From Takakia lepidozioides (taxonomy: Eukaryota > Plantae > Bryophyta), in the NCBI GenBank assembly GCA_030704615.1, contig CM060731.1, forward strand, positions 4,774,001-4,838,000: a stretch of 64,000 nucleotides of DNA, written 5' to 3'. The translations under genes and the position numbers were made by a program. Numbering within the stretch: position 1 is the stretch's first letter; each line of letters opens with the position of its first letter. This document shows, piece after piece, positions 1 to 64,000 of this stretch. The notes below the pieces were generated by a model, which saw only the letters and a list, made by a program, of their open reading frames with translations, was not told the origin of the DNA and made no database searches.

Positions 1-61
1 GGAGTGGCGAGAGTATTGGTCACCTAACTATGTCTCAATCACTAGAGGCACAAGGGCAGCG

Positions 62-960
62 GTGACACCAGCAGCTACACAAACATCTCCAACTACAAGC
101 ACTAGTAGTGGAACAAGTAGTGCCGGCACTTCTGCAGGTGGTACCAGTTCAAAAGGTGCTACTACTCCTCCTGCCACAATTACAACACATGTGCCTAGAT
201 TCAACCCAGTGGTGGAGTTCTTCCAGGAGTTGTGGAGGAACTACCAAGGTGTACGGACAGAGAAGCTGCAAAGTTTGCAAGACTTCCAGCGCAAATCGAG
301 TGAGAGCTTGCGAGAGGCCTACACTCGTATGAGGCGCTTGATAAGTGTGACCCAAGGGGTTACTGAAGCTCAGGCAGTCCAGTTCTGGTATGGAATTTTG
401 GACAAGGAGCTCAAGAGAAGGGTGCGGGATGCAACCCTGTTACAAGCGGCCCAACCCACATTAGCGGATGTGTTTCTGCTGGCTGAGCGGATTGAGCTCA
501 ATATGGTGGAGGAGCGAGTTGTTACCATTGGATTTGGCAAGGACATGCCTGCACGAGGTGCAGCTGCCAGCCAATAGGTACAAGGGACTGCCCAACAGCG
601 TGGTCAGGGGGGCAAGGTTGCCCAACCCAAGTTCCATGGAGCTTACAGGGGACCTCAGGTGCAGAGGCCCGTGGCATCTTTTGCAGGCCAACAGCAACCA
701 GGGGTGATATGTTGGACATGTGGAGGACCCCATGTCAAGAGAGATTGGCAGAAGGCCGGCACAAGCACAGCCTGCACAGTTGCAGTGTGGGCATTGTGAC
801 AAGTATGGGCATGGAGATGCCCAGTGTTATGACTTGCACCCTGAGTTGCGCCCAGGCCAGTTCTAAGGGAACAATGGTGACCGGGGGCGAGGTGGTCGGG
901 CACGAGGTGCAGGCCAAGGGCAAGCTCAACATGGCCAAGGACGCGGAGGTCAGGGTGTTG
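62..960 (+). pseudogene. retrotransposon gag with two CCHC-like knuckles
   Basis: LQDFQRKSSESLREAYTRMRRLI...AVQFWYGILDKELKRRV is gag-like; one stop at 575 and one frameshift near 760. Confidence 0.7.
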
Positions 961-1712
961 ACCAAGACATGGCCAACCGGCTTCAGCAGCTAGAGCAAAG
1001 GCTCGCTGCCATGGCTACAGCTCAGGTGGTACTGGCTCCCAGGCGGGATGGTCCACCTCTTGCTCCTGAGGGAGGAGATGTGGGAGGCATGGGATTCATG
1101 TGCGGAGCAGCACTACCACTAGTGCAGGTGGAGTCTACTACAGCTGTGACTCGAGGAGCAGCACGAGTTCCTGAGCCATGAGGTGCAGAGGTGGAATTGG
1201 ATCCACAGCGTGGGGAGGCAAGCCGTCGGGCAAGGCTTCCTCAGTCATTCACATTGGCGGAGATAGTGTCGACGCCATCCATGGCACCTAGTTCTCGCCC
1301 GACTGTTACCGAGGCGGAGGTTACTATGCCATTGGGGAGAGCTACACGTGCAGCACTGACACCTGCTACCAAGGCTAGTGCAGCCGGTGTGTTATTGGGG
1401 GCAGCCACCTATGTGTGTCAAGCCCCACTGTTCTCGGCAACCATGATTGCGACGCCGGGGGTAAGACCAGCTGCAGTGTTCAAACTAGCAGCAACACTCT
1501 GCGAGAGTGGGGAGGTCACTTCATCTTCTGCGGAGTTACTGGAAGGTGTAGTGGCAGAGGGATCCTCGGATTTGAGGGTCAAGACTGCCAGGGCTGCGCC
1601 ATGGCAAGCTGCAACTGCCAGATTGACGGAGCTGCCAACTAGGCCAGCCTTTGAGCGCGCCATGGTGACACCTGGAGTTGTCTTGTGAGACAACCAGGGA
1701 GGCATTTTCACT

Positions 1713-2078
1713 TTGAGTGGACCGGCAGGCAAGAAGTACCGGCCACTGCGGGTCTTGTTGGACTCAGGAGCTCAGCCACTGATGTTGGGCAGAGCTGTTA
1801 TTGCAGATTTGGGCCTCATGGAGGCGGATATGGAGCTTTGTCCTTTCCAGATACAGACATCTCTAGGAGGATCAGAGCAGGCTCGGGGCATGACACGGCG
1901 TGAGTTGGCCATTGGACTACAACCAGATCATCCTGTAGATGGCTCAATGATGCGAGCCAAGGCCATTGTGACAGACGCGGTCTCTTACAATGTCCTTGTT
2001 GGTGGGGCAGTGTTATATCCCATGGGCTTCACCCTTGACTTTTGGGAGGAGTCAGCATCCTACAGGCCTGGATGGTAG
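1713..2078 (+). pseudogene. retropepsin-like aspartic protease domain
   Basis: RVLLDSGAQPLMLG active-site motif and C-terminal YNVLVGGAVL. Confidence 0.8.
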
Positions 2079-2459
2079 TAAGGGGTTGGTCATCGTGCAC
2101 AGCTCCCTGTGACATTCATTGGGGGTATTGCGGCTGCCCAGCGGGGCAAGATGCCAACACTAGCCGCCTTTACAGCTGCAGTTAGTTGGCCTGGAGAGTT
2201 GCTGGAAGGCAATGCCCATGCAGAGGATGTGCCACCTCCAGCAGAGCAAGATGACATGCATGGTATGGCGGAGTTGCCTGCCATGGTTGCTCACACTCCA
2301 TTATGGGGTACAAGCAAGGATTTGCAGCAGGCTGCTGATGGACGGGTACAACAAGCCTGGGTAGAGGCCTTCGTACTGTCAGGAGAAGAGGAGAATGCGG
2401 TGATTGCACCAGGACCACCTCAGTTGTCGCCATTGGACACCACACCTCTTGTGTGGCAA

Positions 2460-2981
2460 TGCCCGAATGAAGGCATATGCCTTCTGGACTTGTTTGGCGG
2501 GATCAGCAGTGGATTGGCTGCAGTAATGCAGGCAAGTGTATGAGTTTGACGTTACCTGTATGTGGAGAGGGATGAGACTGCACGATGCGTCTCACTGCGC
2601 CATGTTGCTCAGTTGGTACAGCAGTACCCTGATTTGTTGCCAGTGTCTGCAGTTCGTGGATACCAACAAACCTTGCCAGCAGACATTTCGTTGCTGGGGG
2701 CGCAGGATTTGGAGCGGGTTGGCTCCATTGATCTGGTAGTGGCAGGTTGGCATTCATCAGCCGGGCATGGCAATGGATTGCAAGACTCAAGGACGGGTCT
2801 GTTTTGGGAGATGATGCGGATTATGCGCCACTTGCAGCTTCATCAAGCTGTATCTCCAGCATACATCTTGGAGAATGTGCCACTGATGGGTGATTCTCGG
2901 GCCAGGGTGATGGCCAGTGTGCATCAAGTCCGGTCGTGGCTTGGATCAGCAGTGTTGCTGGATGCAGCTACAGCAGCATAG
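2460..2981 (+). pseudogene. C5-cytosine DNA methyltransferase domain inside the Gypsy polyprotein
   Basis: Motif I LLDLFGGI, motif II YLYVERD, motif III ADISLL, motif IV IDLVVAGW----HSSAG (catalytic PC missing), motif V DSRTGLFWE, motif VI YILENVP, then LLDAA. Two in-frame TGA stops at ~2541 and ~2547; truncated before motif VIII. Confidence 0.88.
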
Positions 2982-3034
2982 CTACGGCGTGAGCTCAGCC
3001 CCGTGAGCCTGGGAGCTGAGCTCACGTTGTAGCT
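2980..3034. repeat. 20-bp inverted repeat (hairpin) at the point where the DNMT ORF is truncated
   Basis: agctacggcgtgagctcagc ... gctgagctcacgttgtagct, 18/20 Watson-Crick; several nearby cgtgag motifs. Confidence 0.7.
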
Positions 3035-3571
3035 GCAAAGCGTGAGTTGAGCTCACGCTTCAAGGAAGCGTGAGCGGCACAAATCTGCTGGAGAAGCAGG
3101 TCCTATAGGCGAGGATTGCAAGAAGAGGGCCTATTACCGTGGACAAAACAAAGGGGGCCACCATGCACCATGTCTGCAATGCCTGCACAAAAAGAGGAAT
3201 ATGAAAATATGGCAGAATTGAGCTCAGAATGATTGACACACTTTATTTCAATTCACAAATAGACGCTTACAATGAATGACATGTGCATTTGCCCTGGTTC
3301 CGTGAACTAAATGTATGTGTTTGTCCTAAATGCAAAGTCTTCACACGGTAACCTGGAAACCAGCATGGGAAGCGGGCATGGCTCGTATGTGTTCAAGAGA
3401 ATTTTGCGGAGCCCTACGTGAGGTGTCCCGCTGCAGAAGGGTGATGACTTTCTTAGAGGACTGTCTGGGACTTAGACACTTATACGGGATCTGTAGGGTA
3501 CCCTTAATTTTTGCACAGACTGAGACCAACAGGAGCCTTAGGGGTGGCAACAGCGCACTTTAGAAGGGGAT

Positions 3572-3757
3572 TACACAGCCAGTCACAGCCAACACAGCCC
3601 GACACAGCCCATCACAGCCAATACAGCCCGTCACAGCCGACACAGACACACAGCGAGTAACAGCCCGACACAGCCAACACAGCCCGTCACAGCCGTCACA
3701 GCCACACAGCCAAACACAGTCGCACAGCCAGTCACAGCTTGACACAGCTGTCACGAC
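3572..3757 (+). repeat. degenerate CACAGCC-core tandem repeat in the family B LTR
   Basis: Repeated 9-10 bp units (acacagcc/cacagccgt). Confidence 0.9.
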
Positions 3758-4275
3758 CATAGGGAAAGGATAGCAGGACAGGGAACGACTGTGGGGAACA
3801 ACATCTGCGAAGGGAACATGTTAGTTCACGGACGACGGTTAGTGAGGGAAGCGGTTAAGAACAACGGGTAGGAAGATAAGAGGAGGAGCAGGCACTACAG
3901 GGGGGACTTCTTGGTCATGCATGAGAGGGGATCGGGCGGAGAGCAAGAACGGAAGCAAAGATGGAGAGCACGGTGAAGGAGGAGAGATGATTAGTAGATG
4001 CTTGTTATATGCAAAGCTTTAGTGATATTGTAGAGCAGATTAGAGACACAATGGCTTCGGCCTGATACCTGATAAATCATAATCTGATACTTATACGATA
4101 CAATCACACTGTGTAGAGAGATCTGAGTGAAGCTGTGGAATGAATGGATGAGTTGATGGAATCCGATAGATTGATGAAGCAAACTGATACTTAATTAACA
4201 ATGGTAAGGTAGCTAACATGAATGCGGAAAGGGAAACAAATAGGAAACACCCCCATGATACACTAGTTGTAGGTC

Positions 4276-4971
4276 ATGACTGATTGTTCTGAGCGGGCTG
4301 AGTACTTAGAGATTTCCAACTCTTCTATCTTGGAGTTTCCGCCTCGGATAGCGAAGGGATGGGTGAGTAAAAGCCGCGCGACATTTGGCGACCATACTGG
4401 GGAACTAAGTCATGAACAACCAGATGTGACAGGCATCTGGTGGGATCATGGTGGTTGGACCATTAAAGAATTTGAAGTGAATCAATTCCCTGTGGAACGA
4501 AGGAAGAAAGATTGTCCAAACAATTCTTTCAAAGGTTCTTGGAATTGCCAGACGGTTTGTAAAGAAAATATTCTTAAGCGAGTGCATGATGCTGATCCGG
4601 AATGGGGTCTGGAGAAAGGAGTGATAAAGATTTATCAGGTAGCCTGTAGAGGAAGAGCACGTTGGTTACCAACGTTGGTTTATGTGATAACATTGCTATC
4701 CATTAAGCGAGTAGAGTTTGAAGGCTGGGAAGAAAGAAAGGTGAATGTTTATACTCATATGCATGAAGAGCTTGTACTGGTAAAGAATTGGATTCCAAAG
4801 GATATTTTGTGGATCAAACTCACAACAAGAACAGCTTTTCAGACTTGTTTGCCATATGGTTATATGGTAACGGAGACTTCAAGTATAACCAAGGGTGCAT
4901 TGAAGCTTGAAAGAAACCCAGGCATATACGAGAGATATTACAGAAGAGAGTTTTGGTTATTGCCACATTAA
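4276..4971 (+). CDS. extra 231-aa ORF of unknown function upstream of gag (family B ORF0)
   Basis: Open and the same length in both family B copies; ends ~20 nt before the gag ATG. Confidence 0.6.
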   Translation: MTDCSERAEYLEISNSSILEFPPRIAKGWVSKSRATFGDHTGELSHEQPDVTGIWWDHGGWTIKEFEVNQFPVERRKKDCPNNSFKGSWNCQTVCKENILKRVHDADPEWGLEKGVIKIYQVACRGRARWLPTLVYVITLLSIKRVEFEGWEERKVNVYTHMHEELVLVKNWIPKDILWIKLTTRTAFQTCLPYGYMVTETSSITKGALKLERNPGIYERYYRREFWLLPH

Positions 4972-4992
4972 AAGAAATGAAAGACATGGGAC

Positions 4993-7900
4993 ATGAGTGA
5001 TGAAGAGAAGATAGACGCCAGAGATATTCAGTAAAAAGAGAAAGCTATCTGAAAGCTAATTATCCATATCTTTGGGAGAGAGGAATAGACATAGGGGAAT
5101 CATCTGGACCTCTCACACCATTAAGATCAAAGAGTACATCACCCATACCGGAAGAACTAGAGTTGGATACCACTCCTTCTGTTTCTTTGCAAGAAAGATT
5201 AAGGGAATTGGTACGAGAAGAAGATCAATCACGAGGTGAAAGATCTGAGGTACATCCCTGGATAAAAGATTTGACAGAAATCTTTGATAAGAGTTGGCAT
5301 GGAACACCAAAAGCAGGAACTCCAGTTTCTGAAGCGGAAGGTGAAGAAGGAGGAGAGAATGTGGTAGAGCCAACGGAGAGTTCAGACTCTCCAACATCAT
5401 TGCAGTTGAGTTACATGAGTGAAGAAGAAACCCAAGGACAGAACTTGGAGGATGAAAACAGGGAGAAGAAATTGGAAGAGTATGAAGAAGTAGACCCAAC
5501 AGCTGAGGTTGAGACTACAACCAGGACATCCCAACCCGTTGGACCTGGATCAAGTGGAGCACTTGGATCACAGGCCAACGAAGGTGTCGGCTCAGGGGGA
5601 TCAGGCGGGCTGCCTGGATCTGGCTCTGGGGGACAGGGAGTGTGGGAAGTAGTGCAACTGAAGCTGGGAATACTGTGTGAATATCGTGGGGCCAGTAGCA
5701 GGGAGTGCTCAAGGGCCACCATTTGGTGGAAGATCCACCACAAAAACAACAGGTCCAGAAGGACCAGCACCAGCAAGGGTGCCAGCACCTGTCAGTGGGC
5801 AAAAGGTAGGGCCACAGATGGCGTTACAACCAACACGGGCAAAACCACCCTTTCCAATATATTCAGGAAAAGGGGATCCCGATGTACACATTAGCCAATT
5901 TGAGCACATGTGTATAGTGAACAATGAGAATGGCGATGATGCCAAGATGAGATTGTTTCCTTGTTCACTTATAAAGAAAGCAAGTGAATGGTATGCAAGA
6001 TTCCCTGATAATCATTTCCTAACCTGGAATGGCTTGAATACAGCATTTCGAAATAGGTTCAGGACAAGTAAAACTGAGGATGAAGTGTATGGAAGTTTAC
6101 AACAGTTAAAGCAAAAGAAGCATGAAACTGTTGAGGAGTATATGGAAAAAGATGGAATTGATGATGAAAAAGCTGGCTGCAGTATCAGCACCCGGGTTAC
6201 AGAAGACTTGGTTTGTGAGTGGACTAAGACCAGAGTTGCAAAAGAAAATGGATATGTTATCCCATAATACAGTGGAGGAGGCATTTGAAACTGCAAACAG
6301 AATTGAGCAATTGGGAATGCTCAGGAGAGAGAAAAGGGATGATGAGGACTCTGAGGATGAGACAGATGAAGAAGAAGAGCAAGAACTAAAAAGGAAGAGT
6401 AAGAGAAAGGAGAAGCTGAAGAGGGATAACTATGAAAAAAGATTGGAAGAAATCTTGAAGAATTATGCCACAGAGGCTGCAACACATTGGAGGAAGGGTG
6501 TTTGGTGTGCAAAGTGCCAGAATGAAGGCCATACCACCACAGAATGCCACATGAAGGAGAAACACTGTACTATCTATAAAATGGATAACCATTCTACTGA
6601 GAATTGTTACTACAACAGAAGGACAGCTGCAAGAGAACCTAGGCAAGTAAGGGTGCATCAGGTGCAGCCCCAGCCAAGAAGAAAACAATGATCAGGACCA
6701 CTATGGTAGGTCTGGTGGTTATAACAATGGCATGGAAGGGAGAGGTAATTCAAGAGGGAATTACCAAGGAAATTCCAGAGGCAACTATCAGGGTAATCCA
6801 AGGGGGAATTACCAGCCCGGGAATCAGGATTATAGAAATAATCCAAGAACAGACCAAGGGCGAGGACCCCAATGGTGAAGAACTATGTTACTATTGTAAT
6901 CAGCCAGGACATCGCAGGGCAGCCTGTTCATTCTGGATAAGACACCAGAATGAGATGAGAGCTCCTGTGAATGAGGGCCCAGTGGTGGCAGCTCACATGG
7001 TTAGGCCATGTGTTTGTACCAGAAGTAAGTACAATGATAGTAACAAGAAGAAAAGCCAAACTAATACCTCCAGTAGTAGAGGAAAAGATGATAATGAAGG
7101 TGGCAATGATATGCCTGAAGATGAAGAGACTTGGAAAGATGAGAAGAAACTGCACAAGGAAGTGGCAGATACTATAAGGGAAATGCAAAAGAGTACTGAT
7201 ATTCCTGTGGCAGATTCCTCTGATTCTGATGGAGAAGAAGAAGGGAGTGAGGAAGAAAAGGAAGAAAGAAGATGCAGACATGCAAAAATAATGAAGAGAC
7301 TTTGGCTGGCTGAAGTAATATGCCAGACCAAAGCAGAAATTACCATTGGACAGCTATTAGCTGTGTGGCACCTTATTGTAGGCACAGGCTGTATCAAGCA
7401 ATCAATCGAATTGCCAGGAGACAGGAAACACAGACCTGAACAGCAAGGTGACCAGTTATATGTGAAGCCGGAAGGGCGAGAAACAGTCATGGACTTTGAT
7501 GATTCTATGCAAGTAATCCAATTGAGAATTGGAAACACAGAACTAACTGATGTACTGATAGATGAGGTTCTGGGTAAGTAGTAAATATCATGACAGACCA
7601 ATTAAGGAAGAAGTTGGTCTAAGTAACATGAAACCAGCCCCATTTACAGTAACAATGGCAGATCAAAGAAGTGTACAGCCATTGGGATTAATAAGAGGAG
7701 TTAAGATACAGATACAGAAGATGATCTTTATGATCACAGTAACTGTGTTGAAAATGGATGAAGTCATGGAGGCTTACTCCTTATTATTGGACGGTTGTGG
7801 CTGAAACAGGCCAGGGTATTCCATGACTGGAATTCTCAGTTACTAACCGTGCATAATGGGATACACGAGATACAAATTACCACAAAGGAAATCTAGTAGA

Positions 7901-9008
7901 TTACCTGCTACAAGAAGACCTCGAGGAGTCAGAGAGTATGACTGGAAAGGAGGACTGGATGAGGAGCAGGAAGCTACCCTATTTGCTGCACACCCAGAGT
8001 GGGAGCAGGTTGCAGAGATGCGACGGAAAGCCTAAGTTTGTTGAGAGGTATCTGCTGTGGTGTAGTGACAGCAACACCAACTGAAGAGGAAACCAGCATT
8101 TACCATCACATTTCTATGAAGAAAGAGAAGGAGAAATAGGAAATCCTAGAGAACCAGCCACTGTGAGCTTACAGGATGAAGTGGTGACTGGTTGGACAAT
8201 CACAACTGATGAGCAAGTGAGGGAAGTGAATGTGGGAACTAAAGAGGGGAACCGAGGATGGTGAATGTAGGAGCTGATTTGGAGCCAGAATTCTTGGAAG
8301 AAGCTAAGAGTTTGTTCATCAAATACAGAGATGTATTTGCTTGGAGCTATGAGGATCTAAAAGGGATACCACCTGAAATTTGTCAGCATAAGATTGAACT
8401 GGAACCAGGGTCAGTACCATCAAGCAGGCGACGGTACAGAATGAATCCCAACTACGCACAGAAGGTTGGAGAAGAGATTAAGAAGTGGCTGAGGCTAAGT
8501 TTTAATACCCATAGAGTATACAACTTGGTTGTCACCCATTGTGTATAGTTCCCAGAAGAATGGTAAACTAAGAGTATGTGTGAACTACAAGAAGCTGAAT
8601 GCTTGTACGAAGAAGAATCCTTTCCCTTTGCCATTCACAGAAGCAGTATTGGACACTGTGGCAGGCCAGAGATGTACTCATTCATGGATGGGTTCAGTGG
8701 TTATAATCAAGTGCAAGTTGCAGAAGAAGATAGGCAGAGGAAAGACAGCTTTCATCACAGACTGGGGGCTTATGCATACAAAGTCATGCCCTTTGGACTT
8801 TGTAATGCACCAGCAACCTTTCAGAGAGTAATAAGTGAATCTTTTCATGAGTATCTGGATGATTTCATGCAGGTGTTCTTGGATGATTTCAGTGTGTACA
8901 ACCTAGAATGAGCACTTGCATAAATTGGAGTTATGTCTGGCCAGATGCAGGATGAGAGGTCTGGGCTTGAATCCAGAGAAGTGTACTTTCTGTGTGAACT
9001 CAGGGGTG
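4993..9008 (+). pseudogene. gag-pol of family B copy 1, many frameshifts
   Basis: Fragments match the longer ORFs of copy 2 (YSGKGDPDVHI gag, three CCHC knuckles, VLIDxG protease, RT); many single-base indels near the contig end could be sequencing errors. Confidence 0.88.
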
Positions 9009-9508
9009 NNNNNNNNNNNNNNNNNNNNNNNNNNNNNNNNNNNNNNNNNNNNNNNNNNNNNNNNNNNNNNNNNNNNNNNNNNNNNNNNNNNNNNNNNNNN
9101 NNNNNNNNNNNNNNNNNNNNNNNNNNNNNNNNNNNNNNNNNNNNNNNNNNNNNNNNNNNNNNNNNNNNNNNNNNNNNNNNNNNNNNNNNNNNNNNNNNNN
9201 NNNNNNNNNNNNNNNNNNNNNNNNNNNNNNNNNNNNNNNNNNNNNNNNNNNNNNNNNNNNNNNNNNNNNNNNNNNNNNNNNNNNNNNNNNNNNNNNNNNN
9301 NNNNNNNNNNNNNNNNNNNNNNNNNNNNNNNNNNNNNNNNNNNNNNNNNNNNNNNNNNNNNNNNNNNNNNNNNNNNNNNNNNNNNNNNNNNNNNNNNNNN
9401 NNNNNNNNNNNNNNNNNNNNNNNNNNNNNNNNNNNNNNNNNNNNNNNNNNNNNNNNNNNNNNNNNNNNNNNNNNNNNNNNNNNNNNNNNNNNNNNNNNNN
9501 NNNNNNNN
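9009..9508. other. assembly gap (500 N)
   Basis: Run of N of round length; true size unknown. Confidence 0.99.
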
Positions 9509-10039
9509 AGCCATGGCATGAGAAGGTAAAGGTCAAGGAAAAAGGACAAGCAAGGAAACAGGTGACGGCAGTAACACCCAAAAAAGAAAGAAAACCATCG
9601 GGCATCGGAGGAGGCGCAGGAGGGGACCCAAGAGGTGACTCCGACGACGATTTGGTTCAAGGGTCCTGCGACTGTGTTGCTCCTACCCAGTCACAGGTCG
9701 TCCGGGTTCCCAAGTCAGTTCGGGAGTGGGACTGCTCTGCCAAGAAGTTGGCATTGAGGGCGAGCCTACACGGCGGTATTCGGCGGTAGGGGACGTTACG
9801 CACAGGCCAAAGCTAGAACCCCAACCATCATCCCATGCGTCAATGAGAGCTTCCTTGACGCTCGCTGCCAGGGCGAAGAAGGTGGCACCAAACAAGTCTC
9901 TGGCGGAGCAGAAGGGAAAAGCAAGAAGAGGGTGCCGGTACAGAGCCTAAAGAACCCCTGGTTTTGAAGCCATGATGGAATTATTCACGGCTGTGTGAGC
10001 ACGATTTGCAAGAGCACTCGGGGTGGGGGGTTGAGGGAG

Positions 10040-10900
10040 AGAGCTTGCGACATGATCTCCTAGACATTTCCAGATGGGGAGACTGCTGGAGGGCCTGGCT
10101 GAGGGTGCACCCACCGGAACAGGTTACTAGGACTCCTGGAAAAGCCGGGTTTGGGCTGGCGGGGATGACTTCTGGATGCGGTGGATGGATGTGTGGTTTC
10201 TTGCCACGAGAGGGAAGACCACAGCGAATGCGTGGCAAGGTGGACCCGAAGTGTCACCCCGGTACTGCTCAGAAAATGGTTCTGCATCAGTACGACAGGG
10301 TGCGAACAGAGGGCCAAAGTGTAGTATCAATCTATTGCATTCACTTCATATTGTGGTGTATGTTAAGTAGACCCTGGATTGATCCCTTTTTGTGGATGTG
10401 CAGACATTGGTGTTTGAGGCATATTGCTTTGTGAAGAGAGGGTCTACGTTCAAATTCCGCAAGGACGGTGGTCTCTTGTTGATGCCGCTGTGACCCTGTA
10501 ACCTACGATGTCCTCTACAACTATGTGCCCCACTCTAGTATGCCGAAGGACACAAAAAGACAGGCAAACCGTGGCGGTACAGCCGGACCCGGAAGCCCGC
10601 TTTCATCCAAACCCTCATGGAGACGTGCTCGATGTCAGGGGCGGGATTCTGGACCTCACATGCGGCACGGGTAAGCCTTCACGTGCTCAGTTGTCCCCTG
10701 TGGCCCCATTGCAATTGAATGCCGCAAGCTATTAACCGCCCGCTTTGTTCCTCAGGTGCTTCAATGTGGGCAAGGGACGTTGTCCGACAGGCATGTGTTC
10801 GCCTTCGAGCCAGATACTGCCCTCCACAACTCGGAACTTGCAGCGGCTGAACGTCTGCCGAAAGAGGAAGAGGCATCCTCGGAGGATGAGGAAAATCCGA
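10040..10900 (+). pseudogene. spliced beta-class N4-cytosine/N6-adenine methyltransferase-like gene fragment
   Basis: Joining frames gives GKPWRYSRTRKPAFIQTLMETCSMSGxGILDLTCGT[GT-AG intron 10671-10755]GASMWAxTLSDRHVFAFEPD, resembling motifs X-I-II (KP...L.....GD.VLD...G.G......GR.....E.D). A weak motif-IV-like CDMIxLDI lies upstream at ~10055. Confidence 0.6.
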
Positions 10901-11759
10901 GAAGGAGCAGGGGGAGAAGTTGGGATCGAGGCGAGAGCCCCCGGTTTACGAGTGAGTGGTGGCATTGATAAGTTGCCTCCAGATTTGTGAGGCACCTCCC
11001 TCCGCTCTCTTATTTCATTGAAAACCCTTTTGGTTGTGCTGGTATTGACATTCTTCAAGTTGGATTTGTTCTTACTGTAGGATGCCAGAGTACTTGCCGG
11101 AGGGACGTCTAAACCGGGAGTTCATGGGCAGGAGGAACGTTGCCTTTTTTTGCCAGGGGAGATTTCATGCCTAGTCAGAAAGGGAGTACATCCTGCCTAC
11201 TTATGCTGCCCGGCTTGCTTCGGTGTCCATTAGGAGGTGTTCCGAACGTAGTCGTGTACAGCAGATTTTGACGAGGCAAGCCTCAAGAAATGGAAGATGA
11301 GGGAGGAGCGGCCAGCAGCTAGATATTAGAGCCCGTCGGGCCTCGTAGATTTGTGTGGATTCTGCTGAGGAAAGTGGGGGAGAAGACGCCAGAAGATTCC
11401 CAGGAGGTGAGGTGGACAGTCCCCAAGGAGAGGACGGGATTTTTGAGAGGCATAGTGGAACTGATGCATCACAGAGCTCGGAGGATGAGGGGGGATGAGG
11501 GGGATGAGGAAGAAGGTGGGGCAAGTTCCTCGGAGGGTGTAGGAGAGTAGTGCCCATTCCGGCTATGACAGTAGAACACACTTGTAGAGACGTGGCTTGC
11601 CACAAAATTTGCAATAAAATGTTGCATTTTAAGTCCACTGGTGCCACAATTCCAACTTCACATGACCCTATTTCCGTGCCTCCTAACCCTATTTCCGTGG
11701 ACTCACAATGGTCTGCCTAATTGTTTTTTTTCCGCTCATGCTATGCCGCTCATGTATCA

Positions 11760-14700
11760 TGCGCTCATTGAAAAGCAGCCCCCCATCTTTTGTATGACAT
11801 AGGTCCTTTCCACGAGTGATTTAAGCTTAGAAGCTTGAATCTCCTTCTCTGCAACCATATACAAATCCCCCGTCTTAAAAGTCGTAACTGCCTTCATCAA
11901 ACTGATCCTTTGCTTTCATCTGAATCTGGTCATAGATATCAGGCTGCATCATCACACTTCTGACAATACTCGTGTACATCTTTGTAAGTAGGCCAACCAG
12001 TATCCGCGAGTAGAGTAGGATCTTTCTCTGGTAGTCTCTTCTCAAAAATGACCTCCAGACCACTCCCGTATGAACTTCCGCCAAAAACTTTATTTCTTCA
12101 TGGTGGTACAAGCATCGTTTTAGGCTCCATCAGCTTCCTAACGATACATTCTGCTTCCTACCATAGTATAAGGTAAAGCTTTGATAGCGATTCTCTTCCT
12201 CTGCTCCTTACCATAACTAGGTGGGCATTGACCATGAGCAAGGTAGTATCTGATTGGCCACTACCAATCTAACCATTCATCTGCACTTCCTTGCACCTCC
12301 ATTACAAATAAACTCGCATCAGGTAACTGATCGTCCACTCCTGTGGCGGCCTCTCCTGTTGTTAGTCGTGACAAATGATCTGCCACAAGATGCAAACGGC
12401 CAGGCTTGTAAATAACCTCGAACTCAAACTCATTGCAAGATTATTAACCATCTTGCTATTCTTCCGCTTATCAGAGGTTTGTTCACCAGATATATCAGAG
12501 CCTGGTGATCCACATAAAAACATAAACTTCTTCCCAATAGGTAATGCCTGAATTTCTTGACTGCATAAATCATTGCCAATGCTTCTCTTCAGTTGTGCTA
12601 TAGTTCCTCTCAGCACTGTTCATCAACCGGCTAGCATAGTACACAGGTGAATCTATATTCCCTGGTAACATTCTGGGCTAACACCGCTCCCAACGCTTCT
12701 CCTGATGCATCGCAATGAACATGGAATACTACATGCCAGTGAGGGTTAATCAGTACAGGTGTAGTTGTTACTGACAGTGTAAGTTCCTCAAATGCCTGTG
12801 ACATTCCGCTGTCCAGGTAAATACTGCATCTTTCTTCAGTAGTTTGCTCAATGGTGCTGCTATTTGTGCATACCTTTTGACAAATCTCCTGTAATAACTG
12901 GTTTGCCCAAGGAATCTCCGTAGACTTTAACATTCACTGGTGGTGGAGATGCTTTAATGGACTCTGTCTTTCTGGGATCCACAAGGAGTCCCTTCTTACA
13001 CACAATGTGTCCCAGAAGCACCCCTGAGTTCACACAGAAAGTACACTTCTCTGGATTCAGGCCCAGACCTCTCATCCTGCATCTGGCCAAACATAACTCC
13101 AATTTATGCAAGTGCTCACTCTTAGAGCTGTACACTGAAATCATCCAAGAATACCTGCATGAAATCATCCAGATACTCATGAAAAGATTCACTTATCACT
13201 CTCTGAAAGGTCGCTGGTGCATTACAAAGTCCAAAGGACATGACTTTGTATGCATAAGCCCCCAGTCTGTGATGAAAGCTGTTTTCCCTTGGTCTTCTTC
13301 TGCCACTTGCACTTGATTATAACCACTGAAGCCATCCATGAATGAGTACATCTCATGGCCTGCCACAGTGTCTAATACTGCTTCTGTGAATGGCAAAGGG
13401 AAAGGATCTTTCTTCGTACAAGCATTCAGCTTCTTATAGTTCACACATACTCTTAGTTTGCCATTCTTCTTGGGAACTATAACAATGGGTGACAACCAAG
13501 TTGTATACTCTATTGGGTAAATAAACTTAGCCTCAGCCAACTTCTTTATCTCTTCTCCAACCTTCTGTGCGTAGTTGGGATTCATTCTATACCTCGCCTG
13601 CTTGATTGGTACTGACCCTGGTTCCAGTTCAATCTTATGCTGACAGACTTCAGGTGGTATCCCTTTTAGATCCTCATAGCTCCAAGCAAATACATCTCTG
13701 TATTTGATGAACAAGCTTTTAGCTTCTTCGAAGAATTCCGGTTCCAAATCAGCTCCTACTTTCACCATCCTCGGTTCCTCTTGAGTTCCCACATTTACTT
13801 CTCTCACCTGCTCATCAGCTGTGATTGTCCAACCAGTCACCACTTCATCCTGTAAGCTCACAGTGGCTGGTTCTTCTAGGATTTCTATTTCTCCTTCTCT
13901 CTCTTCATAGAAATGTGATGGGTAAATGCTAGTTTCCTCTTCAGTTGGTGTTGCTGTCACTACACCACAGCAGATACCTCTCAAACAACTTAGGCTTTCC
14001 AGCCGCATCTCTGCAACCTGCTCCCACTCTGGGTGTGCAGCAAATAGGGTAGCTTCCTGCTCCTCATCCAGTCCTCCTCTCCAGTCATACTCTCTAACTC
14101 CTCGAGGTCTTCTTGTAGCAGGTAATCTACTAGATTTCTTTGTGGTAATTTGTATCTCGTGTATCCCATTATGCACGGTTAGTAACTGAGAATTCCAGTC
14201 ATGGAATACCCTGGCCTGTTTCAGCCACGGACGTCCCAATAATAAGGAGTAAGCCTCCATGACTTCATCCATTTTTAATACAGTTACTGTGATCATAAAG
14301 ATCATTTTCTGTATCTGTATCTTAACTCCTCTTATTAATCCCAATGGCTGCACACTTCTTTGATCTGCCATTGTTACTGTAAATGGGGCTGGTTTCATGT
14401 TACTTAGACCAAGCTTCTTCCTTAATTGGTCTGTCATGATATTTACTCCAGAACCACCATCTATCAGTACATCAGTTAGTTCTGTGCTTCCAATTCTCAA
14501 TTGGATTACTGGCATAGAATCATCAAAGTCCATGACTGGTTCTCGCCCTTCCGGCTTCACATTATAACTGGTCACCTTGCTGTTCAGGTCTGTGTTTCCT
14601 GTCTCTTGGGCAATTCGATTGATTGCTTGATACAGCCTGTGCCTACAATAAGGTGCCACAGCTAATAGCTGTCCAATGGTAATTTCTGCTTTGGTCTGAC

Positions 14701-17036
14701 ATATTACTTCAGCCAAAGTCTCTTCATTACTTTGCATGTCTGCATCTTTTTTTTTCCTTTCTTCCTCACTCCCTTCTTTTTCTCCATCCGAATCAGAGGA
14801 ATCTGCCACAGGAATATCAGTACTCTTTTGCATTTCCCTTATAGTATCTGCCACTTCCTTGTGCAGTTCCTTCTCATCTTTCCAAGTCTCTTCATCTTCA
14901 GGCATATCATTGCCACTTCCAGTCTCATCTTCTTCCTCTTCTACTGGAGGTATTAGTTTGGCTTTACTTCTTGTTACTATCATTGTACTTACTTCTGGTA
15001 CAACACATGGCCTAACCATGTGAGCTGCCACCACTGGGCCCTCATTCACAGGAGCTCTCATCTCATTCTGGTGTCTTATCCAGAATGAACAGGCTGCCTT
15101 GCGATGTCCTGGCTGATTACAATAGTAACATAGCTCTTCACCATTGGGTCCTCGCCCTTGGTCTGTTCTTGGATTATTTCTATAATCCTGATTCCCGGGC
15201 TGGTAATTCCCCCTTGGATTACCCTGATAGTTGCCTCTGGAATTTCCTTGGTAATTCCCTCTTGAATTACCTCTCCCTTCCATGCCATTGTTATAACCAC
15301 CAGACCTACCATAGTGGTCCTGATCATTGTTTCTTCTTGGCTGGGGCTGCACCTGATGCACCCTTACTTGCCTAGGTTCTCTTGCAGCTGTCCTTCTGTT
15401 GTAGTAACAATTCTCAGTAGAATGGTTATCCATTTTACAGATAGTACAGTGTTTCTCCTTCAGGTGGCATTCTGTGGTGGTATGGCCTTCATTCTGGCAC
15501 TTTGCACACCATACACCCTTTCTCCAATGTGTTGCAGTGTGTTGCAGCCTCTGTGGCATACTTCTTCAAGATTTCTTCCAATCTTTTTTCATAGTTATCC
15601 CTCTTCAACTTCTCCTTTCTCTTACTCTTTCTTTTTAGTTCTTGCTCTTCTTCTTCATCTGACTCATCCTCAGAGTCCTCATCATCCTTTTTCTCTCTCC
15701 TGAGCATTCCCAATTGCTCAATTCTGTTAGCAGTTTCAAATGCCTCCTCCACTGTATTATGGGGTAACATATCCACTTTCTTTTGCAACTCTGGTCTTAG
15801 TCCACTCATAAACCAAGTCTTCTATAAACCGGGTGCTGGTACTGCAGCCAGTTTTTTCATCATCAATTCCATCTTCTCCATATACTCTTCAACAGTTTCA
15901 TGCTTCTTCTGCTTCAGCTGTTGTAAACTCCCATACACTTCATCCTCAGTTTTACTTGTCCTGAACCTATTTCGAAATGCTGTATTCAAGCCATTCCAGG
16001 TTAGGAAATGATTATCAGGGAATCTTGCATACCATTCACTTGCTTTCTTGATAAGTGAACAAGGAAACAATCTCATCTTGGCATCATCGCCATTCTCATT
16101 GTTCACTATACACATGTGCTCAAATTGGCTAATGTGTACATCGGGATCCCCTTTTCCTGAATATATTGGAAAGGGTGGTTTTGCCCGTGTTGGTTGTAAC
16201 GCCATCTGTGGCCCTACCTTCTGCCCACTGACAGGTGCTGGCACCCTTGCTGGTGCTGGTCCTTCTGGACCTATTGTTTTTGTGGTGGATCTTCCACCAA
16301 GTGGTGGCCCTTGAGCACTCCTTGCTTCTGGCCCCACGATATTCACAGTATTCCCAGCTTCAGTTGCACTACTTCCCACACTCCCTGTCCCCCCAGAGCC
16401 AGATCCAGGCAGCCCGCCTGATCCCCCTGAGCCGACACCTTCGTTGGCCTGTGATCCAAGTGCTCCACTTGATCCAGGTCCAACGGGTTGGGATGTCCTG
16501 GTTGTAGTCTCAACCTCAGCTGTTGGGTCTACTTCTTCATATTCTTCCTCTTCTAATTTTTTCTCTCTGTTTTCATCCTCCAAGTTCTGCCCTTGGGTTT
16601 CTTCTTCACTCATGTAACTCAACTGTAATGGTGTTGGAGAGTCTGAACTCTCCGTTGGCTCTGCCACATCCTCTTCTCCTTCTTCATCTTCTGCTTCAGA
16701 AACTGGAGTTCCTGCTTTTGGTGTTCCATGCCAACTCTTATCAAAGATTTCTGTCAAGTCTTTTATCCAAGGATGTACCTCAGATCTTTCACCTCGTGAT
16801 TGATCTTCTTCCTGTACCAATTCCCTTAATCTTTCTTGCAAAGAAACAGAAGGAGTGGCATCCAACTCTAGTTCTTCCGGTATAGGTGATGCACTCTTTG
16901 ATCTTGATGGTGTGAGAGGTCCAGATGATTCCCCTATGTCTATTCCTCTCTCCCAAAGATATGGATAATTAGCTTTCAGATAGCTTTCTCTTTTTGCTGA
17001 ATATCTCTGTCGTCTAGCTTCTCTTTCATCACTCAT
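11760..17036 (-). pseudogene. gag-pol of family B copy 2
   Basis: 404-aa and 787-aa ORFs with VLIDGGSG, LLLGRPWL, YRMNP, KDPFPLPF and YSFMDGFSGYNQV; frameshifts further downstream. Confidence 0.9.
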
Positions 17037-17057
17037 GTCCCATGTCTTTCATTTCTT

Positions 17058-17753
17058 TTAATGTGGCAATAACCAAAACTCTCTTCTGTAATATCTCTCG
17101 TATATGCCTGGGTTTCTTTCAAGCTTCAATGCACCCTTGGCTATACTTGAAGTCTCCGTTACCATATAACCATATGGCAAACAAGTCTGAAAAGCTGTTC
17201 TTGGTGTGAGTTTGATCCACAAAATATCCTTTGGAATCCAATTCTTTACCAGTACAAGCTCTTCATGCATATGAGTATAAACATTCACCTTTATTTCTTC
17301 CCAGCCTTCAAACTCTACTCGTTTAATGGATAGCAATGCTATCACATAAACCAATGTTGGTAACCAACGTGCTCTTCCTCTACAGGCTACCTGATAAATC
17401 TTTATCACTCCTTTCTCCAGACCCCATTCTGGATCAGCATCATGCACTCGTTTAAGAATATTTTCTTTACAACCGTCTGGCAATTCCAAGAACCTTTGAA
17501 AGAATTGTTTGGACAATCTTTCTTCCTTCGTTCCACAGGGAATTTGATTCACTTCAAATTCTTTAATGGTCCAACCACCATGATCCCACCAGATGCCTGT
17601 CACATCTGGTTGTTCATGTCCCAGCTCCCCAGTATGGTCGCCAAATGTCGCGCGGCTTTTACTCACCCATCCCTTCGCTATTCGAGGCGGAAACTCCAAG
17701 ATTGAAGAGTTGGAAATCTCTAAGTACTCAGCCCGCGCAGAACAATCAGTCAT
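17058..17753 (-). CDS. extra 231-aa ORF0 upstream of gag, copy 2
   Basis: Homolog of 4276-4971. Confidence 0.6.
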   Translation of the reverse strand: MTDCSARAEYLEISNSSILEFPPRIAKGWVSKSRATFGDHTGELGHEQPDVTGIWWDHGGWTIKEFEVNQIPCGTKEERLSKQFFQRFLELPDGCKENILKRVHDADPEWGLEKGVIKIYQVACRGRARWLPTLVYVIALLSIKRVEFEGWEEIKVNVYTHMHEELVLVKNWIPKDILWIKLTPRTAFQTCLPYGYMVTETSSIAKGALKLERNPGIYERYYRREFWLLPH

Positions 17754-18295
17754 GACCTACAGCTAGTGTATCATGGGGGTGTTTCCTATTTGTTTCCCTT
17801 TTGGTATTCATGTTAACTATCTTACCATTGATAATTAAATATCAGTTTGCTTTATTAATCTATTGGATTCCATCAACTCATCCATTCATTCCACAGCTTC
17901 ACTCAGATCTCTCTACACAGTGTGTTGGTATCGTAAAAGTATCCGATTATGATTTATCAGGTATCAGGCCGAAGCCAATGTGTCTCTAATCTCCTCTACA
18001 ATATCATTACAATCTTGCATATATCAAGCATCTACTCATCATCTCTCTATCTTCACTTCCGTTCTTCATCTCTGCCCGATCCCCTCTCCTCTATCACCAA
18101 GAAGTCCTCCTCCGAATGCTGTGAAAATCATCCTCCTTCATTCCCCGTTTTCTCTTTTATCTTCCTATCCGCGGTTCTAACCGTTTCCCTCACTAACCGT
18201 CGTCTGTGAACTAACATGTTCCCTTCGTAGGTGTTGTTCCCCACAATCGTTCCCTGTCATACTCTTCGTTCCCTATGATCGTGACAGCTATGTCA

Positions 18296-18525
18296 AGCTG
18301 TGACTGGCTGTGTGAAACTGTGACGGGCTGTGACTGGCTGTGCGACTGTGTTTGGCTGTGTCGGCTGTGACGGGCTGTGTTGGCTGTGACGACTGTGACG
18401 GCTGTGTTGGCTGTGTTGGCTGTGACGACTGTGACGGGCTGTGTTGGCTGTGTGGGCTGTGGCGGTTGTGTGGGCTGTGATGGCTGTGTGGGCTGTGACG
18501 GCTGTGTGGGCTGTGACGACTGTGT
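18296..18525 (-). repeat. GGCTGTG tandem repeat in the family B copy 2 LTR
   Basis: Same unit as 3572-3757 with a different copy number. Confidence 0.9.
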
Positions 18526-18647
18526 AACCCCCCTCTACAGTGCGCTGCTGTCACCCCTAAGGCTCCTGTTGGTCTCAGTCTGTGCAAAAATTAAGGGTAC
18601 CCTACAGATCCCGTATAAGTGTCTAAGTCCCCGACAGTCCTCTAACA

Positions 18648-20446
18648 GTTACTCATAAAATAAAGGCCACCATCCAACACCCACCTATCCCCCACTGTAC
18701 AAATATACCTACCCCCTCCCCCAAATTAAAACAAATAAAGCCTGGATTGAGTCACTGCAACGCCCCCACAAGCCACACCAACAAAAGCCCCCCCCCCCAA
18801 TTCCTTCATTCTATCATCAATCCTACCCCCTCAAATACCCCCCTGCGAACTCTCATTACACCGATGGATCCCTTACCCAAACTAATGCAGGCTACGGTAT
18901 CTATCATGCAGGTACAGGGAGAGGGGTGGCCCTCGGACTCCCTGGTCTTGCCACTATTCCCAGGACCGAGCTTATGGCCATATACAACGCTCTCCTCCTA
19001 CTCGATACCTTTAGCCCCCCATACTTCATCTTCACTGACAGCCTTACCTCCTTATTCCTCATCCGCAACCATATTTCCCGACCCCTCCTCCCACCACCAT
19101 CATCCTGACCGCAACCTCATCTCAGCCATTATCGACGCCGCCGTCTCTATAAAGCACCCAGTACACCTACTCAAAGTACGCTCGCACACTGGCATTCAAG
19201 GGAATGAGGAGGCCGATCTCCTCGCTCAGCTTGGTGCCACCAAACTCAAAAGTCAAACCCACGAACGATCCTATCCATATCGCCCACTCCTACCCCTTTT
19301 GGTTTATACACCCAATTCCGAACCCTACTGCACCACGACCCATACGCAATCTCTTGGCTACCCTCACCCATGAAGCAAACAAACAGGTCGCAGCCTCTAT
19401 CAGTCATACCAAAGTACATATTAAAAAATGGACCCAATCCGAGGTATTACACCACAAACTCTCGAACCATTTCTGGCACACCAAAGCTACCACTGATGCA
19501 CAAATCCGCCAGACACTTAAATTCAGATACGCCCAATACATGGGTCACCAACGCAAACACATTTTCTGGCCACATCTCTTCCCATCACCTTACTGTCCGC
19601 TGTGCTCCACAACTCATAATGCACGTGATACCTGGCCACACCTCCTGAGCCAATGCACGCATCCGGTCATCCATGGTCTTCATATCACCAGACACAACCA
19701 AGCAGTCTGGCATCTCCACAAACTATTCAAAAAACGTGCCAAAACCAGATGGTTCACCCTCATTAATGCCGGTACCTTCCAAGGGAAACCACCAGACCAT
19801 ACTGTGCCGCCATGGCTTCTACCATGCACGTGTACCCGAGTACCCTGCTCATGCCCCGCCCGGCTCTGCCGGGACATACTCATTGTCCAAGGACTACCCG
19901 TTCAAGCCTCGCCACCTACTTCACCATCCCCGCAGCTCACCATCCATTTTATCGAGTTTACATTCTGCCATGATCGATACCCTCACTATTCAATCTTGGA
20001 AAAATGGCAAAAATACGCCCCACTCATTCTTGCAATTCGGCGGCAGGGTTGGAAGACTGGCCCGCTCACAGTTATCACTGCCGGAACTTGAGGCGACATA
20101 CACAATGCCAGTATTAATGATTTGCATGATAACTTCAAGATACCCATTCTTTCAATCCACCAATGTTTCAAAACAATCCATCTTACAACACTCCGCTCCC
20201 TTACAACCATCATCACCAACAAACGCCAGCTCGAAGCTAGCCTCTCTAGCGCACCCTAGCCCCCCCCATGGTCTCCCTAGATACCCAGGGGGTTCATAGC
20301 AGCCCTCCCCTCTATCTCTCCTTGGTTACTTGGTGTCCCACAGGATACCCTTACTATTATAGGGGGCAGTAGCCGGAAGGTGAAGTGACTCTTAGTTACG
20401 CCGGCTACGGCCGGAGTCTTCTCTCTCTCTCTCTCTCTCTCTCTCT
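18648..20446 (+). mobile_element. 3' part of a Dualen/RandI-like non-LTR retrotransposon (RNase H - CCHC - RLE) with (TC)n end
   Basis: HYTDGS, ELMAIY, IFTDSLTS, KVRSHTGIQGNEEAD (RNase H); CPLC...H....C; RLCRDILI...FIEFTFC...KWQKY (RLE). Homologous to 36866-38710 and cut at the family B LTR. Confidence 0.85.
20365..20418 (+). promoter_or_regulatory. structured 3' terminal RNA element of the LINE
   Basis: AGUA-gcc-GGAA-ggu-GAA hairpin, ccggc-UACG-gccgg hairpin and gacuc/gaguc closing stem; conserved in copy 2. Confidence 0.7.
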
Positions 20447-20699
20447 GGTGAGGGGATCAAAGAGATGGAGACGCTAAAGATGGCGATGATCGAGAGAATC
20501 ACCTTGCAGATTCTTCAAAGCCAGCAAACAGGTTGGGAGTTGACAATGTAATTCCAGCTTCAGATGGCCGTTCTATTTGCGGATTTGTTAAAGTCAAATG
20601 ATGGTTTGGACGCATCTTCTGTGGGTGGTAGCACTTGACTTGCTTAGTTGGTTGTGGTTCATGAGTGTATTTAGTGACATTGAGCATAGATGTAAAGGC

Positions 20700-22330
20700 A
20701 ATGAAGCTCTATAGGGTTCTTTTTGTCAATTTGACCTTGTTTGAGAATTTAGCTTGTAGATCTTTGTCAACTCAAGCATTGTGTAAGTGCAATAGGGCAT
20801 TGGAAAGCTAGAAGGATTTCCCAGCTCTGTATTGTGGTTTCACTTCACTTCAATTAAACTACAAAAAGTTATGACTGGAAATCTGAGGTCCAGCTTGATG
20901 AACTTGTTTTTCATTGACAATATGACTTTCTTTCACAATTCTCATCCCCTGAACTGTAACCACATGTTCTTGTAGAATTGTTCGAGTTTTCAAATATTTG
21001 TGAACCGTGACACCTTGAATTGACCATCCACACATCCCCCTGGTTGGCTGGCACAAACATTCCAAAACACCTTCTCTGCATCGCACACAGCTTGCAAAAC
21101 AATGTTATTAAAAAATTTGCGGTTGTAGAAATCTGCAGCCGCCAAGGTGATCCTCGTTCGGCTTTTGTGCAAGAGGAATATGGGTTCCATCGATGGCATC
21201 AACGATGTTAGACAACCCTGTAATCTGCTTGAAATCATTGATAATTGATTGCTACAATCTTTCGGATCTCTAGTTGTGGTCTTACAAAATTTAATGCAGT
21301 GGACTTAACAAATGGTGTAAGCTCATCAAATTGTTGAAAGCATTCTATAAATCCATAGAAATTTCTTGTCTCTGACCTCAACATTCTCTCCCAAAATAAA
21401 TCTCGCCTTTGATTTGACTATCAATCAATTCCCAAAGGTCACAGACATAAGCATCCACATCAAAATGACATTTTCAATGAAAAACCTCTCCATTTTTTGC
21501 AAGGAACTAGTGTTGTACTGGTATTGAATTTTTGATATACCAGCTGGATCCGGGGCTTGATTTGTTTTGAAATGTGAACGCTGGTATGACCCTAGGTATT
21601 GCAGAGCAAGGATTTCTGAAATAGAATACTGGTATAAGTATTGCTTTTTGCAAGAACCAGTATATGATATCAATAGTAGGGTTTGGAATTGTGCAATACC
21701 AGGCAGATATCATATGAGATTTATTCTCACGACAAATATTTCCATGTGACATCAAGGGTTTCCAATTCATACAGAGCATACCCAGCCACGATTTGTCCAT
21801 TGCCACAACAGTCCTTGGTGTAATCAAGGCTGCAATTACACAACCATCTCAAATCTAACAAATCTCTCACCCTAACTGCAATCCGCCACCCAAAGGTTCC
21901 TTCTACACAGCCGTCACCCTTCCCTAGAATGTGTATTAGTATATCGCAAGACCCTAACCATGATTCAAGAAGGAAATCTGGGTCTTTGAAATTGGTATCG
22001 CGCTCTGCATTCACGAGATGTATCAATATGAGTATGGTAGGGTGGCGGCCCGAAATATGGTAACACTGGTCTATCCTGGGTATTGTGGCCGTCACCTACC
22101 CGCCTGGTAGGTTCTCTCATACCAGGTTGATATCCACTATTGATATCCGGGTTAACCCTATATACCAGTACAACACTACAAGGAACCTAATTTATGCTAC
22201 CAAATTTGTGGGTTTTTCAATATATAATCTATAACGAATGGCAAAGATGATGAATCTCTTTCATTCAGACCTGGTTTAACACTCCGTGAGGTAAAGCTTT
22301 CCACTAAGAGGAGTGGCGTGGATGCCGTCG
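20700..22330 (-). mobile_element. PIF/Harbinger transposase remnant, interrupted by a hAT MITE; boundaries approximate
   Basis: DAIDGTHIP (~21190) and DFYNRKFFNNIVLQAVCDAEKVFWNVCASQPG. Confidence 0.75.
21508..22178. mobile_element. non-autonomous hAT-type element (MITE)
   Basis: Perfect 17-bp TIR tagtgttgtactggtat / ataccagtacaacacta and 8-bp TSD caaggaac (21500-21507, 22179-22186). Confidence 0.9.
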
Positions 22331-22714
22331 TTGAGAGGAGAGAAACGACCAAATTGCTACGGTGAATTTTGCCTCAGTTCACCTAGCGGATGAGCCGTGG
22401 GATTTCATCTGCCCATGTGTGTGGTGAGGGCGGATGTCCGCCCCCACATCCGTTGGGTCCCATAGGGTTGATCCGCTGCCCGCACCCTCATGTGCGTAGT
22501 ACTAGGAGAGGCAAGGAATAGAGTTGAAAACATGACATACGTACTTTGGTGCGCGCAGGAGCGGGGTTGAATCGTAAGCACAACAACTGCCCAAATTCTA
22601 ACAGGTGACCGAGATTTAAAATCTGGGGGCGGAGGAGCTATTAAATGTCATAGGAATCCTTCGTCGTTTTTAATGGCTGCTAGGAGCCTGCTAACTAGCG
22701 GGGTCCCTAACGTG

Positions 22715-23322
22715 GGGGGTTGGTATCGCGTGAGCACAGAGTTAAGAGAAACGGCATGAGCACAAAAAAAATCGCCGCGTGAGCAGAATCCACGGTTATG
22801 GGGGTAACATGCGCACCAGCGGAAATACAAATAATAGGCGGACATAGGGACTTTACTGCGCTAGTAGGCGTTACATCGAATCTGAATATAACTTAAACCT
22901 GAAGATCAGAATCCACATGCACCTGTCATATAGTTCGAACCTCTAGCCTAGTTTCGCTAGTGAAAATACAAGTTTTGCTGGCGAAAACTATTTGCATTTC
23001 ACGGGCGAAACCCATTTTCTGGGTGGTTATTGGGGATGTTCTAAACACGGAGTTACCAAATGCCACATTGTTTAAGTGCGCTGATCTTTGAGTTCTGGCA
23101 GATATATTTGTGGATCATTGTGCTCACACGAGTTAAGCTTTGGACGATTAATTTCATGAAATTTTTCGCGTGAGCACAATTTTCAGATAGTTTCGTATTT
23201 CTTACTGCGTGAGGGCATTTGGGTTTCGCAATAGCAGGTTCTCAAGAATCTTCTAGAATATGCGGAATATTTTTTTGTGCTCACGTCCGCTGGCCTGAGC
23301 CTGCTCACATGCTACCCAACCC
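22715..23322. mobile_element. probable MULE-type MITE upstream of the host gene
   Basis: Imperfect TIRs gggggttggtatcgcgtgagca / tgctcacatgctacccaaccc; direct repeat cctaacgtg (22706-22714, 23323-23331). Confidence 0.65.
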
Positions 23323-23743
23323 CCTAACGTGCAGGTATGGCTGTCACCACGTACTTAACGGCTGCTAACTAGCTTAGCAGCCACGCGTGGCCGGGGCCTA
23401 AGTTAGATTCACCTAGGTGACACTAAGAGCTACGGACTCAAGGGGACAATTTTCTAAAATAGCCCCAATTACTTTTCAATATGACGGTATTTATTTCGGC
23501 TGCCGGCAACGTTCGGTATTCCTGACGTTAGAGTTACAACTTTGAGACCTCAAATCGACGGCCCATCTTAGACAGGATCCTCGTTTTGGGACATGCATTT
23601 AAGAAGCAGAGAAAGGCGTTGGAGGGAAGGCAAACGCTTCACACAGCCAGGGAGCCCCGCAAGAGCGTGTGTGTGTGCGTTCTTGCGGGCCGCTAACTTA
23701 GTCAAGGATCTGCGTCTTGTTTCATCCGATTGGTCTTGGCATC

Positions 23744-26700
23744 ATGTTTGTGAAGCGTCTTATTCACAAGGCAATACCTGAGGTTTTCTCTCCCTCCAGA
23801 TCCTGCAAAATTAAATTGTGGATTGTCTTTCTTTTGCGTGGATCGATTTCCATGATCAGACGTTGTGTTGTGACGTGGGGGGGGGGGGGGTGGCTGGGGA
23901 GGGTACGAACATATGTCGGTATGAGTCTTGTTGGAATTTTGTACTCTGCTTCTGTGGAGCAGCTCCGAACCTGTATGTCTGAATATGAACTGCTTGCTAG
24001 CCATGGGCTCGTGATTCTTTCGCTGTCTTGAAGGACGCGGTAGCAAAATCTCGTTAAACATTAGGGGGCCCAACGACGCGCAAAAAATGAGAAAGAAAAA
24101 TTTCAAACGAATGTTGGTTCTCTTTTCTTTAATCATCGAGGCGGATCTACGTATTCGGTGGCCACAGAACTCAGAAATTTTGTGTATCATGCAATGTGGC
24201 CTTTCCCCTTCATTGTTTACTGTGGTTTAAATAGCGTCAATTGTACTTGATATGTTTAGGTTTCGATGATTGGTACTGTTCAACTCACATCTTCCACCTT
24301 GCGCTATGCATCTTTCTGTACAGCAAAGAAGTTTTCCTATGACAGAACTGGCAGCTAAAATAATGTTGGCTGCTACAACTTCTCTTTTTGGGATGTCCTT
24401 GTGTTCTTAGTCACACTCTTACTAGGGGGTTTGCTTTTGTTGGAAAATCCCAGCGTACTAAGCTGAGCTTGATTGAAGCCCAGAAAGTCCTCAAGGGTAG
24501 GTGAATGCAGTATGAGTTGATCTCCAATTGCTTGCTCCTGATTGCCTTCAAAGTGACAGATTCTCACCTTGATTGTAGCTTTCAGTACCCTCATTTGGGC
24601 TGGCACTGGCTGTAACTTTACTTCAGTACACTGATCTAATAATTTGTAGATTCACCCTAATGCAAATTTATCTCCCTCGATGTACATGTGGTAGGCTGCA
24701 ATCGGGAAATGGCAATATTTGCAAAGGAATAATCTAATCTAATCGAATTGGTCAAGGATGACATCTTGGGTTTTGCAGCTTACAGAACAGATCTTTGTAT
24801 TGTCATAGCAAATTGAAGTGATTATAATAAACTCTTCTATGGGCTCAACAATCTGTTGTGGATGAATCAGCTACCCATACCAGTGGGAACCTTGAATGAA
24901 GGTCAGCTAAAGCTGCGCCTTACTGCGCATCAAGGCGTTCTTGCAACAGCATCTATTTTGGCCTTCGAGCCTGTCCAACGGGTGCTTGCAGTGGCCTCCT
25001 TGTACGTGTATTTGATGCTTCCTTTTTCATCTCAAGGCTGTTTTCTTCATAAGCTGCTCACATTTAAGAAGGATGAGGCATTTGAAGGTTTTGAAAACAG
25101 CATCGACTGTGTCACATTTTCATGTTTCTGAGCTGAACTTGTACTGTAAGTGGAGCACAAGTTTTCCTTTCGCCCGTCACAGGCCACTTCTTACATTCTC
25201 TCTCAATTCTAGATATTTGAGAGGGTTTCATCCACTTGTTTTGATTGCCACTCTATTGTGATTGTGGCATTTTGTCAGAGAATGGCTAAAAGTGTGTCTT
25301 TGCGTAGCTTGCATGCTTGGGAAACATTGTCAATCAATTGCTCTTTCATGAGAAACTTTCCAGACTGAATACCTCTGCATGGTTATTGTCCCGCAAGTTG
25401 TCCAGCTTACTAGTCCCAAACAAGCACATAACCCAGTGTTTCCCTCTCCCTCTCTCTTTAGTTTTCATTCATCGAATGGCCATCATCTGCATAGATCAAC
25501 ATAATGTTGCCCCTCACAGTAGTCACCACAGATGCTTATAGTCACTCTGCAATGTAATGCTCGAGTTCCAGTTGACTGTAGCATCGAACAACAAAACATC
25601 CACCTTAAGAATCCTATATTGCCCCAAAAAAGGTCCATCCGCTTTCAAGCTTTACTCACATGATTCTAGAATTATATGTGTGTTTCCCAAGAAGAGATCC
25701 ATTTCCACCCACTTTCAGTATTCCATAGAAGAATGTGATAACCCTCTGTTTCCCATATGTTTTCTGTTTCTGGATGTTTTGATGCTCAATACGACTACAT
25801 GCACAAGTTACATGGAGTTTATTGTTGTGGAAAATGGTGGTTTTTTACGGCGTCTTGCAGGGATGGACGAATCAAGTTATTTGGTTCCCCTGGTATTGAT
25901 GCACTTTTGCAGTCACCAACACGAGCTCCTTGCAAATTTTTAGAGGTCAGTGTTCTTTGTAATGGGAGTTAGACCAGTGCTATGATGATAGCAATCCAAT
26001 CAGAGATCAGGCCACTGATTGATGCACTTTGTTTTGCAGTTTGCAAACAACAGGGGACAACTTGTTCACGTCACAACTCAAGGTGACATTGAGGTAAGAA
26101 AGTTAAGGAAGTTTATATGCATGACTGGCCCCAGAAACTTTGACTAGGACATTCACAGTAGGCAATCGATATATGTCAGCAGACTGCTAAGGTTGTTTTA
26201 CACACAATGCTGTGGAAATTTGCGCCTGAGGTTGAATGGAGCGTTTGAGAGCGCACGGATTGAAGTTGCATCCGGGGAAGTGCAAGTTTTTCCACGATGC
26301 CCTGGGTAGAAATTATTGTAAGGTTGTCAAAACTGCGCTTGCTTCAGATGTGGGATGTGGGAAAACAAGAGCTGCTATGTTCACTCAAATGGGAGGGTGA
26401 CATCACTGCTTTTGCTGTGATTCAAGGCACTCCTTTCATGTTTGTACTTTTCACCTAAACTTGTGCATTACTCTTTTACTCTGTAAATGTTGGCCACCAG
26501 TACTTTGTAAGACAGTTGTTATAACTGGATAGCATTGCTGAAATGTACAACCTACAAGAAGCATGGCATAAGCTTCTATGTGCTGGTGTTCTAGTGCAAC
26601 TGATGCTGACCCACAATTGCAGGTACATTGGGGATGATAACGGAAATGTAGTGGTACTGGAATTTGAAGATCAATTGCTGCAACTAACTCAAATGCCTTA

Positions 26701-29700
26701 TGTCATTCCTGCCCATGTCACGCTAGGTAACAATTCTGTGCCTTTGGGACCAATCTGTGTACGTATCATGAGTGAAACAATTCAGTGTATGGTGTTACCT
26801 TTGCTGTAGTGGCTTAGTTGTGAGAAGTTTTTCCGAAGTTTTTGACCAATTTTTGGCTGATCGCATGATTGCAGGTGGGATAGTGAGGGCTGGAAGTAGC
26901 ACCGCGCCTGCAGTTGTAGGCATTCTTCCACAACCTGATGCTCCATACAGCAGGTACAGATGCACTACAGTTGCTTGTGTGATGTATTTGTTTCAGAAAG
27001 TTGAAGAGGGAAAGAGGATTTGTCAATCATAGTTCGTAACTATTACAGTCATAGTGTTGGATCGTCATCATTTCTAACCTTACCTTCTAGAGTTCCATGT
27101 GTCTCTGTGGAGGTTTGTATATTTTTCATCAGTTGCTGGCTGCCTTTAATGTCTAGTGTTCTCTCTGTCCACAGGGTGGTAATCGCGTATGCAAATGGTT
27201 TGATTGTTCTTTGGAGTCTTCATGGGATGCAAATTCTGGCTGTCCATGGTGGCACGAAGAAGCAATGCGAGAGGCTGGCAGAACATGCAGCCAATCTAGA
27301 AGAACCACACAACATTACTCAAAAGTTGGCTGAGCAGGCTGCATCTCTGGGCGGACAGCTTCACTCACCTGCTTCCCCCGAGTCTTCTATATTAGAGGAG
27401 GATGATGAAGAAGAGAAGGAAATTTGCACTGTCTGTTGGGCCTGTCCAAGGGGCAGCATCCTGGCTGCAGGTTATGTGGATGGTGATATCTGGCTTTGGG
27501 GCTTTCCTACAGCACCCAGGGAAAAGGACCTGGGGGAGCAGCCTGAAACACCAAGTCCTAGTCCACCAGGGATCCCAGTGCGCAAACTAGACCTGGCACC
27601 TGGCAATGCAGCAAGGATGCCAGTTATTGTGTTGAAATGGTGTCGCAGCACTGGAGTGAGCAAGGGTTCAAGCAGCTGGCTTTATGTTTATGGTGGTGGT
27701 GAAGTGGGTGCTCCTCAAATGCTGACGGTTGGTTTCTTGTTTTCTCTATACATCTTGCACCTTTTGGTGTTGTTAATATGACAAATGTACTTGGAAAACA
27801 GTTTGCAATTCCTCTGACAAAGTATTAGGATTTTCTCCTTATTATTATCAGGAAGAGGTTTAGTTGTTTTTAGCTGGAAATAGACATAAGACAATAAGCT
27901 CTGTGGATGCCCAGGTTACTATCGGCCTTTTCAAATTGGTGTGAAGTGCGTATTAGGGATGCTACTATCTCTGCAGGTGGTGTGTCTTGAGGAGGAGGTG
28001 AGCGATAGTAAGTTGCGAAAGCTGGAGATATTATTGCATGGGCCATTTGCAGACATGACGCTGCTGCCAACTGAAGGTAGCAGCCTGACCATGCCACTGG
28101 AAACTGTACTGGTGCTCACCTCACCTGCCCTGCTGCACTTCTACAATGAGGCTGTTATTGCCTCTTGCTTCTCCACTTCATCTGAAGGCACCTCCATTCC
28201 TTCATCCTTGCAGTCAGTGGCCTGGCAACCACCTGTAACTGAAGTTACCACAGCCAAACTCGTTTTGGTCTCGAATGGTTCTGTGGGTGCCATTGTACTC
28301 TCACAGGTACTACCTCAATTCATCTGCATTAAAAACACTTGTGACTTTTAGACCAGTGTTGACATGTTGCGCTCTTTTGAACATCAATGGATGCTCCGTG
28401 CTTTCAGGAACTATGGAGCCTTATAGAATAGACATGAGGTTTGGCAAGTTGGTGTGATGAGAGTCTCTTCTGATGTTCTGTTTGGATAACACAGTTAGCT
28501 GGGGACAGTAAGGGTATCCTACCCTCTACGTTGCCAGCTGGAATGCAGTCGCCCATCACTGGAGGAATAAGAAGCATGGTTGCAGCCTCTTTTGACCAGA
28601 AAATGGCAAATGGAAGCATTCTCCTCACTGGACATAAAAGTGGGATTGTGAAAGTGTGGAATGCCTCGTCACCTTCAATGTGCCTTATTTGTAGCGTGGA
28701 TCATGAGGTGTGAAAACTTTTTTATTGTGAATTTTGAAGAATGTGTAGCTTTGATGCTGAAAAATCTCTTACCTGATCATATTGGTGTTTTACAGGATGG
28801 CCTTGCAGGCCTTAGGTTGGTTTGAGGGGGACTTTTTCAAACTTGCTCTCTGTGTGCAACTTTAGTGCTTTGACATCTGTCTCTCCCTAACATTGGAGGT
28901 GATTCTTGCAGAGCAATGTGGATCCAGGCTCAATCTCAGCATTGGATTTCTGTCCAGAATCTGGTGTTCTAGCAGTGGGCAACAACTGTGGCCGGGTACC
29001 TCCTTACATATTTCTGTCACTATTTGCTGTAATAGCAATGAACGAGGATTTCATTTTCTTCAAAATATCTAGCTTATCACCAGAAGTGGCACTGGAATGG
29101 GATAATTCAGTCGATGCCAGGACTGATGAGTTCGCGGTCGTGTAGGTGTGGTTGCACACACTTAGTGCAGAACCACGCGAGGTCAGTTGCCACATGATCA
29201 CTGGTGACAAACAAACATGCACTGGTAACTAGTCTAACCTTTCTTTCAAGGTACAACATTGCTTGAAAGTTATTGGGGCATTTGACCTGTGCTATTAAGA
29301 CTGAGGCATATCAACTTGACATGACCAGATATAATCTGTCTGCTTTGTTCTAATATTCTAAAATTGATGATGTGGCAGAGGTAATGTTGAAGGCATCTGC
29401 AGGCTTTCAATGTATTGCCACTCTAAGTGTGCATCAAGCTGCAATCCAGAGTATTGTTATCGCTATTGGTTCAGCCCGCATTGCTGTTGGCGACGAAGGT
29501 GGTATGGTAAGTTTAGATTTACTTCATCTAATGTCCAAATCCTCCTTTTATGTCAGAAACTCAAGGGGGCATCAATACATGATGTCTCAACTACCTTGAA
29601 ATTGAATTGGCCCTGGTGAAAGACATTTTGTCTAATAGGCCCAAGATGAAGTAGACTGAATAGGATCTTACATAGCAGTGAATTTCCTCTTCAGGGTGAC

Positions 29701-32700
29701 AGAGATTTTTATGTCCTTTCTATCCAATTTCCTCAGAATAGATTGCATCTTCTAGTTGGTTTGGGGAGTTCAAAGAATGATATTGCACACCATCTCACAA
29801 TGCAAACTTTGAATGAAGGGCATTTCATGTTTAATATTGTGTGCAGATATCACTGCTTGATCTGACAACATGCTCTCTTCTCTATCATGACAGTTGTTTT
29901 GATAGCAACTCAAGTGTCGTGAGTCTTGCTTTTGCAACTCTTCATCTATCTGATGATGGCACGCCTGTCTCATCGCCCCCTTCATCACCTTTTTCTTCCA
30001 AGAAGCAATCTCACCTTCCTTCAGGCTTCACACAAGTGGTATATGCGTCAAACAAGGATGCAACTATTGTGGTTATTGATGGGAGCACAGGTGCTTTCAT
30101 TGGTCCGGGTCCGTTGCAACCAAAGAACCCCTCTATTGCATTGTCTCTGCACCTTCTAGGTGGGTTCTTTCTCCTTTTATCAGCAATCCGATTGCTGTCC
30201 TACTTCACGATAACCTTAAGCTCTGTTCTCATTAGTTTGTTTTTTATATTTGATGGCATGGAGGGGGATGAGAACAATGATTGACACTGTGGGCATGGAG
30301 GGACACAGATGCTTTCGGTGCTCCTATCACATCACTGACCGACAAGGAGCCCAAGGAATTGAATGGGAGCCACTCATTCCCAGCTGGTGCAGGCTCAGAT
30401 GCCTTGTTTTTGCTTCTCTGCTGTGAAGACTGCTTGCGCCTTTACTCCGCATTTGCTGTCATTCAGGTGATTGGCTTCTCTCTAGTCCATCCTCATTTTG
30501 CGTTCTCTTGGAAATGTCACTATTCCAGTAGGTATTGAGCTTTGAAGAATTACATATCTTAGGTTGTGACCCTTAGTCTGGGCAATGGTAATGTGCGTGT
30601 TGTCCTGTTGTTGATATTCAATCAACAAATTATTGACATGTGTCTGGGAGAAAATGGTTTCTGGGTGTGAAATTACTGCTCTTTTGCAAGAGTATTCTGT
30701 AGAAAAGGCAGAGTGCGCAAATGTTCCTCACATCCCAAAAGCTTCCACAAGTGCATGTCCATTTCATAGAAAGTGCAGAACGCTGGCTTGTTTCATCTTG
30801 CACTCTTTCCATACGATGAACACATTTTGCAAAGTTTTGTATTGAGCTGCTGCTAAAGCCAGTATGATGGCTGGCAGGGGCAGTTTAACACTCTGCGAAA
30901 AGTGAAGCTGTTGGCACCCTGTTTGAGGGCTGCCACTTTTCAGCTTCCTGGTACTCATTCCGCCGGCCTCCTCCTCTTTTACCAGTCTGGTCAGCTTGAA
31001 CTTCGGTATGTAACTCGCAAATGCTCTGTATCTTTTATTTGGCCGGAGCAATTTTTTGGGTTGGGGCAGAGAACTTGTACTCGAGGTTTGCATGTTGCAG
31101 TCGCCCACTGACAAACAGGCCTTGCACATTTTTCAATCAGGTCGCTGCCAGATTTGGGCACTTTACAGGTGACGACATTAAGCACATGCTTAAAATGGGA
31201 GCTTGACCCCAGCTTGATCTCCTTGAATACACTCACATGCGCTCCAAATGGACGCCTTGCATTGGTATGGTGTAATACGCATTCTTCTTGATGCCCAGTT
31301 TTTTGCTCACTGTCTGTTTTGTTCAACCTTCAACCAGGTTGGTGTGCTGAGTTCTTGTCTTTTGAGGTCTAGTCTGCTCTTTACTCACAGACTTCTTCTC
31401 CTTCATTTTTCCTCATGGTGAGGCAGAGTTTGCCCATGGGATCCTTTTGTAGGATCTCAAAGTTGATGTGGTTAACAGTGCATGCCTGAATGTTTTTTGT
31501 TCACTTGATTGCTGGTTGGACTACATATTCGACTGGGCAGATTGATGGAGACAGGGAGCTCATTCAAATGTCTTTACTTGCAGAGGAAAATGATCTGAGG
31601 TAATGTTTTGTTCTTTCTGTAGTCTGGTTGGTGGCCTTTGGTCCACTTCCTACGGTCATATGTTCCTCATTTTTTTATTTCCTGTTTGACTTTTTACAGT
31701 GGCCTAGGTCTTGACCTTGATTATAAAGAGCTGTCTTGCATTGGTTTGACCAACTGCCATTTGTTGTGTTATGTTTCCTTACTAGCAGCATCCAACAGAT
31801 GGCGCTGTGGTTAGGGCAGAAGGCCGCCTTATAAGCGGTCGTGGGTTCAAAGCACATAGGTGTATGTTAGCCAACCGAGCTATAACAGGGGGGGTTGCTG
31901 GGTCAACCGGTTACCTAATGAGTGGATGACTTGGGACTTTTGAGTCCTTGGGGATGTTTGGGCAACCACGTTAACCGTTAGAAGGTGTCCACCTTCCAAA
32001 CGGAAGGCAGTAGCCCTTTGGGATGAAGTGACACCATAATATATGTTTTCTTCAGCAGAGTTTACCTTTTTACTTTTTATGAGCCTTACTCTTACAAGCG
32101 ATATTGTTACCTGCGCTCTTACCTTGCTCTCATGCTGTTACCGTCCTCTTCAATGTACCTTGTTTTAAGATTGTCTTTATGAAGTGTCAGATGGAATCTT
32201 TCCAATGTAAGAGTCAACCAGCTTACAAGCCTTGTCTACAGACCTTCACTAGAGCATGCAGTAACTGATGGTTTGGAGCAAGGCAACATGAGTGAGTCGG
32301 GGGGGGGGGAGTGTGACTGAGACCACATGTAAACAACCTAAATTGTCAAGCTAATCAGTCTTTCATGTTTATCTCCAGGCTACCGGAGTCCTTAACATGT
32401 CTTTTTGATAAGGATCTTGCTGCTGCAGCAGAAGCAGCTATCAATTCTGCTACATATATCCCAAAGAGGAAGGTACAAGCTTGTTTGCACTGGACTCTCC
32501 CATCTTACGACACTAGTGTCGTACTGGCTTTACGGTTGGCTATGGGGCATAATCCTTGTTTCCCCAGTCTTGAGATGTCTGGAAGCTTAGTAGTAAGTAT
32601 GGTCCAGTTGTACTATTACAATGTTATGACTAAACACATTTTGCCATTGCAGCAGTCACAGATGCAAGTGTTGTTAGGAGGTGTGATAAAGGAGATCAGG

Positions 32701-34339
32701 AGTGCACTGGAGCAGAAGCCCCCTGTTCTGCACTCTGCATCTGATTTATCTAAGCTTTTCTCTTCCCGGCCGTTCACAACCAGTCCTGCCAATCACTCAA
32801 AGGGGCCTTCTGACTTTTCGGCCTTGGATATGGGTATAATATCTCATACTGTGTTTCCCTGACAATCATGTGCAATACGAGAAGGATATCAAGTATACAT
32901 TTCTGTTCTGTTATTAACTCCCCCCCCCGCTGAATTTCTCGGTTGCTTCATGTGAATGTCTCAGCATTGATGTAAACGCTTGCACGTCCTTCATGCAGAT
33001 GACATTGAGATCGACAACCTAGAGGAGATTTCCCCAAGAGAAACAAGTGGATCTTCCAGTAGAAGAAAATTCGTCAACAAACTCAAACTGACTCTTAAAG
33101 GTACAACTGCAACTGAATCTGTAACTAACTTTGCTTTTACCTTGTTATCAGTGCTTCTAGAGTGTGGCCCAGCACTGTAAAGTCCTCAATGCTGCATCTC
33201 CTTCACCTAAGAAGCCCTTAAACAAATGCTTGTCCATGAGTATGACTGCATCTCCGTTGCAAAAATCTGCGGACTTTGCAACAGATTTGTCCCTGATTTG
33301 ACAACAAGCATTTTGGCAGTACCTAGGTAGCAGCTGCATCTTTACTGTGTTTGTAACACCATTGTACACAGGCAAGGAGAAGAGCAAGGAAGCAGACAAC
33401 AGAGCAGAGCTGTTTGGGGAGAAAGCAGAGGACATTCAGCCAAAAGCACGCACCGTAGATATGATTAAAACTGCCTATGGCTTCAAGGGGGGGGTAAGTA
33501 CTCGACACTCTTACATTTGGTTAGGACAATGGTGCCTTTGTCAAGGTCTGTGTTTGAACTGGCAGATATGGTGCCTCAAGTTTTTGTGTTCTCTTATGGG
33601 TGCCTTGTTTAGTGCAGGATGCCTCAGGTGCAGCCGGACTCGCCAGGGATAAGCTTTTGGAACGGGGAGAGAAGCTTCAGGTGCTTTACTCTTTTGCATT
33701 TGCAGCTGAGAGATTTGCAATGCTGCTTTCTTCTTGGGGAAAGCTTACATTTTCATCAATCTGAGACCAGGAAATGCTCCAGACTACTGCTACTTTAGTG
33801 TCACAGTACTTCAAATACACTACATCTGTTCTAGAGACATGGGAAAGCAGACATTTCCTCAGTTTGCCTGCACGTATGCAGATCTATGCTACAAGCCTCA
33901 AATGACTTTTCTCATGTGCTACACTAGGAGTACTCAGACTCTGGAGGCACTGGTTCCAAATGAAACCAAATTTGTTTGCTGTGTCAGCAATTAGACACCT
34001 GAATTGCGCCGTCCAAGCAAGACTACTCTAGGTTTAGTCCAAACAGCTGATGATATGGAAGAATGCACATCTCCAATAGCATTAGTCACAGTTGGTTCAC
34101 TTACCCCAGATAATACACCTGTTCTAGCGTTGGTTGTTTTACAATGATTATTGATCTACAGAGCAGCCTGTCTGGTCAATTTAAGTGTGCTTTTCTGACA
34201 GGAAGTGATTGTTTTGTGTCATTTCTGTCAGGCGCTTAGTGAGCGGACGGAGGAACTGGAATCAGGGGCAGAAAACTTTGCGTCATTAGCAAAAGAACTC
34301 GCCAACAAGATGGAAGGGAGGAAATGGTATCATTTTTAG
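23744..34339 (+). CDS. tomosyn / lethal-giant-larvae-like WD40 protein (syntaxin-binding protein 5-like), ~24 exons
   Basis: GT-AG exons read [13 protein letters not shown] / ...[18 protein letters not shown] / DGRIKLFG...PCKFLE / ...YIGDDNGNV / ...[10 protein letters not shown]...[10 protein letters not shown] / ...[13 protein letters not shown] / ...DDIEID / ...[11 protein letters not shown] / [13 protein letters not shown] / [35 protein letters not shown]. This is the plant tomosyn layout with a C-terminal R-SNARE-like helix. Internal exon bounds approximate. Confidence 0.92.
31789..32041 (+). mobile_element. tRNA-derived SINE in an intron, with a LINE-derived 3' end
   Basis: A box tggcgctgtgg (~31800), B box ggttcaaagc (~31844); 3' ggcagtagcc...tgaagtgac matches the LINE 3' end; degenerate flanking direct repeat tatgttt(c/t)ctt...agcag. 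Confidence 0.65.
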
Positions 34340-36887
34340 TGCACATTCAGCATCCAGCAGATGACCCAGTCATCAGGAGCAATGCATCTTGAGTGTCACT
34401 ATTATTATTGCCTACCAGCAATGAAAGGGCTGGCAAAGCAATCATCATCTGTTGTTGTCAAGACACCACTTTGTCCCACTTGAGTGATTGGAATTGCCGT
34501 CTCCCAAATGGGAGGTGATCGTCATCCTGGGTGAAGAGACACCATAATTCAAGTTTCTTATGGCACTTATCTTACCTTTCTTTTCTGATTGGTCAATGTG
34601 CATCAACCCTTGGCTGCCCATGAGTCAGGTCATGTGGATTCCGTCCAGTGCCAAAACTTGCAGCTAGGCTGCTTGATAAAAGTTGTAGAGGATAAAAATT
34701 GTCTTTTCATGGTACCTACCACATCCAGGGGATTAAAGGTCAGTGAGATACGGCCACTTGAATGCCACTTACACTCTTCCTTTTTTGGGAGCCCACCCTT
34801 AGTACTTGTGCAGTCCCGTACGCAGAATTGAATGGCACATCAGTTTACCAATTGTACATAGTCCGAAGATTTTGGCAATTCGAATGAGCTTAAAGGTTTA
34901 TACTACAACAAGTCCTTAGAGGGCCATGGCAAGCTAGAGGAAAAAACACTGTGATCTTCAAATCTGGAAGCATATGTGTATATGTATACATATATGATGC
35001 CATGCCAACCAAAGTCACTGTAAGTAGGAGCTTGAATGCATAACAAGGACCAAGGAATTGTAAGTCTACATATGGGTCTTTATGTTTAGATAGCGAGGGC
35101 TTTCCAACGGTACCAAGCACTTAGGGTGGGCCCCGCAGTTTGGGACATCTCAAATCTACAAAACAAAACAAACAAAACAAAACAAAACAAACATCTCACT
35201 TCATGTATTGATGTATATAGTGAAGCAGATGGTACACCCAAAACTTTTTTTTACAAGACACCGCCAAAGGAAGACTGATTAATTTAAGGACCTAACATAG
35301 AAAAAACCAGGGAAGCAAGGATAAGACTGTGTTGCAAAAGGTAAAATTTTAGTGCTTGCTCCTAAGCCCTAAGCGCGGCCCGAAAGGGGCCTCCAGCCAA
35401 CGTCCGCCAGGTGTAACTTGGTGAGATCTTGTTCAAAGGAGAGAAGGTAGAAATCGAGATGAGGCTTGCAGAATCCTGAAGGAAGTTGGAGGCAGTAATG
35501 GATCGAACAAAGTGGTGGGGAGGAGAGACTTGGCCAGAGTGATGAGAGGGTAGGGCTATGTCCACAGGAAGAGAGATACATGGCAGTACATTGGGTCTCG
35601 AGAATCTCTTGTTTCGTTTCGTGGTTTGGATACAAAGCAGCCAACATCTTTTCCGATCCTTGTGTCTTTATGTAGGATGTAGGATTGCATTCACTAGGGG
35701 GTGGAGAGACTCTCCTAGAATGTCAGTAGGACCTTGGGTTGCAAATGCCGGTGCGAAGAGGATGTTGAGATCGTAGAGAGGACACCATTTATATGGTCCC
35801 TAGTTTGTTGGAGGTCATCCCTGTGGTTTTCCTCTTCGATTTCAAGTATAGCTAGATGTCAAGAGGGCTGGTCTATTGATCTAATTTTCCCCAAGAAGGC
35901 TAAAGGCCTTTGGGGAGTATGTGTTGGTTTTTCCTGTCCTTTCCAGGGGCTGCCCAACAGCCATAGCCAAGGGAAAAGGGATCCCGTAGGACCAACTTCC
36001 ATGTCCCGGCCGTTGGAAAATGTTGACTAGATAATAAAAAAATGACACCGCGCTTCCATGTATTAATTAATAATTTTCGCCGGCGCCCAGATATCGGTGA
36101 GCGCAATACCTGGGAATTTGGCGCCAGAGTTCAATGGCGGATAATCGGTAATCACTTTTGACCTGTTGTACTGGGTTACCATGTCTCTTCTACCTGCTGT
36201 AAAGGTCACCTTTGTGCACATTGCTTGTCGGGACCCGCCACACCCTTTCCTTGTGCGAGGCTCATCACACTCACAAGCTCTTCATACTCATCGGACCTGC
36301 TAGAGGGTGTTCATGCCAGGCTCTCATGTTCATGCAGAACTACTCGCTCTTCACACTTGCCGGGACCCACCAAATCTAGTAGTTTGGCAACTATAGTGCG
36401 CTTGGCGTACACTCTTGCCAAGCTATGGGCTCTACATCATCAAGTCTTCACAAGAGTCGGAACCCACCAACTTTTGTCATTTGGCTACTACAAGTAAGTA
36501 CACTCTGACCCCACTTAGTATGACTCTTTTAGTAATGTGTTACATGATATAATGATGAGGAATGTTTGAGGCAGATTAAGGTGTCATTACTATCAATAGT
36601 AGAGGTATAGATAAAGATACACACATATTACTTCTATTATGGTTTAGACACAGATTAGGGGATGAATTTGAAAACATTTAAGAGAAGAGAGAATTATGCA
36701 GGGTGCCTGTTGATTGTCGGCAATTGATATTAGGTTTTATTTTTCCGGTCATGGCGTATACGAGTTCTAGTTTGTCAGGGTGGTTTCTCCAGAAGATACT
36801 CCTCTTCAAGATGGAATTCCTAACCAAGATGAAGATGAGGTTGTTTATTGGAAACCACAAGGATTAGAGAGAGAGAGAGAGAGAGAA

Positions 36888-36941
36888 GACTCCAGCCGAA
36901 GCCGGCGTAACTAAGAGCCACTTCGCCTTACGGCTACTGCC
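36888..36941 (-). promoter_or_regulatory. structured 3' terminal RNA element of LINE copy 2
   Basis: ggcAGUA-gcc-GUAA-ggc-GAAg and ccggc-UUCG-gcugg. Confidence 0.7.
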
Positions 36942-37099
36942 CCTTGTCGGGGGTGGGTCCTATATAGAAGACAGGTGACCGGTTGGTCACCTAGTAACCA
37001 AGGTATGTGTGTTGTGGTGGTAGAAAGAAGAATGAGGGGGTATCATCAGGGGGGAGAGGGGGGGGGGGGGGGGGGGGGCTTAGCGTTCCTAGGGTACTG

Positions 37100-37760
37100 A
37101 TGTTGGATTGGACTCGAGTTTTCGTTTATTGTGATAATACCTGTGAGAGAACGGAGGGCTGTGAGGTGGATAGCTTGAAAACATTTGTGAATTAGGGAGA
37201 TAGGGATGTGAAAGTTTTTTCGCATGTCATTAATGTTGGCGTTGTGTATGCCTCCTCTAGTACCTACCGTGATGATGGTTAGAGGACCGGTGCGCCATCC
37301 TCGCCGGCGGATAGCAAGGATGAGTGGGGCGTATTTTTGCCGTTTTTCCAGGATAGAGTCTTGTGGGTATCGGTCGTGACAGTATGTGAACTCGATGAAG
37401 TGGACGGTGAGTGATGGGGATGGTGTGGTAGGAGGTAGGGTAGCCATCTGTAGACCCTGTACTAGTAGAATATCTGGGCAGAGTCTGGCTGGACATATGC
37501 ATGTTCGAGAGGTACAAGTACATGGAAGCAGCCATGGTGGGACAGTGTGATCGGGTGGGCGATCTTGGTATGTGCCTACGTTAAGGAGTGTGTACCATCT
37601 GGTTTCAGCGCGGCTGAGGAGTAGTTTGTGAATATGCCATACTGCTTGGTTATGTTGGGTAATATGTAGGTCATGTATGATAGAGTGTGTACATTGGCTA
37701 AGTAAGTGTGGCTAGGTGTCACGTTCTTGATGGGTGCCTGAACAGAGTGGGCAGTATGGA
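37100..37760 (-). pseudogene. CCHC knuckle and restriction-like endonuclease (RLE)
   Basis: YCPLCSGTHQERDT*PHLLSQC; RLCPDILLVQG ... HFIEFTYCHD...EKRQKYAPL. Confidence 0.8.
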
Positions 37761-38099
37761 GATGGAAAAAGACGTGGCCAGAAAATGTGTTTGCGCTGGT
37801 GTCCCATGTACTGGGCGTATCTGAATTTAAGGACTTGACGGATTTGTGCATCTGTAGTGACTTTGGTATTCCAGAAGTGATTTGATAGTTTATGGTGTAG
37901 CACATTGGATTGTGTCCATTTTTTGATGTGGACTTTAGTATGGCTAATTGATGCAGCAGCTTGTTTGTTAGCTTCCCTGGTGAGAGTGACAAAGAGATTG
38001 CGAACGGGTCTGGGTGCAGGTGGATCTGGAACAGGGTGTATAAACCAAAATGGGTGAGTGTAGGCAATGTGAATAGGGTCATCAGAGGGGATCACATGA

Positions 38100-38490
38100 G
38101 GTTGGGCAGCGCTAGCTTGAGCAAACTGGTCGGCAGCGTCATTTCTATGTATATCCGTATGCGAGCGGACTTTGCGGAAGTGGATGGGGTGGGATTTGGA
38201 GAGAGCTAGTTGGACAATGGCAGTGATGAGATTGCGGTCTGGGTATGATGGTGGGATGAAGGGCGGGCTATGTGGTTTCTTATAAGGAAGAGTGAAGTAA
38301 GGCTTTCGGTAAAAATATAATAGGGGGGAGGGAAGGTGTCTAGCCTAGATAGGGCTTCATATATTGCCATAAGTTCAGCGCGTAGGATTGTGGCAGGACC
38401 AGATAGGCGGAGGGCGACACCCTGCTGGGTGGTCGCATGATATATACCATATCCGGCAGTGAAGTTAATGAGGGATCCATCCGTGTAGTG
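38100..38490 (-). pseudogene. RNase H domain of the LINE
   Basis: HYTDGS, RAELMAI, IFTESLTS, KVRSHT...NDAAD. Confidence 0.85.
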
Positions 38491-38934
38491 AGAGTGGGTG
38501 AGGGGAAATCTGAGGGGTATGTTTTGTTGACACATCTGAGGGATGGTGGGTGGGGCCTCGGGAGGGGCGGCATGTGGTGGACATGGTAGCGCCTTTAACC
38601 ATGTCTTGTTAGGTTTGATATTGAGGAGAGGGAGGGGAATATTTTCATAATTGGAAGTAGGTTGGTTAGTCTTGTAAGGGGGGGCGATGTTAGCTTTCAT
38701 TTTGTGAGTTTGTGTAAGTAGTTTATGGAGACACTGGAGGAGGGAATGGGGTATGTTGGTCGGAGAGGTGCAATGTACGAGTAGAATAAGGGTTAGAGAT
38801 GGTTCTTTTTGCTGGAGATATTTGGGAAGAGGGGGGGTGTGTGTGTATTTAAGTTGATTGGGTTCAATAGTGGCTAGTAAATGGGCTCCAGTGGGGAGGC
38901 GTAAAAGGGGGTGGAATCATCAGGCGATTTTTGT

Positions 38935-39215
38935 TGGGTGAGGATAAGTATTGTGAGAGCAAATGGAGAAGCGTGGGCGGCTAAACGCGCCCATTGGAGG
39001 GCCTCATCTGTCGGGGAGCCTAGAGGGGGGTGAGCAAGGCCTCTGTCAGACCAAGTGTGTTGTGTAGCTGTGCCTGTGGCGCCAAAGAGGCAGTCTCTAT
39101 GGTGCGGGCTGGCATATGTGGTTAGTTCCATGGGGCATGTAAGGGGGATGGAGTAGTATGAATGAGTGAGTTGAAATGAGTTAATAAGCAGTGTAAGTAT
39201 GTCTTGGGGGAGGGT
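38935..39215 (-). pseudogene. PCIF1/CAPAM-like adenine methyltransferase-like domain in the LINE ORF
   Basis: FQLTHSYYSIPLTC...YAS....DCLFGATG.......GLAHPPL...SPFALTILIL aligns by eye with the recalled PCIF1 pattern F....CFASPLNC...YCS....D..FGS.G...G..EANPPF...SPEPLSFIVF. Confidence 0.6.
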
Positions 39216-39681
39216 ACTGTGAGCACATGCTTGTGTCAGTCGGTTTGGAGAACGTGGTTTTTTCGGGGGGGGGTGTCTTTGAGGTATCGCTCTACTAACC
39301 AATTGATTTCGGTAGCGAAGTCTTGTTTGGGAGGTTGTAGGTCAATTGAATGTGTGTGGTGGAGTATTTTTCCCATAACCATTTTAAACGGGTATTAGGG
39401 ATTAAGCCAATGAATCGACCGTACTTAGCGTGTATATTAGAGAAGCGGGGGGCCATGCAAAACATGGGGGGGTCGTGATTGATGTCTTTGTCAGGGTTGC
39501 ATTCTGTTATGCAGATATGGAGATTAGAGGCCCGTGGGTTGTGTATGAATCGCTTGTCCATGGGTTGAATGGGGGAAGCATGTTGTTGATGAATATGGGT
39601 GAGAAAGTTGGTGTTGGAATGTTTGTGAAAGATGGTCAAGAGGGTGAGGTTGTGTGCGGGGTCACAGTCATCATGGGAGCC

Positions 39682-39825
39682 GAAAAGATCATCCTCTATT
39701 TGTCAGGTGTTGTCTTTGGAGGGGTATCCGGCCCATTTGCAATGGTAATAGGTGTCTATACATGTGGCTCCGAAGGAATCAATCGACGTTTGGGTTTTTA
39801 TGCCTAGGATAGCTTCAATTACGTA
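39682..39825 (-). pseudogene. chromodomain in the LINE ORF (missed by the ORF track)
   Basis: Manual translation YVIEAILGIKTQTSIDSFGATCIDTYYHCKWAGYPSKDNT*QIEDDLF; the stop sits at the conserved Trp. Confidence 0.8.
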
Positions 39826-40849
39826 GGCATCTGGATTTTCAGAGTTGAGTGGTGGGGTAGTGGGAGGTGGTGTTGGTAGTGGTTATGAGAGGAGGGTTGT
39901 GTTTGGCGGGTTAGAGGTGGTAGAGGTATTTTGGCAGCTATCTTGACTTGGTGTGTGGTGATGGTGGTGTGGTAGTTGGTGTTGTGGGGTAGGGACGAGG
40001 GGGGGGGGGGGGGGGGGGGCATTGTCGTTATTGGCGTATGTTGTTTTAAGCTTTTGGATAATGGAGGGTGCGGGATCTGATCGGTATTGGGGGAGTAGAT
40101 CTTGGGGAGTGTGTGGGAAGTATGGGCAGGGAATTCTACAGTCAAGAATGCATGAGGGGGAGGGGTGGCAAAATAGGGTGCGAAGGAAATGTAGGTATCG
40201 TCAGGTTTTGGTTGTGGCTCTGGAGTGTTTGAGGGTGAATTCCTTAGGTGTGACGAGTCTGTGTCCAGTTGCGGTGGTGATTTGGGTAAGAGTGGTAATG
40301 TGGCGCTCTCGTAAGTAGGAAATGGTAGGGGTTCTTTGTTTAGGATGAGAGTTATTAAATTGGGAGAGAAATGGGCTGGTGAGCCAAGCTCGTTCTAGCT
40401 GTGATGAGGTATTGGGATAGTTTGGCAGATGTAAAATGAGCAATGTACGTGCAGTAGGGGAGTGCAGGCAGGCCTGTGGGTGCAGTGACGAGAGATAGTT
40501 AATCCATTGTACTGGAGGGCAAGAAATTTGAGGAGTCCTTGATAGATGATACCTAAACGGCTTGGATCATTGAGGGCTTCTTTTATTTGTGTGCCAAGTG
40601 TGCGGGCATAGGAGATGATTAGGAGGCTACATCCGATCTGTAGCAATCGGTGGGAAGTTGGGTAAGGGCATTAGGAGTGCTAGTTGGTAGGCCGCATACC
40701 CGTTTTGTGAGCTGGAAAATATTTTTGTCAAGTTTCTGATGTCTGGTAAGGAGAAAGGTGCAGCATGAAATGAGTATTGGACTTGGGTTTTGAGTACTAA
40801 TTGTATGATGGATAGTTTAGGTCTAATGGCAATTGGGGATTTGAGAAGG

Positions 40850-41760
40850 GCCAAACGTTTGGTTGATTAGTTTGGTTGTAGTACCAGTTTTTTGGACGTG
40901 CCAAATAAGGGAGGGTACCAACTGTATGCCGAGATATGTATATGGTTCATCTGGGCCAAGAAAGGGGAATGGTTTGTTTTGATAGTTGACATAGAGTTTA
41001 CAGTGGGAAGCAATGGCAGATTTGGTGAGCCGGCTATGGTGTGGGGCCGCAGTGATGGCGCATTTGTGGAGGCTGAGTTCCATACCTGACCACAAGTTGA
41101 AGCGATGCAATTTGGTGACTTGTCGGTTTAGGTGCTGTGGTTTATGAGCGAGGATGGTGAGATCATCTGCATAAGCGGCTGCGGAGATATCACTAGAGGA
41201 GGTTTTGTAGTGGTATCCTAACTTTCCACGGGCAAGCCATCTGAGGAGGGGTTCTAAAAAAATTATAAATAGGTAGGGGCCCTTGGATGGTGCCTCGTAG
41301 GATTAGGATAGGGGGTGGAGCCGTAGTAAGCTCCCGCATATTCCGTGGTGCTATTCGTATAAATGTTACCAATAAGCTGGATGGCATCTATGGGGTATCC
41401 CAGTTCCGTCATGATGGCAAGTAAACGTCCATGGTCAAGGGAGCCAAATGCATTCTTAAAATCAATATAAAGAAGGGAAATGTCTTGTTTTGTGAGCTTA
41501 ACATCTTCTAATGCAGAGATGACGTATTGTATTTGTCTGGTTGTACTGCGTGTGGCTCTGAAGCCCTCCTATAGGTCGCTGAGTATGCGGTGTTGCTCCC
41601 CATAAGCAGAAAGCATGGTGGTGAGCGTACTTGTGAATAGCTTGTATATGGTGTTGGCCAGTGCAATGGGACGATAGTTACTGAGGTCTGTGGGGTCGCC
41701 TTTTTTTAATAACAGTCTGGTGCGACTATGCTTCCAAGAGTGTGGGATACGTTTTAGCTG
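40850..41760 (-). pseudogene. non-LTR reverse transcriptase
   Basis: NYRPIALANTIYKLF, EGFR, YIDFKNAF, RGTIQG, AAYADDL, YTYLGI. Confidence 0.93.
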
Positions 41761-42839
41761 GTAGCAGAGTCTAAAAAATTGTGTAGATAATTTGATGAAG
41801 GTGCGGGTCTAGCGCTTGTAGTATAGTGTTGGGTATAAAGTCAGGGGCGGGGGTTTTGGATTTAGAAAGGGCCTTGAGGCATGAGTCATAGAGATCAATG
41901 GTAAAATAGTCCAAAATGCGGTCAGTGGTGGTTCCACGCTTATCTAATGCGAAGCCATCTATGTCATGTCACGGATAGTGTTTGATTTGACATACACAGT
42001 CATGGGAGTGTATAGTGTAGGCAGTTTGTAACAGTGGGTGTGTAGGTTGAAGATGCTTGGGCCCATATTTCTTTGTTGATGGTTGTGAGATTGGTTATTA
42101 AGTGGCCTAGTCGGTGTCGGAGGCAGTCAATGGGTGGGTTGAGTGAGGGGTTAAAGATGGCTTTATGAGCTTTTTTGGGGTGATAATGGAGTAATTGGTT
42201 GAAGGAGAAGACGAAATTTTTATGATTGTCAGCGGCTTTTTGTTTGGTGATGTTGTATGCGGCTTTGTTTGCTTCCCTTCCTATTTTAGATAGGGCCGCA
42301 CACCAGTTAGGTATGGATGCGGGATCATTAGGTGGTGGCACAAGCGCGTGATAGGGTGCCAAGGTTGTTAAGCAGGTGATACAAGGGTTGGATCTCCAAT
42401 TGTTGTTAGGGTGGGTTGTGGATGTTTGGGGTATAATGGTGAAGGCGTGTCTGATCGTGTGATATGTATGGAGGTGCGCGGTTCAGGCTCGTTTTTGTGT
42501 GTGTGTTAGGTAGCCGCCATTTTGTGTGGAGCGGGTGGTTTGTGGGACGTCTAGGAGAGCGCAGCATGTGGCAAGGACGCTTTTGGTCATTTCAGTCATA
42601 ATGGTTGTGAGCGTGAGTTCGGCCTAGCGCCATGTGTCTTTTAGAGACAGTGTTGCGTTCTTGTTAAAGAGAATGTCAAAGATCAGTTGGAGTATAGGGG
42701 GGGCGGTGACTGGGTGAAAGAGTTGTTGAAAGGCGGCTATATTGCGTTGTGGCAACGGGGATAGTATCCGGGATTGTGGGGGTGGGGTGTGTATAGATGG
42801 GATGGGTCGGAAGGGGATGAGGGATGGGGGGAAGGTTAT

Positions 42840-43620
42840 GGAGACAGGGTAGTGATCAGAGTTACAAATACTGTTGATGTGGATATGGCTGTTTAGATAT
42901 TGAGGTATTGCGTTCTATGTTTTAAGGTAAAAACCGTCCATTAGGCTGAGTGAGGAGTAGTTAAGTCCCCCTTGCCTAGAGTAGTGGTGGTCAGTGGGGA
43001 TGTATTGGAATTGGTGTAGTCGGGTGAATTTATCCCATGAGTGGTCGGGTGGGGACGGAAGTCTGTGTGTGCCATTATATGTGTGGCCAAGTAGTGCTAT
43101 GTATCTATTAAAGTCGCCGGCTAGTATGAAGTTGTGGTGTTGCGTTGTGGGTTGGGAGACGGTATTTGAGATTGTATGAAGAATCTCCGGGATTAGTGGG
43201 AGATCATCAATGTGTGATGGCATGTATAGGTGGATGAGAGTAATAGGGGGGAGAGCAGGGAGATGTAGTTGTATAATTTGGAGGTGTGACCGTAGAGGGA
43301 TGGGGACAAGTATTTTGGTGGTGGTGCTAGTGGAGTGATGCACGTGCGGAGAATACCTAGTGCGACGCCACCTCGGGCAGGGTGGTAGGCGGCGGATCGC
43401 CGGGAAAGGCATTGCGTGGCTGTTAAGGGGTGGCCATATAACATATAATAAGCCGGGAGAAGTTTGTTTAAATAGGAACTATTGCAGGTGTTGGTGTTGA
43501 GCTTGGTTTATTGTAGGAGGATAATATGCGAGGAGACGGAGTCTGTGAGAAGGTGTATGAGACTTTGAATACTTGTGGCTAGGGATCCAACATTCCAGGT
43601 AGTGATGCATAGTGAGTGGT
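42840..43620 (-). pseudogene. apurinic/apyrimidinic-like endonuclease (APE)
   Basis: ITTWNV, ILLQ*TK, GGVAL, LYMP, AGDFN, NSDHYPV. Confidence 0.9.
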
Positions 43621-44857
43621 TGGGGGTTTCATTGGATGAGGGTGTGTTGGTGTGTTGGGGGGGGGTTGTGGCTAAGGTGCCATGGTGGGGGAAGAGGGGT
43701 GTGGCCGAGGCGAGGGTTGAAAGCCAAGAATTAGGGAGTGAGCTTGGAGGATTGCGTTGAGAATGGTGTCGGACAGGAATGGAACTTGTTTGAGATGGTG
43801 TGGAGGTCGTGGGTGGGGTTGGAAAGATAATTGCCAAGTATTTATGAACTTCCCCGGGGTTTGATTGGAGAAGTTGAAGCAAGGCCTGTAGATTTGTTAG
43901 GTAGTGGGGAGGTGCTAAATAGTTGTGAGGGTGGGCGGGTAATTGCTGTAGCTTGTGTAAAAAGGCACGTGCTTGTGAGTCGGGGTGGGTCAAGAAGTAG
44001 TCGTTACATATGCGCTGAAGGAAGGGTATAATTATATATGTGTTGATAGCATGGGTATGTTTGTGTGTTAGGCCCAGGATGTATGTAGGTATGGTGTGTC
44101 GATATGTGGAGGATGATAAAGGGAAATGGATGTTGGTGATGGATGTAAAGGTGTGGATGGAGTAAGTGGATGCAGGGAGCGCGGCTGGATGGAGTAAGTG
44201 GACTGTCGGGCAATATGGATGAGGTCGCCAGGGCGAGGATTGACTGTGGATGGAGAAGTGTTTTGCCGAATGGATGAAGTATCGGTTGCGGATGACGGGA
44301 GGTGGGCGGGTGGGAGATCTAATTTGATTTGAGGGGGAGACGTGTCCAGGTTGGAGGGCTGCCACGTTGGAGCAATTGGGCGGGCGGGCGTGGTGTGCGA
44401 CTAGGACGGGATGGAGCAGGAAAGGCTTGTATCTGCCTTGAGAGCTCATTAATCGGGTAGAGTGCCGGCCGCGTTGTCTATGATGGGCGTGGTTGGGATG
44501 TGTGATGAAGCGTAAGTGCACAATGTGATGTGGAGTAGGAGTAGAGAATGAGTATGTACAGAGTGAGATGGTAGTGACACTGGAATCATAACGTGTATTA
44601 GAGGATGGGGAGGTCACAAAATTGGCTTGACATAGAGCCAGTAGAGAGAGCAGAGAGAGTGCGTAGTGTGTAGAAGAATATAGGCCGTGGAGTAGGAGGC
44701 CACGGGGGCAAGGAGCTGTGTAAATACTTGAAAGAGGGCTGGAAAATGATGGATGATAATCACTTGAAAGAGCTTGTAAAAGAGAGTGGTAGTGTTGAGT
44801 GATAGTAAATGAGTGAATCCAGAAGTGATAGTAAATGATATGAATAGCAGTGAAATG

Positions 44858-45098
44858 AGGTAGCATTTTCCCAAGGTAACATTCTCCCAAGGGAACATTT
44901 TCCCAAGGTAGCATTTTTCCAAGGTAACATTTCCCAAGGTAGCATTTTCCCAAGGTAACAATTTGCCAAGGTAGCACTTTCCCAAGGTAGCATTTTTTCA
45001 AGGTAGCATTTTTCCAAGGTAGCATTTTTTCAAGGTAGCATTTTTCCAAGGTAGCACTTTCCCGAGGTGGCACTTTTCCAAGGTAGCATTTTCGCAAG
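44858..45098. repeat. minisatellite, ~14 copies of a 16-17 bp unit (ggtagcattttcccaa)
   Basis: Head-to-tail units without spacers. Confidence 0.95.
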
Positions 45099-46439
45099 CT
45101 AGCCAGTAGCTCCGAATATCTTGTAAAAGAGAGCCAGTGTGCCCAAGTAGCTTTGGAAGAGGAGACCGAGAGTGCTGAGTGGTCCACACTTGGAAAATAG
45201 CCTGTAAGAAAGAGATGAGGGTTAGAGCGATGAACAAATAATGGTGAGTACAGATTAGGGATAATACCAAGGAGCGAGGCCTTGTCACTTAACTGGAAAG
45301 AGAGGTACATGCTGAACAGACTTTGTCTGGTATTGGTATGACAGCAGATACGGGTATGGAAACAGGTGATTTTTATGTGGGGAGGCCAGGTAGAGAGAGC
45401 ATGGAGGGATGGTGGCAGCAGAGTAGTGCCCATAAGAGTATCTACATTCATAAGATGTGTGATAAGTCCATCGCAGTGTGACATGAGAGTGAGCACAAGC
45501 GTGACTGAAGGATTGAAAAAGAAATGGTGAGGCTATGGTTGGAGACATTACCAATTGGTCGTCAAGTAGGGCAGCAGGTGCCCATACCAGTACTGGTGAT
45601 TGTGAATATTGGATTCTTGGTGGCACTGCCGATAGTGTGTGCTGATAGTGTGCTGCCCAGATAGTGGAGTTACTGTAGTTGGGGGTGAGCTGAAACCTGG
45701 GCCAGCCCAGACAAAGCCACCCAGCAACAATTGGCCTGGCATAGGATCTGTTAATTACGGTGCCATGAACTGCATTTTTGCATTGGACTAACTTTCTTTT
45801 AAAGAGAGGGGAGGGAGGTGGGATTTGGGAGTAAAAAGCAGTACTTTGTTGAGAGATTTGAGAGGGGTGAGGACAGGTATTACCTGGTAGCAGGCCATGT
45901 TGGAGGTTAGGAGAATTATACCAGCGCCATATGGGGAGCTGTCTGCCGAGAAGTTGGTCAACGTATGCAGCAGCCATACTCCAGAGACCAGTCCACTGGC
46001 TGATGGTGCTACTCCCCGCAGCAGAAATTGCCAGCCACCATTTAGAGCTGGTTGAGGGGGTTTGGTGCCCTAGATCAGCTACCCAATAATTTGTTGAAGT
46101 ATTTGGTGCATCAGTAGCTCCACAATCTTTCAGAATTGATTGATATCCTACATCCCTGACCCCCATGCCAATAGCCCCATCGTTCTTGAAGGTGCTGTGG
46201 TGTGGCAATATATCAGCACTTGGACCGCTCAAGATGAGTTGGTGGTCAACATCAACCTCACCAGTCTGGTTGTGGTACTGCACCAATAGCCTTCCACATC
46301 TGCCAAATGGTTTGGTGGCTATCACAGTCAGTCGAAGTGTGCCCTCCAGCAGCACCTCCAAAATCAGAAAGTTGTCGTGCATCAATAGCCCTGGAGTTTA
46401 TTGACTCCCTTTGTTGACCTAAATCAGTACTGATCCCAT

Positions 46440-47330
46440 GTCCGCTTTGAAGACTGGCATACATGTCAACAAGGGCATTATCCACGGAGACATCTGACTC
46501 AAATCCAGATTTGATGGTTACGGCATGGACCCACTTGCCCTCCTCCGTTGCTCCTAGGCTGGCACAAGCATTGAGGATACTGAGGAAAGTGACTTTGTTT
46601 GGTTTGACACGCTCTCGTTGCATCTGCCCAGAGAGTTCTAAGGCTGCATCACCTTGACCATACTGAGTAGACCCTTCAATCATTGGAGTCAAAGAGGCTA
46701 CATACCGTTCAGGCATTTTGAAGAACACTCTGCGAGCATACACCACACTCCCACCCTTGCAATACATGGCGATAAGGGCAGTCCCCACAGACGGATCTGA
46801 TGCAAATCCAGCCTTAATGATTGCCGCATGGATCTGCTTGCCCTGTTCCAGAGCTGCTGGGACGGTACATGCATTGAGGACACTAAGAAAAGTGATCTGG
46901 GAACACCTCCCTGGAGCCCACTCCTTGCTTAGAAAGGGGTTCAAAGTAATCAGTTTACCGATTTCATCGTATGTCACAGTCTTGACGGCTGGATCCCCAG
47001 CCAGCCCTTGCTGAGGAGGTCCTGCAGTTATGGCGATCCAGGGGAGAATGTTTTGCTCAGAAATTCTGCCGAGCATTAGCCGAGCGTCAGCCACACTCCC
47101 ACACATTGGCATTCTTCACGGTGAGTATGACTGAAATCCAGCTTTGATGGTGTCCAAATGTATACATTTACCATCCCTCAGAGCTGCTGGATGGGCACAC
47201 GCACTGAGGATACTGATAAGTGTGGTTTGCATCCATGTGAACACATTTCGTTGAGCCATATTGTCAAACCCACAGCGTGCAACCTTAACACTCCCGCATT
47301 TTGCATACATGTTGAAATAGAGAGCTGCCT
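46440..47330 (-). pseudogene. PLS-class pentatricopeptide repeat gene fragments
   Basis: MYAKCGSV..AR..FD.M, ITFLSVLNAC...ALEQGKQIH, VGTALIAMYCKGG, KPNKVTFLSILNAC; interrupted and without a terminal E/DYW domain. Confidence 0.85.
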
Positions 47331-47639
47331 GGGAGCAGAGAGAGAATTGGTTGATACGGCGTGCCATCATGCAAAGCAGCCCTGATACATATCGCCAAGA
47401 GCCTTCCTTTGCAAGAGTGTGCCCAGGCAGGCCAGACCTTCGAGATGCAGGGTTGAGACTCTCTCCACTAAGTACAGAAGCAGCAGTGTTGCTGGTGACT
47501 CGGGCATGGGTGGTCCGGTTGATGATAGATTGCTGCATGCAAGGGTTCAGCAATGGCACCATAACATGGGCAGCAGCAGAGCAGAACCAAGGATCACGAT
47601 GACAATAGGGGAGCCGGCCAGAAAGGGTAATGGCATCGC

Positions 47640-48075
47640 AGCCATCTTCCACCTGGTGGACAAAAAGTTGAGGTTCAAGGTGGGACTGATGAGCCAGTTT
47701 GAACATGTAGGCTTGAATGCCAAGGCCCAACCGGTCACAGTAGAAGCACCCATGTAGCATCACATTGTTGACATCGCAGTGTTGAAATATCCCATGACAA
47801 CGTGACAGCAGTTGAGTTGTCCGATTCTGAACCGCCTGATCTGCCAGCTCTATTGTAGTTAAGCTCTTCAGCCAGTCTTGGGCAGTATGCTCACATTCCC
47901 AGAAAAAGCAATGGCCCCGGATGGGGGTCTTGTTCTGATTACAGAGTTCCATAAGCTCATCGCTAGTTTGGTGGTTGATCTGACCCTGCTGAGGCTCCGT
48001 CCAACCCCCCTTGATCACGTTTTCAAACACTGTCCAGTTAAAATGTTCAAGGAAGAACTTTGCATCCAGTTCATT
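47640..48075 (-). pseudogene. GH10 endo-xylanase fragment
   Basis: FNWTVFEN..K..WTEPQQG, IRGHCFFWE, AVQNR, DVNNVMLHG (catalytic Glu replaced by Val), VEDGCD; C-terminal half absent. Confidence 0.85.
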
Positions 48076-49699
48076 CAGAGTGGGGGGGGAGCAACATATT
48101 GGGGCTGTCATTTGCATCCATTTCAGCTGCCGGTGCAGCCGCCAGCAATTCTTAAGACCGTAATGGAGAAGCTGACATTTGAGCTGCAACAGGGGTTGAC
48201 GAGCCTCTTCCATGCTTGCAATCATTGAAGCAAGCCTCCATGCTCGCAGTCCTAGCTCGGGCCATGAGCTTTTTGAGAGATCCGCACGAGAAATCTTTGA
48301 ACTCTTGTTTGGAGTTGACGTAGTTGTGTTTTGCAAATCGTAGCCAGTATTGATGCTCCAAGGTCTTTGACTCTGCAGCTTGCGAGAAAGAGATGCTTGC
48401 AAGGGGGGGCAGATTTGGGTGTGCCTCTCCCCAGTTGCACCGAAGTCCTCAGCAGCATGCGGGCGGACGCCAGGGTAGACCGTCTTATACTGGCATTCCC
48501 ATGGATCTCCAGCAACACGCTTGGGCGTAAACAGGCTGAGGCAGTGAGGTGCTGTGGTGGTGGTCATACTATGGAGTGCAGAGTGGTTCAGCATAGCTGG
48601 TGTATGCTCGTGGTGCACGATGAGTGCATTAGCATGCGAAGTGAGGAAAAACACGATCAGAAGAATACAACACTTGGTGTAGCCTCCTCGCACAGCAGAT
48701 ATGGCATCCAGAGGCCATCTTCCGCCAGGTCGAGTAGTGGCACTGGCAGTATGCAGGAGGGTAGAGCACGCTGTGATGCCGAGTTCACGCAGGGCCTGAC
48801 TTGAGCACGAGAGGCTCGAAAGTAAAGGACTATAGAACAACCCACAAATGAGCATTGAGGCTTTAAATAAACACATCAGGATAGACTTGCTATGGGCGAA
48901 TCGGGTGGCCAACCTGGTGTAACCGAAGAAAGAAGCCAGTGGGTTGTACTTCAGACCTTGGGGGAGAGGTGCAGCTTGGACTGGAGATCGCCGAGAGCGC
49001 CTAGCGGGTTTCTTCAACATAAAAAGAAGGCTACGGGTGGGGGCCCCGGGCAGACCAGACTTCCAGGGGACAGCGGCGAGAGCGGCCTTGCGTTGATGAG
49101 CTCCGAAGGTGAACATCAGTGGCGCTTGCACCTGCTCAGGACACCAGTTGGTGGTGGTGGTGGTCCCGAACTCCTTGAGAAGGGATTTGGACAGTAGAGA
49201 CCCCTCTAAAAGCAACAAAAGAGAGCTTAAAAGGCACATACAGAAACTCTTGTAGGGAAGATTGACATAGAGTACGACGGGAGTAGCAGTATTGAGCTTG
49301 GGGGTGAAAAGCTTCACAGAATCTTGCAATGCATAGCTTAAAAGAAGCGCAAGAGTCAGGCAGTATAGAGCAGAGTGACACTATCCTTAGCAAGACAACA
49401 ACGCTGCGTAGCAGCGTAGTGAGCACGAGACTTGGCCATGGCGGCGACCAGAGAGGCAACAACGCCAAGACAAATGGGATCAAATGCCTGCAGATTTCGA
49501 AAAAATATATGATTATCAGAAGCGAGTTCCATATGACCAGAAGACATATTGGGAACTGACTCCACAAGAACGGAAAGACCATCCTTTCAAATTTCCCAAA
49601 ACGATTATGGACTGCACAGTGTACGATGCACTGGAGTTGTGATTTCGTTGAATGTTGTGGAACCAACACTTATGCACAAAGTTTTGTTGGAGGAGGTTG

Positions 49700-50833
49700 C
49701 ACAAAGGGACGTGTGTGGCATGAGTTCAAACTTTATTATATAAAGCCTCGCTCCACCCACGGGTGGAAGCAATCTTCAGATTTGGTAATGCGAGAGGATC
49801 CGGAACGGTTTCAAAAGAGGTTTCGGGTTTCTGTCCCTACCTTTCACTATATTCTTGAATTGGTCACAGCGGAGATGACAAGGAATCCACCACTTGATAT
49901 AATCACCATAATTGGACGGCTACTCCCCGTTCCCAAACAGGTTGCAATCGCTTTGTGACGGTTTGGAACGGGTGACACGCATACGTCCATAGGGGAGTTA
50001 TTTGGGGTTGCTGATTGCACATGCGTGAACATTTGCAAAAGGTTCATAAAAACGCATATTCTTGGAGCATGCCATTACATCTACAAAGGCCTACTGGTGA
50101 GCTGGCTATGGCACAAGTGAAGACTGATTTCGAGAACATGCATGGAATACCACAAGTGTGCGGTGCAATTGACTGCACACACATTAAGTTTGATCGACCA
50201 GCTCACGAAAAAGGCTCAGATTGGTACGACCGTGATCATAATTACTCAATGATACTACAAGGTATCATAGATCACCAAGCTCGATTTATTGATGTATTTG
50301 TTGGCTTTCCTGTGTCAGTCCACGATGCTCGTGTTTTCCAGCGGTCAAACCACCATGCCCAAGTTGTAGAGAGGACACGATTGAAAAACTGACCAACGGT
50401 GGAGGTTGAAGGAGTCTATGTCCACGAGTTTATTATTGGCGATGCAGGTTACACATTGGATCGCAATTTACTGGTTCCTTGGCTTGGAGTTACTCTTCCA
50501 CGTATGTACCGGCACTTCAACTACAAGCACTCACCTACTCGCATGGTAGTTGAACATTCCTTTGGGCTATTGAAAGGAATATGGCATATTTTGAAGAATA
50601 CTATGGCATGCCCAAATTTGCGCAAGCTTCCTAGTTTAGTTGTAGCTTGTTGTTTGCTGCATAACACAATTATAGATCGTGGAGATGAAATATATGAAGG
50701 GATTGTTCTTTGGGGTCTCCATAATGAGGGATATCTACAACAAATTATGCGTGGTGCGCCTTTAGATGAGGCTCATCAATTGCAAATGACAATTGCAAAG
50801 CATACATACCTTTTAGAGGCTACCCGATTTTGA
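49700..50833 (+). pseudogene. PIF/Harbinger (HARBI1-like) transposase, with stops and a frameshift
   Basis: RFRVS..TF, QVAIAL, GAIDCTHI, VHDARVF, IIGDAGY, FNYKHS..RMVVEHSFGLLKG.W, CCLLHN. Confidence 0.92.
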
Positions 50834-51004
50834 TGATTGAATTTGAAATTCAAGTGTTCAGTCTCAAGGTGCGTGTTTCAATTTTATTATTGCAGTAATT
50901 TACAACAAACAAAATCAAAGAAACCTTGGCAGCGGCTACTCACAATTGAGAAAGAAAGAATTTTAACCTCCTTTTTGTATTGGCCATGGGCCCATTGGAA
51001 AGAG

Positions 51005-51260
51005 ACATCATCCTTGGTAGCAGGATTTGAACCCCAAACTACTGGGTGATACACACCCATGATATGAAGGTGCCAACACCCCTCGCTCCAACCCCCGCCA
51101 CCACGCGGGACCCACCCTTTGCCAAGTGACCGGCTCAAATGGTTCGCGCCTTGGACAGCGAGGCAGACCTACTGCCCAATTGCTTTCGAACCCTATGCAC
51201 ATAAAAACAACCATCCATGCCACCAGTCGGCCATGCTCCACCTCCATCGGCTAAATTGGA
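51005..51260 (-). mobile_element. possible tRNA-derived SINE remnant
   Basis: Two B-box-like motifs (ggttcgaaagc, ggttcaaatcc) and one weak A box; no TSD found. Confidence 0.25.
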
Positions 51261-51781
51261 TAACTTGCCTGGGACATGGAAGTTGGCCCTTAGCCATTGA
51301 ACATATAGCCAGCCAGACGACCATCAAGGTGCTGCGCCACACGACTGTCGCGACTGGGCGTTGACCCATTGGGGCGCAGAGTACGATACTGTAGGACTTC
51401 CCACACGCGCGGAATTGCTAAGGTCCAAGAACCGCTGGGTAATCGCTTTAAAAACAATTAAAAAAAAAATCGCTTCATCCCGTGCACCTCTGGTTGCGGA
51501 TCAACGAGCATATGACGTTTATTAAGCATGTGAGCATTTATTAATTAGCATGTGACGTTTCGCCTTCAAGAATGAATGTCATCAATATTTATGTTATTTT
51601 TTCATCCGCTATGACTGAATGAGAGCAAATAAGGGTTGACTATTAGTCAAACTAACGGAGAGCGTGTTCCCCTGATCATTACGGACAGTTCCCAGCTAAA
51701 ATAGGCGTTCCCAAGATACACGTTTTCTGAAGGGATTTGAACAAATATATGTCGGCTATAAGGGTTTCTGGGGTTTAGGCC

Positions 51782-52324
51782 TGTGGAGCTGGGATTCCTT
51801 CTCACCTTACTTTTTGACATGGATGGATGGAGGAGGGATGCGCTCCGGATGATTTAAAGGATGGACGAAGCCCGGATGAAAGCTGGATGGACTTACACCT
51901 TGCGCATGAGAATGAGCTGGCAACAACTGATGGCTTTAGTAGGGGCTGTTTTATTCTAACAGCTAGTTTAGGATCAGATTAGGATGAGACTAGGTGATCT
52001 GGCTTCTTTCTATGGCTATGCTGGAAGGACATCTGGTGGACCTATGTGTAAGTGCCACATGGCACTAAGATTAGATTATGACCTAATGCTATTTAAGCCT
52101 CACTTTCGTGGCAGTGGGGGTGGTGATGGCTTTTGAGTCTCACGCAAGCGTACGTTGGGCGTAATGGTGTGTCTAAGTGGTTGGATGAAAGTGTTGGAGG
52201 TCAGGGTTTGTGGCGTCCTCTTATAAAGATCCGTCTTCTCTGCCAGGCCCTTCTACTGACTACATTCCCCAGATAGGGTCAAGTCCGGTAGAGGAAGGGG
52301 AACAAACCCATAGCGCCGGAATCA
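51782..52324 (+). repeat. 5' LTR of family C
   Basis: TG...CA; about a dozen substitutions and a few indels versus the 3' LTR (counted by eye). Confidence 0.95.
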
Positions 52325-52340
52325 TGGTGGAGATGCGGGG
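52325..52340 (+). promoter_or_regulatory. primer-binding site, probably tRNA-Ala
   Basis: tggtggagatgcgggg directly after the LTR, complementary to ...CCCCGCAUCUCCACCA. Confidence 0.8.
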
Positions 52341-52462
52341 TAACTAAAGTCGTTAACAGAGGATTTAATGAGTACGGAGCACCTGAGAACAGTAAATTGG
52401 GTACGGGGATTTTGCATGATTGCAGGGAGAGGGGTGGCAAAATGGCGGTTGTTGTCTTGCAC

Positions 52463-52501
<39 letters not shown>

Positions 52502-52546
52502 CTGCTCGTGTTTTCTTGTGTTTTGAGAGTTCGGCAACCAAGCGCG

Positions 52547-53737
52547 ATGGCTTCCAGTTCTGAACGTGGTTGGTTTGAACTTGATCAAGTTGAGGTCCCG
52601 CGCTTGAAGCAGACTCTGGCGTTGGAATCTCGCTACATTTGCGAGCTTGCGCGCAACCTGTTGCCGGAGCAGTTGGTTTTTGTTGATTACCCGAAAGGAG
52701 AACCTCTTCCACGCCCTGAGCTCCCGTTGGATACGCCCTCAGAGTTCCAAAACATTTGAGGAAACTGCGCGCAAGGAAGCCTGCAAGCCCATACGCACCA
52801 AATGACAGATGCCAATGTAAGCGAGGGACGCGAAGAGACGGTGGATCCCTCCAAGACACCACAGAGAGGCAGTAACACACTGGTTAGACCATCGCGGGCA
52901 AGAGCAGCCCCTGCAATTACCCATACGGTGGAGAGTGGAGGAGAGGAAAGAACACCAGAAAGAGCACGGATTGTGCAAGTTCGAGGTGAAGCCAGGGAGA
53001 GGGCAGTAGAGACGGGGAGAGTGCTGGAGGTGGTTTTGCAGGTGGCTGACCCTGTTGAGGAGGACGACAGGGAGCTTTCTGACCGGGATGACATCCTCCC
53101 GGACATCCCCAGGCCCCAAACCCGGAGCATACAGGCTGGATTTGGCGGTCCTGGTGGGCTGCCGGAAAACCCCTCTACAACAGACGTCATGTCTGAGGCG
53201 GATATGAAGTTGGCCGCTGCCAAGATGTTGGAGGCAACCCACAGCAACATTGGCAGGGTGCTGGGGGGCATGGTGTACCCGGCCAAGCTTCGAATTCCCC
53301 TTTGCCGCTTGGTGTCATTGCAGGTGGTGAGACCTGCCCTCCCAGGCGATATCGACAAGCTGAAATTCTCTTTCCGGGATGGATATCGAATGGGGTCTGC
53401 CGCGTTTTACGTTTCCATTGAGAACGACCACGGAGCTTCCCGTGCCCACACTTCCGATGAGGTGGACAAATGGGGTCCCCATTGGCAAACGCGAAATGAG
53501 GAGTTCGAGATATCAATTGCTAGTGATCCTCTTTTCCAGCACTTGTCCAGTAAGATGTTCTACGTGTGGGACGGCAATCATCGCCTCCTGGCATGGATGG
53601 AGCACATTGCCCAAGCCCACCCCAACGACCTCGATTGGCATTTCGCCGTGGATTGTGTTGTGCTGAAGGTTGCGGGGCAATTTTTATTCCCAGTGCCGGA
53701 GCATGCAAAGACTCCAGCCAAAGACAGGGAGGGGTAG
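52547..53737 (+). pseudogene. extra ORF with a ParB/Srx-like domain upstream of gag
   Basis: One in-frame TGA at 52757; IPLCRL...VRP......KL..SF...FYVWDGNHRLLAW (DGxHR..A motif) at ~53290-53665. Confidence 0.7.
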
Positions 53738-54508
53738 AGAAAGAGGGCATACTAGGGTGCGCTTAAACCTTGCTGGCCACAGCCCTGTTGAAAATCTCTT
53801 GAAGGTAAAGCTCATTCGTGAATCGCTTCAGGGGGCCTATGCTGCGCGCCTACTCCTCAAACTTCACTCCAGGGAAGTCACTCTACAAATCCCCCTTGCT
53901 AGTGCCAAGGAACAGTTGGAGGCTGGTGAAAAGCTTAGCTGGGCTGTCTTGGGCATCCCAATTCTCTGTGAGTCGAGAATTGGGTATGGAGCTTGAGAGC
54001 TTCCTACCTCCTGACAAGCCGAGCCCTCTACGCTTGTGGGAACTGGTTAAGGGAGGAACATCTATCCTGCTTGCTAATTTAAGACCTCGAGTTCCGCCAG
54101 CCCCGACCCGGGATCCCACTTGGGAAGAACTCATCACGGGTATCCCTGACTCTAAATTTCCTTTTTGTCCTAGTGATGTGTTGATCTTTCCGGGGGTGTG
54201 TTTTCGGCGTGAAACGGTAGGTCTCTACAAGGCCGAGGAAGCTTGAACCTATCCTGCACACACGATGTTGGTAAAAGAGAAGGTGGCGCAGCATTGTGCG
54301 AGTGGCTTTTTGGCTCAAGGGAGAAGAAGAGTTGTGGGCATTCTTGGGCGAATGAGTGTACCTGCTGCACAAGCACCGCTTCATTACCTCCCATTGTGTG
54401 TCTGGGTAGGACTTGCAGCTTAGTGCTCCTTTGGACAGGTAGCCGTGTCCTTCTCTTATCATGCATGTATTTACAAGATCTATGCTAGAAAGGGCAGCAG
54501 AAGAAACA

Positions 54509-55656
54509 ATGGGACTGAATGAGTTGGAAAAACGTGCAGCGGAGGAGAGGGAAGAGACAACAACTAATGAAAAGAATAATATGGAAAGGGGAGAGTCGTC
54601 CGGAGATCACAAAGACCCGGCGACTGTGCCTCAGCCCACATTTGATTTGGACGAGTTGTGTGAAGCCATGGGGGTTATTTCAAATTGCCCCCCCCCCCTT
54701 TTGAAGATGTTGCTGAAACAATCTGAGGCTCCAGACACTACTCCACGAAAATCTGATCATGGGGAGCGAATGCATAAGCAGCAATACCCTGAGTACAACA
54801 TAGGGGAGGATTTTGAGTCCTTCTTGGAATTTTTTGAAATCAGCACTGAAATGAATGGGGTTCCTCCACGATTCCAAGTCAAGTCCTTTCGGATCTGTCT
54901 CAAGGGAGAGGCGAGGCAACTATTTGAGTCCAACATTAAGGACAAAACTGATCTTACGTGGGTCGAGGCTAGAGGGTTGGCTCGCAAGCTCTTTCGTGAA
55001 GAAAACCCTATAGCTTACACCACACCAGACTTAAAATTTCACTATGGCGACAGTGTGTGGAAATACTACACTGATTTACGAACTGCAATTTGTAAGTCGG
55101 TTTTGATTACATCAGAAAGACCTGCTATTTTGAAACATTGTTTTGTAAAAGGCTTGCCACCTGCTGAGAAAGTGTTTTTGCAAAAACAGTCTTACACCAC
55201 TGAAGATGAGATGGTGGAATTGATTGAAGAATGATTACGTCTCAAAGCTGCTAAGGTAGATCTGTCTAAAGTCGCCCCTACGAAACACATTCATCTCGCT
55301 AGTGAGAGTCACTGTGTAGAGCCTACTGATGGGGACCCTGGGGTGAAAGGTATTGCAGCAGATCTGGTCCCTTCCATTGTGCATGAATTGTCATCCTTTC
55401 GTAATGAAATCTAGGGAGAGTTGCAAGCCTTCAAGGTAGGCTGGAACCCTGCAGTCCCTGCCAGATCCGGGACTCAAAGTAAAGCCTATGCTGGCACGCG
55501 TCATGACACCAGAACCTCAGTGGTGGCTTGCATGATTTGCAAGTCCATCAAGCATTACACCAGGTGGTGCCCTTATTAGTCTGACTTGCCTGCCCTGATT
55601 GAACAGTTACAAAGGGATAAGAAACAGCAGGGTACTTTAAACGAACCCGGTCGTTT
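54509..55656 (+). pseudogene. gag of family C
   Basis: YPEY..GEDFESFLEFFE...LKGEARQLF...LTW...FVKGLP; C..C...H...C knuckle at ~55530. Confidence 0.75.
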
Positions 55657-58600
55657 GTGAGGGTGCCAGATGACCATGGTAAGAACCCCAGCATGCTGGT
55701 AAGTGTTGTTCTTTCTCGTGATTTCAAACTCATGCATTGTGAAGCCTATAAACGTGTCAGTCGGGACCGTATTCATCCGTTGATGACACAATGCCATGTA
55801 GGCTACCTTTCCTTTCCATGTGTTATTGATACGGGCTGTACCATGTCTACCATTCCACTTAGCACAGTTCGCATTCTTGGATTAAAGATTGGTTCTGCTC
55901 ATGGCCTTGTGGTTACCATAGCTGATGGCATGGCTTATGAACCTATCGGGTTAGTCACCTTACTTATCCGCATTAGTGGGAAAACTGTCTTGCTAACCTG
56001 CATTGTCACCATGGGTGAGCAAGTTTTGCTGGGTCTGGATTGGATGAAGGGTGCAGAGGTCAGCATAGACATCATGAATAACATTATGTGTCTTCACAAT
56101 GGTGAAGGGCAACCCTACAAGGTGAATCTAAACCATGTTACCATTGCTGCTGGGACCTCTATGGCCAACTATTCTAGTCTCAAGTTTCAAGCTGAGCAGA
56201 TGAAGGAGCAGGTGGGTTTGCATTATAATTGGGCCAGGTTCAGCCAGTTCCACCCAATTGGTGCTACCTTGTATCAATGGCATTTCCCTCCACCAAGTAA
56301 GAAGTCTGGACCTCCACTGCCCGTGGCAAAGAACTCTCTTTTGCTACGTTCTCCTGTTGACTTCATCATCCTTGCTTTTTCTCAGCGCATAATACCTACA
56401 GGTCTAGCTTTTGCTTGCCTTGCAGGTCATTTCCTTGAGATTGAGGGCTGGAAGAAACTTACCCTCCAAAAGCACTGTCTGATTGCTTCTGGGGTTTTAG
56501 ATCGAGGTTTCAAAGGAGAGGTCTGGTTACTTCTTGCTAATCCTGAACGCATCAACATCTGTATATGTAAGGGTCAAGTCCTTGCTAGACTCACTGCTAC
56601 TCCTTTGTCTGAGCTGACCTCTGTTCAGAAAGGTCTCAGTCTTCATGATATTGGGCTGGTGGATTCCCCTGTGGACCAACTCCAGGCCTTTGACTCTCAC
56701 TCTGGTTCCACTGACAAAGGCCCGCTTACTCCGGAGGCAGAGCAACATTTCCAGCAAGTATTAAAGGATATCAAGGTGGGTGATCACCTTGCTCCCCAGC
56801 AGATTAGTCGCCTGCACCAGTTTCTACGTGACAACCTCGACATCTTTAGTCAAGGGCTTCATGACTTGGGCCGTACCACCCTTCTAGATCATGACATCAT
56901 CACGGATGGTAAGCCTATCAAACAACATGCCTACAGGGAGAGTGTACGTGAGCGCAAAGTCATTCAGGATGAGATTACAAAAATGCTTGATGTTGGTGTC
57001 ATTACCCCCTCCATATCTCCTTGGGCCAGTCCCATTGTATTGGTGGGTAAAAATGATGGCTCAACCCGCTTTTGCGTTGATTTTCGGCGTTTAAATGCCA
57101 TCACTAAGAGGGATGTCTACCCTTTGCCACGCATCAATGAAACGCTAGATCAACTTAATGGGGCCACTATCTTCTCTTCCTTAGATTTAGCCTCTGGCTT
57201 TTGGCAAGTTCCTTTAACTGCTGCTGCTAAAGAGAAAACTGCCTTCACCTGCAGGATGGGCCTCTTTCAATTTGAAACCATGCCTTTTGGCCTTTGCAAC
57301 GCCACTGCCACATTTCAGCGCCTAATGGATATCGTTTTAGGAAACCTTCGTTGGGAATGTGCCCTGGTTTACATCGATGACATCAACATTTACTCTACTA
57401 CGTTTGATGCTCATCTGTTGGATTTACAGCGGGTTGTGTGCAGGCTTCGTGCCGCTGGGCTTAAGGTTAAGGCCAAGAAGTGTGAATTCTGTATGGAACA
57501 GCTCCATTTCTTGGGCCATCTGCTTTCTGCTGCTGGCATCAGTCCCGACCCTGCCAAGATCCAAGCTGTGTGGAACTATCTAGCCCCTTGAGATAAAAAC
57601 ATGCGTTAAAGCCTTCTTAGGCTTGGGTTCTTACTATCGCCGCTTCATTTTTCAGTTTGTCAAGTTAGCTGCTCCCTTCGAGCACTCGATTGTTATCCAA
57701 GGATGCTTGTTTTGTCTGGGGTACTGCAAAAACATCAGCATTTGAGAAGCTCAAAATTGCACTTACCTCTGCTCCTATGCTTGCCTATCCTGATTTTACC
57801 TTGTCATTTCTCTTGCAAATTGATGCCAGTGATCTCGCTATCTCTGCTGTGTTAAGCCAGATTCAAGATGGTCAGGAGCATGCCATCGCCTACGCCTCTC
57901 GCCGCCTTGATAAACATGAACGCAATTACTCCATCACTGACAAGGAAGGCCTTGCCGTTATTTTTGGTGTCAAATATTTCCGGCAGTATTTGCATGGCTG
58001 TCATTTTACTGTTAAAACTGACCATCTCCCTTTAAAAGCCTTGCTAACTCCTCGTGAACTCACTAACAGGTTAGCTAGATGGGCTCTAATCTTGCAAGGC
58101 TATGACTTCACCATTTCATACAAGCGTGGGAAAGATAATGTTAATGCAGATGCTCTGACTAGAGGCGAATCCAAAATATCTGCACCCTACACTTCCTTAA
58201 GTGATCTTGTCTCCCCTGCTGAACGATCTCCCTCACCTACTGTACCTGTTTCAGACCCATATGCCTTGTGTCATTTGCTGGATTATCCTTATGTTCCTCC
58301 AGATTTACTTGACACTTGGGATCTTCTACAATTTGATGTTGGCTGAACTTCCCGTGGTGTTGCCATGAATTTTGGTCAGGTATCCTGCAGCTTAGTCTGG
58401 TGCTCTTCCTTACGTTAGCACTGCCCATCTTGTCTGGCGCCTGCCTTGGTTTGTTTTCTAACCGAGAGACTGAGCTGTGCCTTACAGCATGCTTGCCTCC
58501 TCATCGGCAGCCAACTGAAAATGAAGTCAGGATTCCGAAAGGAAGAGAACGGGGGCTGTCACTTTCTTCTCGCTTGCACTAACCTGCTGTTGTGTGGCCA

Positions 58601-59958
58601 TGAGTGATGTAGGCATGGATGATCTATTATACGATGCTCTTCTCCATAGGTGCAAAACCGGCACCCACCTTAGTGGCATATCCAAGCTGCTCATGAGGCA
58701 AGTCAACTATCACTTACCCAGCCACCGGGAAAGTGAAGGGAGATTGTTCAGAGTCACTGCTTTGGAAGGTACCTCTGTTGTGGAAGTCCCTTCTAGGTCC
58801 GTTGTCCCTGCTTTACTTGAATTATACCATGCTTCTACTTATGCTGGCCATTTGGGGGTTGCTAAAACTGTCAAGAGATTACAGGAGCAGTATCACTGGA
58901 AAGGCTTAGTTAAAGATGTCTCAGCTTTCATTGCAAGGTGTGTGCCCTGTCATGCTAAAACCATCCTACCTAGAACCGAAGCTCCCTTGCCTTTACAGCC
59001 TATCCCGGTGACTGAACCATTTGCCAGGGTTGGCTTAGATCTAGTCGGACCCCTTAAATCCACGTCCAAGGGCCATGCATACCTTGCGGTTGCAACGGAC
59101 TACCTGACGAAATGGGTTGAGCTCCGCCCTCTGGTTGCTAATGATAGTGATGAGGTGGTGCACTTCTTCTTTGATAAGGTGATTCTTCGTCATGGTTGCC
59201 CTCTGGAAATCCTCACGGATCAAGGTACAGAGTTCTGCAATGAGCTTATGGAGATTGTCTTGTTTAATCTCAACACTAAGCATGCCGTTACTGCTCCCTA
59301 CAATCCCCAATGCAATGGTTTGACAGAACGATTTAACAAAACTATATGTCAGATGCTCGAGAGGACTGGGACACTCATTGATGAATGGGATATTGCTATG
59401 CGTATTTTGCTCTTTGCCTATAGGACCTCTATCCATGCCAGTACCAAAATCTCACCTTTTGAACTTTTGTATGGTAGGAAATTTAGGACCCCTTTGCATA
59501 TTTCCTGGCTGCAGGTCTCGGCTACTGAACCTGAGAATTGGGAAACCTTCTTGCTTTCCATGGATGCTAAACGGCGTCGTTTGAGGGAGACTGCCAAAAC
59601 TAACATTGTGTTTGCTCAAGCTGCTCAGGCAAAGAATTACAACCACCATGTTGTATATTCTGAGTCCTTCAAGGTAGGCCAATCTGTTTGTGTGAGACTC
59701 CCTGGTAAGCAGATTTCCAAGGCTAAACGACGCATTGATGGCCCTTACCTTATCTCTAATATTATTCCTGGCAGGCAGTATGTCTTGCTCCCACAACATG
59801 CCTCGACTCCTCACTTAGCTAGCTCCATTTATGTTTCATTACTTGTTCCATGCACTCTTATTTTTGATCTAACATGTTTGAATGTTGAGAACCGTCAAGT
59901 GATCTTCACTCCCACAGCTCGGATAGCTCGCAATCTACCAGCCTCATCTTTAGAATAG
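55657..59958 (+). pseudogene. pol of family C, a few stops and frameshifts
   Basis: VIDTGC protease; SPWASP, RFCVDFR, LDLASGFWQ, MPFGL, YIDD (RT); IDASD...AYASR (RNase H); H-H-C-C, GLDL, TDQG, ERFN and GPY (integrase). Confidence 0.95.
56330..56605 (+). other. dUTPase-like domain between protease and RT
   Basis: LRSPVDFII......IPTGLAF....GHFLEI...SGVLDRGFKGEVWLLLAN.....I.KGQVLARL follows the trimeric dUTPase pattern; motif 2 RS and the motif 4 Gln are replaced. Confidence 0.78.
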
Positions 59959-60187
59959 TGTTTGAATTTCGTGCTAGTTTTCTACACCATTTGTAGCACT
60001 TGGGGTTTTTCCTATGGGATGTTTTGTCCTCCACCCAACTTGCAGGGTGAGGTTTTCTTCCGTAGGTTTTTTCATCCCTTGTGTGCCGGGTGTGTAGCTT
60101 GTTTTGGCTAGGTTTCCTTTCTTGTCCTCCTGAGCTCATCACTCGCAGGAGCTCGCAGTTTCTTATGGCCCCAGCAGGCATCACATA

Positions 60188-60702
60188 TGTGGAGCTGGGA
60201 TTCCTTCTCACCTTACTTTTCGACATGGATGGATGGAGGAGGGATGCGCTCCGGATGATTTAAGGGATGGACGAAGCCCGGATGAAAGCTGGATGGACTT
60301 ACACCTTGCGCATGAGGCTGAGCTGGCAACAGCTGATGGCTTAACAGCTAGTTTAGGATCAGATTAGGATGAGACTAGGTGATCTGGCTTCTTTCTATGG
60401 CTATGCTGGAAGGACATCTGGTGGACCTATGTGTAAGTGCCACATGGCACTAAGATTAGATTATGACCTAATGCTATTTAAGCCTCACTGCCGTGGGAGT
60501 GGGGTGGTGATGGCTTTTGAGTCTTACGCAAGCGTACGTTGGGCGTAACGGTGTGTCTAAGTGGTGGATGAAAGTGTTGGAGGTCAGGGTCTGTGGCGTC
60601 CTAAGATTCCGTCTTCTCTGCCAGGCCCTTCTACTGACTACATTCCCCAGATAGGGTCAAGTCCGATAGAGGAAGGGGAACAAACCCATAGCGTCGGAAT
60701 CA
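60188..60702 (+). repeat. 3' LTR of family C
   Basis: Direct repeat of 51782-52324. Confidence 0.95.
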
Positions 60703-62459
60703 GGCATCACAGGCCTGTAGGAATTAGTAAATAAAAGGTGAATTAAAGGTGAATTAAAAGGTAAATAAAAGGTGAATTAGTAAATGCAAACTACACTGGC
60801 TCAAAAGTGGCAGATGTGCCCTCCACTGAAAGTCCATGAGAAGAAATTAATTAAATTTTAATTAAAGATATTTGTTCAAATATATTTTTATCTTCATAAC
60901 TAATGGTATACTAATCAGCATTTTTTTTTTTCATTTAAGAACTTGAGCCACGTTGGCACCTGGCTGGCCTATGAGGAAGATCAATTGGCGACTCTGTGGC
61001 ATGTGATCTCGAACCGGTGGCTACTGTCAAGAATGTTTGACGAGTTTTATGCGAACTCAACTCATGTAGTGTTCGGTTTGTGGGAACGACAAGGGAGGTA
61101 ATTTTTTCTAAGTAACAACGACACTGCATCTTGCAAAGCCTAGCACAACTTTGTCACATGGATACAATCCATTGACAAATATGACTAATCTTGTGCAAGA
61201 TCAGCAACTCTGCTCAAAGCCTCATGTGCCAGTGCAAGAGACGGTGCAAGTCTGTTTAAATGGAGGTGCATGACACGGATACTAGGTGGGTAAGTGAAAC
61301 CTAAATGAGAGTTCTCTCCATAGCTCGATCCCTTGGCGAAAGCGGGAAGAGTTTGAACCCAAGGCTTTGCTCCTTGCACTGGCAGGGGTTTCTAGAAATC
61401 GATAGGCAAGATTATATGGATCTAACGAACCCAAATGGCATGTGGCTCTTTCCATGTGCGACAGTTGTACAGGCGGCGTCCTCATTGCAACGACATGATG
61501 GCATTAGGGAGGGCAGTAATGCGAAACAGTGCCATATTTTAACCCATAATTCCTTTGTAAATTTCATGAGGCCAATTTCTGGATCGAAAAATGGTGAAAT
61601 TTCGTGCATAAAAAAAACGCTGATACTAATCATATTTAGTAAATGGTTTCATTCCAAATATTTGAGGTATTTTTTATTATATTATTTGTTCTTATTTAGA
61701 AATAATAGCTATTTATCATTATCTTGTAGTTTAAGAAATTTGTCCATATAAAAATAGGCTCCTAGAGACAATAACAATATATATATTCTTAGCAAAGATC
61801 TCCACCCAAATATGAATTTTTCAAAATGCTATGGACAAATCGTCATTTTGGGGGTGTCGATGGAATTGTTCACAAATTTATATTTGTGTCTATTCAAACA
61901 TTGTGTATCTAGTTGTAAAATCCATATAATGAATTGGTTTGCACAAATAGGTTTTTCAGATGACATTTGGGACAATAGAGAGACTGTGACAGTCCATTGG
62001 AATTCCATGCAAAAGTCCATAGCTTCATGAGATTTCACCAAAAAAATTGTACCCACATGTACATATGGTAAGTGGCTAACCCATTCTAAGTCCATTTACT
62101 ATGAATATATACTTATGTGTATAGAGTGAAGAATAATATGATAAGCAGTCAGTCGAAAATTGCAAATTGCAGTCCAAACTGAGTCAATGTAGTCTGCATC
62201 TACCCAAAACCCAAGTACTATAAGACAATTAAAATTATAAAAAACACATAGGACTTCCATATGACCTACGAACGCAACCTCATCTTGTGAGAAAGAGAGT
62301 TGGACCCTTTTTTTGCCGGTAGGACTTAGTTTGTTTATGATACAGATTTCCGCCACTAACAATCCACTGATTTGTCATGTACTTACCGTAGTCCCATGAT
62401 CCCCCGTAGCTAGTATGTCGTCGCCCTTGCCGCACGCATCAAGGTCTCATCAGCAGTGA

Positions 62460-63335
62460 AGACTGTGATGGGATCATGCGCCTCATACAAGGTTTATATG
62501 GTGTGGGAAATGTGGTGGTCACTGACAACTTCTTTACTTTTGTCCGAGTAGTATACGACTTGGTGTATCTCGATACTTAGGGTACATGCACCGTCTGTGC
62601 CAAAGCTTTGGTGAAAGTATGAAAGTTCTGTCATGGTTTTAGTCATGGTTAACTAGAATTACCTACTTCTAGTTAATTAGGACATTTAGGATATTTATAT
62701 TTGTATTTTGTGTGTTGGGACTTCATTTGGTCTCACATGCCAAGTGAGGCTTGAGGCTTGAGGCTTGGGACATGGGGATGGGTTTTCCCTTGTGAGGGTT
62801 GAGGAGGGCTCATCTTCTTGTAGTTAAGCCTCCATGAGCCTCTCTCACCTCCATAGCTCTAGGTATTGAGAGGGAGGGCTTTGTAGGGTGGATTCCCTTA
62901 ACAGGGTGTCATCGGCTTTAGTTTATGTGATATAGTATATTTTACTTGGAAGGACTAGGGCTTGTTCTTAGTGTGATTGCTTCATGCTTAGAGAGTGTTC
63001 ATTGTTTTCCACTTCCCCCATTTATCATGTCTTATCATTGTGGTATAGCTTTCTAGGATTGTGTGCTTAGAATGTGTGTGGACAACGATGTATGTTGTGG
63101 CACGATGCTTAGGTGCACGACAGATCGGTAAACAAGGTGATTTGAATTATAAGATGCATAGTATGTCAACTTGGCTACTGTCGTATGGTGGGACGGAAAA
63201 ATAATTTATGACGTACTATCTAGTGCAACAAGGCTTATTCATGGGCCCAATTCGTCTATCACTGTGAGGAGATTTGTGTGCAATTGTCGGGTTCTTATTC
63301 CTTCATCTCCAATGCATGTGCAATACTAAGATTCC
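62460..63335 (+). pseudogene. piggyBac-like transposase remnant split by a solo LTR
   Basis: IMRLIQGLYGVGNVVVTDNFFT...L.....GTCTV before the insert; QGDLNYKMH, VVWWDGK...LSS and IPSSPMHVQY after it. Confidence 0.7.
62629..63122. mobile_element. probable solo LTR
   Basis: Termini tgtcatg...cacgaca; flanks gttc/gatc; interrupts the piggyBac reading frame. Confidence 0.6.
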
Positions 63336-64000
63336 TAGTCAGGTTGAACTGAATGTGGGTCATAGGTGTCTTTGAACCTGCTTCATGTGAGATGAATGCA
63401 GAATCAATCATTCACCATAGATATGATAGGTTATCATAAGGAATAGATGACGTGGCCTCGGCAGTTCCGGAAATGCCGAGCGGTACAAATGGGCTCCAAA
63501 ACGCGTGGACCGACTTGTGCCTCAAATTTCAAAAAATTTAATATTGGATTCAAAATTTATTTGAGCATTATTATAAGGTTCATAGGAAGTCATATTCTCA
63601 CCGGATTAAAAAACGCTAAGATTTATACGTAGTTTCTTTTGATGGAAGAGACATATTGTTAGAAACTCCATGTTATGGACCTAAACTTGAACCCCCCAAT
63701 GAACACACACAAAGGAGCATGTAGTTTTTTTTTTTTTTTTTTTTTTTTTCGCATCCTTTGGCAATATGAAAAAAAACAAAAAAATATATATGACATGAAA
63801 TTTTTTGCATGTTTGCACATCTTGGAATAGGATCTGTCTATGGGTGTGGAGGGCAACAAAATTCAACCCGATACTGCAAGGTTATGGTCAAACCCAACAT
63901 TGAAAGTTTTTCAAACCCCCCCCCCCAAAGTTTTTCAAACCCCCCCCCCCCAAAAAAACCCCTTAACCATTAGAGTTTTTATTTCTGCGAAATTTTGCAC

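What the first reader, a model, noticed from the sequence alone, without database searches (positions are those of the whole stretch)
9509..11550. Intron-containing beta-class N4/N6-methyltransferase-like gene, antisense and 3' of a Gypsy integrase
Seen: motif X-I-II-like peptide (RKPAFIQTLMETCS..G.ILDLTCGT^GAS.....DRHVFAFEPD) split by a GT-AG intron at 10671-10755, with a weak motif-IV-like segment upstream, i.e. the permuted beta order. It lies just past the integrase tail of family B copy 2 with no intervening LTR. Inference: it is cargo in the element's 3' region, and antisense orientation would let introns survive retrotransposition. Eukaryotic beta-class MTases are rare (N4mC enzymes of bdelloid rotifers and Marchantia).
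Basis: partly seen in the sequence, partly recalled or inferred. Interest (0 to 1): 0.8.

Follow-up and report, generated by a model that had tools for sequence, protein, structure and literature searches.

The report
Transposon methylase-like gene inside Gypsy integrase
A multi-copy plant gene that is spliced and polyadenylated, and whose end resembles the cofactor-binding half of bacterial DNA methylases, cuts into a retrotransposon's integrase here, so it likely belongs to a separate nested DNA transposon rather than being retrotransposon cargo, and it would likely bind its own element's DNA rather than methylate it.

Summary
The gene is real, but the cargo reading is probably wrong. The gene is multi-copy and cut at its 5' end by the N gap. 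An automated frameshift-tolerant beta-methylase profile matches motifs X-I-II across the splice (31.4 bits; 0 of 150 shuffles and 0 of 56 other stretches reach it). The catalytic half does not match, and no sound DPPY/SPPY motif was found. Pfam gave no hit. The gene does not lie past the integrase: the integrase frame stops inside its GPY module at 11784, where other copies in two runs continue in frame. What follows has short repeats and a G-run, like a DNA transposon end. Best reading: a nested DNA transposon's methylase-like accessory gene, a kind published for algae (Ectocarpus Sola1-1, Bostrychia PAG2) and noted by this scan in other plant genomes. The transposase and second end were not seen.

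The parts
9509..11629 (+). Methylase-like gene, 5' part lost in the N gap; transcript ends in poly(A) at 11629
   Evidence: X9 contigs 19-22; contig 19 (1179 nt) covers 9551-9982 and has about 740 more letters on the 5' side; poly(A) loose end at 11629
10043..10079 (+). Best candidate for the motif IV position; reads D-I-X-P-D-G across a frame break, with no aromatic residue (inferred, weak)
   Evidence: second-best gapless placement, 0.8 bits, not significant; translations
10254..10265 (+). S-P-R-Y, the only word within one error of a canonical motif IV; not shared by other copies
   Evidence: table 3, place 10264 differs in X5, X7 and X9
10321..10403 (+).
   Evidence: table 5, X9 contig 20
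10404..10670 (+). Exon with a motif-VIII-like strand (TLVFEAYCFVK, by eye only), then motif X and the first half of motif I
10671..10755 (+).
10756..10966 (+). Exon with the rest of motif I, motif II (RHVFAFEPD), a motif-III-like helix and an acidic linker
10967..11080 (+). Intron 3, boundaries approximate; the window's donor is irregular
   Evidence: table 5: joint 10969 to 11095 in one X9 contig, shorter side 23 letters
11081..11629 (+). Last exon: unassigned C-terminal region, acidic tail, predicted stop TAG 11548-11550, AATAAA at 11613
   Evidence: no Pfam or PHROGs hit
11665..11783 (.). Likely transposon end: two exact 14-nt repeats (11665, 11686), three CGCTCAT units (11733, 11747, 11762), and a five-G run on the minus strand ending at the junction
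   Evidence: role inferred
11784..11925 (-). Integrase C-terminal piece of Gypsy copy 2, ending inside the GPY module (WKGP..YVIQKM) at 11784
   Evidence: loose ends at 11784 in X5 and X8
11925..11949 (-). Joint where this copy lacks the integrase core; other copies run on at both sides
   Evidence: loose ends at 11925 or 11949 in X3, X6 and X8
11784..18647 (-). Gypsy copy 2 (gag, protease, RT, RNase H, broken integrase), the target of the insertion
9009..9508 (.). 500-N assembly gap that hides the gene's 5' part and the rest of its element

Best explanation
A spliced, polyadenylated, multi-copy gene with the SAM-binding end of a beta-class DNA amino-methyltransferase abuts a Gypsy integrase that is cut inside its GPY module, and it is likely the accessory gene of a separate DNA transposon that jumped into this copy, with a protein that would likely bind the element's own DNA rather than methylate it. 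Shown: splicing, poly(A), many copies, the motif X-I-II match, and the cut in the integrase that other copies do not share. Inferred: 11783 is the transposon's end; the gene points outward towards that end, with the transposase and the gene's 5' domain in or beyond the gap; the introns need no antisense trick because a DNA transposon has no RNA step. Inferred and weakest: the enzyme has lost its catalytic aromatic residue and acts as a SAM- and DNA-binding helper that keeps its element active. I put working 4mC/6mA catalysis at about 30%. The frame breaks in the window are probably in large part assembly error, so this copy cannot be called dead.
For: Integrase frame ends mid-module at 11784, while the third Gypsy in the window runs on for more than 30 residues after its own GPY. 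Loose ends at 11784 in X5 and X8 continue in frame, and the X8 contig carries 479 letters beyond that point that lie on nothing in 9509-12450. Depth arithmetic puts the X5 contig at 52-62, against 52.5 and 51.3 for neighbouring integrase contigs. Short direct repeats and a G-run at the junction. Gene GC 0.52-0.57 and CpG o/e 0.54-0.81, against 0.43-0.44 and 0.19-0.44 in the Gypsy coding DNA. Own poly(A) site 154 nt inside the junction. Published PF01555-type accessory genes sit on DNA transposons, opposite the transposase in Sola1-1_Ec32. No canonical motif IV. The window differs from the longest X5 contig by 63 gap letters and 30 substitutions, falling to 1 and 1 in 204 nt at 12246-12450, which looks like read error near a contig end.
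Against: No transposase, second end or target-site duplication is visible, and no genome is held. Copy 2 has another private deletion 140-170 nt away, so the 11784 junction could also be a deletion. Gene and integrase contigs have similar depth in X5 and X6, which fits linkage as well. 11743-11783 is covered at about 275 in X6 but not in X5 or X7. The 5' terminal region of the Gypsy itself has CpG o/e 0.62, so composition is weak evidence. At the window's error rate a 12-nt motif survives untouched only 41% of the time, and with at most one error 79%, so absence of motif IV is not proven. No homolog was found to confirm the family.
Confidence: 0.55

Rival explanations
1. One reading: the gene is antisense cargo between integrase and 3' LTR in this Gypsy family or a subfamily, and the window's copy has lost the end of the integrase and the spacer by a deletion. 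Antisense orientation keeps the introns through reverse transcription.
For: Similar contig depth of gene and integrase in X5 (81-115 against about 52) and X6. Copy 2 has a second private deletion nearby. Reverse-oriented 3' extra ORFs are a recognised class in plant Ty3/gypsy elements (PMC6317226 passages).
Against: Other copies continue the integrase at 11784, and 479 further letters in X8 match nothing in the gene or its repeats. No listed contig bridges the junction. The moss-specific Phygy clade is described as short, with coding sequence filling nearly the whole interior (I did not place this family in a clade). Published LTR-borne adenine methylases are Dam-type and reported absent from Streptophyta.
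Confidence: 0.17
2. Same nested DNA transposon, but the protein is an active N4-cytosine or N6-adenine methylase whose catalytic motif is divergent or hidden by sequence errors; it would mark its own element.
For: Motifs X, I and II keep their spacing. The family is transcribed and spliced. The error rate leaves about a 21% chance of two or more errors in the motif.
Against: The N-terminal profile scores at background. All 30 substitutions of the 1311-nt X5 contig appear to be listed and none falls in the candidate motif at 10064-10079 (its 63 gap letters are not listed). Earlier scan notes report similar plant genes without the motif (unchecked).
Confidence: 0.15
3. The junction is an assembly mis-join in noisy sequence near a contig end, and the gene's true neighbour is unknown.
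For: Indel-rich sequence near the gap and two discontinuities within 170 nt.
Against: Sequence on both sides of the junction matches other copies well at 11409-11713 (3 substitutions, 4 gap letters) and 12246-12450 (1 and 1). The junction falls exactly at a terminus-like G-run.
Confidence: 0.07
4. The domain is an ordinary class I SAM-binding fold, or a host multi-gene family, and not a beta-class DNA methylase relative.
For: A profile of the protein methylase PrmA also hits motif I (23.7 bits, 0 of 60 shuffles), and a YhdJ-only profile does not hit (14.7 bits, 52 of 60 shuffles as high). No library hit. The 43-sequence profile did not single out the locus in a whole-window scan.
Against: The deeper beta profile scores higher (31.4-35.1 bits) and spans motifs X to III. 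After motif II the sequence turns into an acidic linker rather than the remaining strands of an unpermuted fold.
Confidence: 0.06

Closest known systems
Accessory gene of Ectocarpus Sola1-1_Ec32 (PMC12477816; passages seen)
   Same: N4C/N6A methyltransferase-type domain in a transposon gene separate from the transposase; proposed there to bind and modify its own element.
   Different: Here the host is a land plant (likely a moss, inferred); the ParB-like domain and transposase cannot be seen because of the gap; no catalytic motif found; no sequence comparison was possible.
PAG2 of red algal Plavaka/EnSpm, Mutator and Zisupton elements (bioRxiv 10.1101/2025.02.11.637652; passages seen)
   Same: PF01555 methylase domain as a mobile accessory gene of DNA transposons.
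   Different: PAG2 carries a SET domain; none was detected here. This gene does not reach a PF01555 hit in the window's broken form.
Bdelloid N4CMT (PMC8885841; passages) and Marchantia MpDN4MT1a/b (bioRxiv 10.1101/2021.02.12.428880; passages)
   Same: Eukaryotic genes of bacterial amino-methylase type; N4CMT is permuted beta class and has introns.
   Different: They are low-copy host genes with SPPY/TSPPY and demonstrated 4mC activity. This one is a high-copy repeat gene with no such motif found.
DAM-LTR and EpiLTR retrotransposons (bioRxiv 10.64898/2026.05.21.726589; parts 1-3 of 5 read)
   Same: Prokaryote-like amino-methylase next to LTR retrotransposon genes.
   Different: Those are Dam-type with an Asn-Pro-Pro pocket and are reported absent from Streptophyta. 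This gene is beta-like, spliced, antisense, and interrupts the integrase.
KnitGypsy-Dnmt3 (PMC5890265; passages)
   Same: A methylase linked to a Gypsy element in the green lineage.
   Different: That is an intronless C5 methylase inside the polyprotein ORF. A fragment of that kind lies at 2460-2978 of this window, in another element.

Membership tests
Beta-class DNA amino-methyltransferase (PF01555) | Motifs X-I-II-III at the C-terminal end of the domain | tested here: met
   31.4 bits, 0 of 150 shuffles, 0 of 56 other stretches; acidic linker follows
Beta-class DNA amino-methyltransferase (PF01555) | Catalytic motif IV, (D/N/S)PP(Y/F/W), upstream | tested here: inconclusive
   None in three frames; one word within one error, not shared by other copies; about 21% chance that errors hide it
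Beta-class DNA amino-methyltransferase (PF01555) | Motifs V-VIII match the family profile | tested here: not met
   15.1 bits, 18 of 60 shuffles as high; sequence is noisy
Beta-class DNA amino-methyltransferase (PF01555) | Pfam hit | tested here: not met
   on single-frame pieces only; the joined protein was not scanned against Pfam
Beta-class DNA amino-methyltransferase (PF01555) | Methyl transfer to C-N4 or A-N6 | not testable with these tools
   needs assay or modification calls
Gypsy 3' reverse extra ORF (eORF-3'R cargo) | Lies downstream of a complete integrase ORF | tested here: not met
   integrase ends inside GPY at 11784; other copies continue
Gypsy 3' reverse extra ORF (eORF-3'R cargo) | Same junction in other family copies | tested here: inconclusive
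   no bridging contig listed, two runs show another continuation; tables are cut
Gypsy 3' reverse extra ORF (eORF-3'R cargo) | 3' LTR beyond the gene | not testable with these tools
   N gap at 9009-9508; no genome held
DNA transposon methylase accessory gene (Sola1-1_Ec32 / PAG2 kind) | Multi-copy, spliced gene with an N4/N6 methylase-type domain | tested here: met
DNA transposon methylase accessory gene (Sola1-1_Ec32 / PAG2 kind) | Terminal inverted repeats and target-site duplication | tested here: inconclusive
   one terminus-like end with short repeats; no second copy in the window
DNA transposon methylase accessory gene (Sola1-1_Ec32 / PAG2 kind) | Transposase gene in the same element; ParB-like or SET partner domain | not testable with these tools
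   5' part lies in or beyond the gap; the X9 contig's extra 740 letters are not printed

The most novel reading that the evidence does not exclude
A land-plant Gypsy subfamily carries a spliced, antisense, transcribed beta-class amino-methylase between integrase and 3' LTR and uses it to put 4mC or 6mA on its own copies. That would be the first LTR-borne enzyme of this class and the first such element in streptophytes in the literature I could search.
Probability: 0.1. Interest if true: 0.8.

Novelty: new member of a known kind. Interest (0 to 1): 0.42.

Why it matters
It extends transposon-borne amino-methylase-like accessory genes, published for brown and red algae, to a land plant where the family is abundant and makes spliced, polyadenylated RNA. 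That gives a testable system for an open question: whether such proteins write 4mC/6mA on their own elements or only bind them. It also bears on the origin of plant 4mC enzymes such as MpDN4MT1. As Gypsy cargo it would matter more, but the evidence points away from that.

Tried and rejected
Library scans with no methylase hit: Pfam on 61 stop-free frames and 5 X-at-stop readings; PHROGs on 7 pieces; PDB sequences; phage records (7 chance-level hits); hhalign against alignment A1 (probability 0.1). Homolog searches, all blank: 44-aa piece; 292-aa X-at-stop reading against 1.84 billion representatives, 0 hits at E 0.001; I set the wrong frame, so it tested little. These are weak negatives because the queries mix frames and introns. 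Metagenome patterns: 0 matches and 2 matches with no similarity to the gene. A whole-window frameshift-aware scan with the 43-sequence profile did not list the locus among the 12 best plus-strand peaks. A hand-joined core scored 9.4 bits against at most 6.4 in 5000 shuffles on the C-terminal profile, and 5.8 bits with 1 of 5000 shuffles higher on the full profile; the join was chosen by eye, so I rely. One search used a wrong frame for one piece and is void. Run X8 (organism B) shows no cover of the gene; absence of cover is not used as evidence. No run on record as RNA was listed; X9 is a guess by the tool. Summed depths in X1, X3, X4 and X7 were not used to rank parts. The ESM Atlas was not searched, so feature-based look-alikes remain open. 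Papers PMC12973397 and bioRxiv 10.1101/2022.06.16.496473 (passages) held nothing on this gene type. S-P-R-Y at 10254 was rejected as motif IV.

Full report
Setting. The window is repeat-rich plant DNA with a 500-N gap at 9009-9508. No whole genome is held. Pfam finds PPR, plant transposon and Gypsy domains, and one holder run is labelled 'plant metagenome'. Earlier scan notes call the host a likely moss; I did not test that. Gypsy copy 1 (3453-9008, +) and copy 2 (13019-18645, -) are 93% identical. The finding lies on the + strand between the gap and the integrase end of copy 2.

The peptide and the intron. The intron runs from GT at 10671 to AG at 10755 and splits the Gly of C-G-T-G. Laying four further runs on 9509-12450 gave direct support. 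Contig 20 of run X9 (770 nt, kind guessed as RNA) covers 10036-10320, 10404-10672 and 10773-10958. Another X9 contig joins 10969 to 11095, and one ends in poly(A) at 11629, just after AATAAA at 11613. The X5 contig of 1311 nt covers 9568-10872 unspliced. This is one run of one study, and the transcript comes from some copy of the family: contig 20 differs from the window by 23 substitutions and 35 gap letters in 740 nt. X9 contig 19 runs about 740 letters further 5', so the gene's start is lost in the gap.

Copy number and noise. In one search, 21744, 13593, 4474 and 247 contigs of four DNA runs (at most two samples) were laid, and all 30 bins had cover in all four. The tables hold 172 substitution rows and 176 indel rows. 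At 10554 and 10772, where the window's frame breaks, other copies differ in length in all four runs. Against X5 contigs the window has 4.8 gap letters per 100 near the gap and 0.5 at 12246-12450. Copy 1 against copy 2 gives 65 indel events to 201 substitutions. I infer that many breaks are read error, so this copy cannot be judged dead or alive.

Is it a methylase? No library scan hit the single-frame pieces, and three homolog searches were blank (the last was mis-framed). I built profiles from fetched beta-class methylases: 43 sequences (37 of the 75 loci, after dropping one with stops, plus 6 of the 120 proteins), then 132 after adding domains from the 80 loci. The small profile did not single out the locus in a whole-window scan. 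With the larger one, an automated frameshift-tolerant alignment of the spliced sequence scored 31.4 bits, against a mean of 16.2 and a maximum of 25.3 in 150 codon shuffles and a maximum of 22.5 in 56 other window stretches; unspliced it scored 28.0. With a stiffer frameshift penalty it scored 26.1, again 0 of 150 and 0 of 56. The match covers motifs X, I, II and a motif-III-like helix. A PrmA profile also hits motif I (23.7 bits, 0 of 60 shuffles), while a YhdJ-only profile does not (14.7 bits, 52 of 60). So a SAM-binding motif is well supported. The beta order rests on the motif X match and on the acidic linker that follows motif II-III.

The catalytic half is not supported. The profile of motifs IV-VIII scores at background. 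No (D/N/S)PP(Y/F/W) occurs in any frame. Allowing one error gives one word, S-P-R-Y at 10254, against 0-4 in 12 shuffles; its Tyr codon differs in X5, X7 and X9. The position where motif IV should fall by spacing, near 10043-10079, reads D-I-X-P-D-G in the window's letters, which is only suggestive. Errors could hide a motif with about 21% probability.

Is it Gypsy cargo? On the minus strand the integrase reads WKGP..YVIQKM up to 11784, then a few unrelated residues and a stop. WxnGPyxV is the published GPY/F consensus (PMC1224870 passages), and the third Gypsy in the window continues for more than 30 residues after its GPY. In one search both X5 (organism A) and X8 (organism B) have a loose end at exactly 11784, 101 and 479 letters long, and the 30 letters shown continue the integrase frame without a stop. 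Arithmetic on the depth bins puts the X5 contig at 52-62, the same as the family's neighbouring integrase contigs. So the gene-bearing DNA does not follow a finished integrase; it replaces its end. On the gene's side of the junction are two exact 14-nt repeats, three CGCTCAT units and a five-G run, with no second copy in the window. No listed contig bridges 11714-11784, but the tables are cut. Against my reading: copy 2 also lacks its integrase core at 11925-11949 while other copies have it, so this copy is prone to deletion; gene and integrase depths are similar; and 11743-11783 has cover in X6 but not in X5 or X7.

How it most likely works. Shown: a spliced, polyadenylated, multi-copy gene with a C-terminal SAM-binding motif set, beside a cut integrase. 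Inferred: a DNA transposon inserted into copy 2 with this gene pointing outward to its end. Introns persist because there is no RNA intermediate. The protein likely binds SAM and the element's DNA and helps keep the element active; catalysis is doubtful (about 30%). The binding role is borrowed from the proposal for Sola1-1_Ec32, from the VANDAL example as described in the Bostrychia preprint, and from unchecked scan notes on plant Mutator and Sola elements with ParB-methylase genes, some lacking the motif and one ParB-like repeat gene in this genome. None of these was compared by sequence.

Comparison with print. Sola1-1_Ec32 has a ParB plus N4/N6 methylase gene opposite the transposase (PMC12477816, passages). 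PAG2 has PF01555 plus SET (bioRxiv 10.1101/2025.02.11.637652, passages). N4CMT and MpDN4MT1 are host genes with SPPY (PMC8885841 and bioRxiv 10.1101/2021.02.12.428880, passages). DAM-LTRs are Dam-type and reported absent from Streptophyta (bioRxiv 10.64898/2026.05.21.726589, parts 1-3 of 5). Iyer et al. review eukaryotic adenine methylases, including ParB fusions (PMC4738411, passages). Eight searches showed no paper on a beta-class methylase-like gene in a land-plant transposon or in any LTR element. I read no supplements, and they may list such genes.

Verdict. Observation partly confirmed, with two more introns and transcript evidence added. Interpretation partly supported: methylase-like yes, Gypsy cargo probably not. 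New member of a known kind; interest 0.42.

Noticed in passing
window 1689-2978 (+): Aspartyl-protease-like piece followed by a C5 cytosine methylase fragment (PF00145, E 3e-5, above cut-off), cut off near 2978; the layout of Gypsy-DNMT3 elements, noted many times by the scan in this genome.
   Followed up: partly
window 3453-9008 (+) and 13019-18645 (-): Two inverted copies of one Gypsy family, 93% identical, 201 substitutions (133 transitions) and 65 indel events, on either side of the N gap.
   Followed up: partly
window 4273-4968 (+) and 17061-17756 (-): A 232-codon stop-free frame ahead of gag, kept in both Gypsy copies, with no Pfam hit: a 5' extra ORF.
   Followed up: partly
window 3570-3750 and 18280-18525: Short degenerate CACAGCC-type tandem array near the 5' end of both Gypsy copies.
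   Followed up: no
window 51782-60702: A third Gypsy with 92% identical flanking repeats (51782-52324, 60188-60702) and a dUTPase between protease and RT.
   Followed up: no
window 46261-49380 (-): PPR repeats and a glycosyl hydrolase family 10 fragment in long frames, between a LINE-like element and a Harbinger-type transposase at 50015-50830.
   Followed up: no
window 18763-20440 and 36866-38580: Two inverted, 70% identical copies of an RNase H-bearing element ending in a (CT)n tract; the second has RT at 40826-41568.
   Followed up: no
window 11625-11710: A 14-nt inverted repeat (86%) whose left arm covers the poly(A) site at 11629.
   Followed up: no

What the first reader, a model, noticed from the sequence alone, without database searches (positions are those of the whole stretch)
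36866..44850. Dual-endonuclease LINE with chromodomain and methyltransferase-like modules
Seen: on the minus strand the order is APE, RT, chromodomain, MTase-like domain, RNase H, CCHC, RLE, then a structured 3' end and (TC)n. Established: APE together with RLE defines the Dualen/RandI clade, best known from green algae. Inference: a land-plant Dualen-like lineage whose single polyprotein also holds a histone-mark reader and a SAM-type fold. I do not recall this combination being described. A second, diverged copy (18648-20446) shows the family spread.
Basis: partly seen in the sequence, partly recalled or inferred. Interest (0 to 1): 0.92.

Follow-up and report, generated by a model that had tools for sequence, protein, structure and literature searches.

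The report
Dualen LINE with cap-methyltransferase-like domain
This is a broken plant copy of a known two-nuclease jumping gene (Dualen) whose protein also carries a histone-reader fold and a relative of the mRNA-cap methyltransferase; nearly all Dualens checked carry that enzyme fold, some with an intact-looking active site, and no paper found here mentions it.

Summary
Confirmed: a decayed Dualen/RandI LINE (minus strand) with APE, RT, chromodomain, methyltransferase fold, RNase H, CCHC, RLE, a structured 3' end and a (CT)n tail; a 70%-identical 3' fragment lies at 18649-20446. It is one element: three land-plant-type relatives are collinear, and its RT nests inside the Dualen clade. The fold is specifically CAPAM/PCIF1, the mRNA cap m6Am methyltransferase (profile E 5e-14; model Z 20). 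It is not a land-plant addition: 68 of 70 RT+RLE polyproteins carry it, and algal relatives have chromo or split-chromo+PHD modules in the same slot. 16 of 67 domains keep an NPEY motif; the window (HPPL) and all plant-type copies lack it yet stay under purifying selection, so probably a nucleic-acid-binding pseudo-enzyme. Plant-type relatives add an ORF1 and a 2A-like peptide and lack Josephin. Papers found report N6-adenine methyltransferases in DIRS/LTR elements and a SET domain in cryptophyte Dualen, not this; Repbase and the 2005 paper could not be read. This scan noted the family elsewhere in this genome before (unchecked notes). Function is inferred, not shown.

The parts
36866..45950 (-). 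Decayed Dualen/RandI LINE, copy 1 (5' limit approximate; ORF1 of relatives not found, so probably 5'-truncated)
43613..45532 (-). Open low-complexity N-terminal part of the polyprotein frame, includes the 16-bp minisatellite; no Josephin, no recognisable 2A motif
44858..45103 (.). 16-bp tandem repeat, 15.4 copies; relative L094 has an 18-bp array in its 5' region
42840..43612 (-). APE endonuclease (TWN, YMP, GDFN, DGFY, SDH motifs; the first catalytic Glu codon is a stop)
40620..41968 (-). Reverse transcriptase (YADD) and thumb, broken by stops and frameshifts
39610..39837 (-). Chromodomain; cage positions Y, W, Y all present in this copy; one internal stop
38770..39549 (-). CAPAM/PCIF1-like N6-adenine methyltransferase fold with part of the helical domain; motif I YSIPLT, motif IV HPPL instead of NPPF/NPEY
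38105..38496 (-). RNase H (YTDGS, RAEL), one frameshift near 38245
37690..37771 (-). CCHC zinc knuckle, one internal stop
37089..37689 (-). Restriction-like endonuclease (PD..IEF); likely stop of the polyprotein at 37089-37091
36889..37000 (-). Structured 3' end: hairpin, three-way junction with AGUA/GAA strands, terminal C(UUCG)G hairpin
36866..36886 (-). (CT)n tail
18649..20446 (+). Copy 2: 3' fragment (linker, RNase H, CCHC, RLE, same 3' structure, (CT)n), 70% nt identity to copy 1, abuts a Gypsy LTR

Best explanation
A dead genomic copy of a land-plant lineage of Dualen/RandI LINEs. Shown: the anatomy, the clade, and that the chromodomain and CAPAM/PCIF1 fold are inherited parts of the Dualen polyprotein. 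From established LINE biology: the element moves by target-primed reverse transcription. The endonucleases nick the target, RT starts on the structured 3' end and repeat tail, and RNase H removes the RNA. Inferred: the chromodomain (chromo+PHD in many algal elements) tethers the complex to marked nucleosomes and biases insertion. The CAPAM-like domain was ancestrally an active N6-adenine methyltransferase (NPEY type), most likely acting on the cap-adjacent A of the element's own mRNA. In the land-plant lineage and many algal ones it has lost catalysis and is kept as a binding module for the capped 5' end of the element RNA, which would aid cis-preference, RNA stability or 5'-end completion. 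Identity and anatomy about 0.95; pseudo-enzyme status about 0.8; cap/5'-RNA binding as the retained role about 0.45.
For: RT tree: window in a 6-row plant-type group (SH-aLRT 100) inside a 60-row Dualen clade (98), sister (94) to elements with canonical chromo + NPEY. 50 single ORFs hold APE+RT+MTase+RNase H+RLE; 68 of 70 RT+RLE proteins hold the MTase, and a 69th a weak remnant. The profile hits only CAPAM in PDB, E 5e-14. The model of an algal-type domain (P0270, pLDDT 85) matches 6irx at Z 20 over 232 residues, next best Z 8; the match includes part of the helical domain that helps bind the cap (PMC8287941). NPEY occurs in 16 of 67 domains, scattered over the RT tree, and goes with a downstream PxW (14/16 vs 6/51). 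Plant-type MTase L094 vs L100: 57% identity, dN 0.32, dS about 2.1, like APE. The MTase tree groups the same plant-type set (99); Mantel r 0.29, 0 of 999 permutations. Chromo model: the top 30 rows are nearly all chromo folds. Many diverged copies cover all 5.9 kb laid, chromo and MTase included.
Against: No binding or activity data. The structure models are of relatives, not of the broken window copy. NPEY differs from the canonical [DN]PP[YFW], so activity even there is unproven. The third cage residue is missing in most plant-type chromodomains, so methyl-lysine reading may not be general; the best fold matches are CHD-type domains, some DNA-binding. The WW domain and most of CAPAM's helical domain are absent. 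No intact single-ORF plant-type copy was obtained (L094 has three frameshifts). No insertion bias was tested.
Confidence: 0.55

Rival explanations
1. The CAPAM-like domain acts on DNA or the RNA:DNA intermediate, not the cap. NPEY versions write 6mA on the new insertion to exploit 6mA-marked active chromatin, as proposed for DAM-LTRs. Degenerate versions only bind target DNA or the hybrid, next to RNase H.
For: It sits between a chromatin reader and RNase H. DAM+chromodomain LTR elements show raised 6mA and expression (bioRxiv 10.64898/2026.05.21.726589). Land plants lack the algal 6mA system (PMC4738411), and all plant-type copies have lost the motif.
Against: The fold is far closer to the cap enzyme CAPAM (Z 20) than to Dam or other DNA MTases (Z 6-7.4). 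Many algal Dualens have lost the motif too.
Confidence: 0.3
2. The plant HP-type domain is still catalytically active with a remodelled motif IV.
For: Purifying selection like APE; the motif I core (Y/F-S-x-P) and the DxxFG stretch are kept.
Against: The Asn and the aromatic residue, needed in NPPF enzymes (PMC8287941), are both replaced and vary freely among copies (HPPL, HPHN, IPPH, YPTD). The PxW co-motif is lost with them.
Confidence: 0.08
3. The fold is only a structural spacer of the polyprotein with no ligand.
For: Wide motif drift in most lineages; strong decay in one sister lineage (P0289).
Against: It is retained across the clade, conserved like APE, and has invariant NPEY in a quarter of lineages.
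Confidence: 0.06
4. The window is a chimera of nested elements (an APE-RT LINE, a chromovirus fragment and an RNase H-RLE element).
For: Many breaks in the copy; one relative (L003) has the two halves in opposite orientation.
Against: L094, L095 and L100 are collinear. 50 intact single ORFs exist. RT and MTase trees agree. Other genomic copies cover every junction laid.
Confidence: 0.01

Closest known systems
Dualen/RandI LINEs (Kojima & Fujiwara 2005; described in PMC3636483, PMC5029228, PMC9977147)
   Same: APE + RT + RNase H + CCHC + RLE in one frame, simple-repeat tail; RT nests among Josephin-bearing Haematococcus and other algal Dualens.
   Different: Land-plant host. No Josephin protease. 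Relatives carry an RRM-like ORF1 and a 2A-like peptide. The CAPAM-like fold and chromo/PHD module are not in the descriptions I could read. No long target-site duplication was found here.
Cryptophyte Dualen-1_GCr (PMC5029228)
   Same: A Dualen with a methyltransferase domain.
   Different: That is an N-terminal SET (protein-lysine) domain. This is a Rossmann N6-adenine fold between RT and RNase H.
CAPAM/PCIF1 cap m6Am methyltransferase (PDB 6IRV-6IS0)
   Same: MTase domain plus the end of the helical domain; FASPLN motif identical in many Dualens; Z 20.
   Different: No WW domain and most of the helical domain missing. NPPF is NPEY in some Dualens and degenerate (HPPL) here.
DIRS1 MTase and DAM-LTR/EpiLTR elements (PMC4738411; bioRxiv 10.64898/2026.05.21.726589)
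   Same: Retrotransposon-borne N6-adenine MTase, placed in the PCIF1 clade and called likely inactive for DIRS; combined with chromodomains in LTR elements.
   Different: Those are tyrosine-recombinase or LTR elements. Neither paper names Dualen; the 2026 preprint has no PCIF1/CAPAM mention.
Chromovirus integrase chromodomains
   Same: Chromo fold on the integration protein, the model for chromatin-guided insertion (own knowledge; also cited).
   Different: Here it is internal to a LINE polyprotein, with a longer first hairpin, and is split by a PHD finger in many algal relatives.

Membership tests
Dualen/RandI LINE | APE and RLE in the same element, flanking RT | tested here: met
Dualen/RandI LINE | RNase H and CCHC between RT and RLE | tested here: met
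Dualen/RandI LINE | RT groups with Dualen elements | tested here: met
   clade of 60 rows, SH-aLRT 98, includes Josephin-bearing Haematococcus proteins; quick tree, RLE-only outgroup, only one APE-only row, Repbase reference sequences not available
Dualen/RandI LINE | N-terminal Josephin-like protease (typical, not universal) | tested here: not met
   no hit in the window; none in L003 or L014; some algal members carry OTU or C48 instead
Dualen/RandI LINE | Single ORF | tested here: inconclusive
   APE-to-RLE is collinear, and other copies carry indels at several of the window's frameshifts; four plant-type relatives have an extra upstream ORF
Dualen/RandI LINE | Target-site duplication | tested here: inconclusive
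   none found for either copy; both 5' ends are uncertain or truncated
CAPAM/PCIF1 MTase family | Sequence and fold homology of the MTase domain | tested here: met
   L094 and L099 pass Pfam PF12237's cut-off
CAPAM/PCIF1 MTase family | Catalytic NPPF-type motif IV | tested here: not met
   HPPL in the window, degenerate in all six plant-type rows; NPEY in 16 of 67 rows
CAPAM/PCIF1 MTase family | WW domain and cap-specific activity | not testable with these tools
   no WW hit in any Pfam scan; activity needs an assay
Chromodomain | Three-stranded sheet plus C-terminal helix fold | tested here: met
   Pfam Chromo E 6e-5; model pLDDT 87, top VIA rows are chromo folds, Z 5-6.5
Chromodomain | Aromatic cage for methyl-lysine | tested here: inconclusive
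   Y/W/Y by alignment in the window; third position absent in most plant-type relatives

The most novel reading that the evidence does not exclude
Dualen LINEs as a clade carry an unreported epigenetic module: a chromo (+/-PHD) reader next to a CAPAM-type N6-adenine methyltransferase. It is active in NPEY lineages, which would make it a LINE-encoded enzyme that modifies its own RNA cap or new insertion. It was repeatedly turned into a binding-only pseudo-enzyme, as in a widespread land-plant lineage that also changed to an ORF1 + 2A + ORF2 layout.
Probability: 0.35. Interest if true: 0.8.

Novelty: new variant of a known kind. Interest (0 to 1): 0.62.

Why it matters
Dualen sits between RLE-type and APE-type LINEs, so a clade-wide domain bears on what the ancestor of APE LINEs carried. 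CAPAM homologs are thought of as host cap writers. A family of LINE-borne copies, naturally split into NPEY and degenerate forms, gives ready test pairs for what the fold does for a retrotransposon, and Chlamydomonas has an active Dualen (PMC9977147). It extends the recent picture of retrotransposons carrying adenine methyltransferases and chromodomains from DIRS/LTR elements to LINEs. It also shows Dualen as a multi-family resident of land-plant-type genomes.

Tried and rejected
The window's MTase piece alone found nothing in PDB or the Atlas; it needed the family profile. Nested-chimera reading rejected. 'Land-plant-specific acquisition' rejected. The Rfam rsmX hit on the 3' end (26.8 bits vs cut-off 56) is treated as chance; no hammerhead core by inspection. 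TSD search negative. ORF1 of relatives and a 2A motif are not found in the window. The Kojima & Fujiwara 2005 paper is not held and Repbase is not available; from memory its abstract already mentions an Arabidopsis Dualen, so presence in a land plant is not wholly new. The host was not identified: PPR, intron-containing genes and plant transposons say land plant; 'moss' in my scripts is only a label. Left out of all comparisons: L080 (labelled human gut), and L085 and L091 from their first use; L028 from then on.
Full report
Observation. On the minus strand from about 43610 to 37090 the window encodes, in order, APE, RT, a chromodomain, a methyltransferase fold, RNase H, CCHC and RLE, in many stop-free pieces. 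Pfam gives Exo_endo_phos_2, RVT_1, Chromo (6e-5), PCIF1_WW (0.011) and RNase_H on those pieces. HMMs built from relatives place each domain with far lower E-values. About ten stops and ten or more frameshifts make this copy dead. A 3' fragment at 18649-20446 is 70% identical, shows purifying selection against copy 1 in the RLE region (dN 0.17, dS about 2) and is cut by a Gypsy LTR. No target-site duplication was found. The host is a land plant by its neighbours (PPR, plant transposons); the species was not identified.

One element, not a nest. The RLE half finds relatives in which MTase, RNase H, CCHC and RLE share one ORF. Three plant-type loci (L094, L095, L100) match the window's pieces collinearly from APE to RLE; L094 has only three frameshifts. 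In the organism's own runs, thousands of diverged contigs cover all 5.9 kb laid, including chromo and MTase, and several of their indels fall at the window's frameshifts. Depth there is not a copy number. One relative, L003, has the halves inverted against each other with a 14-bp duplication at the joint; I read it as a rearranged copy.

Clade. A near-intact algal element (L013: Josephin-like, APE, RT, MTase, RNase H, RLE, one stop) retrieved about 100 long polyproteins, many with Josephin and named from Haematococcus. In an RT tree of 83 rows the window falls in a plant-type group (SH-aLRT 100) within the MTase-bearing Dualen clade (98), sister (94) to elements with canonical chromodomains and NPEY. 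The tree is a quick one with an RLE-only outgroup and one APE-only row. L1 and R2 structures score only 66-114 bits against the plant-type RT. APE plus RLE defines Dualen (PMC3636483).

The methyltransferase. A 51-sequence profile hits only CAPAM/PCIF1 in PDB (E 5e-14). The model of an algal-type domain (pLDDT 85) matches CAPAM at Foldseek E 5e-12 and Z 20 over 232 residues, next best Z 8. The match covers the MTase domain and the end of the helical domain that helps hold the cap (PMC8287941). 68 of 70 proteins with RT and RLE carry it, and 50 hold all five core domains in one ORF. The exceptions are an RLE-only element and one with a faint remnant. So it is a Dualen trait, not a plant addition. 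Motif IV is exactly NPEY in 16 of 67 domains, spread over the RT tree and linked to a PxW motif (14/16 vs 6/51). It is degenerate in the rest, including all six plant-type rows (window HPPL). Yet the plant-type domain is as conserved as APE (57% identity, dN 0.32, dS about 2.1) and tracks the RT phylogeny. Inference: ancestrally active, repeatedly reduced to a selected pseudo-enzyme. The NPEY rows also cluster in the MTase tree, which may reflect shared constraint rather than kinship.

The chromodomain is conserved across plant-type copies, folds with pLDDT 87 and matches chromo folds in nearly all top rows (Z up to 6.5). The window has all three cage aromatics by alignment; most relatives lack the third. 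By inspection, algal Dualens have in the same slot canonical or tandem chromodomains, or a split chromo-like fold often interrupted by a PHD finger; Pfam confirms PHD and weak Chromo hits in some.

Other anatomy. Four plant-type relatives have an upstream ORF with weak RRM likeness (nucleolin E 0.13) and a D(I/V)ExNPGP-type 2A-like motif about 235 residues before APE. No Josephin was seen in those scanned. 2A-like peptides are known from Haematococcus Dualens. Neither feature is recognisable in the window copy. The 3' ends of seven plant-type sequences share a three-way junction with AGUA and GAA strands and a terminal hairpin whose arms differ but still pair, followed by (CT)n, (CTT)n or (TA)n (read by inspection, no formal covariation test). 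The fold z-score is -2.2 for copy 1 but -0.7 for copy 2. The last 70 nt are covered ten to ninety times deeper than the rest, with varied upstream sequence, which suggests SINE-like passengers or many sister families; RandI-partnered SINEs are known in Chlamydomonas (PMC3747384).

Mechanism. Mobility by target-primed reverse transcription follows from LINE biology; dual nicking has been proposed to explain long duplications in Chlamydomonas (PMC9977147). Chromatin tethering by the chromodomain is inferred from chromoviruses. For the CAPAM-like fold I favour action on the element's own capped RNA (methylation in NPEY lineages, binding only here) because of the specific CAPAM match. Action on DNA or the hybrid is the main rival. 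None of this is tested.

Literature. N6-adenine MTases of the PCIF1 clade are reported in DIRS1 elements as likely inactive (PMC4738411). A 2026 preprint reports DAM domains with chromodomains in DIRS and LTR elements and names neither Dualen nor PCIF1. A cryptophyte Dualen has a SET domain (PMC5029228). I found no description of a PCIF1-like or chromo/PHD module in Dualen, but could not read the 2005 paper or Repbase, and Pfam flags the domain weakly in many public proteins, so prior notice is possible. Earlier notes of this scan report the same family elsewhere in this genome; they are unchecked and were not used as support.

Verdict. A real, dead copy of a known LINE clade. The added value is a clade-wide, apparently unreported CAPAM-like domain beside a chromatin reader, and a distinct land-plant lineage. 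New variant of a known kind; interest 0.62.

Noticed in passing
window 36895-36965: The 3'-terminal 70 nt is shared by very many genomic contigs with unlike upstream sequence, and appears in two runs guessed to be RNA: possible SINE-like partners or sister families.
   Followed up: partly
L003 3752-11930: Relative whose 3' half (with (TA)n tail) is inverted against its 5' half, with a 14-bp duplication at both joints; not the usual twin-priming geometry.
   Followed up: partly
L014 49-3876; L095 5571-6971; L100 6170-8251; L003 11223-11930: Conserved ORF1-like protein upstream of plant-type Dualens, no Pfam hit, weak RRM likeness.
   Followed up: partly
P0209, P0210, P0214, P0273, P0285; P0260; P0235: PHD finger in the chromo slot of algal Dualens; OTU or C48 protease in place of Josephin in some.
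   Followed up: partly
window 1713-2981: Gypsy protease followed by a C5-cytosine methyltransferase fragment (Pfam DNA_methylase E 3e-5); Gypsy-DNMT3 elements are known in streptophytes.
   Followed up: partly
window 3453-9008 and 13019-18645: Two Gypsy copies as a 5.7-kb inverted pair, 93% identical, with an assembly gap near 9009-9508.
   Followed up: no
window 51782-60702: Gypsy element with 92%-identical LTRs, a dUTPase-like domain between protease and RT (E 5e-5) and an extra ORF at 52802-53737 with no Pfam hit.
   Followed up: partly
window 49626-50833 and 46258-47112: Harbinger-type nuclease fragments (+) and a PPR fragment (-) upstream of the LINE.
   Followed up: no
window 27020-33650: Intron-containing host gene on +, tomosyn/lethal-giant-larvae-like by eye; exon pieces gave no Pfam hit.
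   Followed up: no
P0151 1-200: Nearest Atlas clusters to the plant-type MTase are PCIF1-family proteins mostly from giant viruses (score 0.88-0.89, lead only): possible exchange partner.
   Followed up: no
P0289, L059, L060: Sister lineage with APE-RT-RNase H-RLE in which the MTase is nearly or wholly unrecognisable.
   Followed up: partly
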